A DNA stretch of 45,191 nt from Alteromonadaceae bacterium (GTDB lineage: Bacteria; Pseudomonadota; Gammaproteobacteria; Enterobacterales; Alteromonadaceae). This document shows, one piece after another, positions 1 through 45,191 of this stretch. The position numbers were made by a program, and so were the translations under genes. Below the pieces are notes generated by a model. That model had not been told where the DNA came from and searched no databases. It was given only the letters and a program-made list of their open reading frames with translations. The DNA is taken from assembly GCA_036735825.1 (NCBI GenBank), contig DAINNQ010000001.1:1-45191 (forward strand), read 5' to 3'. How positions within the stretch are numbered: the first letter of the stretch is position 1; each line of letters opens with the position of its first letter.

Positions 1-88
1 GTAGCATAGTTTACTCAGTCGAATTTACCCTTTAATCATTTGTAGCCATATTGACACGTAATAAATAAGGCTACGTTAAGAGCCAGAC

Positions 89-1225
89 ATGACACAAAGT
101 GAAGCGCAGTTATTAGCCAATATTGACACTCAATTACATGCATTAGTCAAAGATATTGATATTCTTTCCGCGGTTAAACCGCTTAATTATTTACAAGAAA
201 AAGAACGTTTCTTTGCTAGTAACTTCTCAAACGAACCGGCCTTTGTTTATAAAGAAAACAATATTGATCCTTTTTCGTTAAAACGTAACTTATTCAATTT
301 ACCTTTGGAAAATATCAAAGATCCCGATTTGTATTCTTTATATTTAGCCGTTATTGACTCTTATGTGGATAAGGTTGATCAATATAAATCTATTGGTAGT
401 AGTGAGTTTTTATATGATTCTTTACGTTATTACGGTGAACCTAGCGAAAAAGACATTCACAACGCCCAATTTATTTTGCATTTACCGGATAATACCCTCG
501 ATAAAATAGAAGAAATCGTCAACGCTGATGGCATTGTCACTATTTTGTCGCAAATGGCAGAGCAAGAAAATTATACTTGGGAAATGAAACTCGATGAAAC
601 CATGGTCGCTAATGCACTAGTTTCTGGTACGACAGTGAGAATAAATACTAACGCAAAACTATCGCTTACCGATGCCCAAGCGCTTGCCCATCACGAATTA
701 GGGGTTCATTTAGCAACGTCATTAAATGCACGCCAGCAACCTCTTAGAATTTTATCGTTAGGCTGCCCATTAAATACCATGACCCAAGAAGGTATGGCCA
801 TTTTAAGCGAATACCTTTCTGGCAATATGACCATTCATCGTTTAAAAATATTGGCACTGCGCGTTATTGCTGTTAAGTCGATGATAGAAGATAAAAACTT
901 CCGCACAACCTTCTTATTATTAAAAGAAACTTATCGAGTTCATGATGAGCAGGCTTATACCATTACCGCTAGAGTTTATCGAGGTGGCGGTTACACCAAA
1001 GACTATTTGTACCTAAAAGGCTTTAGTTTAATTTTAAACGCGTATGAACATGAGCAAAACTTTAATCATCTCCTTTCTGGAAAAACATCTTTAGAATTTT
1101 TGCCTGTGATCACACGCTTAATCGACAAAGAGTTATTAATTAAACCTCAATTTATTACCCCTGCTTTTAGAGAGCCTGTGGTTAATGATGCAGTTAATTC
1201 GTTTATCACACACGCGATTCGTTAA
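89..1225 (+). CDS. DUF1704 / QEGLA-motif metallopeptidase-like protein (tyrosine/phenylalanine carboxypeptidase, MATCAP-type domain)
   Basis: 378-aa ORF. It carries an atypical HExxxH putative zinc site (AHHELGVHLATS), followed by TQEGMAILSEY, a variant of the family-defining QEGLA motif. A clean intrinsic terminator follows at 1243-1270. Confidence 0.65.
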   Translation: MTQSEAQLLANIDTQLHALVKDIDILSAVKPLNYLQEKERFFASNFSNEPAFVYKENNIDPFSLKRNLFNLPLENIKDPDLYSLYLAVIDSYVDKVDQYKSIGSSEFLYDSLRYYGEPSEKDIHNAQFILHLPDNTLDKIEEIVNADGIVTILSQMAEQENYTWEMKLDETMVANALVSGTTVRINTNAKLSLTDAQALAHHELGVHLATSLNARQQPLRILSLGCPLNTMTQEGMAILSEYLSGNMTIHRLKILALRVIAVKSMIEDKNFRTTFLLLKETYRVHDEQAYTITARVYRGGGYTKDYLYLKGFSLILNAYEHEQNFNHLLSGKTSLEFLPVITRLIDKELLIKPQFITPAFREPVVNDAVNSFITHAIR

Positions 1226-1242
1226 ATTTATCAGAGCGCATA

Positions 1243-1270
1243 AAAAAGAGCTTCGTTTGAAGCTCTTTTT
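1243..1270 (+). terminator. Rho-independent terminator (potentially bidirectional) after the DUF1704 gene
   Basis: AAAAAGAGCTTC-GTTT-GAAGCTCTTTTT forms a perfect 12-bp stem with a 4-nt loop. It has a T-run on the plus strand and an A-run on its 5' side. It lies 18 nt after the stop codon at 1223-1225. Confidence 0.8.
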
Positions 1271-1302
1271 ATTATGTGTGTTTTAAAAACCTACTAAAAA
1301 AT

Positions 1303-1328
1303 CACCTTGAACCAAGCGGTTCAAGGTG
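1303..1328 (-). terminator. Rho-independent terminator of the aminopeptidase N gene
   Basis: CACCTTGAAC-CAAGCG-GTTCAAGGTG forms a 10-bp perfect stem. Read on the minus strand it is followed by ATTTTTTAG. It lies 5 nt beyond the pepN stop. Confidence 0.75.
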
Positions 1329-1333
1329 CTCAA

Positions 1334-4033
1334 TTAGTTCAGTAACTTTAACGCTTTAACACAGCGACTCACGTTTTCATGAGTGGCTTTTGCTGTTTTA
1401 AGCACTTGAGGTTTCATATCTTTATATTCTTGCACGAGTGTTGCTAATTCAGCTTCACTTTCCGCCGTACATTGACTAGGCATCATAGAGTCAGCAAATG
1501 CACTTAATAAACCTAAATCACTACCTTCATTTAATTTAGGGATATGCGCTAAAATTTTCGCTTTATATGGCGCTTCTAAATGTTGCTGTTCCGCTGGGAA
1601 TAATCCCCACATAATATAGCGCAAAGTCGATAGTTTTAATTTCTCAGGATTATTAACGACCACATCAAACCATTTCGCTTTTACTTGCTCTTCTGGACGA
1701 AGTACTTCTGCATAAATCGCATATTTAACGCCAGTATCAGACGCATCTTTTTGTTTTTCTGCATCAAGTAGTGCCTTGTAGTTACCGTATTGGTAACGAT
1801 TTAAGCGCGCAACCATGCTCCAGCGTTTATCTTGGTCTATGGTTAAGCCATCAAATGATTTTTCACCTTGAAGGATGTTCATTAAGTTTTTTAAATGATT
1901 ATCATTTTTTGATACACCCACATAGCGGCTATACCATAACTTTTGAAAATCAGAACCCGCTTCCGCCTTTTCTAATAAACCTAGGTATAAGTCTTCCACT
2001 TCACGATATAAATCAGAATAATCTTTTTGCTTTAATTGAGTGGCGGTTGATAATGCCGTGGTTAAGCTATCAGCAATTTTTCTCACAACATTATAGTCAG
2101 TTTCATCTTCAATATTGGCAATAGCAAAATGAACAAACTTATCAGCAGGTAATTTGGCATCACGCACACTATCAGCCAAGCTTTGCCATAACATTAAACG
2201 CATCGTAGTATTGTCGATAGCATTAATGTGCTTTTGTACTGAGTCTAACGATTTTTCATCTAAATCAACTTTAACAAAGCCCCAATCCGCTTCATTTGGA
2301 TACACCAAATCTGGACAGGTTTCACCTATGGCATCTTTAACTTCTGTGCTCGCACCTTCGTACATCACAGGAATTGCCGTTGATAAGCTCATGGCATTAT
2401 CAGCATAGTTATATAATCCCACTTGTACGCGTTGTTCACGTAAGGTTGGATAATCTTCCGATGCGCTTTGCTCAATGGTAAATTGACTGATTTTATTATC
2501 GCTACACTGATAATTGACTTTAATGGTATTTAGGCCAGCATTATATAACCAGTCTTGCGTCCATTGTTTCATGTCTTTGCCAGCGGCTTTTCCTAGCTCG
2601 CCAATAAAGTCATCTAATTCCGTATTTTTATAGGAGAATTTCTTCAAATAATTACTAACACCAACACGGAAGTTTTCTTCACCTAAATAATAAGGCAATT
2701 GTTTAAGTACCGACGCACCTTTACCATAAGTAATACCATCAAAATTAGTTAACGCATCACCTGTAGACGGTACAGGTAATTCAATGGCATGAGTGTTTAC
2801 AGAGTCATCACTACGATACGCCCATTGTTTAGTGCCTGAATAAAATACGTCCCACGCGTTATCAAAATCACTTGCTTGGCTAATTTCAAGGTTGGCCATA
2901 TAAGTTGCGAAACTTTCATTCAACCATAAACCGTTCCACCAACGCATGGTCACTAAATTACCAAACCACATATGCGCCATTTCATGGGCAATTACGTTTG
3001 CTAAACTCATTTTGGCTTGCGTTGATTTTTCACCACGCGCTATATAACCTTCATTAAATGTTACTGCAGCAACATTTTCCATCGCGCCAGCATTAAAGTC
3101 AGGCGCTACAATTTGGTCATACTTACCAAACGGGTAACGTACTTCAAAATAATCGTTAAAGAATTTAAAGCTTTGCTTAGTCGGTTTAAACCATTCTTCG
3201 GTTTTAACGTATTGCGCTAAACTTTGACGAGCAAATAAGCGTAATGGAATATCTTCAAATTGATCTTCCCACACCGCGTAATTACCTGCGTGCAATGAGA
3301 AAATATACGATGAAAACTTCGCTGATTCAGGGAAATGCCAAAGGCTGTTTTCACCTTGTTCTTCAAGTTTATTTTCACGAACAGAGGTGATCACTTGCCA
3401 ACCTTTAGGCGCTGTCACTTGCATTGTGTAAGTGGCTTTTAGATCAGGCTGATCAAAATGCGGGAATAAACGGTTAGCGTCATAAGGTTCAAAATCTGTG
3501 TATAAATACACTTCACCATTTTCTGGATCAACAAAACGATGTAAACCCGAGCCGTCGGTAGAATATGGACGTTGATACTCAACAGTTACCCTGTTTTTAC
3601 CTTTGGCAAGTTCAGCCGCAGGCACGGTGATAAACCATTTTTCATAGGTAAAAGACACGGCTTTTCCGTTCACTTTTACGCTACTCACCGTCCCTTCATC
3701 AAAATCAATCGTCAGGTCGTTGACATTATTTTCAATCAGATCAAAATGTAAATCTGTGATCCCTGAAAAGCTTTCGCTTTTATTATCTAAAGTCACTTGT
3801 AAGTTATAGCTAACGTTAGCTACTTGCGCTGCACGCATTTTTGCATAATCTTCATAAAGAGACTCGCTAGATTGGCGTGCCGTAGAAGTTAAAGAGCTAG
3901 GGGCAATGCTTTCTTTTTCTGGGGCCTGTTGCTGTGTAGTGGCGCTTTTTTCACAGGCCGTTAAGCTTATTGCTGAGGCAGCAATAGCTAAGGTCAATGC
4001 CTTACTAAGACGGGATTTGACGATATTCATCAT
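1334..4033 (-). CDS. pepN: M1-family aminopeptidase N, predicted lipoprotein
   Basis: 899-aa ORF with the GAMEN exopeptidase motif (NAGAMENVAAVTF). The gluzincin signature HEMAHMWFGN-x18-E is present (…WLNESFATY). The N-terminus has a lipoprotein-type signal (ISLTAC) followed by a Ser/Gln-rich linker. Confidence 0.9.
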   Translation of the reverse strand: MMNIVKSRLSKALTLAIAASAISLTACEKSATTQQQAPEKESIAPSSLTSTARQSSESLYEDYAKMRAAQVANVSYNLQVTLDNKSESFSGITDLHFDLIENNVNDLTIDFDEGTVSSVKVNGKAVSFTYEKWFITVPAAELAKGKNRVTVEYQRPYSTDGSGLHRFVDPENGEVYLYTDFEPYDANRLFPHFDQPDLKATYTMQVTAPKGWQVITSVRENKLEEQGENSLWHFPESAKFSSYIFSLHAGNYAVWEDQFEDIPLRLFARQSLAQYVKTEEWFKPTKQSFKFFNDYFEVRYPFGKYDQIVAPDFNAGAMENVAAVTFNEGYIARGEKSTQAKMSLANVIAHEMAHMWFGNLVTMRWWNGLWLNESFATYMANLEISQASDFDNAWDVFYSGTKQWAYRSDDSVNTHAIELPVPSTGDALTNFDGITYGKGASVLKQLPYYLGEENFRVGVSNYLKKFSYKNTELDDFIGELGKAAGKDMKQWTQDWLYNAGLNTIKVNYQCSDNKISQFTIEQSASEDYPTLREQRVQVGLYNYADNAMSLSTAIPVMYEGASTEVKDAIGETCPDLVYPNEADWGFVKVDLDEKSLDSVQKHINAIDNTTMRLMLWQSLADSVRDAKLPADKFVHFAIANIEDETDYNVVRKIADSLTTALSTATQLKQKDYSDLYREVEDLYLGLLEKAEAGSDFQKLWYSRYVGVSKNDNHLKNLMNILQGEKSFDGLTIDQDKRWSMVARLNRYQYGNYKALLDAEKQKDASDTGVKYAIYAEVLRPEEQVKAKWFDVVVNNPEKLKLSTLRYIMWGLFPAEQQHLEAPYKAKILAHIPKLNEGSDLGLLSAFADSMMPSQCTAESEAELATLVQEYKDMKPQVLKTAKATHENVSRCVKALKLLN

Positions 4034-4247
4034 AATGTAAACCTTTTAAAAATTATTATATTTTTTGGTGCAATAGTATCTTTGAGACATTAAAGGTAAT
4101 GCCGCAAATAGATGTAATATTTTTGTTAACGGTTATTTATAGCATAGCCTGTAAACTGAGTCAGAAAAATATATCGACTATTTACCAGATATACGATTAA
4201 CCTACTCATTAATCAGATAAATGAATGAATAACTTCATCAAAATTCA

Positions 4248-4265
4248 TTGTTAATCGATTAACAA
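4248..4265. promoter_or_regulatory. Perfect 18-bp palindrome, candidate operator upstream of the alpha/beta-hydrolase gene
   Basis: TTGTTAATCGATTAACAA equals its own reverse complement. It lies 68 nt upstream of the GTG start at 4333, inside the 299-nt divergent intergenic region shared with pepN. Confidence 0.4.
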
Positions 4266-4332
4266 GCTGCCTATAGTAATCACTATGGTAGATATTTTTG
4301 GCCAGCATTATTAGGAAAAAGTAGGACGATAC

Positions 4333-5235
4333 GTGCAAAATAAACAAACAGTCTATCAACAATTTGATTTACCCGCTTTAGAGCGCGAATATTCTCCTAG
4401 TAGCTGCATTGACGACATCATGGTGTTTATTCAGCAATATATAGATTTGAGCCAGCAAGCCTTAAATTTCGCCCAAAATAGTGATAGCGTGATAACCAAT
4501 CTACCTTATGGCGAATCAGTTGATGAAGTATTAGATCTCTTTCTTCCTGTTGATACATCAAATTACAAAAGCAAGTTGCATGTTTATATTCATGGTGGCT
4601 ATTGGCAAGAATTAACCAAAAACGAATCAAGCTTTGCTGCCACAAACTTCCAAGAAAATGGTTATCATTTTGCCGTGCTAAATTACTCATTAGCACCCAA
4701 AGTTTCCTTATCTGAAATTGTTGACCAATGTCGGCAAGCCATTGCTTTTCTTTATCAACAAGCTGAAGAATATGGCTATGATAAGAATGAGATATACCTT
4801 TCTGGCAGTTCTGCTGGCGGGCATTTAGCCATGATGATGGCCTTGACAGATTGGTCGAAATACCTAGCTATTGAAAGCAACATCATTAAAGGTATTTGTG
4901 CCGTAAGTGGTATTTACGATTTAACACCCATTGCACTCACGTATATTAATGAACCGCTTAAACTCTCCTCATTAGAAATTAAAGAAAATAGCCCGTTACT
5001 GCTTAATTTTTCCTGTAAGATTTTAGCTAATTGCCAAATAATTTTAGCTTATGGCGATAATGAAACGAGTGAATTTAAACGACAAACGTTAGCGATAAAA
5101 AGTTATTTTGAACAGCAAGGCTTGATGGCTAGGTTTGCTGAAATAGAATATCGTAATCATTTTAATGTGATATTAGATTTAGCTGAGCCTCAATCATGGC
5201 TCAGCCAAGAAGTTTTTAAGCAGATGCAGACTTAA
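4333..5235 (+). CDS. Alpha/beta-hydrolase (esterase/lipase fold); candidate arylformamidase / kynurenine formamidase
   Basis: 300-aa ORF with a GTG start. It has an HGGYW oxyanion-hole motif and a GSSAGGH nucleophile elbow (GxSxG). This pattern is characteristic of the AFMID/Bna7-type kynurenine formamidases. The specific function is inferred from the otherwise complete kynurenine operon at 19982-27084, which lacks a formamidase. Confidence 0.5.
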   Translation: MQNKQTVYQQFDLPALEREYSPSSCIDDIMVFIQQYIDLSQQALNFAQNSDSVITNLPYGESVDEVLDLFLPVDTSNYKSKLHVYIHGGYWQELTKNESSFAATNFQENGYHFAVLNYSLAPKVSLSEIVDQCRQAIAFLYQQAEEYGYDKNEIYLSGSSAGGHLAMMMALTDWSKYLAIESNIIKGICAVSGIYDLTPIALTYINEPLKLSSLEIKENSPLLLNFSCKILANCQIILAYGDNETSEFKRQTLAIKSYFEQQGLMARFAEIEYRNHFNVILDLAEPQSWLSQEVFKQMQT

Positions 5236-5246
5236 AAAACGCATAA

Positions 5247-6227
5247 TTATTTTAAAAAATTCTTTACTTGCTCGTCTAATTTCTCTTGCCAAGCCGGTGG
5301 CATTTCTTCAAGGATAATATTAAGAAAGTTTAAATTTTCTTTAGTAGGATTGACCTGATAAGCAGTTTTAGCCCATAAGTAACTTTTCGCTAATACTGAA
5401 GACGCCTGATTTTCATCTACCTCTTGCAACTTTACCCAATAAAATGACGCCGTTTTTTCGTATGAGGGAGAATATTTTAATGATGACGATTTTTCCATCA
5501 TCATTAGCGCCTTACCCTGAAGCTCATTTTTATTTTCAACATTTAGCGCAACAGAATAATACAAATTAGCGAGCTTAAAGGCAGCCTCGCCTGAATCATG
5601 CTGAATAGCTTGTTGATACCAATGTTCTGCACTTGCAATATTTTGAAAAGGAGAGCTTAAAACAAATATATCCCCCAGTGTAGTTTGAGCTGAAATTGCA
5701 CTACGTTCGGCGGCAGGAAGACACCAATCTATCGCCTTTTTAATATTTATTTCTTGCCAATGGGTTCCTAAATATAAACGCCCAATGTCACAACTTGCAT
5801 CATAAATACCATTTTCAAAAGCTTTTTTGTACCAATAAATCGGTGTGTTTTTTAGACTTGAGTCTTGTTCATTATTGTTGAAGGTAAATTGCAGATGATT
5901 AATGCAATCCCCCATTTCTTTTTGCGCTTGAGGAATATTAGCGCTTGCCGCTTTATAAAACCAACTGCATGCTTTTTCATTATTTTGCGCGACATTACCC
6001 CATGCTAATTTATAAAATAACCCTACTGTCATTTGAGCTAAGGCATTCTCTTTTTCTGCATATTTCTGAAAAAGCACAAAGGCTTGATCGTATTTCTTCT
6101 CACCCAGTAATTGATGAGCTGGAATTAACTCCTGATTCAAATCACTTGTATTAGCAAATACATTTTGATGTTTGACAATAAAAAACAGCCCTAACAATAA
6201 GAGCTGTTTGAAAAAGTTAAAAGTCAT
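5247..6227 (-). CDS. Sel1-like (TPR-family) repeat protein, exported
   Basis: 326-aa ORF with an N-terminal signal peptide (LLLLGLFFIVKHQNVFA). It has several Sel1-like repeats, for example ALAQMTVGLFYKLAWGNVAQNNEKACSWFYKAA, IYWYKKAFENG and AEHWYQQAIQHDSGEAAFKLANLYY. Its start lies 3 nt after the upstream gene's stop. Confidence 0.65.
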   Translation of the reverse strand: MTFNFFKQLLLLGLFFIVKHQNVFANTSDLNQELIPAHQLLGEKKYDQAFVLFQKYAEKENALAQMTVGLFYKLAWGNVAQNNEKACSWFYKAASANIPQAQKEMGDCINHLQFTFNNNEQDSSLKNTPIYWYKKAFENGIYDASCDIGRLYLGTHWQEINIKKAIDWCLPAAERSAISAQTTLGDIFVLSSPFQNIASAEHWYQQAIQHDSGEAAFKLANLYYSVALNVENKNELQGKALMMMEKSSSLKYSPSYEKTASFYWVKLQEVDENQASSVLAKSYLWAKTAYQVNPTKENLNFLNIILEEMPPAWQEKLDEQVKNFLK

Positions 6228-6230
6228 GTA

Positions 6231-6932
6231 TTAAGACCTTGACGGAAAAAGCCCCTGTAATGCAATAATCCAGTTAACGGCGATATAAGGCATACGATTT
6301 TCATGAGATTGTGATCCGCCATTAGCATTTACTGCTGTAGTTGCTGTTGAAACAACTTGACCCGATAAATTTAAAGAAACTGAATCAGGGTGCATCGCGA
6401 CACTTGGTGCAACACTACTATAAATATTTTGACGATTAGGGCTTTGAGCTAATGCTTTACCCGCAGGGCTATTGCTTGACGAACGTGCATCCACTGAATT
6501 TAAATCCGCAACTCCTTCCACAGTGACATCGTTAGTAACTGTTGTTGTCGCCGTATGATTATGTGAAGGCATTTGATTTACTGTTAAAGTAACAAATTCG
6601 AACCCTCCACGCTGACCTAAACGATAATCAGATAACCCTGGACCACCCCCAGCACCAATTAAGGCGCGACCTCTAGTATCAGGCAAAGCAAACGTTGTTC
6701 GACCATCTCCACCATAAGTTGTTCCTAAAATTGAAAACAATGCCTGATTTTGAGATATGGGTAAAATCTGCCCTTGAGCTAAAGCATATGAACGAGGTGC
6801 AAAATTGCCAGCAAAAACACACATAGTTCCTATCATTGAATCAGAACCACCACACGCAAATGCATTATTCCCTATAAAAACACTTGGTAGTAATGCCAAG
6901 GATACTGCAACTTTTTTTATCATTTTTTTCAT
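6231..6932 (-). CDS. Phage tail collar domain protein (MdpB-like), exported
   Basis: 233-aa ORF with a signal peptide (VAVSLALLPSVFIGNNAFA). The collar-domain core GQILPISQNQALFSILGTTYGGDGRTTFALPDTRGR and the C-terminal HENRMPY-type segment are present. A strong SD (AAGGAG) precedes the ATG. The start lies 2 nt after the upstream stop. Confidence 0.8.
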   Translation of the reverse strand: MKKMIKKVAVSLALLPSVFIGNNAFACGGSDSMIGTMCVFAGNFAPRSYALAQGQILPISQNQALFSILGTTYGGDGRTTFALPDTRGRALIGAGGGPGLSDYRLGQRGGFEFVTLTVNQMPSHNHTATTTVTNDVTVEGVADLNSVDARSSSNSPAGKALAQSPNRQNIYSSVAPSVAMHPDSVSLNLSGQVVSTATTAVNANGGSQSHENRMPYIAVNWIIALQGLFPSRS

Positions 6933-6934
6933 AT

Positions 6935-7744
6935 CTATACTCCTTTAAATTGTGAACGTAAACTAATAACTATTACAGTTAAAAATAACAAGAATGTTGA
7001 TGGTTCTGGTACATTCACTGGCGGTTGACCAACTTGAGTTTGATGGATACCCCGTATTGACAGGCTTGCATTTGAACTCTGCTCTAACAAATCTGATGCG
7101 TTAGAATATCCAAAAAACATATCAATTAAGCCTTCAAAATTTACTACCTCACCCGCCAATAATGTATATGAAAAATCATATTGGCCCTCATCAGTAACCC
7201 GTCCTCCAACATTATTCTGGTCATACGTTCCGTTCTTTTCATTAACAAAATCAGCATCAGAAAGAATATCAGAAAAGAAAAATTCGCTATTCACATCATA
7301 CAAACTGATATTTGAACGAGAATAACCTGTCACTAATGCGCTCACCATATGTGAGAAGCGAAAGCTAAAGTCTATCGTAAACGTATCTGTAGCGTGGTTA
7401 TTTTGAATATCAACACCAAAGTCATACGCGACATTTTGATCAATCGCGGCTAAAGAGCTAATCAATGTGTAAAAATTAATGGTCTGACTTGTATCTGTGA
7501 TGGCAATATTTGAAGTATTACCACCTAAAACGGTTAAATTACCAGGAACACCACCAATACTTGCGCTATTAGCTCCAATAGAAATATTGCCTGAGAAGGT
7601 AGTATCATTTGAAATAAAAATTGGTTGGCCTAATTCAATACTACCTACGATTGATAGATCTGACGAGATGAGAGAAGCCGATACGTTGAATTGAATAATA
7701 AATGTAAAAGCGGTAGAAAATAAAAGTTTTGTAATTTTATTCAT
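6935..7744 (-). CDS. PEP-CTERM sorting-domain protein (exosortase substrate)
   Basis: 269-aa ORF with an N-terminal signal peptide. The C-terminus VPEPSTFLLFLTVIVISLRSQFK matches the PEP motif, then a TM helix, then a basic tail. An SD (AAGGA) lies upstream of the ATG. Confidence 0.75.
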   Translation of the reverse strand: MNKITKLLFSTAFTFIIQFNVSASLISSDLSIVGSIELGQPIFISNDTTFSGNISIGANSASIGGVPGNLTVLGGNTSNIAITDTSQTINFYTLISSLAAIDQNVAYDFGVDIQNNHATDTFTIDFSFRFSHMVSALVTGYSRSNISLYDVNSEFFFSDILSDADFVNEKNGTYDQNNVGGRVTDEGQYDFSYTLLAGEVVNFEGLIDMFFGYSNASDLLEQSSNASLSIRGIHQTQVGQPPVNVPEPSTFLLFLTVIVISLRSQFKGV

Positions 7745-7880
7745 CTGAAATCCTTTTAAATTGTTTGTTGGTTTTAAGCAATCCTTAGGCCATGATTTAA
7801 AAACCTCTACAAATCAGGTGGCTAAAAAACAAACATGCACATAATACATATTTAAACCTGTTTTATGTAAAATTTACTGA

Positions 7881-7936
7881 CACTATTTATTGACAATTAA
7901 AACATAATTCAGTGTTTTAATTGTCAATAAATAGTG
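7881..7936. repeat. Perfect 23-bp inverted repeat (10-nt spacer) between the GH20 gene stop and the PEP-CTERM gene promoter region
   Basis: CACTATTTATTGACAATTAAAAC (7881-7903) is the exact reverse complement of GTTTTAATTGTCAATAAATAGTG (7914-7936). One further A:T pair extends the stem to 24 bp. Each arm contains TTGACA/TGTCAA. Confidence 0.8.
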
Positions 7937-7962
7937 AGTCAACGAGCTTTAGCGTATTCATG

Positions 7963-10440
7963 CTATTTACGACAAGTATCTAATATTTTTTCTACTAACA
8001 ATCCTGATGCTAACGCAACTTCCCTAATGTTTGCATGCATATCATGTAAGCGCTGTTTAATTCGCTTGGTTTCATTTTTATTTATTTTCACTCCTGAAAG
8101 GCAATTTTGAGCAACGGTTAAGCCTAAAGTATTAATGGTTCGAGCATCTTCTGCCACGGCTAATAGAGGCGATAATTTAGGATGCTTTTTAATGGTTTTT
8201 ATCACTTGCTCAAAATTAAAGTGCCAACGATGCAAAGTATTGATAATGTTCTGCAAGCCTTGTTTATTACCCTTTTTAAAGGATCGTAATTGCTGCTGCA
8301 TCTTAACTATCTGCAAGCTTTCTACTGGCAAATAATCAACAAACCGTTTTAATGAGGCATGTTGGTGATAAAAGCCTTTTTGATATTTAATATGATGTCG
8401 AGTGTAATAATGCGCGGGTTCAAGTTGCTCTGATAATATCATTAAGGGTTCTATCGATGTTTTTGGCAACACCAACTGTTGCAAACCTGCTTCAAATTGC
8501 GCTTGATGCTTAAGTCCTACTTTTGTTGCAAAGTCGTTGATGATAAACAAACGTTGATACATATTTTGAGTATCTTTTAACTCTTTAGCCGACCAAAAAC
8601 GTTCTGCAATAGCAAACACGCGTGGCCATGCCCGCACATCAATATTGTTCTCATCCACTAATTCACTCCATAACGTTGCTTCACCACCAATAATATTTTG
8701 TTCTTTTTCTGTAGGTAAACTAGCTAATAGCGTCACTGAGGATAAATCAACGTCAGATAATTTGGCCCCTTGCACAGCATAATGTGTGTTGCCAATTAAC
8801 ATGCGACCTTTAAGTTTAGAACTGTTGGCAAAATCAAACTCTGCGCGAACAGGGCCCATCCAACTGTCAAAAGCAAGATTAATTTGCTGAGCTGTCAGCG
8901 CTAATTGGTGGTCAATATCAACTTTTTGGTATTTATTTTTGTTTAATTTAACATACGCGTGGATCACATAATCATTTCGACTAACCAGCACTAAACGCCC
9001 TTTAACGGCACTCCCTTTTAGCCTAGGCATAGTAAATTTCCATGCTTGTACTTTATCGTCAGCTTCCAGACTCACCACCGCCGCGTCGCGTTTAGCTAAC
9101 GGTTCATTGCGATAGTGATAGCTGGTACTTTGAGGTTGATCGATATAAAAACCTGTCGAGAGCAATCCTTGATAATCTTGAGAGGCAATTTCAGTTAAAG
9201 ACTCCATGCCTCGCCATGATTGCACCATAATATCTTTTGGTAAATCTGGATGATAAATTTCATCCCAACCCATCATTCTTCTCTTATGTTTAGCTAATAT
9301 CAATTGCACTTTTTTATTGAAAAACACTTGTAAATCATGTTCATTTTGCAAGTTATTTTCAGTCATAAACTGTTGTATTTTTGTGCTCTCTTTCCATTGC
9401 ACTGGGTGAACTTCATCACCGCCAATGTGTAGATATTGATCAGGAAACAATTGCACTAGTTCACCAACAATACTGTCGATAAATTGGTACACTTTTTCGT
9501 TACTTGGGTCGAGCAAAGGCTCAAACACGCCCCATTTGTCTTCCATGGTATAAGGCTTATCAACACTGATTAATTCAGGATACGCAACGGCTATTGCCGA
9601 AGCGTGCCCTGGTAAATCAAATTCAGGCACCACTCGTATCCCTAGCAAGCTTGCATAGTCAACAACATCGGCAATTTCTTGTTGCGTATAATATTGATTA
9701 TCTGAAGCTAATTGATGCAGTTTTGGATGCGTTTTTGATTCAATGCGCCAACCTTGGTCATCAGTTAAATGCCAGTGAAAAACATTGAGTTTTGCCGCTG
9801 ACATACCGTCAAGTTGCCGCTTTATGGCATCAATCGAAATAAAATGTCGAACACTATCAATCATTAACCCACGCCATGAAAAACGTGGTGAATCAACAAT
9901 ATTTACCAGAGGTAATACCATGGTTTTATCTGCCGTCGAGCGAAACATTAATTGCGCTAAGGTCGCCACACCCTGCATAACACCAAACTCTGTATTAGCC
10001 GTAATTTTTATCCCCTGCTTATCAATAATCAATTGATAACTTTCATCATTTTTAAGGGTTGGCAACTGATAACCATTTGCTTGCTGTTGATCGACGACAA
10101 TACGCAATTGCGTAAAGTCTGAGGAGTTAGCGCTCTCGTTTGCTTCATCTGATAATTGATTCGTTTTTTCAACAACAGTTAAATGCTCACTAGCTATTTG
10201 CTTATTAATTTTAGCCAGAATAACGGCTTTACGTTGTTCACTCACGCCATCAATGTTAATTGATAACTGATTCGCTACTTGGTATTTGCCTTGCTCAACT
10301 TTGACAGAGGCAGGATAAGGCATTAAAGGTAAAGTATTGGCCGCGAAGCTATGAGTAAAAACGCTCATCGCCAAGATTAGCGTGACAAAACATGGTTTGA
10401 TGATTAGCACGAAATATTTCGTTGAAAAATGATTAAACAC
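7963..10440 (-). CDS. GH20 beta-N-acetylhexosaminidase, periplasmic/exported
   Basis: GH20 catalytic motifs FHWHLTDDQGWRIE and LHIGGDEV are present. I place the start at the GTG at 10440, not the ATG at 10521. That gives MFNHFSTKYFVLIIKPCFVTLILAMSVFTHSFAA, a normal signal peptide. It also overlaps the TAG stop of the upstream symporter by 1 nt (TAGTG). Confidence 0.9.
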   Translation of the reverse strand: MFNHFSTKYFVLIIKPCFVTLILAMSVFTHSFAANTLPLMPYPASVKVEQGKYQVANQLSINIDGVSEQRKAVILAKINKQIASEHLTVVEKTNQLSDEANESANSSDFTQLRIVVDQQQANGYQLPTLKNDESYQLIIDKQGIKITANTEFGVMQGVATLAQLMFRSTADKTMVLPLVNIVDSPRFSWRGLMIDSVRHFISIDAIKRQLDGMSAAKLNVFHWHLTDDQGWRIESKTHPKLHQLASDNQYYTQQEIADVVDYASLLGIRVVPEFDLPGHASAIAVAYPELISVDKPYTMEDKWGVFEPLLDPSNEKVYQFIDSIVGELVQLFPDQYLHIGGDEVHPVQWKESTKIQQFMTENNLQNEHDLQVFFNKKVQLILAKHKRRMMGWDEIYHPDLPKDIMVQSWRGMESLTEIASQDYQGLLSTGFYIDQPQSTSYHYRNEPLAKRDAAVVSLEADDKVQAWKFTMPRLKGSAVKGRLVLVSRNDYVIHAYVKLNKNKYQKVDIDHQLALTAQQINLAFDSWMGPVRAEFDFANSSKLKGRMLIGNTHYAVQGAKLSDVDLSSVTLLASLPTEKEQNIIGGEATLWSELVDENNIDVRAWPRVFAIAERFWSAKELKDTQNMYQRLFIINDFATKVGLKHQAQFEAGLQQLVLPKTSIEPLMILSEQLEPAHYYTRHHIKYQKGFYHQHASLKRFVDYLPVESLQIVKMQQQLRSFKKGNKQGLQNIINTLHRWHFNFEQVIKTIKKHPKLSPLLAVAEDARTINTLGLTVAQNCLSGVKINKNETKRIKQRLHDMHANIREVALASGLLVEKILDTCRK

Positions 10441-11888
10441 TATAAAGATTCCATTTTTTTTCGTTGAGCGGTTAAGTTTGCTAACGCTTGTTGTGTATCT
10501 AGCGCTGATTTTGGCGTGCATAAAGTCACAACATACCCAATAACAAAGCCAGTTATCAGCGCTGGAATTACCGGATTACCCCAAAATGCTAACCAAGTAC
10601 TTTGTAATGATATAGCAATCGCAAAACCCGTTGCCGATAACAAGCTCGCGATAGCACCTTGCCAATTATACCTTGGCCAAAATCGCCCTAAAACTCCACA
10701 TACACACAAACCTGACATCAAAATTGCGATCATTTTAGTGATGTAAGCAATGATATCATTGGATAACAGCGCAAATCCTAAAGCGACACTAATAGTGATC
10801 ACCAAACTCACACGAGATAAGAAAACAACGCGCTCAGCGGTTGGCATTTTTTTAAAGGCTAAATAATACAAATCGCCAATGGCAACACTTACCGCAGCAA
10901 TAGCGTCAGAGCTAGCACTTGATAAAGTCGCTGAAATTCCCGCAATAATAATAAAAACACCCAGTGCTAATGGCATAACATTTAAGGCAATATGCGGAAA
11001 AGCAAATGATGGATTGTCTAATTCTCCCGCCATGGCAAAAGCGCTCATACCAATAATGGCAGGAATAATTGAAAAACCTAAATATAATACGCCAGAATAA
11101 ATAAACGACTGACGAATGGAGCTTACGGTTTTGCCTGAGTAAATTCGCTGACGAAACGACGGCGTCGCTAATATGCCAACTAATACCGCCATAGCCAGTG
11201 ATACTGCTGGCACTAAGCCGACCTTATCAACCGCAAACCACGACAAATTATCCGTCGGTTGCGCGGCTATCATGACTTGCCAACCGCCAATATGCTCAAC
11301 CGAAAAATAAGCCATGGCAATAAAACCCGTAAAGAGAATCAATGCTTGTATTGAATCCGTCCACACCACAGCGGTATAACCACCGATGACAACATAAATA
11401 GTAAAACTGATCGCGATTAACAGTTTTGCCATATTTATATCAATGCCCGTTAGCCAGGATAAATACATGCCTCCACCAATAATATGCGCGCCTAACCAAC
11501 CAATACTGGCGACATAAATAATCAAGGCCACTACATTTTTAATCAAAGGATTAGCACCAACATAGAAGGCAATTTCTTCACTCATGGTCATGAATTTATA
11601 TTGACGAACAGGGGCAAATAACCACGCAAGTAACAAAATACCCACCGCTCCGCCAATACCATATAAAGTACCCGCCCAACCATTAAGATAGGCAAAACCC
11701 ACCGCGCCCATAGACGAGCCAGTACCCACCATAGTCGCAACCGTTGTGCCAAGCGTTAAAAGTAATGGCAAGCTGCGTCCACCCAATAAAAAATCTTCAC
11801 CCGATTTTTGTTTGCGTGAAACAAACCAGCTCAGCATGATCATTGCCGAAACATAAACAATAAACGCGATAATGAAAATGCCTTCCAT
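10440..11888 (-). CDS. Sodium:solute symporter (SSS) family transporter
   Basis: 482-aa polytopic membrane protein with roughly 13 hydrophobic segments. The N-terminal pattern (SRKQKSGEDFLLGGRSLP…) is typical of SSS/PutP-PanF-type carriers. Confidence 0.85.
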   Translation of the reverse strand: MEGIFIIAFIVYVSAMIMLSWFVSRKQKSGEDFLLGGRSLPLLLTLGTTVATMVGTGSSMGAVGFAYLNGWAGTLYGIGGAVGILLLAWLFAPVRQYKFMTMSEEIAFYVGANPLIKNVVALIIYVASIGWLGAHIIGGGMYLSWLTGIDINMAKLLIAISFTIYVVIGGYTAVVWTDSIQALILFTGFIAMAYFSVEHIGGWQVMIAAQPTDNLSWFAVDKVGLVPAVSLAMAVLVGILATPSFRQRIYSGKTVSSIRQSFIYSGVLYLGFSIIPAIIGMSAFAMAGELDNPSFAFPHIALNVMPLALGVFIIIAGISATLSSASSDAIAAVSVAIGDLYYLAFKKMPTAERVVFLSRVSLVITISVALGFALLSNDIIAYITKMIAILMSGLCVCGVLGRFWPRYNWQGAIASLLSATGFAIAISLQSTWLAFWGNPVIPALITGFVIGYVVTLCTPKSALDTQQALANLTAQRKKMESL

Positions 11889-11933
11889 ATGGTGATCCTT
11901 ATTTCTGATGAGTGACTGTTTTTATCGACAATT

Positions 11934-12320
11934 TTACGGAGCCTTGTAACAAGTCACATCAACTTCTACTTTACAATCAACCACTAAATCAGCAACAGCA
12001 CATATTCTCGCAGGCGGATGTTCACCAAAAAACTCTTTGAACACTTTATTGAATGATTGAAAATAACGAGCGTCTGTTAATATCACTTTAACGTGAGCAA
12101 CGTGCTCTAACCCGTAACCCGCTTCCGTCATAATTTCTAGACAATTTTCAATGGCGATACGAGATTGCTCAATAATGCCGCCTTCAACTACTTCGCCGTC
12201 ACGCATCGGGGTTTGTCCTGACACCATCAGCCAGCCACCCGCTTCAATTGCACGCGAAAAGGGTAAATGTTGTCCGCCAGTTCCTACACCGCCGCCAGCA
12301 CCAAATCGTTTAATTGTCAT
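11934..12320 (-). CDS. RidA/YjgF/UK114 family enamine-imine deaminase
   Basis: 128-aa ORF of typical RidA length. Conserved segments include FSRAIEAGGWLMVSGQ and PARICAVADLV…VEVDV. Confidence 0.85.
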   Translation of the reverse strand: MTIKRFGAGGGVGTGGQHLPFSRAIEAGGWLMVSGQTPMRDGEVVEGGIIEQSRIAIENCLEIMTEAGYGLEHVAHVKVILTDARYFQSFNKVFKEFFGEHPPARICAVADLVVDCKVEVDVTCYKAP

Positions 12321-12350
12321 GTTATATCTACCTCGATAACTTATTGTTGA

Positions 12351-13847
12351 TTAAATATGTTTTATAAAATTTGTTGATGATTTGTGTTTTAAAAATAATC
12401 CTGCACGCGTGTCGTCAGTTGCAACCACTCCCAGCGCATATTGATAAGTTAATCGCCCGTTTACCCACACACTTTCGATCCCTTGGGAAATTTCACAAGG
12501 CTGAGTGAAGCTTGCTTTATCGACGACTTTCTCAGGGTCAAAAAGCACTAAATCGGCAAAATAACCTTCTTTGATCAAACCGCGTTTTTCTATGGCAAAA
12601 TTGTTCGCAGACAAGCCTGTCATTTTATGCACCGCTAATTCCAAAGAAAGCAGTTGTTTTTCTCGACTAAAATGCCCTAGCACTCTTGGAAAAGCGCCCC
12701 ACAATCGTGGATGAGGATGAGGATCACAAGGCAAGCCATCTGAGCCAATCATGCCTTTTTCAAATTGAATAAATTGCTCTACATCTTGCTCGCTCATACC
12801 ATGATATACCGCACCTGCAGGTATCAATTTTTTCGCAGCAGCGAGTAAACTTAACTGCCAATGATGAGCAATTGCCGCTAGCGTTTTGCCTGCCATTTCA
12901 GGTGCAGCTTCAGACCAAGTGATAAATATGTCGAAATCATCCGTGACTTGATTCAAATCTAACGTGCTTGAACTCGCGTGATACGGGTAGCTATCGCAAC
13001 ATATATCTTGTTTTTTTTGGGCGTTGACCACATGAGTGAGTACTTCTTGCGCCCTGCCCCAATTTTGTTTGCCCGCACATTTTAAATGCGAGATAACCAC
13101 GGGTGATGTTGTTTTTTCACCCATCAGAAAAGCTTCATCAAGTGCTGAAATAATACCGTCGAATTCTGTCCGTAAATGCGTGGTGTAAATCGCATCAAAC
13201 GCTTTTAATTCTCGCGCTAAAAATTCAACTTCGTCCGCCGTTGCCGCTTTTGCATTAAAATAGGCTAAACCTGTGCTTAACCCTTTAGCGCCTTGCTCTA
13301 AAGCCTGCACTAACAGCGCGCGCATTTTTTTTAACTCGTCATCGTTCGCCGCTTTGCTTAAATCATCCATCACTTGTGCTCTAAGCGCAGTATGGCCAAT
13401 TAGCGCAACTACATTGACCGCTGGCTTTTGGCGCGCTAGTTCATCAACATAATGATTTAAAGTAGGAAAAATAAACTCGTTTTGTTGCCCAAGTAAATTA
13501 ATTGGGTCAGGCGGGTAACTATCAAGTAAGTAAGGACTTGCACTTATGCCGCAGTTACCCACAATAACGGTGGTAATACCTTGGCTCACTTTTGCCAACA
13601 TCGCTGGGTTTCGAATCAATTCAAGGTCGTCATGGGTATGCACATCAATAAACCCAGGCGCTAGCACTAACCCTTTGCCATCAACAACCGTGCTGGCAAG
13701 TGTTGCATCTAACGGTGCGTTTATTTTACCAATAGCGACTATGTGATTGTTCTTCACGGCAACATCGCCGACATAACTTGGCTGTGCTGATCCGTCAACA
13801 ATCACAGCTTGTTTGATCAGAAAATCGTATTGACAAGTGGAGCGCAT
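12351..13847 (-). CDS. D-aminoacylase family amidohydrolase (N-acyl-D-amino-acid deacylase-like)
   Basis: 498-aa ORF. The N-terminal beta-domain is followed by the metal-binding GFIDVHTHDD motif. IGSDG…HPR and the C-terminal GYFADLVLFDP are typical of the D-aminoacylase subfamily. Its ATG directly abuts the upstream TAA (TAAATG at 13845-13850). Confidence 0.85.
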   Translation of the reverse strand: MRSTCQYDFLIKQAVIVDGSAQPSYVGDVAVKNNHIVAIGKINAPLDATLASTVVDGKGLVLAPGFIDVHTHDDLELIRNPAMLAKVSQGITTVIVGNCGISASPYLLDSYPPDPINLLGQQNEFIFPTLNHYVDELARQKPAVNVVALIGHTALRAQVMDDLSKAANDDELKKMRALLVQALEQGAKGLSTGLAYFNAKAATADEVEFLARELKAFDAIYTTHLRTEFDGIISALDEAFLMGEKTTSPVVISHLKCAGKQNWGRAQEVLTHVVNAQKKQDICCDSYPYHASSSTLDLNQVTDDFDIFITWSEAAPEMAGKTLAAIAHHWQLSLLAAAKKLIPAGAVYHGMSEQDVEQFIQFEKGMIGSDGLPCDPHPHPRLWGAFPRVLGHFSREKQLLSLELAVHKMTGLSANNFAIEKRGLIKEGYFADLVLFDPEKVVDKASFTQPCEISQGIESVWVNGRLTYQYALGVVATDDTRAGLFLKHKSSTNFIKHI

Positions 13848-14699
13848 TTAATCTCCCAAAGGTGAACGAGCATCACCTTTACGATGTTCGTCTAAATGCA
13901 ATTTTAAACGGCGTAACTTTTCTCGAGACTTACGTTGATTTTTCACCGCAACATCACTGGCAAGAATATCAATGGCTGCCATCATCACATAACGCGAAGC
14001 ACTGGGTTTAAAAATATAGTCAACCTCTTGCGTTTTAATCGGCAAATGCACATCAGACAAGCGCGCAAGTTTGCTATCAGGACAAATCGCGATAACTTTT
14101 GCGCCATATTCTTGCGCTATGGTCGCCGCGGCAATGACATCGGGGCTATGACCGCTGAGCGACAAACAAATCACCACATCATTCACGTCAACAGTAGCTG
14201 CCGTCATCCGCATTAGCATAGGATCGCAATAAGCATTGCTTTTAATGGTCAGTCGAAATAATCGATGATGGCATTCTTGCGCCATCACTGTGCTGCCGCC
14301 GCCAACACCAAAAATCAAACAATGATTAGCATGATTAATTAGCTCACTGGCGTGATGAGTTGCTTGTTCGGTAATTAAGCCCGCATTTAACGTCAATACA
14401 TCATGGATAGACTGATAAATTGCTGGAATATCTTTTTTATCAATTGGGGTATTTTCATTAAAACGTTGACCGACAGCGGCAGATTGCGCCAACTGTAATT
14501 TCAAATCACGAACGTTTTTACACTCGAGTGATTTTGCTAAACGAGTGATAGTGGCATGACTTACTCCAGCTTTATCGGCAAGTTCATGGATTGGACATTG
14601 AGAAGCAAAATCTAAGTCATTTTGAATAAACTCTGCCACTTTTTGCTCAGAAGGTGACAAATGAGCAAGACGTTGGGTAATGCGCGCTAAAATATCCAT
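13848..14699 (-). CDS. MurR/RpiR family transcriptional regulator (HTH + SIS domain)
   Basis: 283-aa ORF. It has an N-terminal HTH_6-type segment (LSPSEQKVAEFI…ELADKAGVSHATITRLAKSL) and a C-terminal SIS phosphosugar-binding domain (IFGVGGGSTVMAQ…LSLSGHSPDV). Confidence 0.9.
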   Translation of the reverse strand: MDILARITQRLAHLSPSEQKVAEFIQNDLDFASQCPIHELADKAGVSHATITRLAKSLECKNVRDLKLQLAQSAAVGQRFNENTPIDKKDIPAIYQSIHDVLTLNAGLITEQATHHASELINHANHCLIFGVGGGSTVMAQECHHRLFRLTIKSNAYCDPMLMRMTAATVDVNDVVICLSLSGHSPDVIAAATIAQEYGAKVIAICPDSKLARLSDVHLPIKTQEVDYIFKPSASRYVMMAAIDILASDVAVKNQRKSREKLRRLKLHLDEHRKGDARSPLGD

Positions 14700-16075
14700 C
14701 AGAAGTAGGTCGCTATTTGTTTGGTGACATTAAATGCTTCATCAACAATGCCTATTTTTCGCCATTTATCGATCGTCAAACAAGGATGCGAAGTGGAAAA
14801 ACTGATGATATCGCCTGGTTTAATATCGTCGCTTTCACCGACTTTCATCATACAATGTTGATCCATTATTTTAACTACTTGCCAATGTGATGGCGCTTTT
14901 GAAGGCTTTGTTTGTGAAGGTTCTAGTTGTTTTGGACGATAAAATAATTCTGGCGTTGGTAAACCCGCATCAAAAGCACAATCACGCTTGCCTAGACCGA
15001 TGATCACTAATCCTGGTTCAGGCACAGAATACACATATGCCCAAACCGTTAAACTTGAAGATAAATCACCGGCTAAATCACAAGCCAATTGGCTGCGTGC
15101 CATAACATTTTGTTGTGCGTCTTGATAAATGCCGGTGTCATGAATGAGATAACAGCCTGGGCGGATAACGGGAATAAAGTCCAGCTCATTACCTTTAGAT
15201 TTTTGCTCGGTTGAATTTGAATTTAACGGTAAAGTTAATTGTTTAGCAACAACGTCATACCAAGCAGAGCCTGCGCCCGTAATAATTGGTTTTCTATCTG
15301 AAAAAGCATTTTGGTCAGTTAGCTGGGAAAATAGGCGCTTAATACCTTCGATAAATTCGCAAATTTTTTCATAGGCTTGATCACCATGGATCACCCCTTC
15401 ATAAAAGCTAATACCGGCAATATTTAACTGCGAGTACGCTTTTAGCGTTGCAACTAACGGCGCAATGTTATCAAGATCGCGCCAGCCACAACGTCCACCG
15501 TTAACACCGATTTCCAATAATACATTTACCGAGATATTTTCAAGGGCATACTCGTTAAAAAACTCACCAAGCCAGCGAGCATTTTCTATCGAGTCAACAA
15601 AGCAATAAAACTCAAAATTGGTATCACGTAACAATTCAACCAGCTGTAAAGCATGAAAACGACCAACCAGCTGATTTGCCAATATTATGCGCTTGATACC
15701 TTGATGATATGCATTCACCACTTGCGGCATAGTCGCCAAGGTAATGCCCCAACACCCTTGTGCTAACTGCAATTTAAATAACTCAGGTGCCATAGTCGTT
15801 TTGCCGTGCGGCGCTAACTGCACTTGGCTTTTTTCACTAAATGTTTGCATCCATTGCGCATTATTGGCAATGGCTTTATCGCTCAGTACCGCGATAGGTA
15901 AGCTCACTTCTTCAGCTAGAATATTCCAGCCTGTCGTTACTAATTGCTCACTATTGCCTGAGCCTTTTTCAAAAATCATCATTGAGGAAATCGCATTTTT
16001 ATCAGCTGAACAAAAAAATATCAGCGGGAATATCTCATTTCTGATGACTTTATCGTTATTATGTAACTCGATCAA
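14699..16075 (-). CDS. Fold-type III PLP enzyme: amino acid deaminase / D-serine-dehydratase-like (alanine racemase N-terminal domain family)
   Basis: The ORF is up to 458 aa. APHGKTTMAPEL carries the Lys typical of the PLP-binding site in the alanine-racemase-N/DSD1-like family. The C-terminus resembles a D-serine-dehydratase-like domain (…SHPCLTIDKW). The start is uncertain: 16075 is a TTG, the internal ATGATG at 15982 is an alternative, and neither has a convincing SD. The stop overlaps the rpiR ATG (TGATG). Confidence 0.7.
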   Translation of the reverse strand: MIELHNNDKVIRNEIFPLIFFCSADKNAISSMMIFEKGSGNSEQLVTTGWNILAEEVSLPIAVLSDKAIANNAQWMQTFSEKSQVQLAPHGKTTMAPELFKLQLAQGCWGITLATMPQVVNAYHQGIKRIILANQLVGRFHALQLVELLRDTNFEFYCFVDSIENARWLGEFFNEYALENISVNVLLEIGVNGGRCGWRDLDNIAPLVATLKAYSQLNIAGISFYEGVIHGDQAYEKICEFIEGIKRLFSQLTDQNAFSDRKPIITGAGSAWYDVVAKQLTLPLNSNSTEQKSKGNELDFIPVIRPGCYLIHDTGIYQDAQQNVMARSQLACDLAGDLSSSLTVWAYVYSVPEPGLVIIGLGKRDCAFDAGLPTPELFYRPKQLEPSQTKPSKAPSHWQVVKIMDQHCMMKVGESDDIKPGDIISFSTSHPCLTIDKWRKIGIVDEAFNVTKQIATYF

Positions 16076-16216
16076 TATTTATTTCTGTTACTTAATAACA
16101 TTTCAAAATTTTGCCGCACTCTTTAATTGCAGGTAAGATACTCGCCATAAAAATACAAATGAATTCCCCTGTAAATTTAGATCAGCTTTCGAAATCGATC
16201 TAAGTGAGAATAAATT

Positions 16217-16933
16217 ATGCACGAGCAATATCATGAAAATATGGAGCTGCCTGAGGTTCCCTACAATGTTCCAACCTTACCGTACGAAAAACCTGAACTA
16301 GGCAAAAATTATTGGGTGGTTGATGATTTTTTCCCGCAAAAAAAAGCGCTAGAAATAGCTAACCGATGCTTCAATAAAGCGAAATGGAAATTAGGCTCAC
16401 CCTACACAAAAGAATTATGGCCAGGCATGCGTTCCAAAAACGCGTTAAACAAGCAAGATCTTGCCAAAGTAGAAGAATGGGCGAAAGCCCAAGTCAACAA
16501 ATCAGAGTTTTGGGTAGCAAAGTCAGATAAAGTGGTAGTTGATCATAATACTGCCATTTTAGTTGGAGCAGATGAAGGCGCAGCTCGTCCACATGTTGAT
16601 GCTCGGCAATTATGTCGCTATGGCGCTGTGTTGTATTTAAGTCAAAACCCTGCTCCACATTCTGGCACAAGCTTTTATCGTTTAAAATATGCCAATGGTG
16701 CTGCGGGTGGAAATATCGTCAAAGCGCCCTTTCAAAACCTTGTTGATGCGCTAAATACAACAAGTTTACCTGCAAGTGCATGGTACGAAGACGTCAGTAT
16801 CGACAATAAATTCAATCGCTTAATTTTATTCAAAGGTAATATTGCCCATAGCGCTAGCAGTTACTTCGGCAAAGAAAAACGAGATAAACGCCTAGCTGTG
16901 ACTTTTTTCTGGATGGCAGAAGACGAAAGTTAG
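16217..16933 (+). CDS. Hypothetical protein, possible 2OG-Fe(II) oxygenase / cupin-like fold
   Basis: 238-aa ORF with good coding appearance. It has a candidate facial triad HxD…H (RPHVDA … NIAHSAS). No confident family assignment is possible by eye. Confidence 0.4.
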   Translation: MHEQYHENMELPEVPYNVPTLPYEKPELGKNYWVVDDFFPQKKALEIANRCFNKAKWKLGSPYTKELWPGMRSKNALNKQDLAKVEEWAKAQVNKSEFWVAKSDKVVVDHNTAILVGADEGAARPHVDARQLCRYGAVLYLSQNPAPHSGTSFYRLKYANGAAGGNIVKAPFQNLVDALNTTSLPASAWYEDVSIDNKFNRLILFKGNIAHSASSYFGKEKRDKRLAVTFFWMAEDES

Positions 16934-17057
16934 ACAAGTTATCATCAAAAGAATTTGTAAAACATAGCGTGATGTTTGATTTATCGATCTATTGTCGGTT
17001 AATTAAACATCACGCAACTCTTTCACTATTTAAATAACCTCTTAAGCCGAGCTGATG

Positions 17058-17999
17058 TTAAATAATCTTTTGTTTTAACAAGCTGACAAAACTAGCGGCT
17101 GGCACAGCGATAGTAGGTTGATTTAAATACACTAAATGCCAGTAAAGCGTTAAACCTTGTTCACCTAGCTTTATCGTTTTTAGTTTGTTTTTTGAAGTAC
17201 GTTCAAGATCTTGCGGCAAATACTGACTTATTTGTCTTTTCGAGAAAATCGACACGCCTACATTCGCTTTGACTAATTCGATAATTGCTTCATTAAACCC
17301 CACTTGTAGTACTTTTTTCGGTAACACCCCTTCAGGCTTGAAAAACAACTCATATTCCCGATCTTTTTCAGGCACAGTCGAATTGGTGACATAGGTTTCG
17401 TCGATAAAATCTTGCGCTAACATGAAGCTTTGCTGAGCTTTTTCATGTTCGGTAGATAAACAGGCCAGCAATTCATCTTTAGCTAAGCATATTGATGTAT
17501 ATAATTTCTCGTCGACGTCTAAGTGTGGTTCAGCACTAGAAATCATCGCAATATCAAGATCATGATTAAACAAAGCATTGAGCGGTTGTTGCCCCGCATT
17601 GGCACTAATTTCTAGTTCGATAGTTTGATGTTGTTGATGAAAGCCTTGCATCACCGCAGGCAACCATTGAAACGATGCGTAATGCGGTAAGCCAACGCGC
17701 AGCACTTGTTCAACACCGTCAGTTAAGCGTGAAATATCATATTCTGCCCTCGATAATTCTTGCAGGATTTTTTTAGCCGAATACAACAAGCGCTTACCCG
17801 CATTGGACATAATAATTTTTCGACCGCGACGATAAAACAACGACGTATTCAGCCGTCTTTCAGCTTCACGAATGCGGTTAGTTAAGGCAGGTTGAGTAAT
17901 AAATAATGCTTGTGCGGCTTCTTTTACCGTTTCGCAGCGTTCTAATTCACAAATCATTTTTAAATGACTTATTGAAAGCTGACTTTTACTGAGATCCAT
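17058..17999 (-). CDS. LysR family transcriptional regulator
   Basis: An N-terminal LysR HTH is present (LKMICELERCETVKEAAQALFITQPALTNRIREAERRL), followed by a substrate-binding domain. I prefer the start at MDLSK (17999) over the 24-codon upstream extension in the ORF track. Confidence 0.9.
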   Translation of the reverse strand: MDLSKSQLSISHLKMICELERCETVKEAAQALFITQPALTNRIREAERRLNTSLFYRRGRKIIMSNAGKRLLYSAKKILQELSRAEYDISRLTDGVEQVLRVGLPHYASFQWLPAVMQGFHQQHQTIELEISANAGQQPLNALFNHDLDIAMISSAEPHLDVDEKLYTSICLAKDELLACLSTEHEKAQQSFMLAQDFIDETYVTNSTVPEKDREYELFFKPEGVLPKKVLQVGFNEAIIELVKANVGVSIFSKRQISQYLPQDLERTSKNKLKTIKLGEQGLTLYWHLVYLNQPTIAVPAASFVSLLKQKII

Positions 18000-18094
18000 A
18001 TTTACCTTGTCACTTGTTAGAGTATTTTCCAACAACTCACTGCCGTGTCGCTTCTTGTGTAAATACATCATCAGCTGAGCAAAAGTGGTAAAAA

Positions 18095-18121
18095 AAACTC
18101 ATTCATATATTGAATGAGTTT
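18095..18121 (-). terminator. Rho-independent terminator of the S41 peptidase gene
   Basis: AAACTCATTCA-TATAT-TGAATGAGTTT forms an 11-bp stem. On the minus strand it is followed by a T-run (complement of the A-run at 18091-18097). It lies 30 nt past the stop at 18151. Confidence 0.8.
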
Positions 18122-18150
18122 ATCTGATCATATTTTGAAAAGTTATCTTT

Positions 18151-19800
18151 TTAGCGAGTTAATATCCGATTTTTTGAAAATTGCGCTCTTGCTCTCATAT
18201 CTTCAATAATAAATTCTGAACCATTGACGACTCGTGGCGCTGCTTGGGCAATGCTATTTTGCTGTGCTGTGATCGGGCATTGTCCATTTTGTAAATAATA
18301 CCTCGCTGTCGCTAGCATTTTTTCTTGCTGATCACCGAGAGGGTGGGTTAAATCATCAGCCACTTCACAGCCTTGAATATCTGTGTCTAAACTCGGCATC
18401 TCACTTGGTGAAAAACCATCGGCATAATCACCAAAGCCTTTATTATTTTCACCTTTAAATTGCACGGTAAAGTATGTGGTATCGCAATTATCGGTCGCAT
18501 AAAATCCGTAAGGTTTACCGCAAGTTGTACTGCCAATTTGGATCACTTCAATATCAATACCACGCATACCGTTGATAAATGCCTCACTTGCCGAGCACGT
18601 ACCAGCAGTGGTCAAAACAAATACCCGTGATAAATTCACCGTCGGTAATTCTACACCTGCAATAATCACCTCACTATTTAAGCCAACTGTTTCATTATAA
18701 AAAGGTGTCGGTGATAATGCTCGGCCTGTGATCGGGTTAACCGTCGGATATTTGTCATTAAAAATGGTTTTTTCAAAGGTTTTGCCCTTGGTGTTATTAC
18801 CACCGACCATGTAACCCAGTTGGCTTGCTATCGCTAAATAGCCACCACCGTTATAACGAAAATCAATGATTAGCTCATCCACAGCTGCAGCTTCTAACTG
18901 GTTAAAAGCATCAAACAAACCTTTTTCTGCAGTCGCGATATGATCATTAAACACCAGATAACCCACTTTGCTATTGTCGACTGTAAAAGTGTCTACTATT
19001 GGCACAGGATCTGACACTATGGTTTGCGCAGTTAAGGTAATTTCACGACTTGCCTCAGCAGCTAAATCCTGAATTAAAAATGTTGTTTGTTGACCATTTT
19101 CACTCGGAAATAGACCATGATTTAACGCATCAATGCTGACTTGATCATTAGCTGTGGCAACATCAACACCATTAACTTCAAGAATAAGTGCCCCTCGACC
19201 TATCTGTTCGGCTAATGCAGGGGAATTAGGCTCTGAATAGGTCACGGTAATTGTTCTATCAATACCTGCACCTTGCTTAATCGCAATATTAAAACCGTAG
19301 CCGACCGAGGCGCCAGAAGAGGTTAGCAGCTGCCACTCTTCAGTCGACATAGTAAAATGAAATCTGTCTTTTAATCTGCCAGAGGGCGTTAGCGCTGGTG
19401 TTTTTAATTGATGAAAATATTCAATCACGCTATAGGGCGCAGGGTCTTGATCGGCAATTTCATCGTACCAAAGGTAAGTATCATTACTGTATGAGCGCTG
19501 CCATAACTTTTCTGCCATTTCAGAGCCCGTATTATTGGCAGCACATTGTTGCTCAAGGCTGCTGTAGGAAGAAAATTCGCCAGCGACCCATGTAGGAGTG
19601 TTCGTGCTGTTGCCATTATTGTTACCGACATTATTGCCAGTATTGCTGTTTGATGAACTTGAGCCACCACAGGCTGTTAATAAAGAAGTAAATGCGATTG
19701 CGGCGATTATTTTGGATGCCCAAGACGAATTCTGCAAATAGGTGAAACAACCACGAACTTTTCTAGTATTTATTACTGTATTTAAGCGAAATGTCATCAC
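18151..19800 (-). CDS. S41 family peptidase (C-terminal-processing-peptidase-like), lipoprotein
   Basis: 549-aa ORF with a lipobox (SLLTAC). A low-complexity Gly/Ser/Asn linker follows (GGSSSSNSNTGNNVGNNNGNSTN). An S41 catalytic-serine-type motif is present (TAGTCSASEAF). Confidence 0.7.
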   Translation of the reverse strand: MMTFRLNTVINTRKVRGCFTYLQNSSWASKIIAAIAFTSLLTACGGSSSSNSNTGNNVGNNNGNSTNTPTWVAGEFSSYSSLEQQCAANNTGSEMAEKLWQRSYSNDTYLWYDEIADQDPAPYSVIEYFHQLKTPALTPSGRLKDRFHFTMSTEEWQLLTSSGASVGYGFNIAIKQGAGIDRTITVTYSEPNSPALAEQIGRGALILEVNGVDVATANDQVSIDALNHGLFPSENGQQTTFLIQDLAAEASREITLTAQTIVSDPVPIVDTFTVDNSKVGYLVFNDHIATAEKGLFDAFNQLEAAAVDELIIDFRYNGGGYLAIASQLGYMVGGNNTKGKTFEKTIFNDKYPTVNPITGRALSPTPFYNETVGLNSEVIIAGVELPTVNLSRVFVLTTAGTCSASEAFINGMRGIDIEVIQIGSTTCGKPYGFYATDNCDTTYFTVQFKGENNKGFGDYADGFSPSEMPSLDTDIQGCEVADDLTHPLGDQQEKMLATARYYLQNGQCPITAQQNSIAQAAPRVVNGSEFIIEDMRARAQFSKNRILTR

Positions 19801-19930
19801 GCCTCCTAACTAATTCCATTTATATGGCACTTATCATTGAATTTTACCTGCCTATGTTAATTGAATGTAAACGTTTAAACCAGAGCGTGTTGATCTTTCA
19901 TGTTTGTTTTTGCTGCTAGCAACAATAAAA

Positions 19931-19951
19931 AAGCAATGATGAACATTGCTT
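19931..19951 (-). terminator. Rho-independent terminator ending the kynurenine-pathway operon
   Basis: AAGCAATG-ATGAA-CATTGCTT forms an 8-bp stem. On the minus strand it is followed by TTTTATTGTT. It lies 30 nt past the kynA stop. Confidence 0.7.
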
Positions 19952-19981
19952 CTAAAACACGATTAAAAGCGAAGGTCACTT

Positions 19982-20857
19982 TTACAAATGGGTTCGTAAT
20001 TCAAACAGCTCAGGGAAGAAACTGATATCCAGCGCTTTTTTCAAAAAACTCACACCTGATGACCCGCCAGTTCCCATTTTATTACCAATAATTCGCTGCA
20101 CAGTGTACATATGTTTAAAGCGCCACTGTTGAAACGCATCTTCAATATCGATGAGCTTTTCTGCTAGCTCATATAACTCAAAGTGCTCTTCCGCCTGTTG
20201 ATAAACCTTTAACCAAGCTTGCATCACTGAATCATTTTTCTGATACGGCTGTGAAAAATCTCGCGTTAATACATGCTCGTCAATTTTCATGCCCTTATCT
20301 GCTAACAAACGGATCACTTCGTCATATAAACTGGGCGCTTCTAAAACCACTTTTAATTCTTGGTAAACCTCGTCATTGGCACTATGCACTTTAAGTAATG
20401 ACGCGTTTTTATTCCCTAATAAAAATTCTAACTTGCGATAGCCGTACGATTGAAAACCTGATGAATGCCCTAAAGCATCACGAAATTTCAAATAATCCAC
20501 TGGGGTTAACGTTGATAAAATATGCCAAGATTGTGTCAGTTGATTAAAAATTTGTTTAACCCGTGAGATCACTTTAAACGCATGGCCAAAGTCACCTTCA
20601 TGAATATTTTTAATCGCTGCACTTAGTTCATGGCCTGCTAACTTAAGCCATAATTCACTCGTTTGATGAATAGTAATAAAGAGCATTTCATCATGTTGAT
20701 CTGACAAGGGGTTTTGCGCGCTTAGCACTTGTGACAAACATAAATAGTCGCTATACGACATGTCATCTTTAAAATCAGTATGTATGCTTTCTTCCAGCTC
20801 TCGATAATTGCTCGACTTATCTGAATTAGCATCAGAACTATGGTATGGACACGTCAT
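19982..20857 (-). CDS. kynA: Tryptophan 2,3-dioxygenase
   Basis: The TDO signature MSYSDYLCLSQVLSAQNPLSDQHDEMLFITIHQTSELWLKL and the C-terminal GTGGSSG are present. I prefer the start at MTCPYH (ATG 20857), which overlaps the upstream TAA by 1 nt (TAATG). Confidence 0.9.
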   Translation of the reverse strand: MTCPYHSSDANSDKSSNYRELEESIHTDFKDDMSYSDYLCLSQVLSAQNPLSDQHDEMLFITIHQTSELWLKLAGHELSAAIKNIHEGDFGHAFKVISRVKQIFNQLTQSWHILSTLTPVDYLKFRDALGHSSGFQSYGYRKLEFLLGNKNASLLKVHSANDEVYQELKVVLEAPSLYDEVIRLLADKGMKIDEHVLTRDFSQPYQKNDSVMQAWLKVYQQAEEHFELYELAEKLIDIEDAFQQWRFKHMYTVQRIIGNKMGTGGSSGVSFLKKALDISFFPELFELRTHL

Positions 20858-22278
20858 TATTGATCTCCTAATGGTGCGAGTTTTTGTTGTGCCAACACAT
20901 ATAATTTTTGATAAACATGTGCTTGTTGCCATTCTTGTTCAATGTTTGGAAGTTGCATAATTTCATCCATGATTTGTTGCTGAATATCTCCAGTTTCCAG
21001 TGCGGTTTTATAAGGAATGTCAGGTGAAAAAGTCACCATGGAGTACAAAGGCACCCATAAATTCGGATGCATTTGGTGAAATTGCGCTTCAATTTTTTTA
21101 CGTAATAAAAAGCGGGCATCACCCGACAAATCACTCATTTCAACAAAATTACGTTTTGCTAATTCAATGATTGCGTCACCATTAGCTTTGCGTTCAATTT
21201 GATAAGCCTGCAAAATGTCTGCCCATTGATGATCATGCTCGTCGACTAATTCCGCCAAAATTCGGCAATCTTCAAAACCGCAATTCATCCCTTGACCATA
21301 AAAAGGCACCATGGCATGAGCAGCATCACCAATTAAGGCAATGCTGTCGTTGACTAACCAAGGGTAAATATGAACTAAACATAACGGCGATGGCTCTTTA
21401 CTGAGAAAATCATCAACAGGGTTTTCAAGATAATCCATCGCGTCACTAAAATATTGATGAAAAAAATCTGACACTTGTTGATGTTCTCTCAACGATTCGA
21501 ACGACAACTCTCCTTGATGATTCATAAACAAGGTACACGTAAAAGAACCGTCAGTATTCGGCAACGCAATAAGCATAAAGTCTTTGCGCGGCCATATATG
21601 TAGAGCATTTTTTTCTAATTTATGACTGCCGTCTTTATTGGCTGAAATGGTTAATTCCATGTAACTTTGCGGCATGTAGTCTAAGCTATAACTGATACGC
21701 TCTTTAGGCAGCTCTTGCATTAAGCGCCTTACTTTTGAAAACGCACCATCAGCGCCAAAAATCAAATCACTTTGATGAATTTCTTTCAGATGTTCTTCGG
21801 TTAAATAGACGGCCGTATTGTCTGCAAAATTTAGCTGACTTAACCTATAGCCAAAATGAACGTTCACGTTTTGCTCTTGTTCAGCTAAGGCAATTAATTG
21901 CTCATTAATGCCAGCGCGGGAAACCGACCATATCGCCTGATCACTATTACCATAAGGTAGTTTAGTAAGATGCCCTTGCTCGTCATGCATAATACGGCAA
22001 TACATTGGAATAGCCTGCTGACGAATATCTTCATCTATACCCACCGCCTGCAATGCTTTCCAGCCACGATCAGACAGCGCAAGATTAATTGATTTACCTT
22101 GGTAAATATTGGTTTTTCTAGAATCAGGACGAGACTCAAACAAGTCAATTTGATAACCTTTTTTCGCAAGCATCACCGCCAACAACGCGCCAACAGGGCC
22201 AGCGCCATTAATCGCAATTTTTTGTGTTTTCGTTGTTTTTTGCAGATTGTGCTGCTGGTCGTGTACATATTCACTCAT
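20857..22278 (-). CDS. kmo: Kynurenine 3-monooxygenase (FAD-dependent)
   Basis: A Rossmann FAD motif is present ([30 protein letters not shown]). The GD motif ([23 protein letters not shown]) is typical of KMO and the PHBH family. I prefer the ATG at 22278 (MSEYV). It overlaps the kynureninase stop by 8 nt. Confidence 0.9.
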
Positions 22279-23560
22279 GGTGCCACCCCGCAAATAATTG
22301 TTTTAACGTTTGACCACAACGATAGACATCTTCAAAACTATTGTATAAAGGCGTTGGCGCTAAACGCACAACATCAGGCTCACGAAAATCGGCAATAACA
22401 CCAGCTTCTGTTAAGGCTGCAAAAAAGCGTTTATCTGTGCCAATTAGTTTTACTGAAAGCTGGCAACCGCGTTTCTCTGGCGCTGTTGGCGTAATAATTT
22501 CTAACGAAAATTCAGGAAACTGGTTAACGATGTCGTTAAATACAAACTCTAAATACGCAGTTAATTGCAGGCTTTTTTTCCGTAAGTTTTCAATACCCAC
22601 TTGATGAAAAATATCTAAAGAAGCTTTTAACACCGCCATGCCCATGATCGGCACGTTACTCAACTGCCAACCTTCAGCGCCTGTCATAGGTTCAAAAGTA
22701 TTTTCCATCAAAAAGCGGCGTTCTTTATTATGCCCCCACCAACCGCCAAAACGTGGCGTTGCGGTATTATTACCATGACGATCATGAACAAAAATTGCGC
22801 CAACATTGCCAGCACTGGCATTGATATATTTGTATGTACACCATGCAGCAAAATCGACATTCCAGTCATGCAACTTCACAGGAATATTTCCTGCGGCATG
22901 AGCTAAATCAAACCCAGCCAAAGCACCGACTTTATGAGCCGCTTGCGTTAATTTTTCCATATCAAATAACTGACCGGTAAAATAATTTACACCGCCAAAA
23001 AATACTAAAGCCAGCTCGTCTTTATGTAATTCTATCGCCGCCAAAATATCTTCTTCACGGATCAAATGCTCACCTGCACGTGGCGCAACTTCAATAATCG
23101 CGTCATCTGCGTTAAAACCGTGGTGCTGCACTTGGGTTTCTAATAAATACCGATCTGAAGGAAACATTTTTGCTTCACTGATAATTTTATAACGCTGCTT
23201 AGTGGGTCGATAAAAGGAGACAAACAACAGATGTAAATTGGTGGTCAGTGAATTCATACACACCACTTCTGACTCATTGGCACCCACTAATGCCGCCATC
23301 GCGGGCGTAAGAATTTCATGATAACTCACCCACGGATTTTGCGCATGAAAATGCCCTTCTACGCCCCATTTCGCCCATTCATCTAGCTCGGCATTAACAT
23401 ATTCTTTTGCCGATTTCGGCGCTAAACCAAGGGAGTTACCCGTAAAATAAAGTACCTGTTTGCCATTAATAATGGGGTGATGAAACTTATCGCGATACGC
23501 CGATAAGCTATCGTTTTTATCTTGTAATTGGGCAAACGCTAAGTTGTTTTCAAAAATCAT
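22271..23560 (-). CDS. kynU: Kynureninase (PLP-dependent hydrolase)
   Basis: Length and motifs are typical of KynU, including the PLP-lysine region [14 protein letters not shown] and the N-terminus …[21 protein letters not shown] prefer the ATG at 23560 over the GTG at 23587 because of a better upstream purine run. Both starts are possible. Confidence 0.9.
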
Positions 23561-23583
23561 AATATTCTCGTCAATAGCCAAGA

Positions 23584-25608
<2,025 letters not shown>

Positions 25609-25612
<4 letters not shown>

Positions 25613-27084
25613 GCGTTATTCTCATCTATTTTGATACATATATTCATGGGTTCGGCGTAAAAATTAAGTGAGTGCTTACCACCTTCACGACCGATACCAG
25701 ATAACTTAACGCCACCAAATGGCGCGCGTAAATCACGTAAAAACCAGGTATTCACCCACACTAAGCCCACGTCCATTTGCGGTGCAACGCGATGAGCTCG
25801 CGATAGATTTTCGGTCCAGATAGCAGCAGCTAAACCATATTGACTGTTGTTTGCGCGGGCAATAACTTCCGCTTCGTCATCAAATATTGAGATATGACAA
25901 ATAGGGCCGAAAATTTCTTCCTGATTAACGCGATTATCATCATCAAGCCCGGTGATGATGGTCGGCTCGATATAACAGCCTTGATCGCGTTCATCACCAA
26001 ATTGCGGAACACCACCACCGCAAATGAATTCAGCACCTTGCTCTTTTGCAAGTTGATAATACGACAATACTTTTTGCTGATGTGTTTTAGAAACTAATGG
26101 CCCCATAAAGACATGCTCATCGGTTGGATAACCAATTTTTATCGCAAGGGCTTGCTGTTTGAGTTGTTCTATAAAGGTTTTAGCTATCGAGCGATGAACA
26201 AAAACTTTTTCAGTGCATAAACATACTTGACCACAATTGGTAAATGTTGAACGTGCCACTCCTGCAACTGCTTTAGTTAAGTCTGCATCACCAAACACTA
26301 TCGCCGCATTTTTTCCGCCTAATTCAAAGGAAATCGGTTTAACACCTTGGGCAACTGAACGCATAATGTGCTGACCAGTAGCGCTTGCGCCCGTAAACGT
26401 AACCGCATCCACACCTTGGTGAGCGGTTAACAAATCGCCAACGTTTTTTCCTCGTCCTAAGATAAGATTAAACACGCCAGGCGGTACACCAACTTCATCC
26501 ATCACCTTGGCCAGTAAAAAAGCCGTTGATGAGGTTTCTTCAGACGGTTTGAGAATTACGCAATTTCCACATGCTAAAGCAGGAGCAACTTTCCATGTTG
26601 CTAATAATAAAGGTAAATTCCACGGCGAGATTACCGCAACAACGCCTAAAGGCTTGTTGATACTGTAATTTAAGGCTTGCTCACCAGTGGGTGTTTCGGT
26701 GATAAACGTTTCCCCACTGTGCATTCTCGTCATATCAGCGAAGGCACGAAAATTGACGGTTCCACGGGGAATGTCGATGGTTTGCACTTGAAACAATGAT
26801 TTACCCGTATCAGCAATTTCAGCATCAATAAATGCTTGTTGTTGCTCGGCCATTTTATCGGCAACACGATGCAATAAATCACAACGTTGATTAACGGATA
26901 GTTTTCCCCATTCGCCCTGTAATGCTTTGCGCGCACTTTGCACAGCCAGATCAATTTGCTTGGCATCAGCTTCAGCAATTTTGCCAATAACTTGCCCATT
27001 CACTGGGCTAATATTGTCAAAATAATGCTCACTTTGCACAAACTGGCCATTGAGATAACAATCAAGCCGAGAGTTTTCTGTCAT
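25609..27084 (-). CDS. NAD+-dependent aldehyde dehydrogenase; candidate 2-aminomuconate-6-semialdehyde dehydrogenase
   Basis: 491-aa ALDH with the catalytic Glu (FELGGKNA) and Cys ([11 protein letters not shown]) motifs. It is the first gene of the kynurenine-pathway operon. The substrate is inferred from context. Confidence 0.75.
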
Positions 27085-27366
27085 CTGTGTTTATTTCCTT
27101 GAATCAACAGCTTTTGTATTTATTAGTATAAAAGTGTAGTAGGAAAATCACTTTAGCGACTCTCAATAAATAATAATAATTACAAAATATCGACAAACAC
27201 ATCAATTATTTGAATGCTTTGTTTTAGATCTCGGCTATAAGTCAATTTAACATTGCAGAATAAGTATCTTCGACAATACTTATAGGGTCTTTCCCATGAT
27301 AAACATAGCTATGAACGTAAATTAACTATTACGGATTCATTGCTTTAGCTAAAAGATGAGATACTT

Positions 27367-28581
27367 ATGCAGGACGCTCAATTTACAGATAACGGATATA
27401 ATTGGCTGCAAGTTTTATTAGTCGATGATAGCCAAGCTATTCTCAATTTTGTTTCTACTGTGCTAGAGAAAAACTACGATATTCACAATATCTACCAAGC
27501 AACTTCAGCAACTGAGGCAATACAAGTACTGCGCAAATCCAGCCAGCAATTTAACCTGATTTTTCTCGATTTAAACATGCCAAATACCGACGGTATTCAA
27601 TTGTTAAAACAAATCGCTGACCTTAATTATCAAGGTTATATTGCTATTATGAGTGGTGTAGCCACAAGAATTATTTCGTCAGTGGAGTTATTAGCCTCAC
27701 AATATAAATTAAATTACATTGGCACGCTCATCAAACCGATTCATGAAACTGATTTTGACAAAATAATTACCAAACTCGGAAAATCTCGTAGTAAAGCATC
27801 AACTGTAGAATCTCTTAAAACATACGAAATCATTAGAGCCGTAAAAAACGATGACTTCCAAGTGCTTTATCAACCGCAAGTCTCTTTAATTGATCGTCGT
27901 TTTATCGGGGTTGAGGCGTTATGTCGACTCAAGCATCCACGACTTGGTATGGTGTCTCCTAACCGATTCATTGATAAAGCGGAAGAAAGTGAGTTAATTC
28001 TGCACATCACCATAGCTGTATTAAAGCAATCTTTTGCTGATTGGCGGCAATGGAAAAAGTTCGGCTTAAATATTTCTTTATCAGTTAATGTTTCACCTAC
28101 CAATCTCCAGCAACCTGAATTTGCCGACAGTATCTTTGCTTTGCTTGATGAATATCAAATGCCTGCACAAATGTTATGTTTAGAGGTGACTGAAAATATT
28201 TTAGCAGATGACCGCCAACAAGAGTTGTCGAATATCAGCCGACTAAATATGCGAGGAATAAAAATAGCGCTCGACGATTTTGGTAAAGAGTATGCCACCA
28301 TTGAGCGATTGCAAAATTTACCTATAGATTATGTCAAGTTAGATAAAAGTTATTTTATCAGCCAAAATGAGCATAACCATCAACTTAACTTACTCAGTAC
28401 CACCTTGGCTTTGTCTGAAAAACTACATATTGCCACTTGTGCTGAAGGTATTGAAGATAGTGCATCAATGACATTAGCTACCGAAATGAAGTGCGATATT
28501 GCCCAAGGATATTATATTTCTAAACCTCTGCCTGCTAACGAAGTTATTGCTTGGTCGATGCAATGGCAAGAAAAAACATAA
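27367..28581 (+). CDS. Response regulator with REC + EAL domains (c-di-GMP phosphodiesterase, RocR/PvrR-like architecture)
   Basis: The REC domain is LLVDDSQAIL…LIFLDLNMPNTDG…K. The EAL domain has the EALCRL, EVTE, DDFG, KLDKS, EGIE and QGYY motifs, so it is probably catalytically competent. Confidence 0.85.
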   Translation: MQDAQFTDNGYNWLQVLLVDDSQAILNFVSTVLEKNYDIHNIYQATSATEAIQVLRKSSQQFNLIFLDLNMPNTDGIQLLKQIADLNYQGYIAIMSGVATRIISSVELLASQYKLNYIGTLIKPIHETDFDKIITKLGKSRSKASTVESLKTYEIIRAVKNDDFQVLYQPQVSLIDRRFIGVEALCRLKHPRLGMVSPNRFIDKAEESELILHITIAVLKQSFADWRQWKKFGLNISLSVNVSPTNLQQPEFADSIFALLDEYQMPAQMLCLEVTENILADDRQQELSNISRLNMRGIKIALDDFGKEYATIERLQNLPIDYVKLDKSYFISQNEHNHQLNLLSTTLALSEKLHIATCAEGIEDSASMTLATEMKCDIAQGYYISKPLPANEVIAWSMQWQEKT

Positions 28582-28589
28582 GCAGGGAA

Positions 28590-29444
28590 TTATTCATTCA
28601 AGCTTTGACGATAAAGATGCACAGCGCCCAATAAAGCCGCATTCTCAAGTTCACTTTTGGCAATGGTCAGGTTATTAATCACTCCTTGATAAGGAAATGT
28701 GCGCAGTTCTTGCCATAGAGATTCGATGAATAATGGGTAAGATTTCGCTACCGAGCCTCCAAAAACAATCATTTGCGGATCAATAATAAAAAGTAAATAA
28801 CTGATCGCTTTTGCCAGATGTTGGCCAAATTGTTTAAACGATTCTATAGCTACTTCATCACCAGCTAAAGCCTGCTGAGCTAACACTTCACCATTGACCT
28901 TAAAATGATCAACAAAAAATTGACCTGAACAATAATCATCAATGGTGCCATTAAGGTAACTAATGCCACCCACTTCACCTGCACAGCAATTATGCCCCGC
29001 ATGTAATTGATGATTAATAATTAAGCCAGAGCCAATGCCCGTCCCTAAGCATATGCCAAGTACATCTCGAAACGATTGTCCTGCGCCAAAACCGTATTCC
29101 CCTGCTACAAAGCAATTTACATCATTATTAATATAGATATCACGTTGATAATGCTGAAAAAGTGCTGCTTTAAGAGGATATTTTTGCCACGCTGGAATAT
29201 TGACTGCATCAAAAACGATGCCCTGATCAACGTCAACAATACATGGCACCCCAATGGTGATCGCTTGAGTGTCAAACGCAATAACACTATCGATACAACT
29301 GATGACAAATTTAAGTACCTCATCTTCACTAGCATGGGCATTAAAATTAACTAAACGGTTTACTTCAATCACACCATCGCGAAAACGTCCAGCATTGATA
29401 GTAGTACCACCAATATCTAACGATACTATTGAAGAATTATTCAT
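28590..29444 (-). CDS. nagK: ROK-like sugar kinase; by context N-acetylglucosamine kinase
   Basis: 284-aa ORF with an N-terminal ATP-binding motif (SLDIGGTTINAG) and ROK-type segments (GICLGTGIGSGLI, AGEVGG). It lies next to the nagX-nagP-chitobiase genes. The canonical ROK zinc/Cys motif is absent (see findings). Confidence 0.7.
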   Translation of the reverse strand: MNNSSIVSLDIGGTTINAGRFRDGVIEVNRLVNFNAHASEDEVLKFVISCIDSVIAFDTQAITIGVPCIVDVDQGIVFDAVNIPAWQKYPLKAALFQHYQRDIYINNDVNCFVAGEYGFGAGQSFRDVLGICLGTGIGSGLIINHQLHAGHNCCAGEVGGISYLNGTIDDYCSGQFFVDHFKVNGEVLAQQALAGDEVAIESFKQFGQHLAKAISYLLFIIDPQMIVFGGSVAKSYPLFIESLWQELRTFPYQGVINNLTIAKSELENAALLGAVHLYRQSLNE

Positions 29445-29682
29445 AAAAAATCCTAAATATTTCTGTGCTTAGCGTGCACAAAATCTATCGACGTAAGTAG
29501 ATCAACACCAAATGTTCCGATACTCGTGATGATTATTTCAAATAAAATGAATCAGAAATTTTATCAATCAGCATAAAAGCTAAACTAAAAAACTAAACAA
29601 AAAGTTAGCGCTATAGAAAACATTAAAGCCTGAGCCATCCTTTTCAGCAAGCTTTAACGTGATATGTGCTTATGCCAAGCTT

Positions 29683-32343
29683 CTATTCCACAACTAAGCT
29701 GCGACCTGCGCGTTCGCCCGAGGCATTTCGAGCGCGAACTTTCACAGGGAGTGACACGGCTACGGGCTGCGAATATGACTGCCATTGTCCATCAGCTAAT
29801 TGATATTCTAATGGCAAGCCAGGTAACGAACTGTTGATATGGAGTTTATTGTCAATCAACTTAGCGCCAACAGTTGGCACACGATAAAACACACCGAGTT
29901 TATCTAATTTAATGAGCTCTTTTTGAGCAATGGCATTACCAAACGTTTGCCATTTAGCATCACGTTTTGCTTTGTGCTCATCAGTGAAAACCGACGTATC
30001 TTTATTATATATTGCTCCTGCCGCATTATAAGGCACGGACCAATCGGCGTGATGCCATGCACGCTCTGCCATCGCGATCATTCGAGGATATAACATGTAT
30101 TCCGCTTGGTTTTCACTACGAATAGTTTCACTCCAAATTTGCCCTTGAATACCCGCAACTTGATAGCCTTCAGGTAAAGGTTGATGAGTTATTTTTCCGC
30201 TATCGTCTTTTTGAACCGTATCATTCATTTCAAAAGGCTGCCCTGAAGTGTCGACACGAAATTCTGCGTGTAAAGGTAAATTATCAGGCATAAAGTTGAA
30301 AACGTTACGACTATCAATGCGACGGGACGCCCAATTATATCCGCGCTCTTTAGGGTCTACTTCATAGGGAAAATCAAAATAAAAGACATCAGGAATAGAA
30401 AGAACGACATTCCAACCACGATGTGCTTGTTCGCTAACCATTTTATGAGCGCCCCACGGTAATGCGCCCCAAATGTAGGAATACACATCTTTTGGCATAT
30501 TCTCAGCATGTGTTTCACCTAAGCCATCATTCCAACCGCCAACAGCGATGCCTTTAGCTACGATCATATTTGCAACGCGTTCAATAAAATGAGCGCCTAA
30601 ATGTTTAATATCGTTCACATCATTGGTTTTATCCACGACCAGTGCTTTACATGCTGGAGACTCCACCCAAGCGCCCGCAGTTTCATCCGCACCAATATGA
30701 TACATTTGCAATGGATGCTGCGCCTGTTTATGCATGGCGATTAAATCTTCTAATACGCGATCAACAAACGCATACGATGACTCTAAACAGACATTAATAG
30801 TATTGTCATTGTAGTTTTGAATGGATAAATATTCGGTTTTATCTTCATAATCAGACAATAAGTATTTAGTCGCTTCGGGTTCGTTTTCTTGTTCCATAAA
30901 ATGACGATATCTCGCATCCATCGCTTTAAGTGCCGCTCGAGAATGACCTGGCATATCAAGAGATGGGATCACCTGAATGTGATGACGAGAGGCATAAGCT
31001 AGAATATCGAGATAATCTTGTACGGTATAAAAACCATCGCGATCAGCTGCATCCGCACCACCTAATTGTGGCTGCATACACTGTTTGTCAGATAAATCCA
31101 AACAACGAGTTGCGCCTACAGCAGTGAGTTCTGGGAAACTTGGCAGTTCAATTCGCCAGCCTTCATCTTCCGCTAAATGCATATGCAGTTTATTTAACTT
31201 ATAGGCTGCCATTTGTTCAATTAAACGAAAAACCATGGCTTTGTCATGAAAGTTACGCGCAACATCTAAATGCTGTCCGCGATAACCGTATTTGGGCGCA
31301 TCGTTAATGGTGACATACGGCACTGATAAGCTTTCTAGGTCAAGCAAACTCGCCAGTGTTTGCACGCCATAAAACGCGCCCGCTTTATCAGAAGCTTTGA
31401 TAGTGATACCCGAATCATTAATGGTTAATTGATAAGCTTCTTTGTCAGTGATTTGTTTATCCAGCCCAATATTTACCGGCACACCGCTTTGCGAAGAAAC
31501 AACGCCTAATTTTGCTAAACGCTCAACAGCAGCACTGACATCATCAGCTATTAGACCTTTATAATTCAGCTGAATACCGTCAGCTAATAATACGGATTTT
31601 TGCGCATCATTCACTACTAATGATTTTGGTGTCGGGATCACGGTTGTTGCTAAATGTTCACGTTCTATCGCAATATCACTGTTATGCTCAAACAACCACT
31701 GGGCACTAGCGTATGAGTTTATATCATTGGGATTCGACTTAATTTGTTTGTCAATATTGTCGTAGGGCACAATCCAAGGGTTTTGCTCTAATTGAGATTC
31801 AGGATCAATCGTTGTTCTGGTGCTATCAATAACTGCCGCATTTACATGCTCGCCATCAATCCAATAGTTAGGCATCAACTGAGAATGTGTCAGAACAGTG
31901 GCAGCCATCCACACTTTTATTGATTGAGTTGCACCCGCTTTGAATCCTTTAAAAGTCTCGGTTGGTGTAATTCGATGAATATCACCATTATAAAACTGAA
32001 CAGCCAATGTGTCTGATTTACCTGCATAAATAGGATAAACCTGCGAGTAATAAATTTGCCAATCAGTAACAGGCACATCAGTTGGTGAAGTAAAATTTAT
32101 ATAGGCACTAAAACAATGTTTTACTTCTTTGCCGTCTTTGTCTGGGCAATCAGTTTCAAGATTACTCAGTACTTTATATTTTACATCTAATGTTTTCGCT
32201 AATAGATCTAACGATGGCTGATCTATAACGTTAAGTGTGGATGCATCTGCCACCATTGACGCTTGAGTATTGTTTTTTTGCTCGCAGCCAGATAACAGCG
32301 TTAATAAAGCACTACTGGCTAATACGATTGGAGATAATTTCAT
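29683..32343 (-). CDS. GH20 chitobiase / beta-N-acetylhexosaminidase, lipoprotein
   Basis: 886 aa, matching the size and architecture of Vibrio/Serratia-type chitobiases. The signal is lipoprotein-type (LTLLSGC). GH20 motifs LHMHLAEDEGWRIE and YHIGADETAG are present. Confidence 0.9.
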   Translation of the reverse strand: MKLSPIVLASSALLTLLSGCEQKNNTQASMVADASTLNVIDQPSLDLLAKTLDVKYKVLSNLETDCPDKDGKEVKHCFSAYINFTSPTDVPVTDWQIYYSQVYPIYAGKSDTLAVQFYNGDIHRITPTETFKGFKAGATQSIKVWMAATVLTHSQLMPNYWIDGEHVNAAVIDSTRTTIDPESQLEQNPWIVPYDNIDKQIKSNPNDINSYASAQWLFEHNSDIAIEREHLATTVIPTPKSLVVNDAQKSVLLADGIQLNYKGLIADDVSAAVERLAKLGVVSSQSGVPVNIGLDKQITDKEAYQLTINDSGITIKASDKAGAFYGVQTLASLLDLESLSVPYVTINDAPKYGYRGQHLDVARNFHDKAMVFRLIEQMAAYKLNKLHMHLAEDEGWRIELPSFPELTAVGATRCLDLSDKQCMQPQLGGADAADRDGFYTVQDYLDILAYASRHHIQVIPSLDMPGHSRAALKAMDARYRHFMEQENEPEATKYLLSDYEDKTEYLSIQNYNDNTINVCLESSYAFVDRVLEDLIAMHKQAQHPLQMYHIGADETAGAWVESPACKALVVDKTNDVNDIKHLGAHFIERVANMIVAKGIAVGGWNDGLGETHAENMPKDVYSYIWGALPWGAHKMVSEQAHRGWNVVLSIPDVFYFDFPYEVDPKERGYNWASRRIDSRNVFNFMPDNLPLHAEFRVDTSGQPFEMNDTVQKDDSGKITHQPLPEGYQVAGIQGQIWSETIRSENQAEYMLYPRMIAMAERAWHHADWSVPYNAAGAIYNKDTSVFTDEHKAKRDAKWQTFGNAIAQKELIKLDKLGVFYRVPTVGAKLIDNKLHINSSLPGLPLEYQLADGQWQSYSQPVAVSLPVKVRARNASGERAGRSLVVE

Positions 32344-32361
32344 GAATACCCTGACCTTTGA

Positions 32362-33624
32362 TTAAGCAGACTGCTCTGCCGATTGATTAAATAATTTAAT
32401 GGTTTTGTTAGTCACTAACGGTTTTGCCCAAAAGCCGATAGCAAAAATATACGCTAAGGTAATATAGACAACGATCATACCAACTCGTAAATCGCCACTG
32501 AGATCGGCAATCACACCAATTAATGGTGAGGCAAGACCACCACCTACAATGCCTGTACATAAAATACCCGCAAAAGAACCATGGTGATCAGCCAATGAAT
32601 TAAGCGCTAATGAAAAAATCACTGACCACATCACCGACAAGAAAAAACCTACCATAGGAAATGCTGTCACAGAAAGATCAGCCGAGCCAAATATGGCGCA
32701 CGTTAAAGCAATCATCGCCCCAGCAGAAAATAAGGTTAATACAAGTCGGCTATCAAAAAATTTCACCAAAACTAACCCTAACAAACAACCAATGGTAAGC
32801 ATTAACCAAAAGTCACTGACAGTACTTGCACCAACGGTAACAGGATCTAATCCATGATAGCGTTCTAAAAATATTGAGATGGCATTAGCAACACCTTGTT
32901 CAGTGCCTACATACGTGGCAATACCAATAAAAAATAAAATAACCGTTTTATTTTTTAACAGTTCACGATATATACTCAACGCGCCTACAGATTCATCATC
33001 TTTTAATTCAACTTTAGGCAGTTTGACCAAATAAATCAGTATGAGCATCAAAACGGAAACGGCTGCAAATATCCAATACATAGAAAGCCAGGTCATATCT
33101 GCAGGCACATTTTTACTAAAAAAACTCACCAATGCGGAAGATTCACCCGCTGCCATCGCTTGTACTACGTAGCTATAAACAATAGGGCTTAACGTTGCCG
33201 CGCCACCAAAAAGTAGCTGAGCTAACACAGAATAAAAAGCAAAATTTTCTTGCCCTCCTGATACTCGCAGCAAAGGATTGATAGCCACTTGTAGCATTGC
33301 CATGCCTGTACCAATGAAAAATAATGAGCCCATCGCCATAGCGAAACTTGGCATAAGTGCGAATAAAAACGAACCTATGGCAGACATCACAAAGGCAATG
33401 ATCATCACGGTTTTTTCGCCGTATTTGTCAACCAGCATACCTGATGGAATTGACATGACTCCGTAAGCCGCAAAAAACGAAAAAGGTAAAAAACCTGCTA
33501 CCGCTAAACTAATGTCAAAATCAGTGACTAATGAGGGAAATAATGGCCCCAAAATATTGGTAATAAATGAAATAGCGAAGAAAGTCACTAAGACTAAAAA
33601 CACCGCCGTTATGTTCGTTTTCAT
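32362..33624 (-). CDS. nagP: MFS sugar transporter (glucose/galactose-FucP subfamily); by context GlcNAc permease
   Basis: 420 aa with 12 predicted TM segments. The N-terminal pattern ITNILGPLFPSLVTDFDISLAVAGFLPFSFFAAYGVMSIPSGMLVDKYGEK is typical of FHS-type sugar:H+ symporters. It lies between nagX and the chitobiase gene. Confidence 0.8.
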   Translation of the reverse strand: MKTNITAVFLVLVTFFAISFITNILGPLFPSLVTDFDISLAVAGFLPFSFFAAYGVMSIPSGMLVDKYGEKTVMIIAFVMSAIGSFLFALMPSFAMAMGSLFFIGTGMAMLQVAINPLLRVSGGQENFAFYSVLAQLLFGGAATLSPIVYSYVVQAMAAGESSALVSFFSKNVPADMTWLSMYWIFAAVSVLMLILIYLVKLPKVELKDDESVGALSIYRELLKNKTVILFFIGIATYVGTEQGVANAISIFLERYHGLDPVTVGASTVSDFWLMLTIGCLLGLVLVKFFDSRLVLTLFSAGAMIALTCAIFGSADLSVTAFPMVGFFLSVMWSVIFSLALNSLADHHGSFAGILCTGIVGGGLASPLIGVIADLSGDLRVGMIVVYITLAYIFAIGFWAKPLVTNKTIKLFNQSAEQSA

Positions 33625-33741
33625 TATTTCTTCCTAATGATTTGTTATGGTTTTTGATCTAGCTATTTAAGTTATGTCATTAACGAGGTCTTTAGGCACT
33701 CTCATCTAAGACAAAAATCAGTAAGCTAAACCTCTTTTGAG

Positions 33742-34842
33742 TTAAATTTTTATAAATATCTTGCGTTGATAAAGCCATTTAGAAATCCACCAAAAAAAGG
33801 CGACATGACTAAAGGCAAAAACAAAGGACGCTAATTTATGAGGCATGATTTCTGACAAAGTTAAAAACATCCAGTTATGTAATTTCACGTCTCCAATCAT
33901 AAAAAAGTCGTAACTCGCTACCCAAACCCAAGAAAGCACGTAAATAAATAATGGATTTGTGCCATAAACCAGGAGCGGAGCAACAGGCTTTTCAAGTTGA
34001 CGTAAATCGATAATATAAACAAAAATGGCGAGTGTTAAACATGCAAAACCTGCGGTATAAATAACGTACGAGCTAGTCCATAACGCTTTATTTATAGGAA
34101 TGAAAAAATCTAATAATAAACCTGCCGCCAACCCGAGCACACCCAGTTGAATGAGTTTGAGCATAGACTCACGCTTATCTTCAATTTGGCTGATAAAGCG
34201 CGTAACTTCAAAGCCAAATAGCACGCTAACTATTGAAGGAACTGTGCTTAATAACCCTTCAGGGTCAAATGGTAGGCCAAAGCCACCATACATATGATTT
34301 GCCCCTAATATGGCAATATCTAACTGACGAACGAGATTATTTTCTAACTCATAGCCACCCGCCCCAACAGACGTCAAAATAACGTGATAAGCCCCTAAAA
34401 TCAGTACGGAAATAATTAATACGCCACGTTGATTAACCAAGCAGACAATGAATGCGGCAAAAATATAAGCAATACCAATACGCTGTAACACTCCCATCAC
34501 TCGCCAAGCATCAGGATCGCCTGTAAAGGGATATATATTCAGTAAAAAGCCGATTAAAAAGATTAAAAAACCGCGTTTTATTATTTTAAAAGAAAGTGCT
34601 GCATCTAAGGTGTAATTCTGCTTTTTAAAAGCAAAAAACATCGCGGAACCAACAATAAACATAAAGAATGGAAACACTAAATCTGTCGGTGTTAAACCAT
34701 GCCAGCTTGCGTGAAGCAGAGGCTCAAAAACATAAGACCAAGAACCTGGCGTATTCACCAGAATCATTAAAGCAATAGTCAATCCTCGTAAAGCATCTAA
34801 AGAAATATAACGCTGCACAATAATTTCCTTCAATTTAAACAT
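33742..34842 (-). CDS. nagX: NagX-type integral membrane protein (DUF1624/DUF5009, heparan-alpha-glucosaminide N-acetyltransferase-like)
   Basis: 366-aa polytopic protein. The family motif RYISLDALRGLTIALMILVNTPGSW…HASWHGLTPTDLVFPFFMFIVG is present. It is the first gene of the nag operon. Confidence 0.75.
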   Translation of the reverse strand: MFKLKEIIVQRYISLDALRGLTIALMILVNTPGSWSYVFEPLLHASWHGLTPTDLVFPFFMFIVGSAMFFAFKKQNYTLDAALSFKIIKRGFLIFLIGFLLNIYPFTGDPDAWRVMGVLQRIGIAYIFAAFIVCLVNQRGVLIISVLILGAYHVILTSVGAGGYELENNLVRQLDIAILGANHMYGGFGLPFDPEGLLSTVPSIVSVLFGFEVTRFISQIEDKRESMLKLIQLGVLGLAAGLLLDFFIPINKALWTSSYVIYTAGFACLTLAIFVYIIDLRQLEKPVAPLLVYGTNPLFIYVLSWVWVASYDFFMIGDVKLHNWMFLTLSEIMPHKLASFVFAFSHVAFFWWISKWLYQRKIFIKI

Positions 34843-34876
34843 AGTGATTCTAAACCGCAGAGTTTACGATAGTCAT

Positions 34877-34941
34877 CATATGCTCTGCTTTATGACGGGT
34901 TAGTAAAATCTACGTAATTTTAATCACTACATATGCTATGC
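34877..34941. promoter_or_regulatory. Pair of near-identical 12-nt direct repeats in the nagX / araC-type divergent promoter region
   Basis: CATATGCTCTGC (34877-34888) and CATATGCTATGC (34930-34941) match at 11 of 12 positions. Their starts are 53 nt apart, about five helical turns. They lie in the 174-nt intergenic region. Confidence 0.35.
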
Positions 34942-35016
34942 AAAACTACCTTACTGATACACTTTTCCACCTCATTATGATACTTTTCTATCAAACTGTT
35001 CACTTAAATTGCACCT

Positions 35017-35889
35017 ATGAAACTCATGTTTGAAAAAATATTGCCATCTGAAAGTTCATCGTGGCGATATTGGTTATATGAAACAGATAACTTAGAATTT
35101 AATTGGCATTATCATCCAGAGTATGAAATTGCCTTAACACTAAATAGTCAAGGGCAACGCTATGTAGGCGACAACATTCAAAGTTATGATGATCTCGACA
35201 TGGTATTTTTAGGGCCTCACTTACCGCATACTTGGTCTTCATCTCCTGCAGTGATCGGCAAAAAACAACAGGTTTTTGTAGCACAAATTCCTACAGGGTG
35301 GTTAGAAACTTTAGTGTTTGGCATGCCAGATCTTGCTGACTATAAAAGCTTATTAGAACAGTCACGTCGAGGTATAACTTTTAGCCGAGAAACCGTTAAA
35401 AAGACAGTGAAAATTTTTAAACGAATACAGAATGCCAGTGCTTCGCAGAGATTTATTGGGCTGATGGAGTTGTTGCAATTAATGGTCGATGACAAAAACA
35501 AAAAAATATTAGCCAGCGATAACTATTCTATTTCATTAACTTCAGATCCGTCGTCAGATAAATTGGACAAAGTTGTTCGCTACATTCATCAACATTACAC
35601 AACCAAATTACATGCTGATGATGTCGCTAAATTAGTGCACATGAGCACCAATCATTTCCACCGTTTTTTTAAACAGCGCACAGAACAAACGTTTACCGAA
35701 GTTGTAAACCAACTACGCATCAGCAAAGCGTGTTCTTTACTTATCAACTCACACATGCCCATTTCAACCATCAGCGACACCTGTGGATTTAACAACATCT
35801 CCAACTTTAATCGTCGGTTTTTACAATTTAAAAAAATGAAACCGAGTGAATTTAGACGAATTTATGTAGGGAAGGCAGTTGTGGTTTAA
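35017..35889 (+). CDS. AraC family transcriptional regulator (cupin sensor + dual HTH)
   Basis: 290-aa ORF. It has an N-terminal cupin-like segment (WHYHPEYEIALT…) and a C-terminal AraC HTH (…VAKLVHMSTNHFHRFFKQRTEQTFTEVVNQLRISKACSLL…ISDTCGFNNISNFNRRF). Confidence 0.9.
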   Translation: MKLMFEKILPSESSSWRYWLYETDNLEFNWHYHPEYEIALTLNSQGQRYVGDNIQSYDDLDMVFLGPHLPHTWSSSPAVIGKKQQVFVAQIPTGWLETLVFGMPDLADYKSLLEQSRRGITFSRETVKKTVKIFKRIQNASASQRFIGLMELLQLMVDDKNKKILASDNYSISLTSDPSSDKLDKVVRYIHQHYTTKLHADDVAKLVHMSTNHFHRFFKQRTEQTFTEVVNQLRISKACSLLINSHMPISTISDTCGFNNISNFNRRFLQFKKMKPSEFRRIYVGKAVVV

Positions 35890-35920
35890 GTTAAATAATC
35901 TAATCATTGAAGTTTATAAT

Positions 35921-36892
35921 TTAATGAAAAGAAGGCCACTTACTTTGCAAAATATTAGCTAAATTAGATTCATTCATCTCACAATAAGAATTATAATCAT
36001 TTAAAATTTTGCTTAAAGCTTCCTCAAATTCATTTGGTTTAATTACGATTATATTTTTCGGCAAATCAAGTTCACTAGCAATACCTTTAATGTAATCAGC
36101 AGATAATACTAAGACTGGCTTTCCTGTAGAAGCAAATTCAAATATAGGTAAACACACTGTTTCTTCAATTGAAGAAACGAACATAACATCGACAGCTTGA
36201 TAAAGGTTATTCATCTCTTGTCTGCTTTGATGGCCTATAAATTTAAATAAGGGTAATTCATTTTTCATATTTACAGCTGTGATAAATACACTCTCGAGTT
36301 TATCGAATAAACGCCAGTTTATTTCTTTGAAGAAACTATAATTTTTCTGAGGTAACTCTATAAATGCGTATGGAATCAAAGCTGTAAACTTACCTGACTT
36401 TGCACGAGGTAGGTAAGGAGGTGGTAAATGAACTCCTGGCCAACAAATTTCTGACTGACATGACCCAAATACTTTTTTAAAAGTCTTATGAACATATTCT
36501 GTTTGAAATATGAAAGTATTATTCATTACTAAAAAGTGCCGAATAATAAACCTAAAAGCTTTAAATCGTAAATCGTCTGCAGTTAAAATTTTAAGTTGAT
36601 GAAAATAGGTAAAACGAATACACAAAGGAATAATTAAATTAATATTTGAAAAAGAAAAGATAGTTGTTGCTTTATATTTTAGTACATACCACCCAACGAA
36701 AAGAATTGAAAAAAACATAGTAATAATACCATTCGTTTCAATAATGATATGTTTAAAGATTTTTGGAGATAAATTTAAAGATTTAGGACCTATAACAATT
36801 AGATTTTCAGGACAATCATAATCATCCACAAATCTTTCTACTATTTGCTTAGCTCCTCCAAGCTTACAAGATGTAGCGTTTACAATAATCAC
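35921..36892 (-). CDS. Glycosyltransferase (GT-B fold, GT4-like)
   Basis: 323-aa ORF. The C-terminal EX7E-type motif (SSIEETVCLPIFEFASTGKPVL) is typical of retaining GT-B transferases. It is very AT-rich and overlaps the upstream GT gene by 4 nt. Confidence 0.6.
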   Translation of the reverse strand: MIIVNATSCKLGGAKQIVERFVDDYDCPENLIVIGPKSLNLSPKIFKHIIIETNGIITMFFSILFVGWYVLKYKATTIFSFSNINLIIPLCIRFTYFHQLKILTADDLRFKAFRFIIRHFLVMNNTFIFQTEYVHKTFKKVFGSCQSEICWPGVHLPPPYLPRAKSGKFTALIPYAFIELPQKNYSFFKEINWRLFDKLESVFITAVNMKNELPLFKFIGHQSRQEMNNLYQAVDVMFVSSIEETVCLPIFEFASTGKPVLVLSADYIKGIASELDLPKNIIVIKPNEFEEALSKILNDYNSYCEMNESNLANILQSKWPSFH

Positions 36893-37965
36893 CCTTTTAC
36901 ACCTTCATTATTCCAAGGCGGGCAAGCATCTTTGTCAGACAATTGCTGAACAAAATAGCTTGCTCCTACTTCAGGTGTCAGTTGCGCCATAGCAATAGAT
37001 TTTATATCCTCCCTATTTAGTTTAAGGCAATATTCCACCGCATTTTTAATTTCTATGGCTGAAACATCCGATAAGATAACTCCTTGATTTTTTGCCACAA
37101 CAACATTCGCACCTGTTTTTTTAGAACATATTACAGGCGTTCCTTGCAATAACGCTTCATTAACTACCACTCCCCAGCCCTCATCACCTGTATTTGGTAA
37201 CAGCAATGATTCTGCACTACCAATAACTTCTAATACTTCTACCCTTGGCATATCTGATAATAACTCTACAAAATCTAATTCATGTTTAATTAAGAAGTTG
37301 CTGATAAATGATTTTAATGGACCGCCTCCAATAATTTTAACTTTAATATCAGCATCTTTGATTAACAGGCACATATTCAGAAGCTGTTTAATACCTTTTA
37401 GTTCAATCAAACGCCCGACAAATGTAACATACTGATATTCATTTGTTTTTTTCTTTCTTAAAGCTGGAGGAAACACAAAATAACCAAACTCACTAACTTT
37501 ACTTTTGTTGAAGCCAAGTTTTTTAAAATAACTAACCCCACTGCTTCCAATAGCAAATACTTGGCTTATTCTCGAGTTAAAAATTAAGGACAAACACTTC
37601 CTGATCAAAAATTTAATCTTCCCCTTGGACCCCATTAATGAAACTGCTTCAGAAACTATAATATTATTTTTTCTATAAAAGCTTGAAAGAAATAGCACAA
37701 AAGAAAGCATTGGATATGCAAAAAAACCAGAAAAACAATGAAATGTATCTTTTTGATTTGTCTTTAACTCCCTCAAGATATGATAAAATGAAGGTGCCAC
37801 AATAACTTTCACTTTATCACTATAACTAGATTGCCAATGCTGACTTTGGCGATGTTTATCTACCTTAGACATCACAATCAAAGTCACTTCATGTTTATTA
37901 GCAAGTGTTGAGATAAAGTCACATTGATGAGGGCTTAAAATGTTTTGCCAAAATACAAATTTCAT
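36889..37965 (-). CDS. Glycosyltransferase family 4
   Basis: 358-aa ORF. The motifs FVGRLIELKGIKQLL and the EX7E motif (GDEGWGVVVNEALLQGTPVICS) are present. It overlaps the wzy-like gene by 4 nt. Confidence 0.75.
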   Translation of the reverse strand: MKFVFWQNILSPHQCDFISTLANKHEVTLIVMSKVDKHRQSQHWQSSYSDKVKVIVAPSFYHILRELKTNQKDTFHCFSGFFAYPMLSFVLFLSSFYRKNNIIVSEAVSLMGSKGKIKFLIRKCLSLIFNSRISQVFAIGSSGVSYFKKLGFNKSKVSEFGYFVFPPALRKKKTNEYQYVTFVGRLIELKGIKQLLNMCLLIKDADIKVKIIGGGPLKSFISNFLIKHELDFVELLSDMPRVEVLEVIGSAESLLLPNTGDEGWGVVVNEALLQGTPVICSKKTGANVVVAKNQGVILSDVSAIEIKNAVEYCLKLNREDIKSIAMAQLTPEVGASYFVQQLSDKDACPPWNNEGVKG

Positions 37966-39113
37966 GAATTAGGCCTATAAATATGCCGACTTAGGTTTCC
38001 CATAATTAACCACGCAAAAATAGGCAGTGGATTACCAATATTAGAAATATAACCATCGCCAGCTGACATCGTCAAAATAGCAATAAAAATCAAATAGTTA
38101 GCCTTGTAATATTTATTGCCGTTTTTTAAAAGAAAAAAGCCTCTATACGCCATATAAAACAAAGCAAAAATAAACGCCCCACCACCTATAAAACCCGCAA
38201 AAGATAATATATCCGTATAAGCTAGTTCAGCAGGGTATCGCCCCCCAGATTCATTACCTGATAAGCCTTGACCTAATAAAGGCTTTTCACTTATTAAACG
38301 ATAGTGTATTTTAAAAATATGTTTTCTTGCATCATCAACTTCCATTTTATATTCACGTTGTTGAAAGTTTCCTTGAGAACCTATGTCTAGGGCATTCATA
38401 ATACCCAAAACCAATCCAAAACCAACAAAAACCAATAGGAATAATTTTACTTTTCTTTCTGCGACCAAATAAATTAATGTACACATAGCAATAGCTAACA
38501 TCGCCCCTCTACTTTGACTAAATAAGAAACAAAGTGCGCAACTAAAAATAATCCCAACAACTAACCAGCTTTTAAATTTAAAAGCACCACTAAATAATGT
38601 AGTGCTAAAAATCACTGCAATAACGGCTATAGACCCCATTCCATTAGGGTTTCCATAAATCCCTTTGAACCTCGTACCAAGCCAACCAAAAGATGAAAAT
38701 AAAGATAAAACACTAAACAAACATACGGTAATAGCCAACCACCCCATTGCTTTAGCCAATATCTCATCCGATATATTATTATTCGCAGGTATAGGTAAAA
38801 CAAATCCAAGAAGAAAAAGAACAATATAGCCAATTAGGTATTGAAGGCCTATCGCATCTAAATAAGGTGATGTAATCGTCGAATAACTTATAACAACTAT
38901 AAAAACACTTGCACACCATGAAATAATATTATTAGAAACAACAACGTGAGCTTTTCTAAAAATTAACATTATCGGTATTAAACTTAAAAACAACGGCCAT
39001 TTTAATAAGTTAGCTAAGCCAGTTATGGGGATTTGTTTATCCCATAAGCCAATGGAAAAACAACTAAGCATCACCAAAAAAAGGATCAAAAACTTATTAA
39101 TCTTAATAGTCAT
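37962..39113 (-). CDS. wzy: O-antigen polymerase/ligase family membrane protein (Wzy-like)
   Basis: 383 aa with roughly 10 TM segments. A Wzy_C-type loop motif is present (FSQSRGAMLAIAM). It sits between GT and acetyltransferase genes in a Wzx-dependent locus. Confidence 0.65.
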   Translation of the reverse strand: MTIKINKFLILFLVMLSCFSIGLWDKQIPITGLANLLKWPLFLSLIPIMLIFRKAHVVVSNNIISWCASVFIVVISYSTITSPYLDAIGLQYLIGYIVLFLLGFVLPIPANNNISDEILAKAMGWLAITVCLFSVLSLFSSFGWLGTRFKGIYGNPNGMGSIAVIAVIFSTTLFSGAFKFKSWLVVGIIFSCALCFLFSQSRGAMLAIAMCTLIYLVAERKVKLFLLVFVGFGLVLGIMNALDIGSQGNFQQREYKMEVDDARKHIFKIHYRLISEKPLLGQGLSGNESGGRYPAELAYTDILSFAGFIGGGAFIFALFYMAYRGFFLLKNGNKYYKANYLIFIAILTMSAGDGYISNIGNPLPIFAWLIMGNLSRHIYRPNS

Positions 39114-39622
39114 TTGCTGATAATTTTAGCGGGCACACCGCCAACAACTGAGCCTGGCTCAACTTCTCCTGTTACGACAGCACCAGCAGCCACAATAGCT
39201 CTATTACCAATTTTAGCACCCGCTATTATGGTTGCCGAAGCACCAATCCAACTACCTTTGTTGATTTCAATGGGTCTAGCTATACCAACACCAGCCGCTT
39301 TTTCATTATTTCCCAGCTCATGAGTTCCATTTACTATGGTTACGTTACTTGAAATATCAACATTGTGACCAATGTTAACTTCACTTCCTCCCATTAATAT
39401 TAAGCTTTTGTGACCTATAAAAGTATTATCCCCGATAATCAGTTGTCCTGTTCCCCAGATTTTACTACTCGATATGATTCGAACATTATTACCAACATCA
39501 ACTCCTGCCCAACGATACAAAATGGCCTTCAATGAATAACACCTCGTAGGAGGTAAAATGGAGCAAAAATGATTAACAAAATACAACTTAGTTGGTTGAA
39601 GCATAATCGACCTTACTAACAT
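39110..39622 (-). CDS. Hexapeptide-repeat (LbH) O-acetyltransferase
   Basis: 170 aa with imperfect hexapeptide repeats (IGDNTFIGHKSLI…, IGHNVDISSNVTI, IGASATIIAGAKIGNRAIVAAGAVV). The C-terminal GGVPAKII is present. The start may be the internal MLQPTKL (39604). Confidence 0.8.
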   Translation of the reverse strand: MLVRSIMLQPTKLYFVNHFCSILPPTRCYSLKAILYRWAGVDVGNNVRIISSSKIWGTGQLIIGDNTFIGHKSLILMGGSEVNIGHNVDISSNVTIVNGTHELGNNEKAAGVGIARPIEINKGSWIGASATIIAGAKIGNRAIVAAGAVVTGEVEPGSVVGGVPAKIISK

Positions 39623-40928
39623 ACCAAAATGAAAATAACAGCTTAATTAAATAAGCAATAAGTCGAGAAAACGCAATCCCAACAGCACCATAATCTAACA
39701 ATGAATATGACAGAAGCACAAAGATAACCGAAAAAACTAACGTGTAGACTAAATGGCTTCTCGCCATACCCAAACCAACCATATAGTGCTCTACTTGACT
39801 CGAAAGAGACATTACAACAAGTGTTGCTAAGCATAAGTTTAATACTAAGGTATGCGTTTGGTATTGCTCGCCATAAAGCCCTAGTAAATAATGAGACGAC
39901 AACATCATCATTAAAGCTAAAACTAATGAAACGCCTCCATTAAAGAATAACGCTTGTTTAAATAACTGCCTATTTTTAGAGTTAGCAGTATATGACATCA
40001 ATACTTGAGCGCAAATCGTAGGAATAATAAATAAAATACCCATCAATTGATTAGAAACATTAAAGGCAGCAACTTCAATTAAGTTTTTAGTTGCTAATAA
40101 TGAAAAGCAAAGCCACGTAGCTCCAGTGAAAATTAAACTTGAAAATAAATTTGGCCAAGCAAAATTTACAATGTCTTTATACGATGAATTAATTTTAGAT
40201 TCGGCAATATTTACAGAAACTTTATTAATCGCTTTCAAAATAAATATTCGATTACAAATCGTGGTTAACAAAGCAGTAATTAGCAAGCTAATTAAATATC
40301 CTTTTATCAAAAATTGGGATATTAAAATGTAAGCAATAGGAAGAGATGAAATTCCAACGAGAGCATTTGAAACAGCTAAGCTCTTGAAACTTTTCACTCC
40401 AGATAAAATTCCAAATTGCACTTGGTTAAAAGCAGTTAATATAACAATGGGAAGTATCAACCATATTACAAACGTCTGCTCTTCATTCATTTGTAATAAA
40501 GTTAACAATTCATTCTGATAAAACAAACCTATCAAAATCGAAAAAAAACTGAATATTAAAACTAAAACAGTAAGTTTTTTAACAACGGAGTATAGCGAAT
40601 CTCTACCTGAGCTTAGAGCTTCAGCCGTAAAACGGATTGCGGTTACAGAAAGGCCCATAGATGCAAATATTACAATCAAAGCTATCGTTTGATAAATATA
40701 TGATACTCGACCAAAATCTTCCTGACTCAACATTCTAGCTGTTAGAATTGAAACTAGAAATATACTTCCTTTAGAAAGAATACTGCCTAAAAGATTCCAG
40801 ATAATATTACCGGCAAATTGCTTTTGTCTAATCACTTTTATTTTTAGTCTTTTATGATTAATAAAAAATATCATGGATTTAATGACTAATATAGTGAAAT
40901 CAACAATTACAATAAAAGTTGTTTTCAC
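39588..40928 (-). CDS. wzx: Polysaccharide flippase (Wzx, MOP superfamily)
   Basis: The ORF is up to 446 aa with about 12 TM segments. It has the N-terminal NIIWNLLGSILSKGSIFLVSILTARMLSQEDFG pattern typical of O-unit flippases. The probable true start is the internal MIFFINHK (40874). Confidence 0.75.
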   Translation of the reverse strand: MKTTFIVIVDFTILVIKSMIFFINHKRLKIKVIRQKQFAGNIIWNLLGSILSKGSIFLVSILTARMLSQEDFGRVSYIYQTIALIVIFASMGLSVTAIRFTAEALSSGRDSLYSVVKKLTVLVLIFSFFSILIGLFYQNELLTLLQMNEEQTFVIWLILPIVILTAFNQVQFGILSGVKSFKSLAVSNALVGISSLPIAYILISQFLIKGYLISLLITALLTTICNRIFILKAINKVSVNIAESKINSSYKDIVNFAWPNLFSSLIFTGATWLCFSLLATKNLIEVAAFNVSNQLMGILFIIPTICAQVLMSYTANSKNRQLFKQALFFNGGVSLVLALMMMLSSHYLLGLYGEQYQTHTLVLNLCLATLVVMSLSSQVEHYMVGLGMARSHLVYTLVFSVIFVLLSYSLLDYGAVGIAFSRLIAYLIKLLFSFWYVSKVDYASTN

Positions 40929-40977
40929 AATTTCAACTAGGCAAAATAATGAAATAATAATATCTATAAGTAATGTT

Positions 40978-43116
40978 ATGAAACAAATCCTTCAAAATAT
41001 GGGGACAGGTGAAACTTCAATTATCACTTCTCCAGATCCACAAAATAAATCAGGTCATGTATTAATAGCTTCAACTACAAGCCTCATCTCTGTAGGTACT
41101 GAGCGCATGCTGGTTGATTTTGGTAAGGCTTCACTTATTGATAAAGCAAGAAAGCAGCCTGAAAAAGTGAAGATGGTACTTGATAAAGTGCAAACCGATG
41201 GCTTATTAACAACGATTGATGCAGTTAAGTCGAAACTTGCTCAACCGTTACCATTAGGTTATTGCCATGTGGGAAAAGTGGTCAGTGTAGGACAAAGCGT
41301 TACCGAGTTTATAGAAGGTGACAGGATTGTTTCAAACGGTCCTCATGCCGATTTAGTGCGAGTATCTAAAAATCTCTGTGCAAAGATTCCTGACAATGTT
41401 GACGATGAATCAGCAGCATTTACTGTACTTGCTTCTATTGGTTTACAAGGCATGCGTTTAGCCAATCCAACTCTCGGTGAGTCGGTCGTTGTTATTGGTG
41501 CAGGTCTTATTGGCTTACTCACCATTCAATTACTGATCGCCAATGGTTGTCGCGTATTAGCGGTAGATTTTGATCAAAGCAAATTAGTACTAGCTGAATT
41601 ATTTGGCGCTGAAATATGCAATCCCGCGTTAGGTGAAGACCCAGTACAAGCAGGACTCGCATTTAGCCGCAATAATGGCGTTGACGCAGTGATTATTACC
41701 GCATCTACACAATCAAGCGATCCTGTTTCTCAAGCGGCAAATATGTCGAGAAAACGAGGAAGAATCGTCTTAGTGGGTGTCACTGGGTTAGAGCTTAACC
41801 GCAGTGAGTTTTATGAAAAAGAACTCAGTTTTCAAGTGTCATGCTCATACGGGCCAGGGCGCTACGATCCTAATTATGAAGAGCTTGGACACGATTATCC
41901 GCTCGCATTTGTTAGGTGGACTGAACAACGGAATTTCATTGCCATTTTAGATATGATGTCATCAGGCAAACTTAACCTAAAACCTTTAATCAGTCATCGA
42001 TTTGCTTTTGATGATGCTTTACAAGCTTACGATGAGCTCTCAGACAACAAGCAAGCTCTAGGTATATTATTACAATATTCTCCGCCTGATGAATTCCAAC
42101 ACTCAAGCTCGATTGAGTTAAATTCATCTAGCCATTTTGATTCACAAGATGCCATTGTCGGGTTTATCGGAGCGGGAAATTACGCTTCGCGAGTGTTAAT
42201 TCCTGCTTTCAAAAAAGCAGAGGCAAAACTTCATACTATTGCGACTTCTAGCGGTATAAATAGCGTTATCCATGGAAAAAACAATGGCTTTTTACAAGCG
42301 TCTACCGATACTGACCAAATGCTCAGTAATCAAGATATCAATACCATAGCTATTGTGACTCAGCATCACACCCACGCAAGCTTTGTTCGCCAAGCGATTT
42401 CTTCAGGAAAAAACGTGTTTGTAGAAAAACCTTTGGCTATTAATCAAGAACAACTTGATGATGTTATAAATACATATCAGCAACAAACACCTGAACACCG
42501 CAAACATCTAATGGTTGGTTTTAATCGACGTTTTGCACCACAAATCATCAAAATGAAAGAGTTACTCCAGCCAATTAAACAGCCAAAATCATTTATTATG
42601 ACCATGAATGCAGGACATATTCCTTCAGATCATTGGACGCAAGATATTGAACGAGGCGGAGGCCGAATTATCGGCGAAGCATGTCATTTTATTGATTTAA
42701 TGCGCTTTTTATCGGGCAGCAAAATAGTATCAATGCAAGCAAGAAAAATGACAAGTTCAAATGCCAACTCGGTAACTGAAGATAAAGCGGCAATAATACT
42801 AGGCTTTGAAGATGGTTCATTTGGCACTATTCATTATTTAGCGAACGGTGCAAGTTCCTTTCCTAAAGAGCGCGTTGAAGTATTTGCCGATGGCAAAGTT
42901 TTACAACTCGACAACTTTAGAAAACTAAAAGGCTATGGCTTTAAAAATTTCAAAAAATTAAATTTATGGCAACAAGACAAAGGCCAAGCCGCATGTGCTC
43001 ATGCTTTTATTCAAGCAATAAAAAATGGTTCTGAAACGCCAATCGCCATTGACGAAATTTTTGAAGTAGCTCAAATAACGCTAGACGTTGCCATGCAATT
43101 ACGTCAACAAAATTAA
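40978..43116 (+). CDS. Bi-domain oxidoreductase (N-terminal Zn-ADH/MDR-like + C-terminal Gfo/Idh/MocA-like)
   Basis: Two Rossmann motifs are present: VVIGAGLIGLL in the MDR half and GFIGAGNYASRVLIP in the GFO half. EKP and GGGRIIGEACHFIDL are typical of Gfo/Idh/MocA. I moved the start to MKQILQ (40978) to avoid an implausible overlap with the divergent wzx. Confidence 0.8.
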   Translation: MKQILQNMGTGETSIITSPDPQNKSGHVLIASTTSLISVGTERMLVDFGKASLIDKARKQPEKVKMVLDKVQTDGLLTTIDAVKSKLAQPLPLGYCHVGKVVSVGQSVTEFIEGDRIVSNGPHADLVRVSKNLCAKIPDNVDDESAAFTVLASIGLQGMRLANPTLGESVVVIGAGLIGLLTIQLLIANGCRVLAVDFDQSKLVLAELFGAEICNPALGEDPVQAGLAFSRNNGVDAVIITASTQSSDPVSQAANMSRKRGRIVLVGVTGLELNRSEFYEKELSFQVSCSYGPGRYDPNYEELGHDYPLAFVRWTEQRNFIAILDMMSSGKLNLKPLISHRFAFDDALQAYDELSDNKQALGILLQYSPPDEFQHSSSIELNSSSHFDSQDAIVGFIGAGNYASRVLIPAFKKAEAKLHTIATSSGINSVIHGKNNGFLQASTDTDQMLSNQDINTIAIVTQHHTHASFVRQAISSGKNVFVEKPLAINQEQLDDVINTYQQQTPEHRKHLMVGFNRRFAPQIIKMKELLQPIKQPKSFIMTMNAGHIPSDHWTQDIERGGGRIIGEACHFIDLMRFLSGSKIVSMQARKMTSSNANSVTEDKAAIILGFEDGSFGTIHYLANGASSFPKERVEVFADGKVLQLDNFRKLKGYGFKNFKKLNLWQQDKGQAACAHAFIQAIKNGSETPIAIDEIFEVAQITLDVAMQLRQQN

Positions 43117-43125
43117 TCAACAGCT

Positions 43126-44985
43126 ATGACTTCGCTTTTCGATAAAATTTTCACCTATTACCAATTAGGCTTAATTAACCTTGTACATGTTTTTGTTTAT
43201 CGTTTAGCGGTTCGTTTTGGTTACTTTATCAGTAAATTGCCGATTAAAAATCTGAACCCTAAGCAGCAGGTGATTTTATTTTTTGATGAAAATTCAACCC
43301 AAGCCCCTCAAAATATTAGCCAACCGAAAATGACCGCATTTGGTTGGCAAGAACTTGATTTTATTGACAAGTCAACCAAACCCAATTGGTTAGCTTCAAT
43401 CACCACAGGCAAGAAAATTAATAACAATCAGCAGCATTGGAGCCAGTTAGGTGATTTCGATCTCGATGTTGGTGATATAAAAACGGTTTGGGAGCTTTCT
43501 CGCTTTCACTGGTCTTTGCATTTTGCCCTTCAATACTTAGCGGATTCAGATGAGTCACATCTGCGCCAGTTAAATACTTGGCTCAGCGATTGGTGTTTTC
43601 ATAACCCTGTCAATCAAGGAGCTAATTGGAAATGCGGTCAAGAAGCGTCTATTCGAGTAATGCATCTCGCGGCAACGTGTTTTTTGCTCAAGCAAACACA
43701 GCCACTTTCAACCCCACTAGCTGAACTGATTTATTGTCACTTACAACGTATTGCGCCAACGATTCATTATGCGATGGCGCAAGATAATAACCATGGTACC
43801 AGTGAAGCGACAGCATTATTTATTGGTAGTCTGTTATTAGCTAATCATCCGCTTTATGCTCAAAATGAAGAAATTAAAAAGTGGCAAAAAACAGGGCGTT
43901 ATTGGTTAGAAAATCGTGCTAAAAAACTCATAGCAATCGATGGCGCCTTTAGTCAAAACTCGGTGAATTATCACCGACTAATGCTAGACACGTTAAGTTT
44001 AGCGGAGTTTTTTCGTCAGCATTTTCAACAACCCCGTTTTAGTGACAACTATTATCTGAAAGTGCGCAAGGCCTGTCAGTGGCTGAAATTAATGACAGAG
44101 CCAAATTCAGGGAAAACGCCCATACTTGGGCTCAACGATGGTGCTCAGCTGTTACCCGTAACAACATGTGATTATTTAGATTATCGACCATCGGTGCAAT
44201 GGGCATATCGGTTGTTTTTGGGTAGCTATGTTTATCCTGAGCAAGATGAATCTCAAGAACAATGTTCATATCAACAGCTCTGTGACTTATTTCCATCAAG
44301 CAACACCATGAGTATTGATGAAGTGCCATGCTCACACTCATCAGATTTAACCACAAGTTATCGTTTGCTCTCTGCTAATTCAGCTCGTTGTTATTTGAGA
44401 ACGCCAAATACCAGATTCCGCCCTGCAAAATGTGACGCTTTGCATATAGATTTTTGGCTGGGTGACAAAAATATTTTTGTTGGCACTGGTAGTTATAGTT
44501 ACAACTGCGAACAAGCACTGCAGGAATATTTCCCTAGTGTTAGAGCACATAATACTGTCCAGTTTGATCAACTTGAGCAGATGCCAAAAATCTCGCGCTT
44601 TTTATTTGCACATTGGATAAATACTCAGGTTCAACAAATAAATGGCTCAAGCCTTGTTGCTGCCTATTCAAATAAACGCAAGCATTCCCATCAAAGGAAA
44701 GTTACTTTATCTGACGCGTCATTTGAAGTGGTAGATACGGTTACTGGTTTTAAAAACACAGCGACCATTCGTTGGCATTTGGCTGATAAATCATGGCAGC
44801 TTTGCAATAACAGACTCACTTCGGGTAATTTAACAATAGATATTTTTTGTGAGCAGCCCATAGCAAAAATAGCGCTTGTTGATGGTTTACAGTCAAGATA
44901 CTATTTAAAAAAAGACACCATTTCTGTACTTGAAGTTACCGTAGAGCAACCTTGTAGTGTGTCGACAATACTTAGCTGGCAATAA
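43126..44985 (+). CDS. Heparinase II/III-like (alginate-lyase superfamily) protein
   Basis: 619-aa ORF. N-terminal toroid-type motifs are present (WELSRFHW, NWKCGQEASIRVMH, NHGTSEATALF). The C-terminal Hepar_II_III-type segment is also present (CDALHIDFWLGDKNIFVGTGSYSY). The assignment rests on recalled family patterns, not a search. Confidence 0.6.
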   Translation: MTSLFDKIFTYYQLGLINLVHVFVYRLAVRFGYFISKLPIKNLNPKQQVILFFDENSTQAPQNISQPKMTAFGWQELDFIDKSTKPNWLASITTGKKINNNQQHWSQLGDFDLDVGDIKTVWELSRFHWSLHFALQYLADSDESHLRQLNTWLSDWCFHNPVNQGANWKCGQEASIRVMHLAATCFLLKQTQPLSTPLAELIYCHLQRIAPTIHYAMAQDNNHGTSEATALFIGSLLLANHPLYAQNEEIKKWQKTGRYWLENRAKKLIAIDGAFSQNSVNYHRLMLDTLSLAEFFRQHFQQPRFSDNYYLKVRKACQWLKLMTEPNSGKTPILGLNDGAQLLPVTTCDYLDYRPSVQWAYRLFLGSYVYPEQDESQEQCSYQQLCDLFPSSNTMSIDEVPCSHSSDLTTSYRLLSANSARCYLRTPNTRFRPAKCDALHIDFWLGDKNIFVGTGSYSYNCEQALQEYFPSVRAHNTVQFDQLEQMPKISRFLFAHWINTQVQQINGSSLVAAYSNKRKHSHQRKVTLSDASFEVVDTVTGFKNTATIRWHLADKSWQLCNNRLTSGNLTIDIFCEQPIAKIALVDGLQSRYYLKKDTISVLEVTVEQPCSVSTILSWQ

Positions 44986-45191
44986 ATGAACATACTTTAC
45001 TTTCATCAACATTTTTCCACTCCTCAAGGCGCAACAGGCATTCGATCGTTTGAGATGGCGAAAAAACTTATCGCCTCAGGTCACCAAGTCACTATGGTCT
45101 GTGGCAGTTACAGTGGCGTCAATATGAGGTTAACGTATGCTTTTATCAATGGCCAACGCCGAGGAGAAGTTGAAGGTATTGATGTGATTGA
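44986..45191 (+). CDS. Glycosyltransferase family 4 (WbuB/WcaI-like), 5' fragment truncated by the window end
   Basis: The ATG directly abuts the upstream TAA (TAAATG). The translation MNILYFHQHFSTPQGATGIRSFEMAKKLIASGHQVTMVCGS matches the characteristic N-terminus of WbuB-type GT4 enzymes. Confidence 0.75.
   Translation, partial: MNILYFHQHFSTPQGATGIRSFEMAKKLIASGHQVTMVCGSYSGVNMRLTYAFINGQRRGEVEGIDVI

Follow-up and report, generated by a model that had tools for sequence, protein, structure and literature searches.

The ong (oxidized N-acetylglucosamine) system has been known since 2022, when a cluster was described that contains genes for a TonB-dependent receptor (TBDR), a sodium:solute symporter (SSS), an RpiR regulator, a GH20 enzyme, KdgK, RidA and proteins resembling D-aminoacylases and D-amino-acid deaminases (Jiang et al., Nat Commun 2022, PMC9537276). 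The pathway handles GlcNAc1A, the oxidized sugar acid freed by LPMO attack on chitin, and a published survey reports ong clusters co-occurring with lpmo in 298 marine genomes. In Pseudoalteromonas prydzensis ACAM 620 the genes are transcribed as ongOT-1, ongCRBD and ongIT-kdgK-ongA, OngIT belongs to the SSS family and OngR acts as a repressor; OngD and OngA are each genetically essential, and deletion of kdgK results in the loss of growth on GlcNAc1A (PMC9537276). The crystal structure of the deacetylase PpOngB has been solved (Wang et al., JBC 2025, PMC12017989, PDB 9KB1/9KB3), and activity on N-acetyl-D-amino acids is undetectable in PpOngB and two homologues. OngC, whose homologues form a clade of their own, also deaminates D-Ser and D-Thr.

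The stretch of DNA analysed here, the window, comprises 45,191 nucleotides of an Alteromonadaceae bacterium (GCA_036735825.1, contig DAINNQ010000001.1). Six of its minus-strand genes, judging by homology, very probably constitute an ong cluster for the use of C1-oxidized chitooligosaccharides. They are ongC (14699-15982), for a putative fold-type III PLP D-glucosaminate (GlcN1A) deaminase/dehydratase of 427 aa (PF14031 D-ser_dehydrat); ongR (13848-14699), for an RpiR/MurR-family repressor (HTH_6 and SIS in Pfam and NCBIfam); ongB (12351-13847), for a predicted GlcNAc1A de-N-acetylase with a D-aminoacylase fold, of the subtype V amidohydrolases (Amidohydro_3); ongD (11934-12320), for a RidA-family protein of 128 aa (PF01042 Ribonuc_L-PSP); ongIT (10440-11888), for a sodium:solute symporter (PF00474 SSF) that would be the inner-membrane GlcNAc1A importer; and ongA (7963-10440), for a putative periplasmic GH20 beta-N-acetylhexosaminidase splitting GlcNAc-GlcNAc1A (GH20 domains). 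An initial annotation, made from the letters alone, had described six minus-strand genes in this order and proposed an ong-like operon. ORF coordinates, which place all six ORFs where it had them, and Pfam domains agree with the former, and the latter is borne out by a gene set and order that match the published cluster, together with an OngB-type deacylase and an OngA-type GH20.

The junctions, checked in both ORF coordinates and raw sequence, are likewise as it described them. ongC and ongR overlap in TGATG at 14697-14701, ongR and ongB abut as TAAATG at 13845-13850, and there are gaps of 30 nt between ongB and ongD (12321-12350) and of 45 nt between ridA and ongIT (11889-11933); ongIT and ongA meet in TAGTG at 10438-10442 provided that the GH20 start is GTG 10440. 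The same gene order is found in Colwellia (locus L001, the closest relative), Rheinheimera (L005), P. neustonica (L017) and Pseudoalteromonas sp. ZZD1 (L040), the OngB proteins of the last two being 88% and 92% identical to PpOngB, respectively. Compared with a 96%-identical metagenome relative of the same layout (L082), the six genes show no indels and dN/dS values of 0-0.19 (0.01 for ongR, with no amino-acid change in ongD). They are under purifying selection, which, with gene content, gene order and active-site identity, is established here by sequence.

The initial annotation had asked for the deacylase to be compared with OngB and with classical D-aminoacylases, and the outcome favours OngB: PpOngB (PDB 9kb1) is matched at 571 bits with 57.5% identity, AfDam (1m7j) at 408 bits and another classical enzyme at 368. 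Classical D-aminoacylases share the (beta/alpha)8 amidohydrolase fold with its insertion domain, the Cys/His/His metal site and the catalytic Asp, but line their pocket with Thr/Leu (or Arg)/Phe/Met/Met, where the window protein has Ser/Gln/Ala/Ala/Gly. All 20 checkable residues are conserved with PpOngB (including Ser292, Gln298, Ala193, Ala256 and Gly348), so that metal, catalytic, carboxylate-, acetamido- and hydroxyl-binding positions are kept, and the signature AEASSQG is the same in both. The best OngB match is 65% identical, the host being of a Colwellia-like lineage, and PfOngB, also 57% from PpOngB, is experimentally GlcNAc1A-specific. The top-scoring structure is KleDacyl, a Klebsiella pneumoniae 'D-acylase' (PDB 9G5M; 579 bits, 58% identity), which has the OngB-type Ser-Ser-Ser and Gln292 and was published as an enzyme for D-amino-acid production (PMC12149444). 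Its weak deacylase activity on N-acetyl-D-Met, -Phe and -Trp means that OngB-type enzymes are not all strictly GlcNAc1A-specific. In Klebsiella and Raoultella, a KleDacyl-type gene adjoins ongC, ridA and ongIT.

OngC scores 382 bits against the 'D-serine deaminase' of PDB 3gwq, in an alignment that matches up the HGKT and SHPC motifs, and no more than 70 bits against D-threonine aldolases; it is 60, 45 and 44% identical to the OngC-position genes of Colwellia, ZZD1 and P. neustonica. It shares with the D-serine dehydratase/D-threonine aldolase family (PDB 3GWQ, 4V15) the alanine-racemase-like N-terminal domain and the PF14031 C-terminal domain. The published OngC resembles that family in accepting D-Ser and D-Thr, whereas the OngC homologues fall in a separate clade. 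The extent of 14699-16075 originally given to this gene needs correction, the start most likely being ATG 15982. In an N-terminal alignment with five OngC orthologues, homology begins at 'FEKGSG', right after this codon, and a separate gene prediction, made on a metagenome contig with 100% identity, arrives at the same 427 aa; TTG 16075, the mechanical ORF start, lies just 10 nt from a candidate operator and is disfavoured on all three counts.

This candidate OngR operator, a prediction added by the present analysis, is the palindrome TGTTAttaagTAACA (TGTTA-N5-TAACA) at 16086-16100, which precedes the start codon of ongC by about 105 nt and adjoins a -35-like TTGAAA (16101-16106). It is the sole perfect copy in the window, and in 1.55 Mb of related loci 9 out of 10 perfect copies lie within 203 nt upstream of ongC or ongR. 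With up to one mismatch, its density is 1.28/kb in these upstream zones versus 0.012/kb in the background (about 108-fold), with occurrences in 30 of 69 loci. OngR itself is 71, 62 and 61% identical to its counterparts in Colwellia, ZZD1 and P. neustonica, and OngD 94, 90 and 84%, the OngD protein being found unchanged on four metagenome contigs; OngIT is 75, 61 and 62% identical to OngIT-position genes.

Over its full length OngA is 36-48% identical to the ongA-position GH20s of 7 loci, all with a common insertion of about 130 aa, and only 26% identical to the window's own chitobiase. The mechanical ORF (7963-10521) offers GTG 10440, GTG 10410 and ATG 10368 as starts, an ambiguous choice. A homologue-like signal peptide (…THSFA|ANTLPLMPYP) is obtained only from the two GTG codons, either of which may be the true start. 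The description of a signal-peptide GH20 holds with GTG 10440 or 10410 and fails with ATG 10368, the pick of automated gene callers. That the start giving the signal peptide is a GTG passed over by these programs was counted against the ong reading.

The six genes had also been described as packed into one unit. Since no terminator-like site occurs within their junctions, expression as a single transcript is plausible, although the characterised system splits the same genes into two operons. The ridA-ongIT gap is 45 nt here versus 135-166 nt in Colwellia, P. neustonica and ZZD1, and therefore the published split, with OngR-independent expression of ongIT-ongA, may not hold in this locus. The transcript probably ends, together with the cluster, at a hairpin at 7881-7936 on the minus strand (RNA fold and sequence), a perfect inverted repeat of 23 bp with a 10-nt spacer, 26 nt past the ongA stop codon and occurring once in the window. 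It is not common to the 96% relative, because similarity to that contig stops at 7955.

All the biochemistry assigned to the six genes is carried over from published experiments on orthologues. OngA would split GlcNAc-GlcNAc1A in the periplasm and OngIT would import GlcNAc1A with Na+. OngB, as a Zn-dependent amidohydrolase, would then release acetate to give GlcN1A, which OngC would convert to 2-keto-3-deoxygluconate (KDG) and NH3. The operon would be repressed by OngR, probably at the predicted palindrome, until GlcNAc1A or a derivative is present. In outline these roles, the palindrome apart, had been anticipated, and every comparison run agrees with the ong-like reading. The quenching of an enamine/imine by RidA had been overstated: OngD is required in vivo in ACAM 620, the published account assigns it no role, and hydrolysis of such an intermediate is its probable function. 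KDG would be phosphorylated by KdgK, presumably acting in trans, and cleaved by an Eda-type aldolase, with both genes outside the window, and outer-membrane uptake would depend on a receptor or porin encoded elsewhere.

Other readings of the locus have to be weighed. The D-aminoacylase and D-serine dehydratase folds, the activity of OngC on D-Ser and D-Thr and that of KleDacyl on N-acetyl-D-amino acids would also fit an ordinary operon for N-acyl-D-amino acids and D-hydroxy-amino acids (deacylase, dehydratase, RidA, amino-acid symporter), with the GH20 gene as an unrelated passenger. This is highly improbable, taking into account the specificity positions of OngB (Ser not Thr 292, Gln not Leu/Arg 298, Ala/Ala/Gly not Phe/Met/Met), the failure of PpOngB and its two homologues to act on such substrates, and the synteny of a GH20 with a clade-specific insertion in 7 further loci. 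KleDacyl, moreover, reaches a kcat/Km of a mere 2.8 per min per mM on Ac-D-Met, and GlcNAc1A was outside its tested substrates (PMC12149444).

It is unlikely, though less so, that the same chemistry serves GlcNAc1A or D-glucosaminate scavenged from other sources, for instance sugar oxidases or dehydrogenases that attack GlcNAc or chitooligosaccharides, or the cross-feeding of neighbours, in a host without LPMO. LPMO and chitinase genes are absent from the 45-kb window, as is a TBDR, which was counted against the LPMO-linked reading, and OngB-type genes accompany ongC, ongR and ridA, with no ongA or ongIT nearby, in soil Burkholderiaceae, Acidobacteria and Halomonas, suggesting uses beyond marine chitin particles. 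However, ongA, acting on a dimer, indicates oligomeric oxidized chitin products, ong and lpmo co-occur in the published survey, and the window is a limited view of the genome. Least probable of all is a decaying remnant, left unable by the loss of kdgK and the TonB receptor to sustain growth on oxidized chitin products. ACAM 620 cannot do without kdgK, and Colwellia carries this gene between ongIT and ongA, but the six ORFs are intact and constrained, two further datasets yielded the same strain or species, and cluster-borne kdgK is likewise missing from ZZD1, Gilvimarinus (L020) and the 96% relative. KDG kinase serves the catabolism of hexuronates and alginate in general and may be encoded elsewhere in the genome.

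The ong cluster remains the preferred reading, and at 28590-34842, 12.5 kb from it, a chitobiase/NagX/MFS/ROK-kinase cluster offers a nearby route for the GlcNAc co-product of OngA. This hydrolytic pathway (chitobiase, NagP/NagX/NagK type) also relies on a periplasmic GH20 and an inner-membrane permease, but handles a neutral sugar by kinase-first catabolism, and its chitobiase carries CHB_HEX domains and lacks the OngA insertion. With respect to ACAM 620, RidA and GH20 within the operon had been taken for a variant architecture, an idea to be rejected, both being canonical ong genes. The cluster does depart from ACAM 620 in lacking kdgK and a TonB-dependent receptor, as noted from the outset and confirmed by homology search across the 45 kb (noise at E>1 only): where ACAM 620 has kdgK between ongIT and ongA, the window has the TAGTG overlap, and a DUF6445 gene takes the place of the divergent ongOT-1. 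The lack of the two genes, given the growth defect of the ACAM 620 kdgK deletion, was weighed against the ong reading. Window proteins are 42-62% identical to Pseudoalteromonas proxies, RidA excepted (84-90%). The six proteins are those of ACAM 620, encoded in an unchanged order (ongC-ongR-ongB-ongD-ongIT-…-ongA) and all in matching orientation, with the OngB active site kept at every published position, the OngA signal peptide and GH20 insertion, and an RpiR-family regulator; the six genes are a further, compact copy of the ong system.

The six minus-strand open reading frames that the initial annotation had grouped as one packed unit (7963-16075) were all recovered at the same positions, and the domains claimed for them agree with Pfam: a PF14031 D-serine-dehydratase-like protein (ongC, 14699-15982), an RpiR regulator with HTH_6 and SIS domains (ongR, 13848-14699), an Amidohydro_3 protein (ongB, 12351-13847), a RidA protein (ongD, 11934-12320), an SSF symporter (ongIT, 10440-11888) and a GH20 enzyme (ongA, 7963-10440). 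The junctions proved equally exact, with a TGATG overlap at 14697-14701, a TAAATG abutment at 13845-13850, gaps of 30 and 45 nt and a TAGTG overlap at 10438-10442. The start of ongC is probably ATG 15982, giving 427 aa, rather than TTG 16075; in the alignment, similarity to five OngC orthologues begins at 'FEKGSG', right behind this ATG, and gene calling done independently on a metagenome contig of 100% identity also gives a 427-aa ongC. The start of ongA is ambiguous between GTG 10440, GTG 10410 and ATG 10368: the mechanical open reading frame opens at ATG 10521, within the symporter gene, gene callers choose ATG 10368 (801 aa), and a signal peptide (…THSFA-ANTLPLMPYP), which aligns with those of the homologues, is obtained only from GTG 10440, the start chosen initially, or from GTG 10410.

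The reference for this gene set is the ong cluster of Pseudoalteromonas prydzensis ACAM 620, composed of eight genes: ongOT-1 (a TonB-dependent receptor, TBDR), ongIT (SSS transporter), ongR (MurR/RpiR regulator), ongA (GH20), kdgK (sugar kinase), ongD (RidA), ongB (D-aminoacylase-like deacetylase) and ongC (D-amino-acid-deaminase-like), transcribed as ongOT-1, ongCRBD and ongIT-kdgK-ongA (Jiang et al., Nat Commun 2022, PMC9537276). The window contains ongC-ongR-ongB-ongD-ongIT-ongA, exactly in the published order. Thus, the earlier interpretation as an ong-like system was right in substance, since gene set and order agree with the published cluster and the deacylase is of the OngB type; the suggestion that RidA and GH20 inside the operon made it a variant has to be withdrawn, both being canonical ong genes (ongD and ongA).

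A scan of one genome per species provided 80 loci with OngB-like genes, four of which show the same order and orientation when searched by tblastn with the six window proteins. Identities for OngC/R/B/D/IT/A are 60/71/65/94/75/48% in a Colwellia metagenome-assembled genome (L001), 44/66/60/83/56/38% in Rheinheimera (L005), 44/61/57/84/62/42% in P. neustonica (L017) and 45/62/57/90/61/42% in Pseudoalteromonas sp. ZZD1 (L040). The crystallised P. prydzensis enzyme (PpOngB) is 92% identical to the OngB of L040 and 88% identical to that of L017, and both loci were used as proxies for the characterised cluster. The ongR product (HTH_6 and SIS), a MurR/RpiR-family regulator inside the cluster, is 61-71% identical to those of the syntenic genes, and the ongIT product (PF00474), an SSS-family transporter, 56-75%. 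The window cluster belongs to the known ong system, in an unsequenced Colwellia-like lineage. The oxidative chitin pathway, itself defined by experiment, is thereby extended to a lineage that has no genome in the searched collections, the OngB of the nearest species representative being 65% identical.

The deacylase is the key enzyme here, and its comparison with both OngB and classical D-aminoacylases had been recommended. Against PDB sequences, it scores 571 bits with PpOngB (9KB1), compared with 408 for the D-aminoacylase AfDam (1m7j) and 368 for BbDam. Its alignment to PpOngB (57.5% identity, numbering in register) retains every published residue, in PpOngB numbering: His68 and His70; the metal ligands Cys97, His222 and His252; the catalytic Asp368; the acetamido/carboxylate anchors Leu116, Tyr194, Lys254, Tyr285, Ser291, Leu370 and Arg379; the hydroxyl-binding Glu226, Ser290, Ser292 and Gln298; and the small pocket residues Ala193, Ala256 and Gly348. 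D-aminoacylases instead have Thr at 292, Leu or Arg at 298 and a hydrophobic Phe/Met/Met pocket, none of which is present in the window protein, whose own Ser294, Gln300, Ala195, Ala258 and Gly350 correspond to positions 292, 298, 193, 256 and 348. Mutagenesis in the work describing the PpOngB structure showed that positions 292 and 298 separate OngB from D-aminoacylases (Wang et al., JBC 2025, PMC12017989), and PfOngB, likewise 57% identical to PpOngB, deacetylates only GlcNAc1A. The seven-residue signature AEASSQG is the same in the window and in PpOngB, and in the survey of the 80 loci it was also found in five of the eight with a full cluster.

A possible objection comes from the best PDB match of the window OngB, which is KleDacyl of Klebsiella pneumoniae (9G5M, 579 bits), described in 2025 as a D-acylase for producing D-amino acids (PMC12149444). 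KleDacyl itself carries the OngB-type Ser-Ser-Ser and Gln292; its activity on N-acetyl-D-Met/Phe/Trp is weak (kcat/Km 1.5-2.8 per min per mM), and GlcNAc1A was not among the published substrates (PMC12149444). KleDacyl is an OngB-type enzyme, probably with GlcNAc1A as its natural substrate, and given its weak D-acylase activity, residual activity of this kind alone would not refute an OngB assignment. In Klebsiella, Raoultella and Buttiauxella loci (L008, L009, L024, L025, L060), the KleDacyl-type gene adjoins ongC, ridA and ongIT. A different arrangement is seen in 18 Pseudomonas loci (L010-L012, L018, L021, L028, L029, L031-L033, L038, L041, L043, L044, L047, L056, L067, L068), where only an ongR-ongB pair with the full signature AEASSQG occurs and no ongC, ridA, ongIT or ongA lies within 10 kb; there, the genes for the other steps may lie elsewhere, or the enzyme may have a different function.

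The remaining catalytic proteins also resemble their published counterparts. The window OngC (PF14031) reaches 382 bits with 3GWQ, annotated as 'D-serine deaminase', and at most 70 bits with D-threonine aldolases. Its HGKT and SHPC motifs are aligned, and we take them to provide the PLP lysine and the metal-binding His/Cys, respectively, as in the D-serine dehydratase family. The window GH20 aligns end to end, with 36-48% identity, with the GH20 enzymes that occupy the ongA position in seven other clusters. It shares with them an insertion, about 130 residues long, which immediately precedes the conserved GGE(A/I)(T/A)(L/I/M)W segment towards the end of the catalytic domain. The second GH20 of the window, a CHB_HEX-type chitobiase (29683-32343), is only 26% identical and lacks this insertion. 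OngD (128 aa, PF01042), encoded directly after ongB, matches the published protein of about 127 aa and is the most conserved product of the cluster, with about 83-94% identity to the syntenic genes. In ACAM 620, OngC constitutes its own clade among the fold-type III enzymes and converts GlcN1A to KDG and NH3, also accepting D-Ser and D-Thr; OngA, which carries a signal peptide and falls in a GH20 clade apart from characterised chitobiases, is periplasmic and hydrolyses GlcNAc-GlcNAc1A; and OngD is essential in vivo, with no biochemical role assigned in that paper (Jiang et al. 2022, PMC9537276), so that its action as an enamine/imine deaminase is something we can only infer. None of the ong proteins has an equivalog model in NCBIfam, and all matches fall far under the cut-offs; library annotation alone would thus leave these genes generic. 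A modest practical gain is the correct naming of genes that pipelines label 'D-aminoacylase', 'D-serine deaminase' or 'beta-hexosaminidase'.

The chitobiase gene belongs to another minus-strand cluster related to chitin (28590-35889), which has a divergent AraC regulator and includes a ROK kinase (28590-29444), an MFS permease (32362-33624) weakly similar to NagP/FucP and a NagX-like membrane protein (33742-34842), whose 162 bits fall short of the 480 cut-off. All NCBIfam matches in this cluster are under the equivalog cut-offs. The probable function of the cluster is the hydrolytic use of chitobiose/GlcNAc, and the GlcNAc that OngA releases could be consumed here. Elsewhere in the window, a complete-looking kynurenine/3-hydroxyanthranilate operon (19982-27084, minus strand) encodes tryptophan 2,3-dioxygenase, an FAD monooxygenase, kynureninase, an ACMSD-like amidohydrolase_2, 3-HAO, a second RidA-family protein and an aldehyde dehydrogenase. 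A polysaccharide-biosynthesis block (35921-44985 and 89-1225) contains two GT4 glycosyltransferases, a Wzy-like protein, a hexapeptide acyltransferase, a Wzx-like flippase, a heparinase II/III-like protein and a 747-aa protein in which, unusually, ADH_zinc_N and GFO/IDH/MocA oxidoreductase domains are fused. At the left end lies a bacterial homologue of MATCAP (PF08014).

An exact-match look-up of the window OngB gave no record, but look-ups with RidA and OngR led to metagenome contigs 96-100% identical to the window, some of them with identical RidA and OngR proteins. Three contigs (L081, L083, L084) are 99.8-100% identical, and a fourth (L082) is a relative with 96.2% identity over 7955-15813, zero indels and the same kdgK-less layout. 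In the codon-wise comparison with L082, no internal stops appear in any of the six genes, and dN/dS is 0.07 for ongC, 0.01 for ongR, 0.14 for ongB, 0 for ongD, 0.04 for ongIT and 0.19 for ongA. The cluster is kept up by selection. L082 diverges at 7955, which is eight bases past the ongA stop codon when counted from its first base (7963), and L081 runs on into the same downstream neighbours as the window.

Twenty-six nucleotides past the ongA stop there is a perfect 23-bp inverted repeat, CACTATTTATTGACAATTAAAAC, with arms at 7881-7903 and 7914-7936 and a 10-nt spacer, which is AT-rich, unique in the window and absent from L082, where similarity ends at 7955. It was missed by the consensus terminator scan because of its AT-richness. 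This repeat probably marks the end of the transcript; it may act as a terminator or a protein-binding site, or lie at the edge of a rearrangement. The cluster is followed directly by three small genes (5247-7744), which encode a 269-aa protein without family match, whose C-terminus (…PEPSTFLLFLTVIVISLRSQF) resembles a PEP-CTERM sorting signal, a phage-tail-collar-domain protein and a Sel1-repeat protein; these three genes also stand behind ongA on L081 (99.8% identical).

At the other end, ongC (15982) and a divergent DUF6445 gene (16217) are separated by 234 nt. Here, the palindrome TGTTAttaagTAACA (16086-16100) lies directly downstream of a -35-like TTGAAA, and is the only perfect TGTTA-N5-TAACA copy in the whole window. 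Ten perfect copies exist in 1.55 Mb of related loci, nine of them within 203 nt upstream of ongC or ongR. When one mismatch is allowed, the density is 1.28 per kb in the upstream zones (330 nt each) versus 0.012 per kb elsewhere, and sites occur in 30 of 69 loci, from Colwellia, Rheinheimera, Pseudoalteromonas, Vibrio, Photobacterium, Klebsiella/Raoultella, Halomonas/Vreelandella, Ralstonia, Cupriavidus and Paraburkholderia. On the basis of this location and of the strong enrichment in orthologous upstream regions, TGTTA-N5-TAACA is proposed as a candidate OngR operator; the best library match of OngR is HexR. No operator is mentioned in Jiang et al. 2022 (PMC9537276), and no other paper discussing OngR was found in the literature searched. 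The predicted site is the sole element going beyond that literature, as well as a testable handle for mapping the OngR regulon. One-mismatch copies in the ong coding regions (8787-8801, 10254-10268, 15619-15633) are too weak to interpret; window-wide there are 7 versus 3.2 expected, and 2 of 100 shuffles reach 7. An AT-rich imperfect palindrome, AGATCGATTTCGAAAGCTGATCT (~16179-16201), was dropped as an operator, having no counterpart in other loci. The consensus promoter scan returned fewer promoter-like matches than in shuffles, and neither promoter nor terminator consensus pointed convincingly to a site at either end of the operon or between ridA and ongIT.

With respect to the model cluster, the first two departures concern genes that are missing. 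As noticed initially, the window has no kdgK, eda, LPMO or TonB-receptor genes: Pfam detected no PfkB homologue, TBDR, Eda, LPMO or GH18 among its 37 large open reading frames, chitinases are absent as well, and for kdgK and the TBDR, tblastn with L001, L017 and L040 proteins gave noise only across the window. In L001, L005 and L017, a PfkB kinase is encoded between ongIT and ongA, whereas in the window the ongIT stop overlaps the ongA start, leaving no room for it. This is not disqualifying, since cluster-borne kdgK is equally lacking in L040, where ongIT is followed directly by ongA and then by an MscS channel and whose OngB is 92% identical to PpOngB, in L020 and in L082. KdgK can act in trans, and a kdgK-less cluster under selection would be explained most simply by a KDG kinase gene at another place in the genome.

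As for the receptor, a TBDR gene is divergent from ongC in L005, L017 and L040, and L001 has a TBDR fragment, whereas the window carries the DUF6445 gene (16217-16933) at this position. Membership of the latter in the system was rejected, as none of the 80 related loci has a homologue, and its product is probably unrelated to the pathway. In ACAM 620, ongOT-1 is dispensable and the sole non-conserved ong gene (Jiang et al. 2022, PMC9537276). The TBDR upstream of ongC in P. neustonica (L017, 4739-7700) is split into two overlapping open reading frames, with the Plug and barrel parts, possibly a frameshift or pseudogene, which fits that dispensability.

The third difference lies in the spacing of ridA and ongIT. 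The ridA-ongIT gap measures 45 nt in the window (11889-11933) versus 135-166 nt in L001, L017 and L040, and contains an AAGGA ribosome-binding site but nothing terminator-like; thus, all six genes may share one transcript, whereas in ACAM 620 ongIT-kdgK-ongA is a separate, OngR-independent operon (Jiang et al. 2022, PMC9537276). It can be tentatively suggested, as a possibility that we would rate somewhat below even, that the Colwellia-like lineage has a streamlined six-gene single transcription unit without kdgK and TBDR, in which ongIT and ongA would come under the OngR control that they escape in P. prydzensis, OngR acting at a previously undescribed TGTTA-N5-TAACA site conserved from Vibrionaceae and Alteromonadales to Burkholderiaceae. 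If true, the motif would allow genome-wide prediction of the OngR regulon, including unlinked kdgK/eda, TBDR and lpmo genes. In comparison with the known clusters, the core that travels together is ongC-R-B-D-IT-A, co-location not being needed for kdgK and the outer-membrane receptor, and the actual variation of the window, with these two genes not co-located and a compact, possibly single operon, is minor and has precedent.
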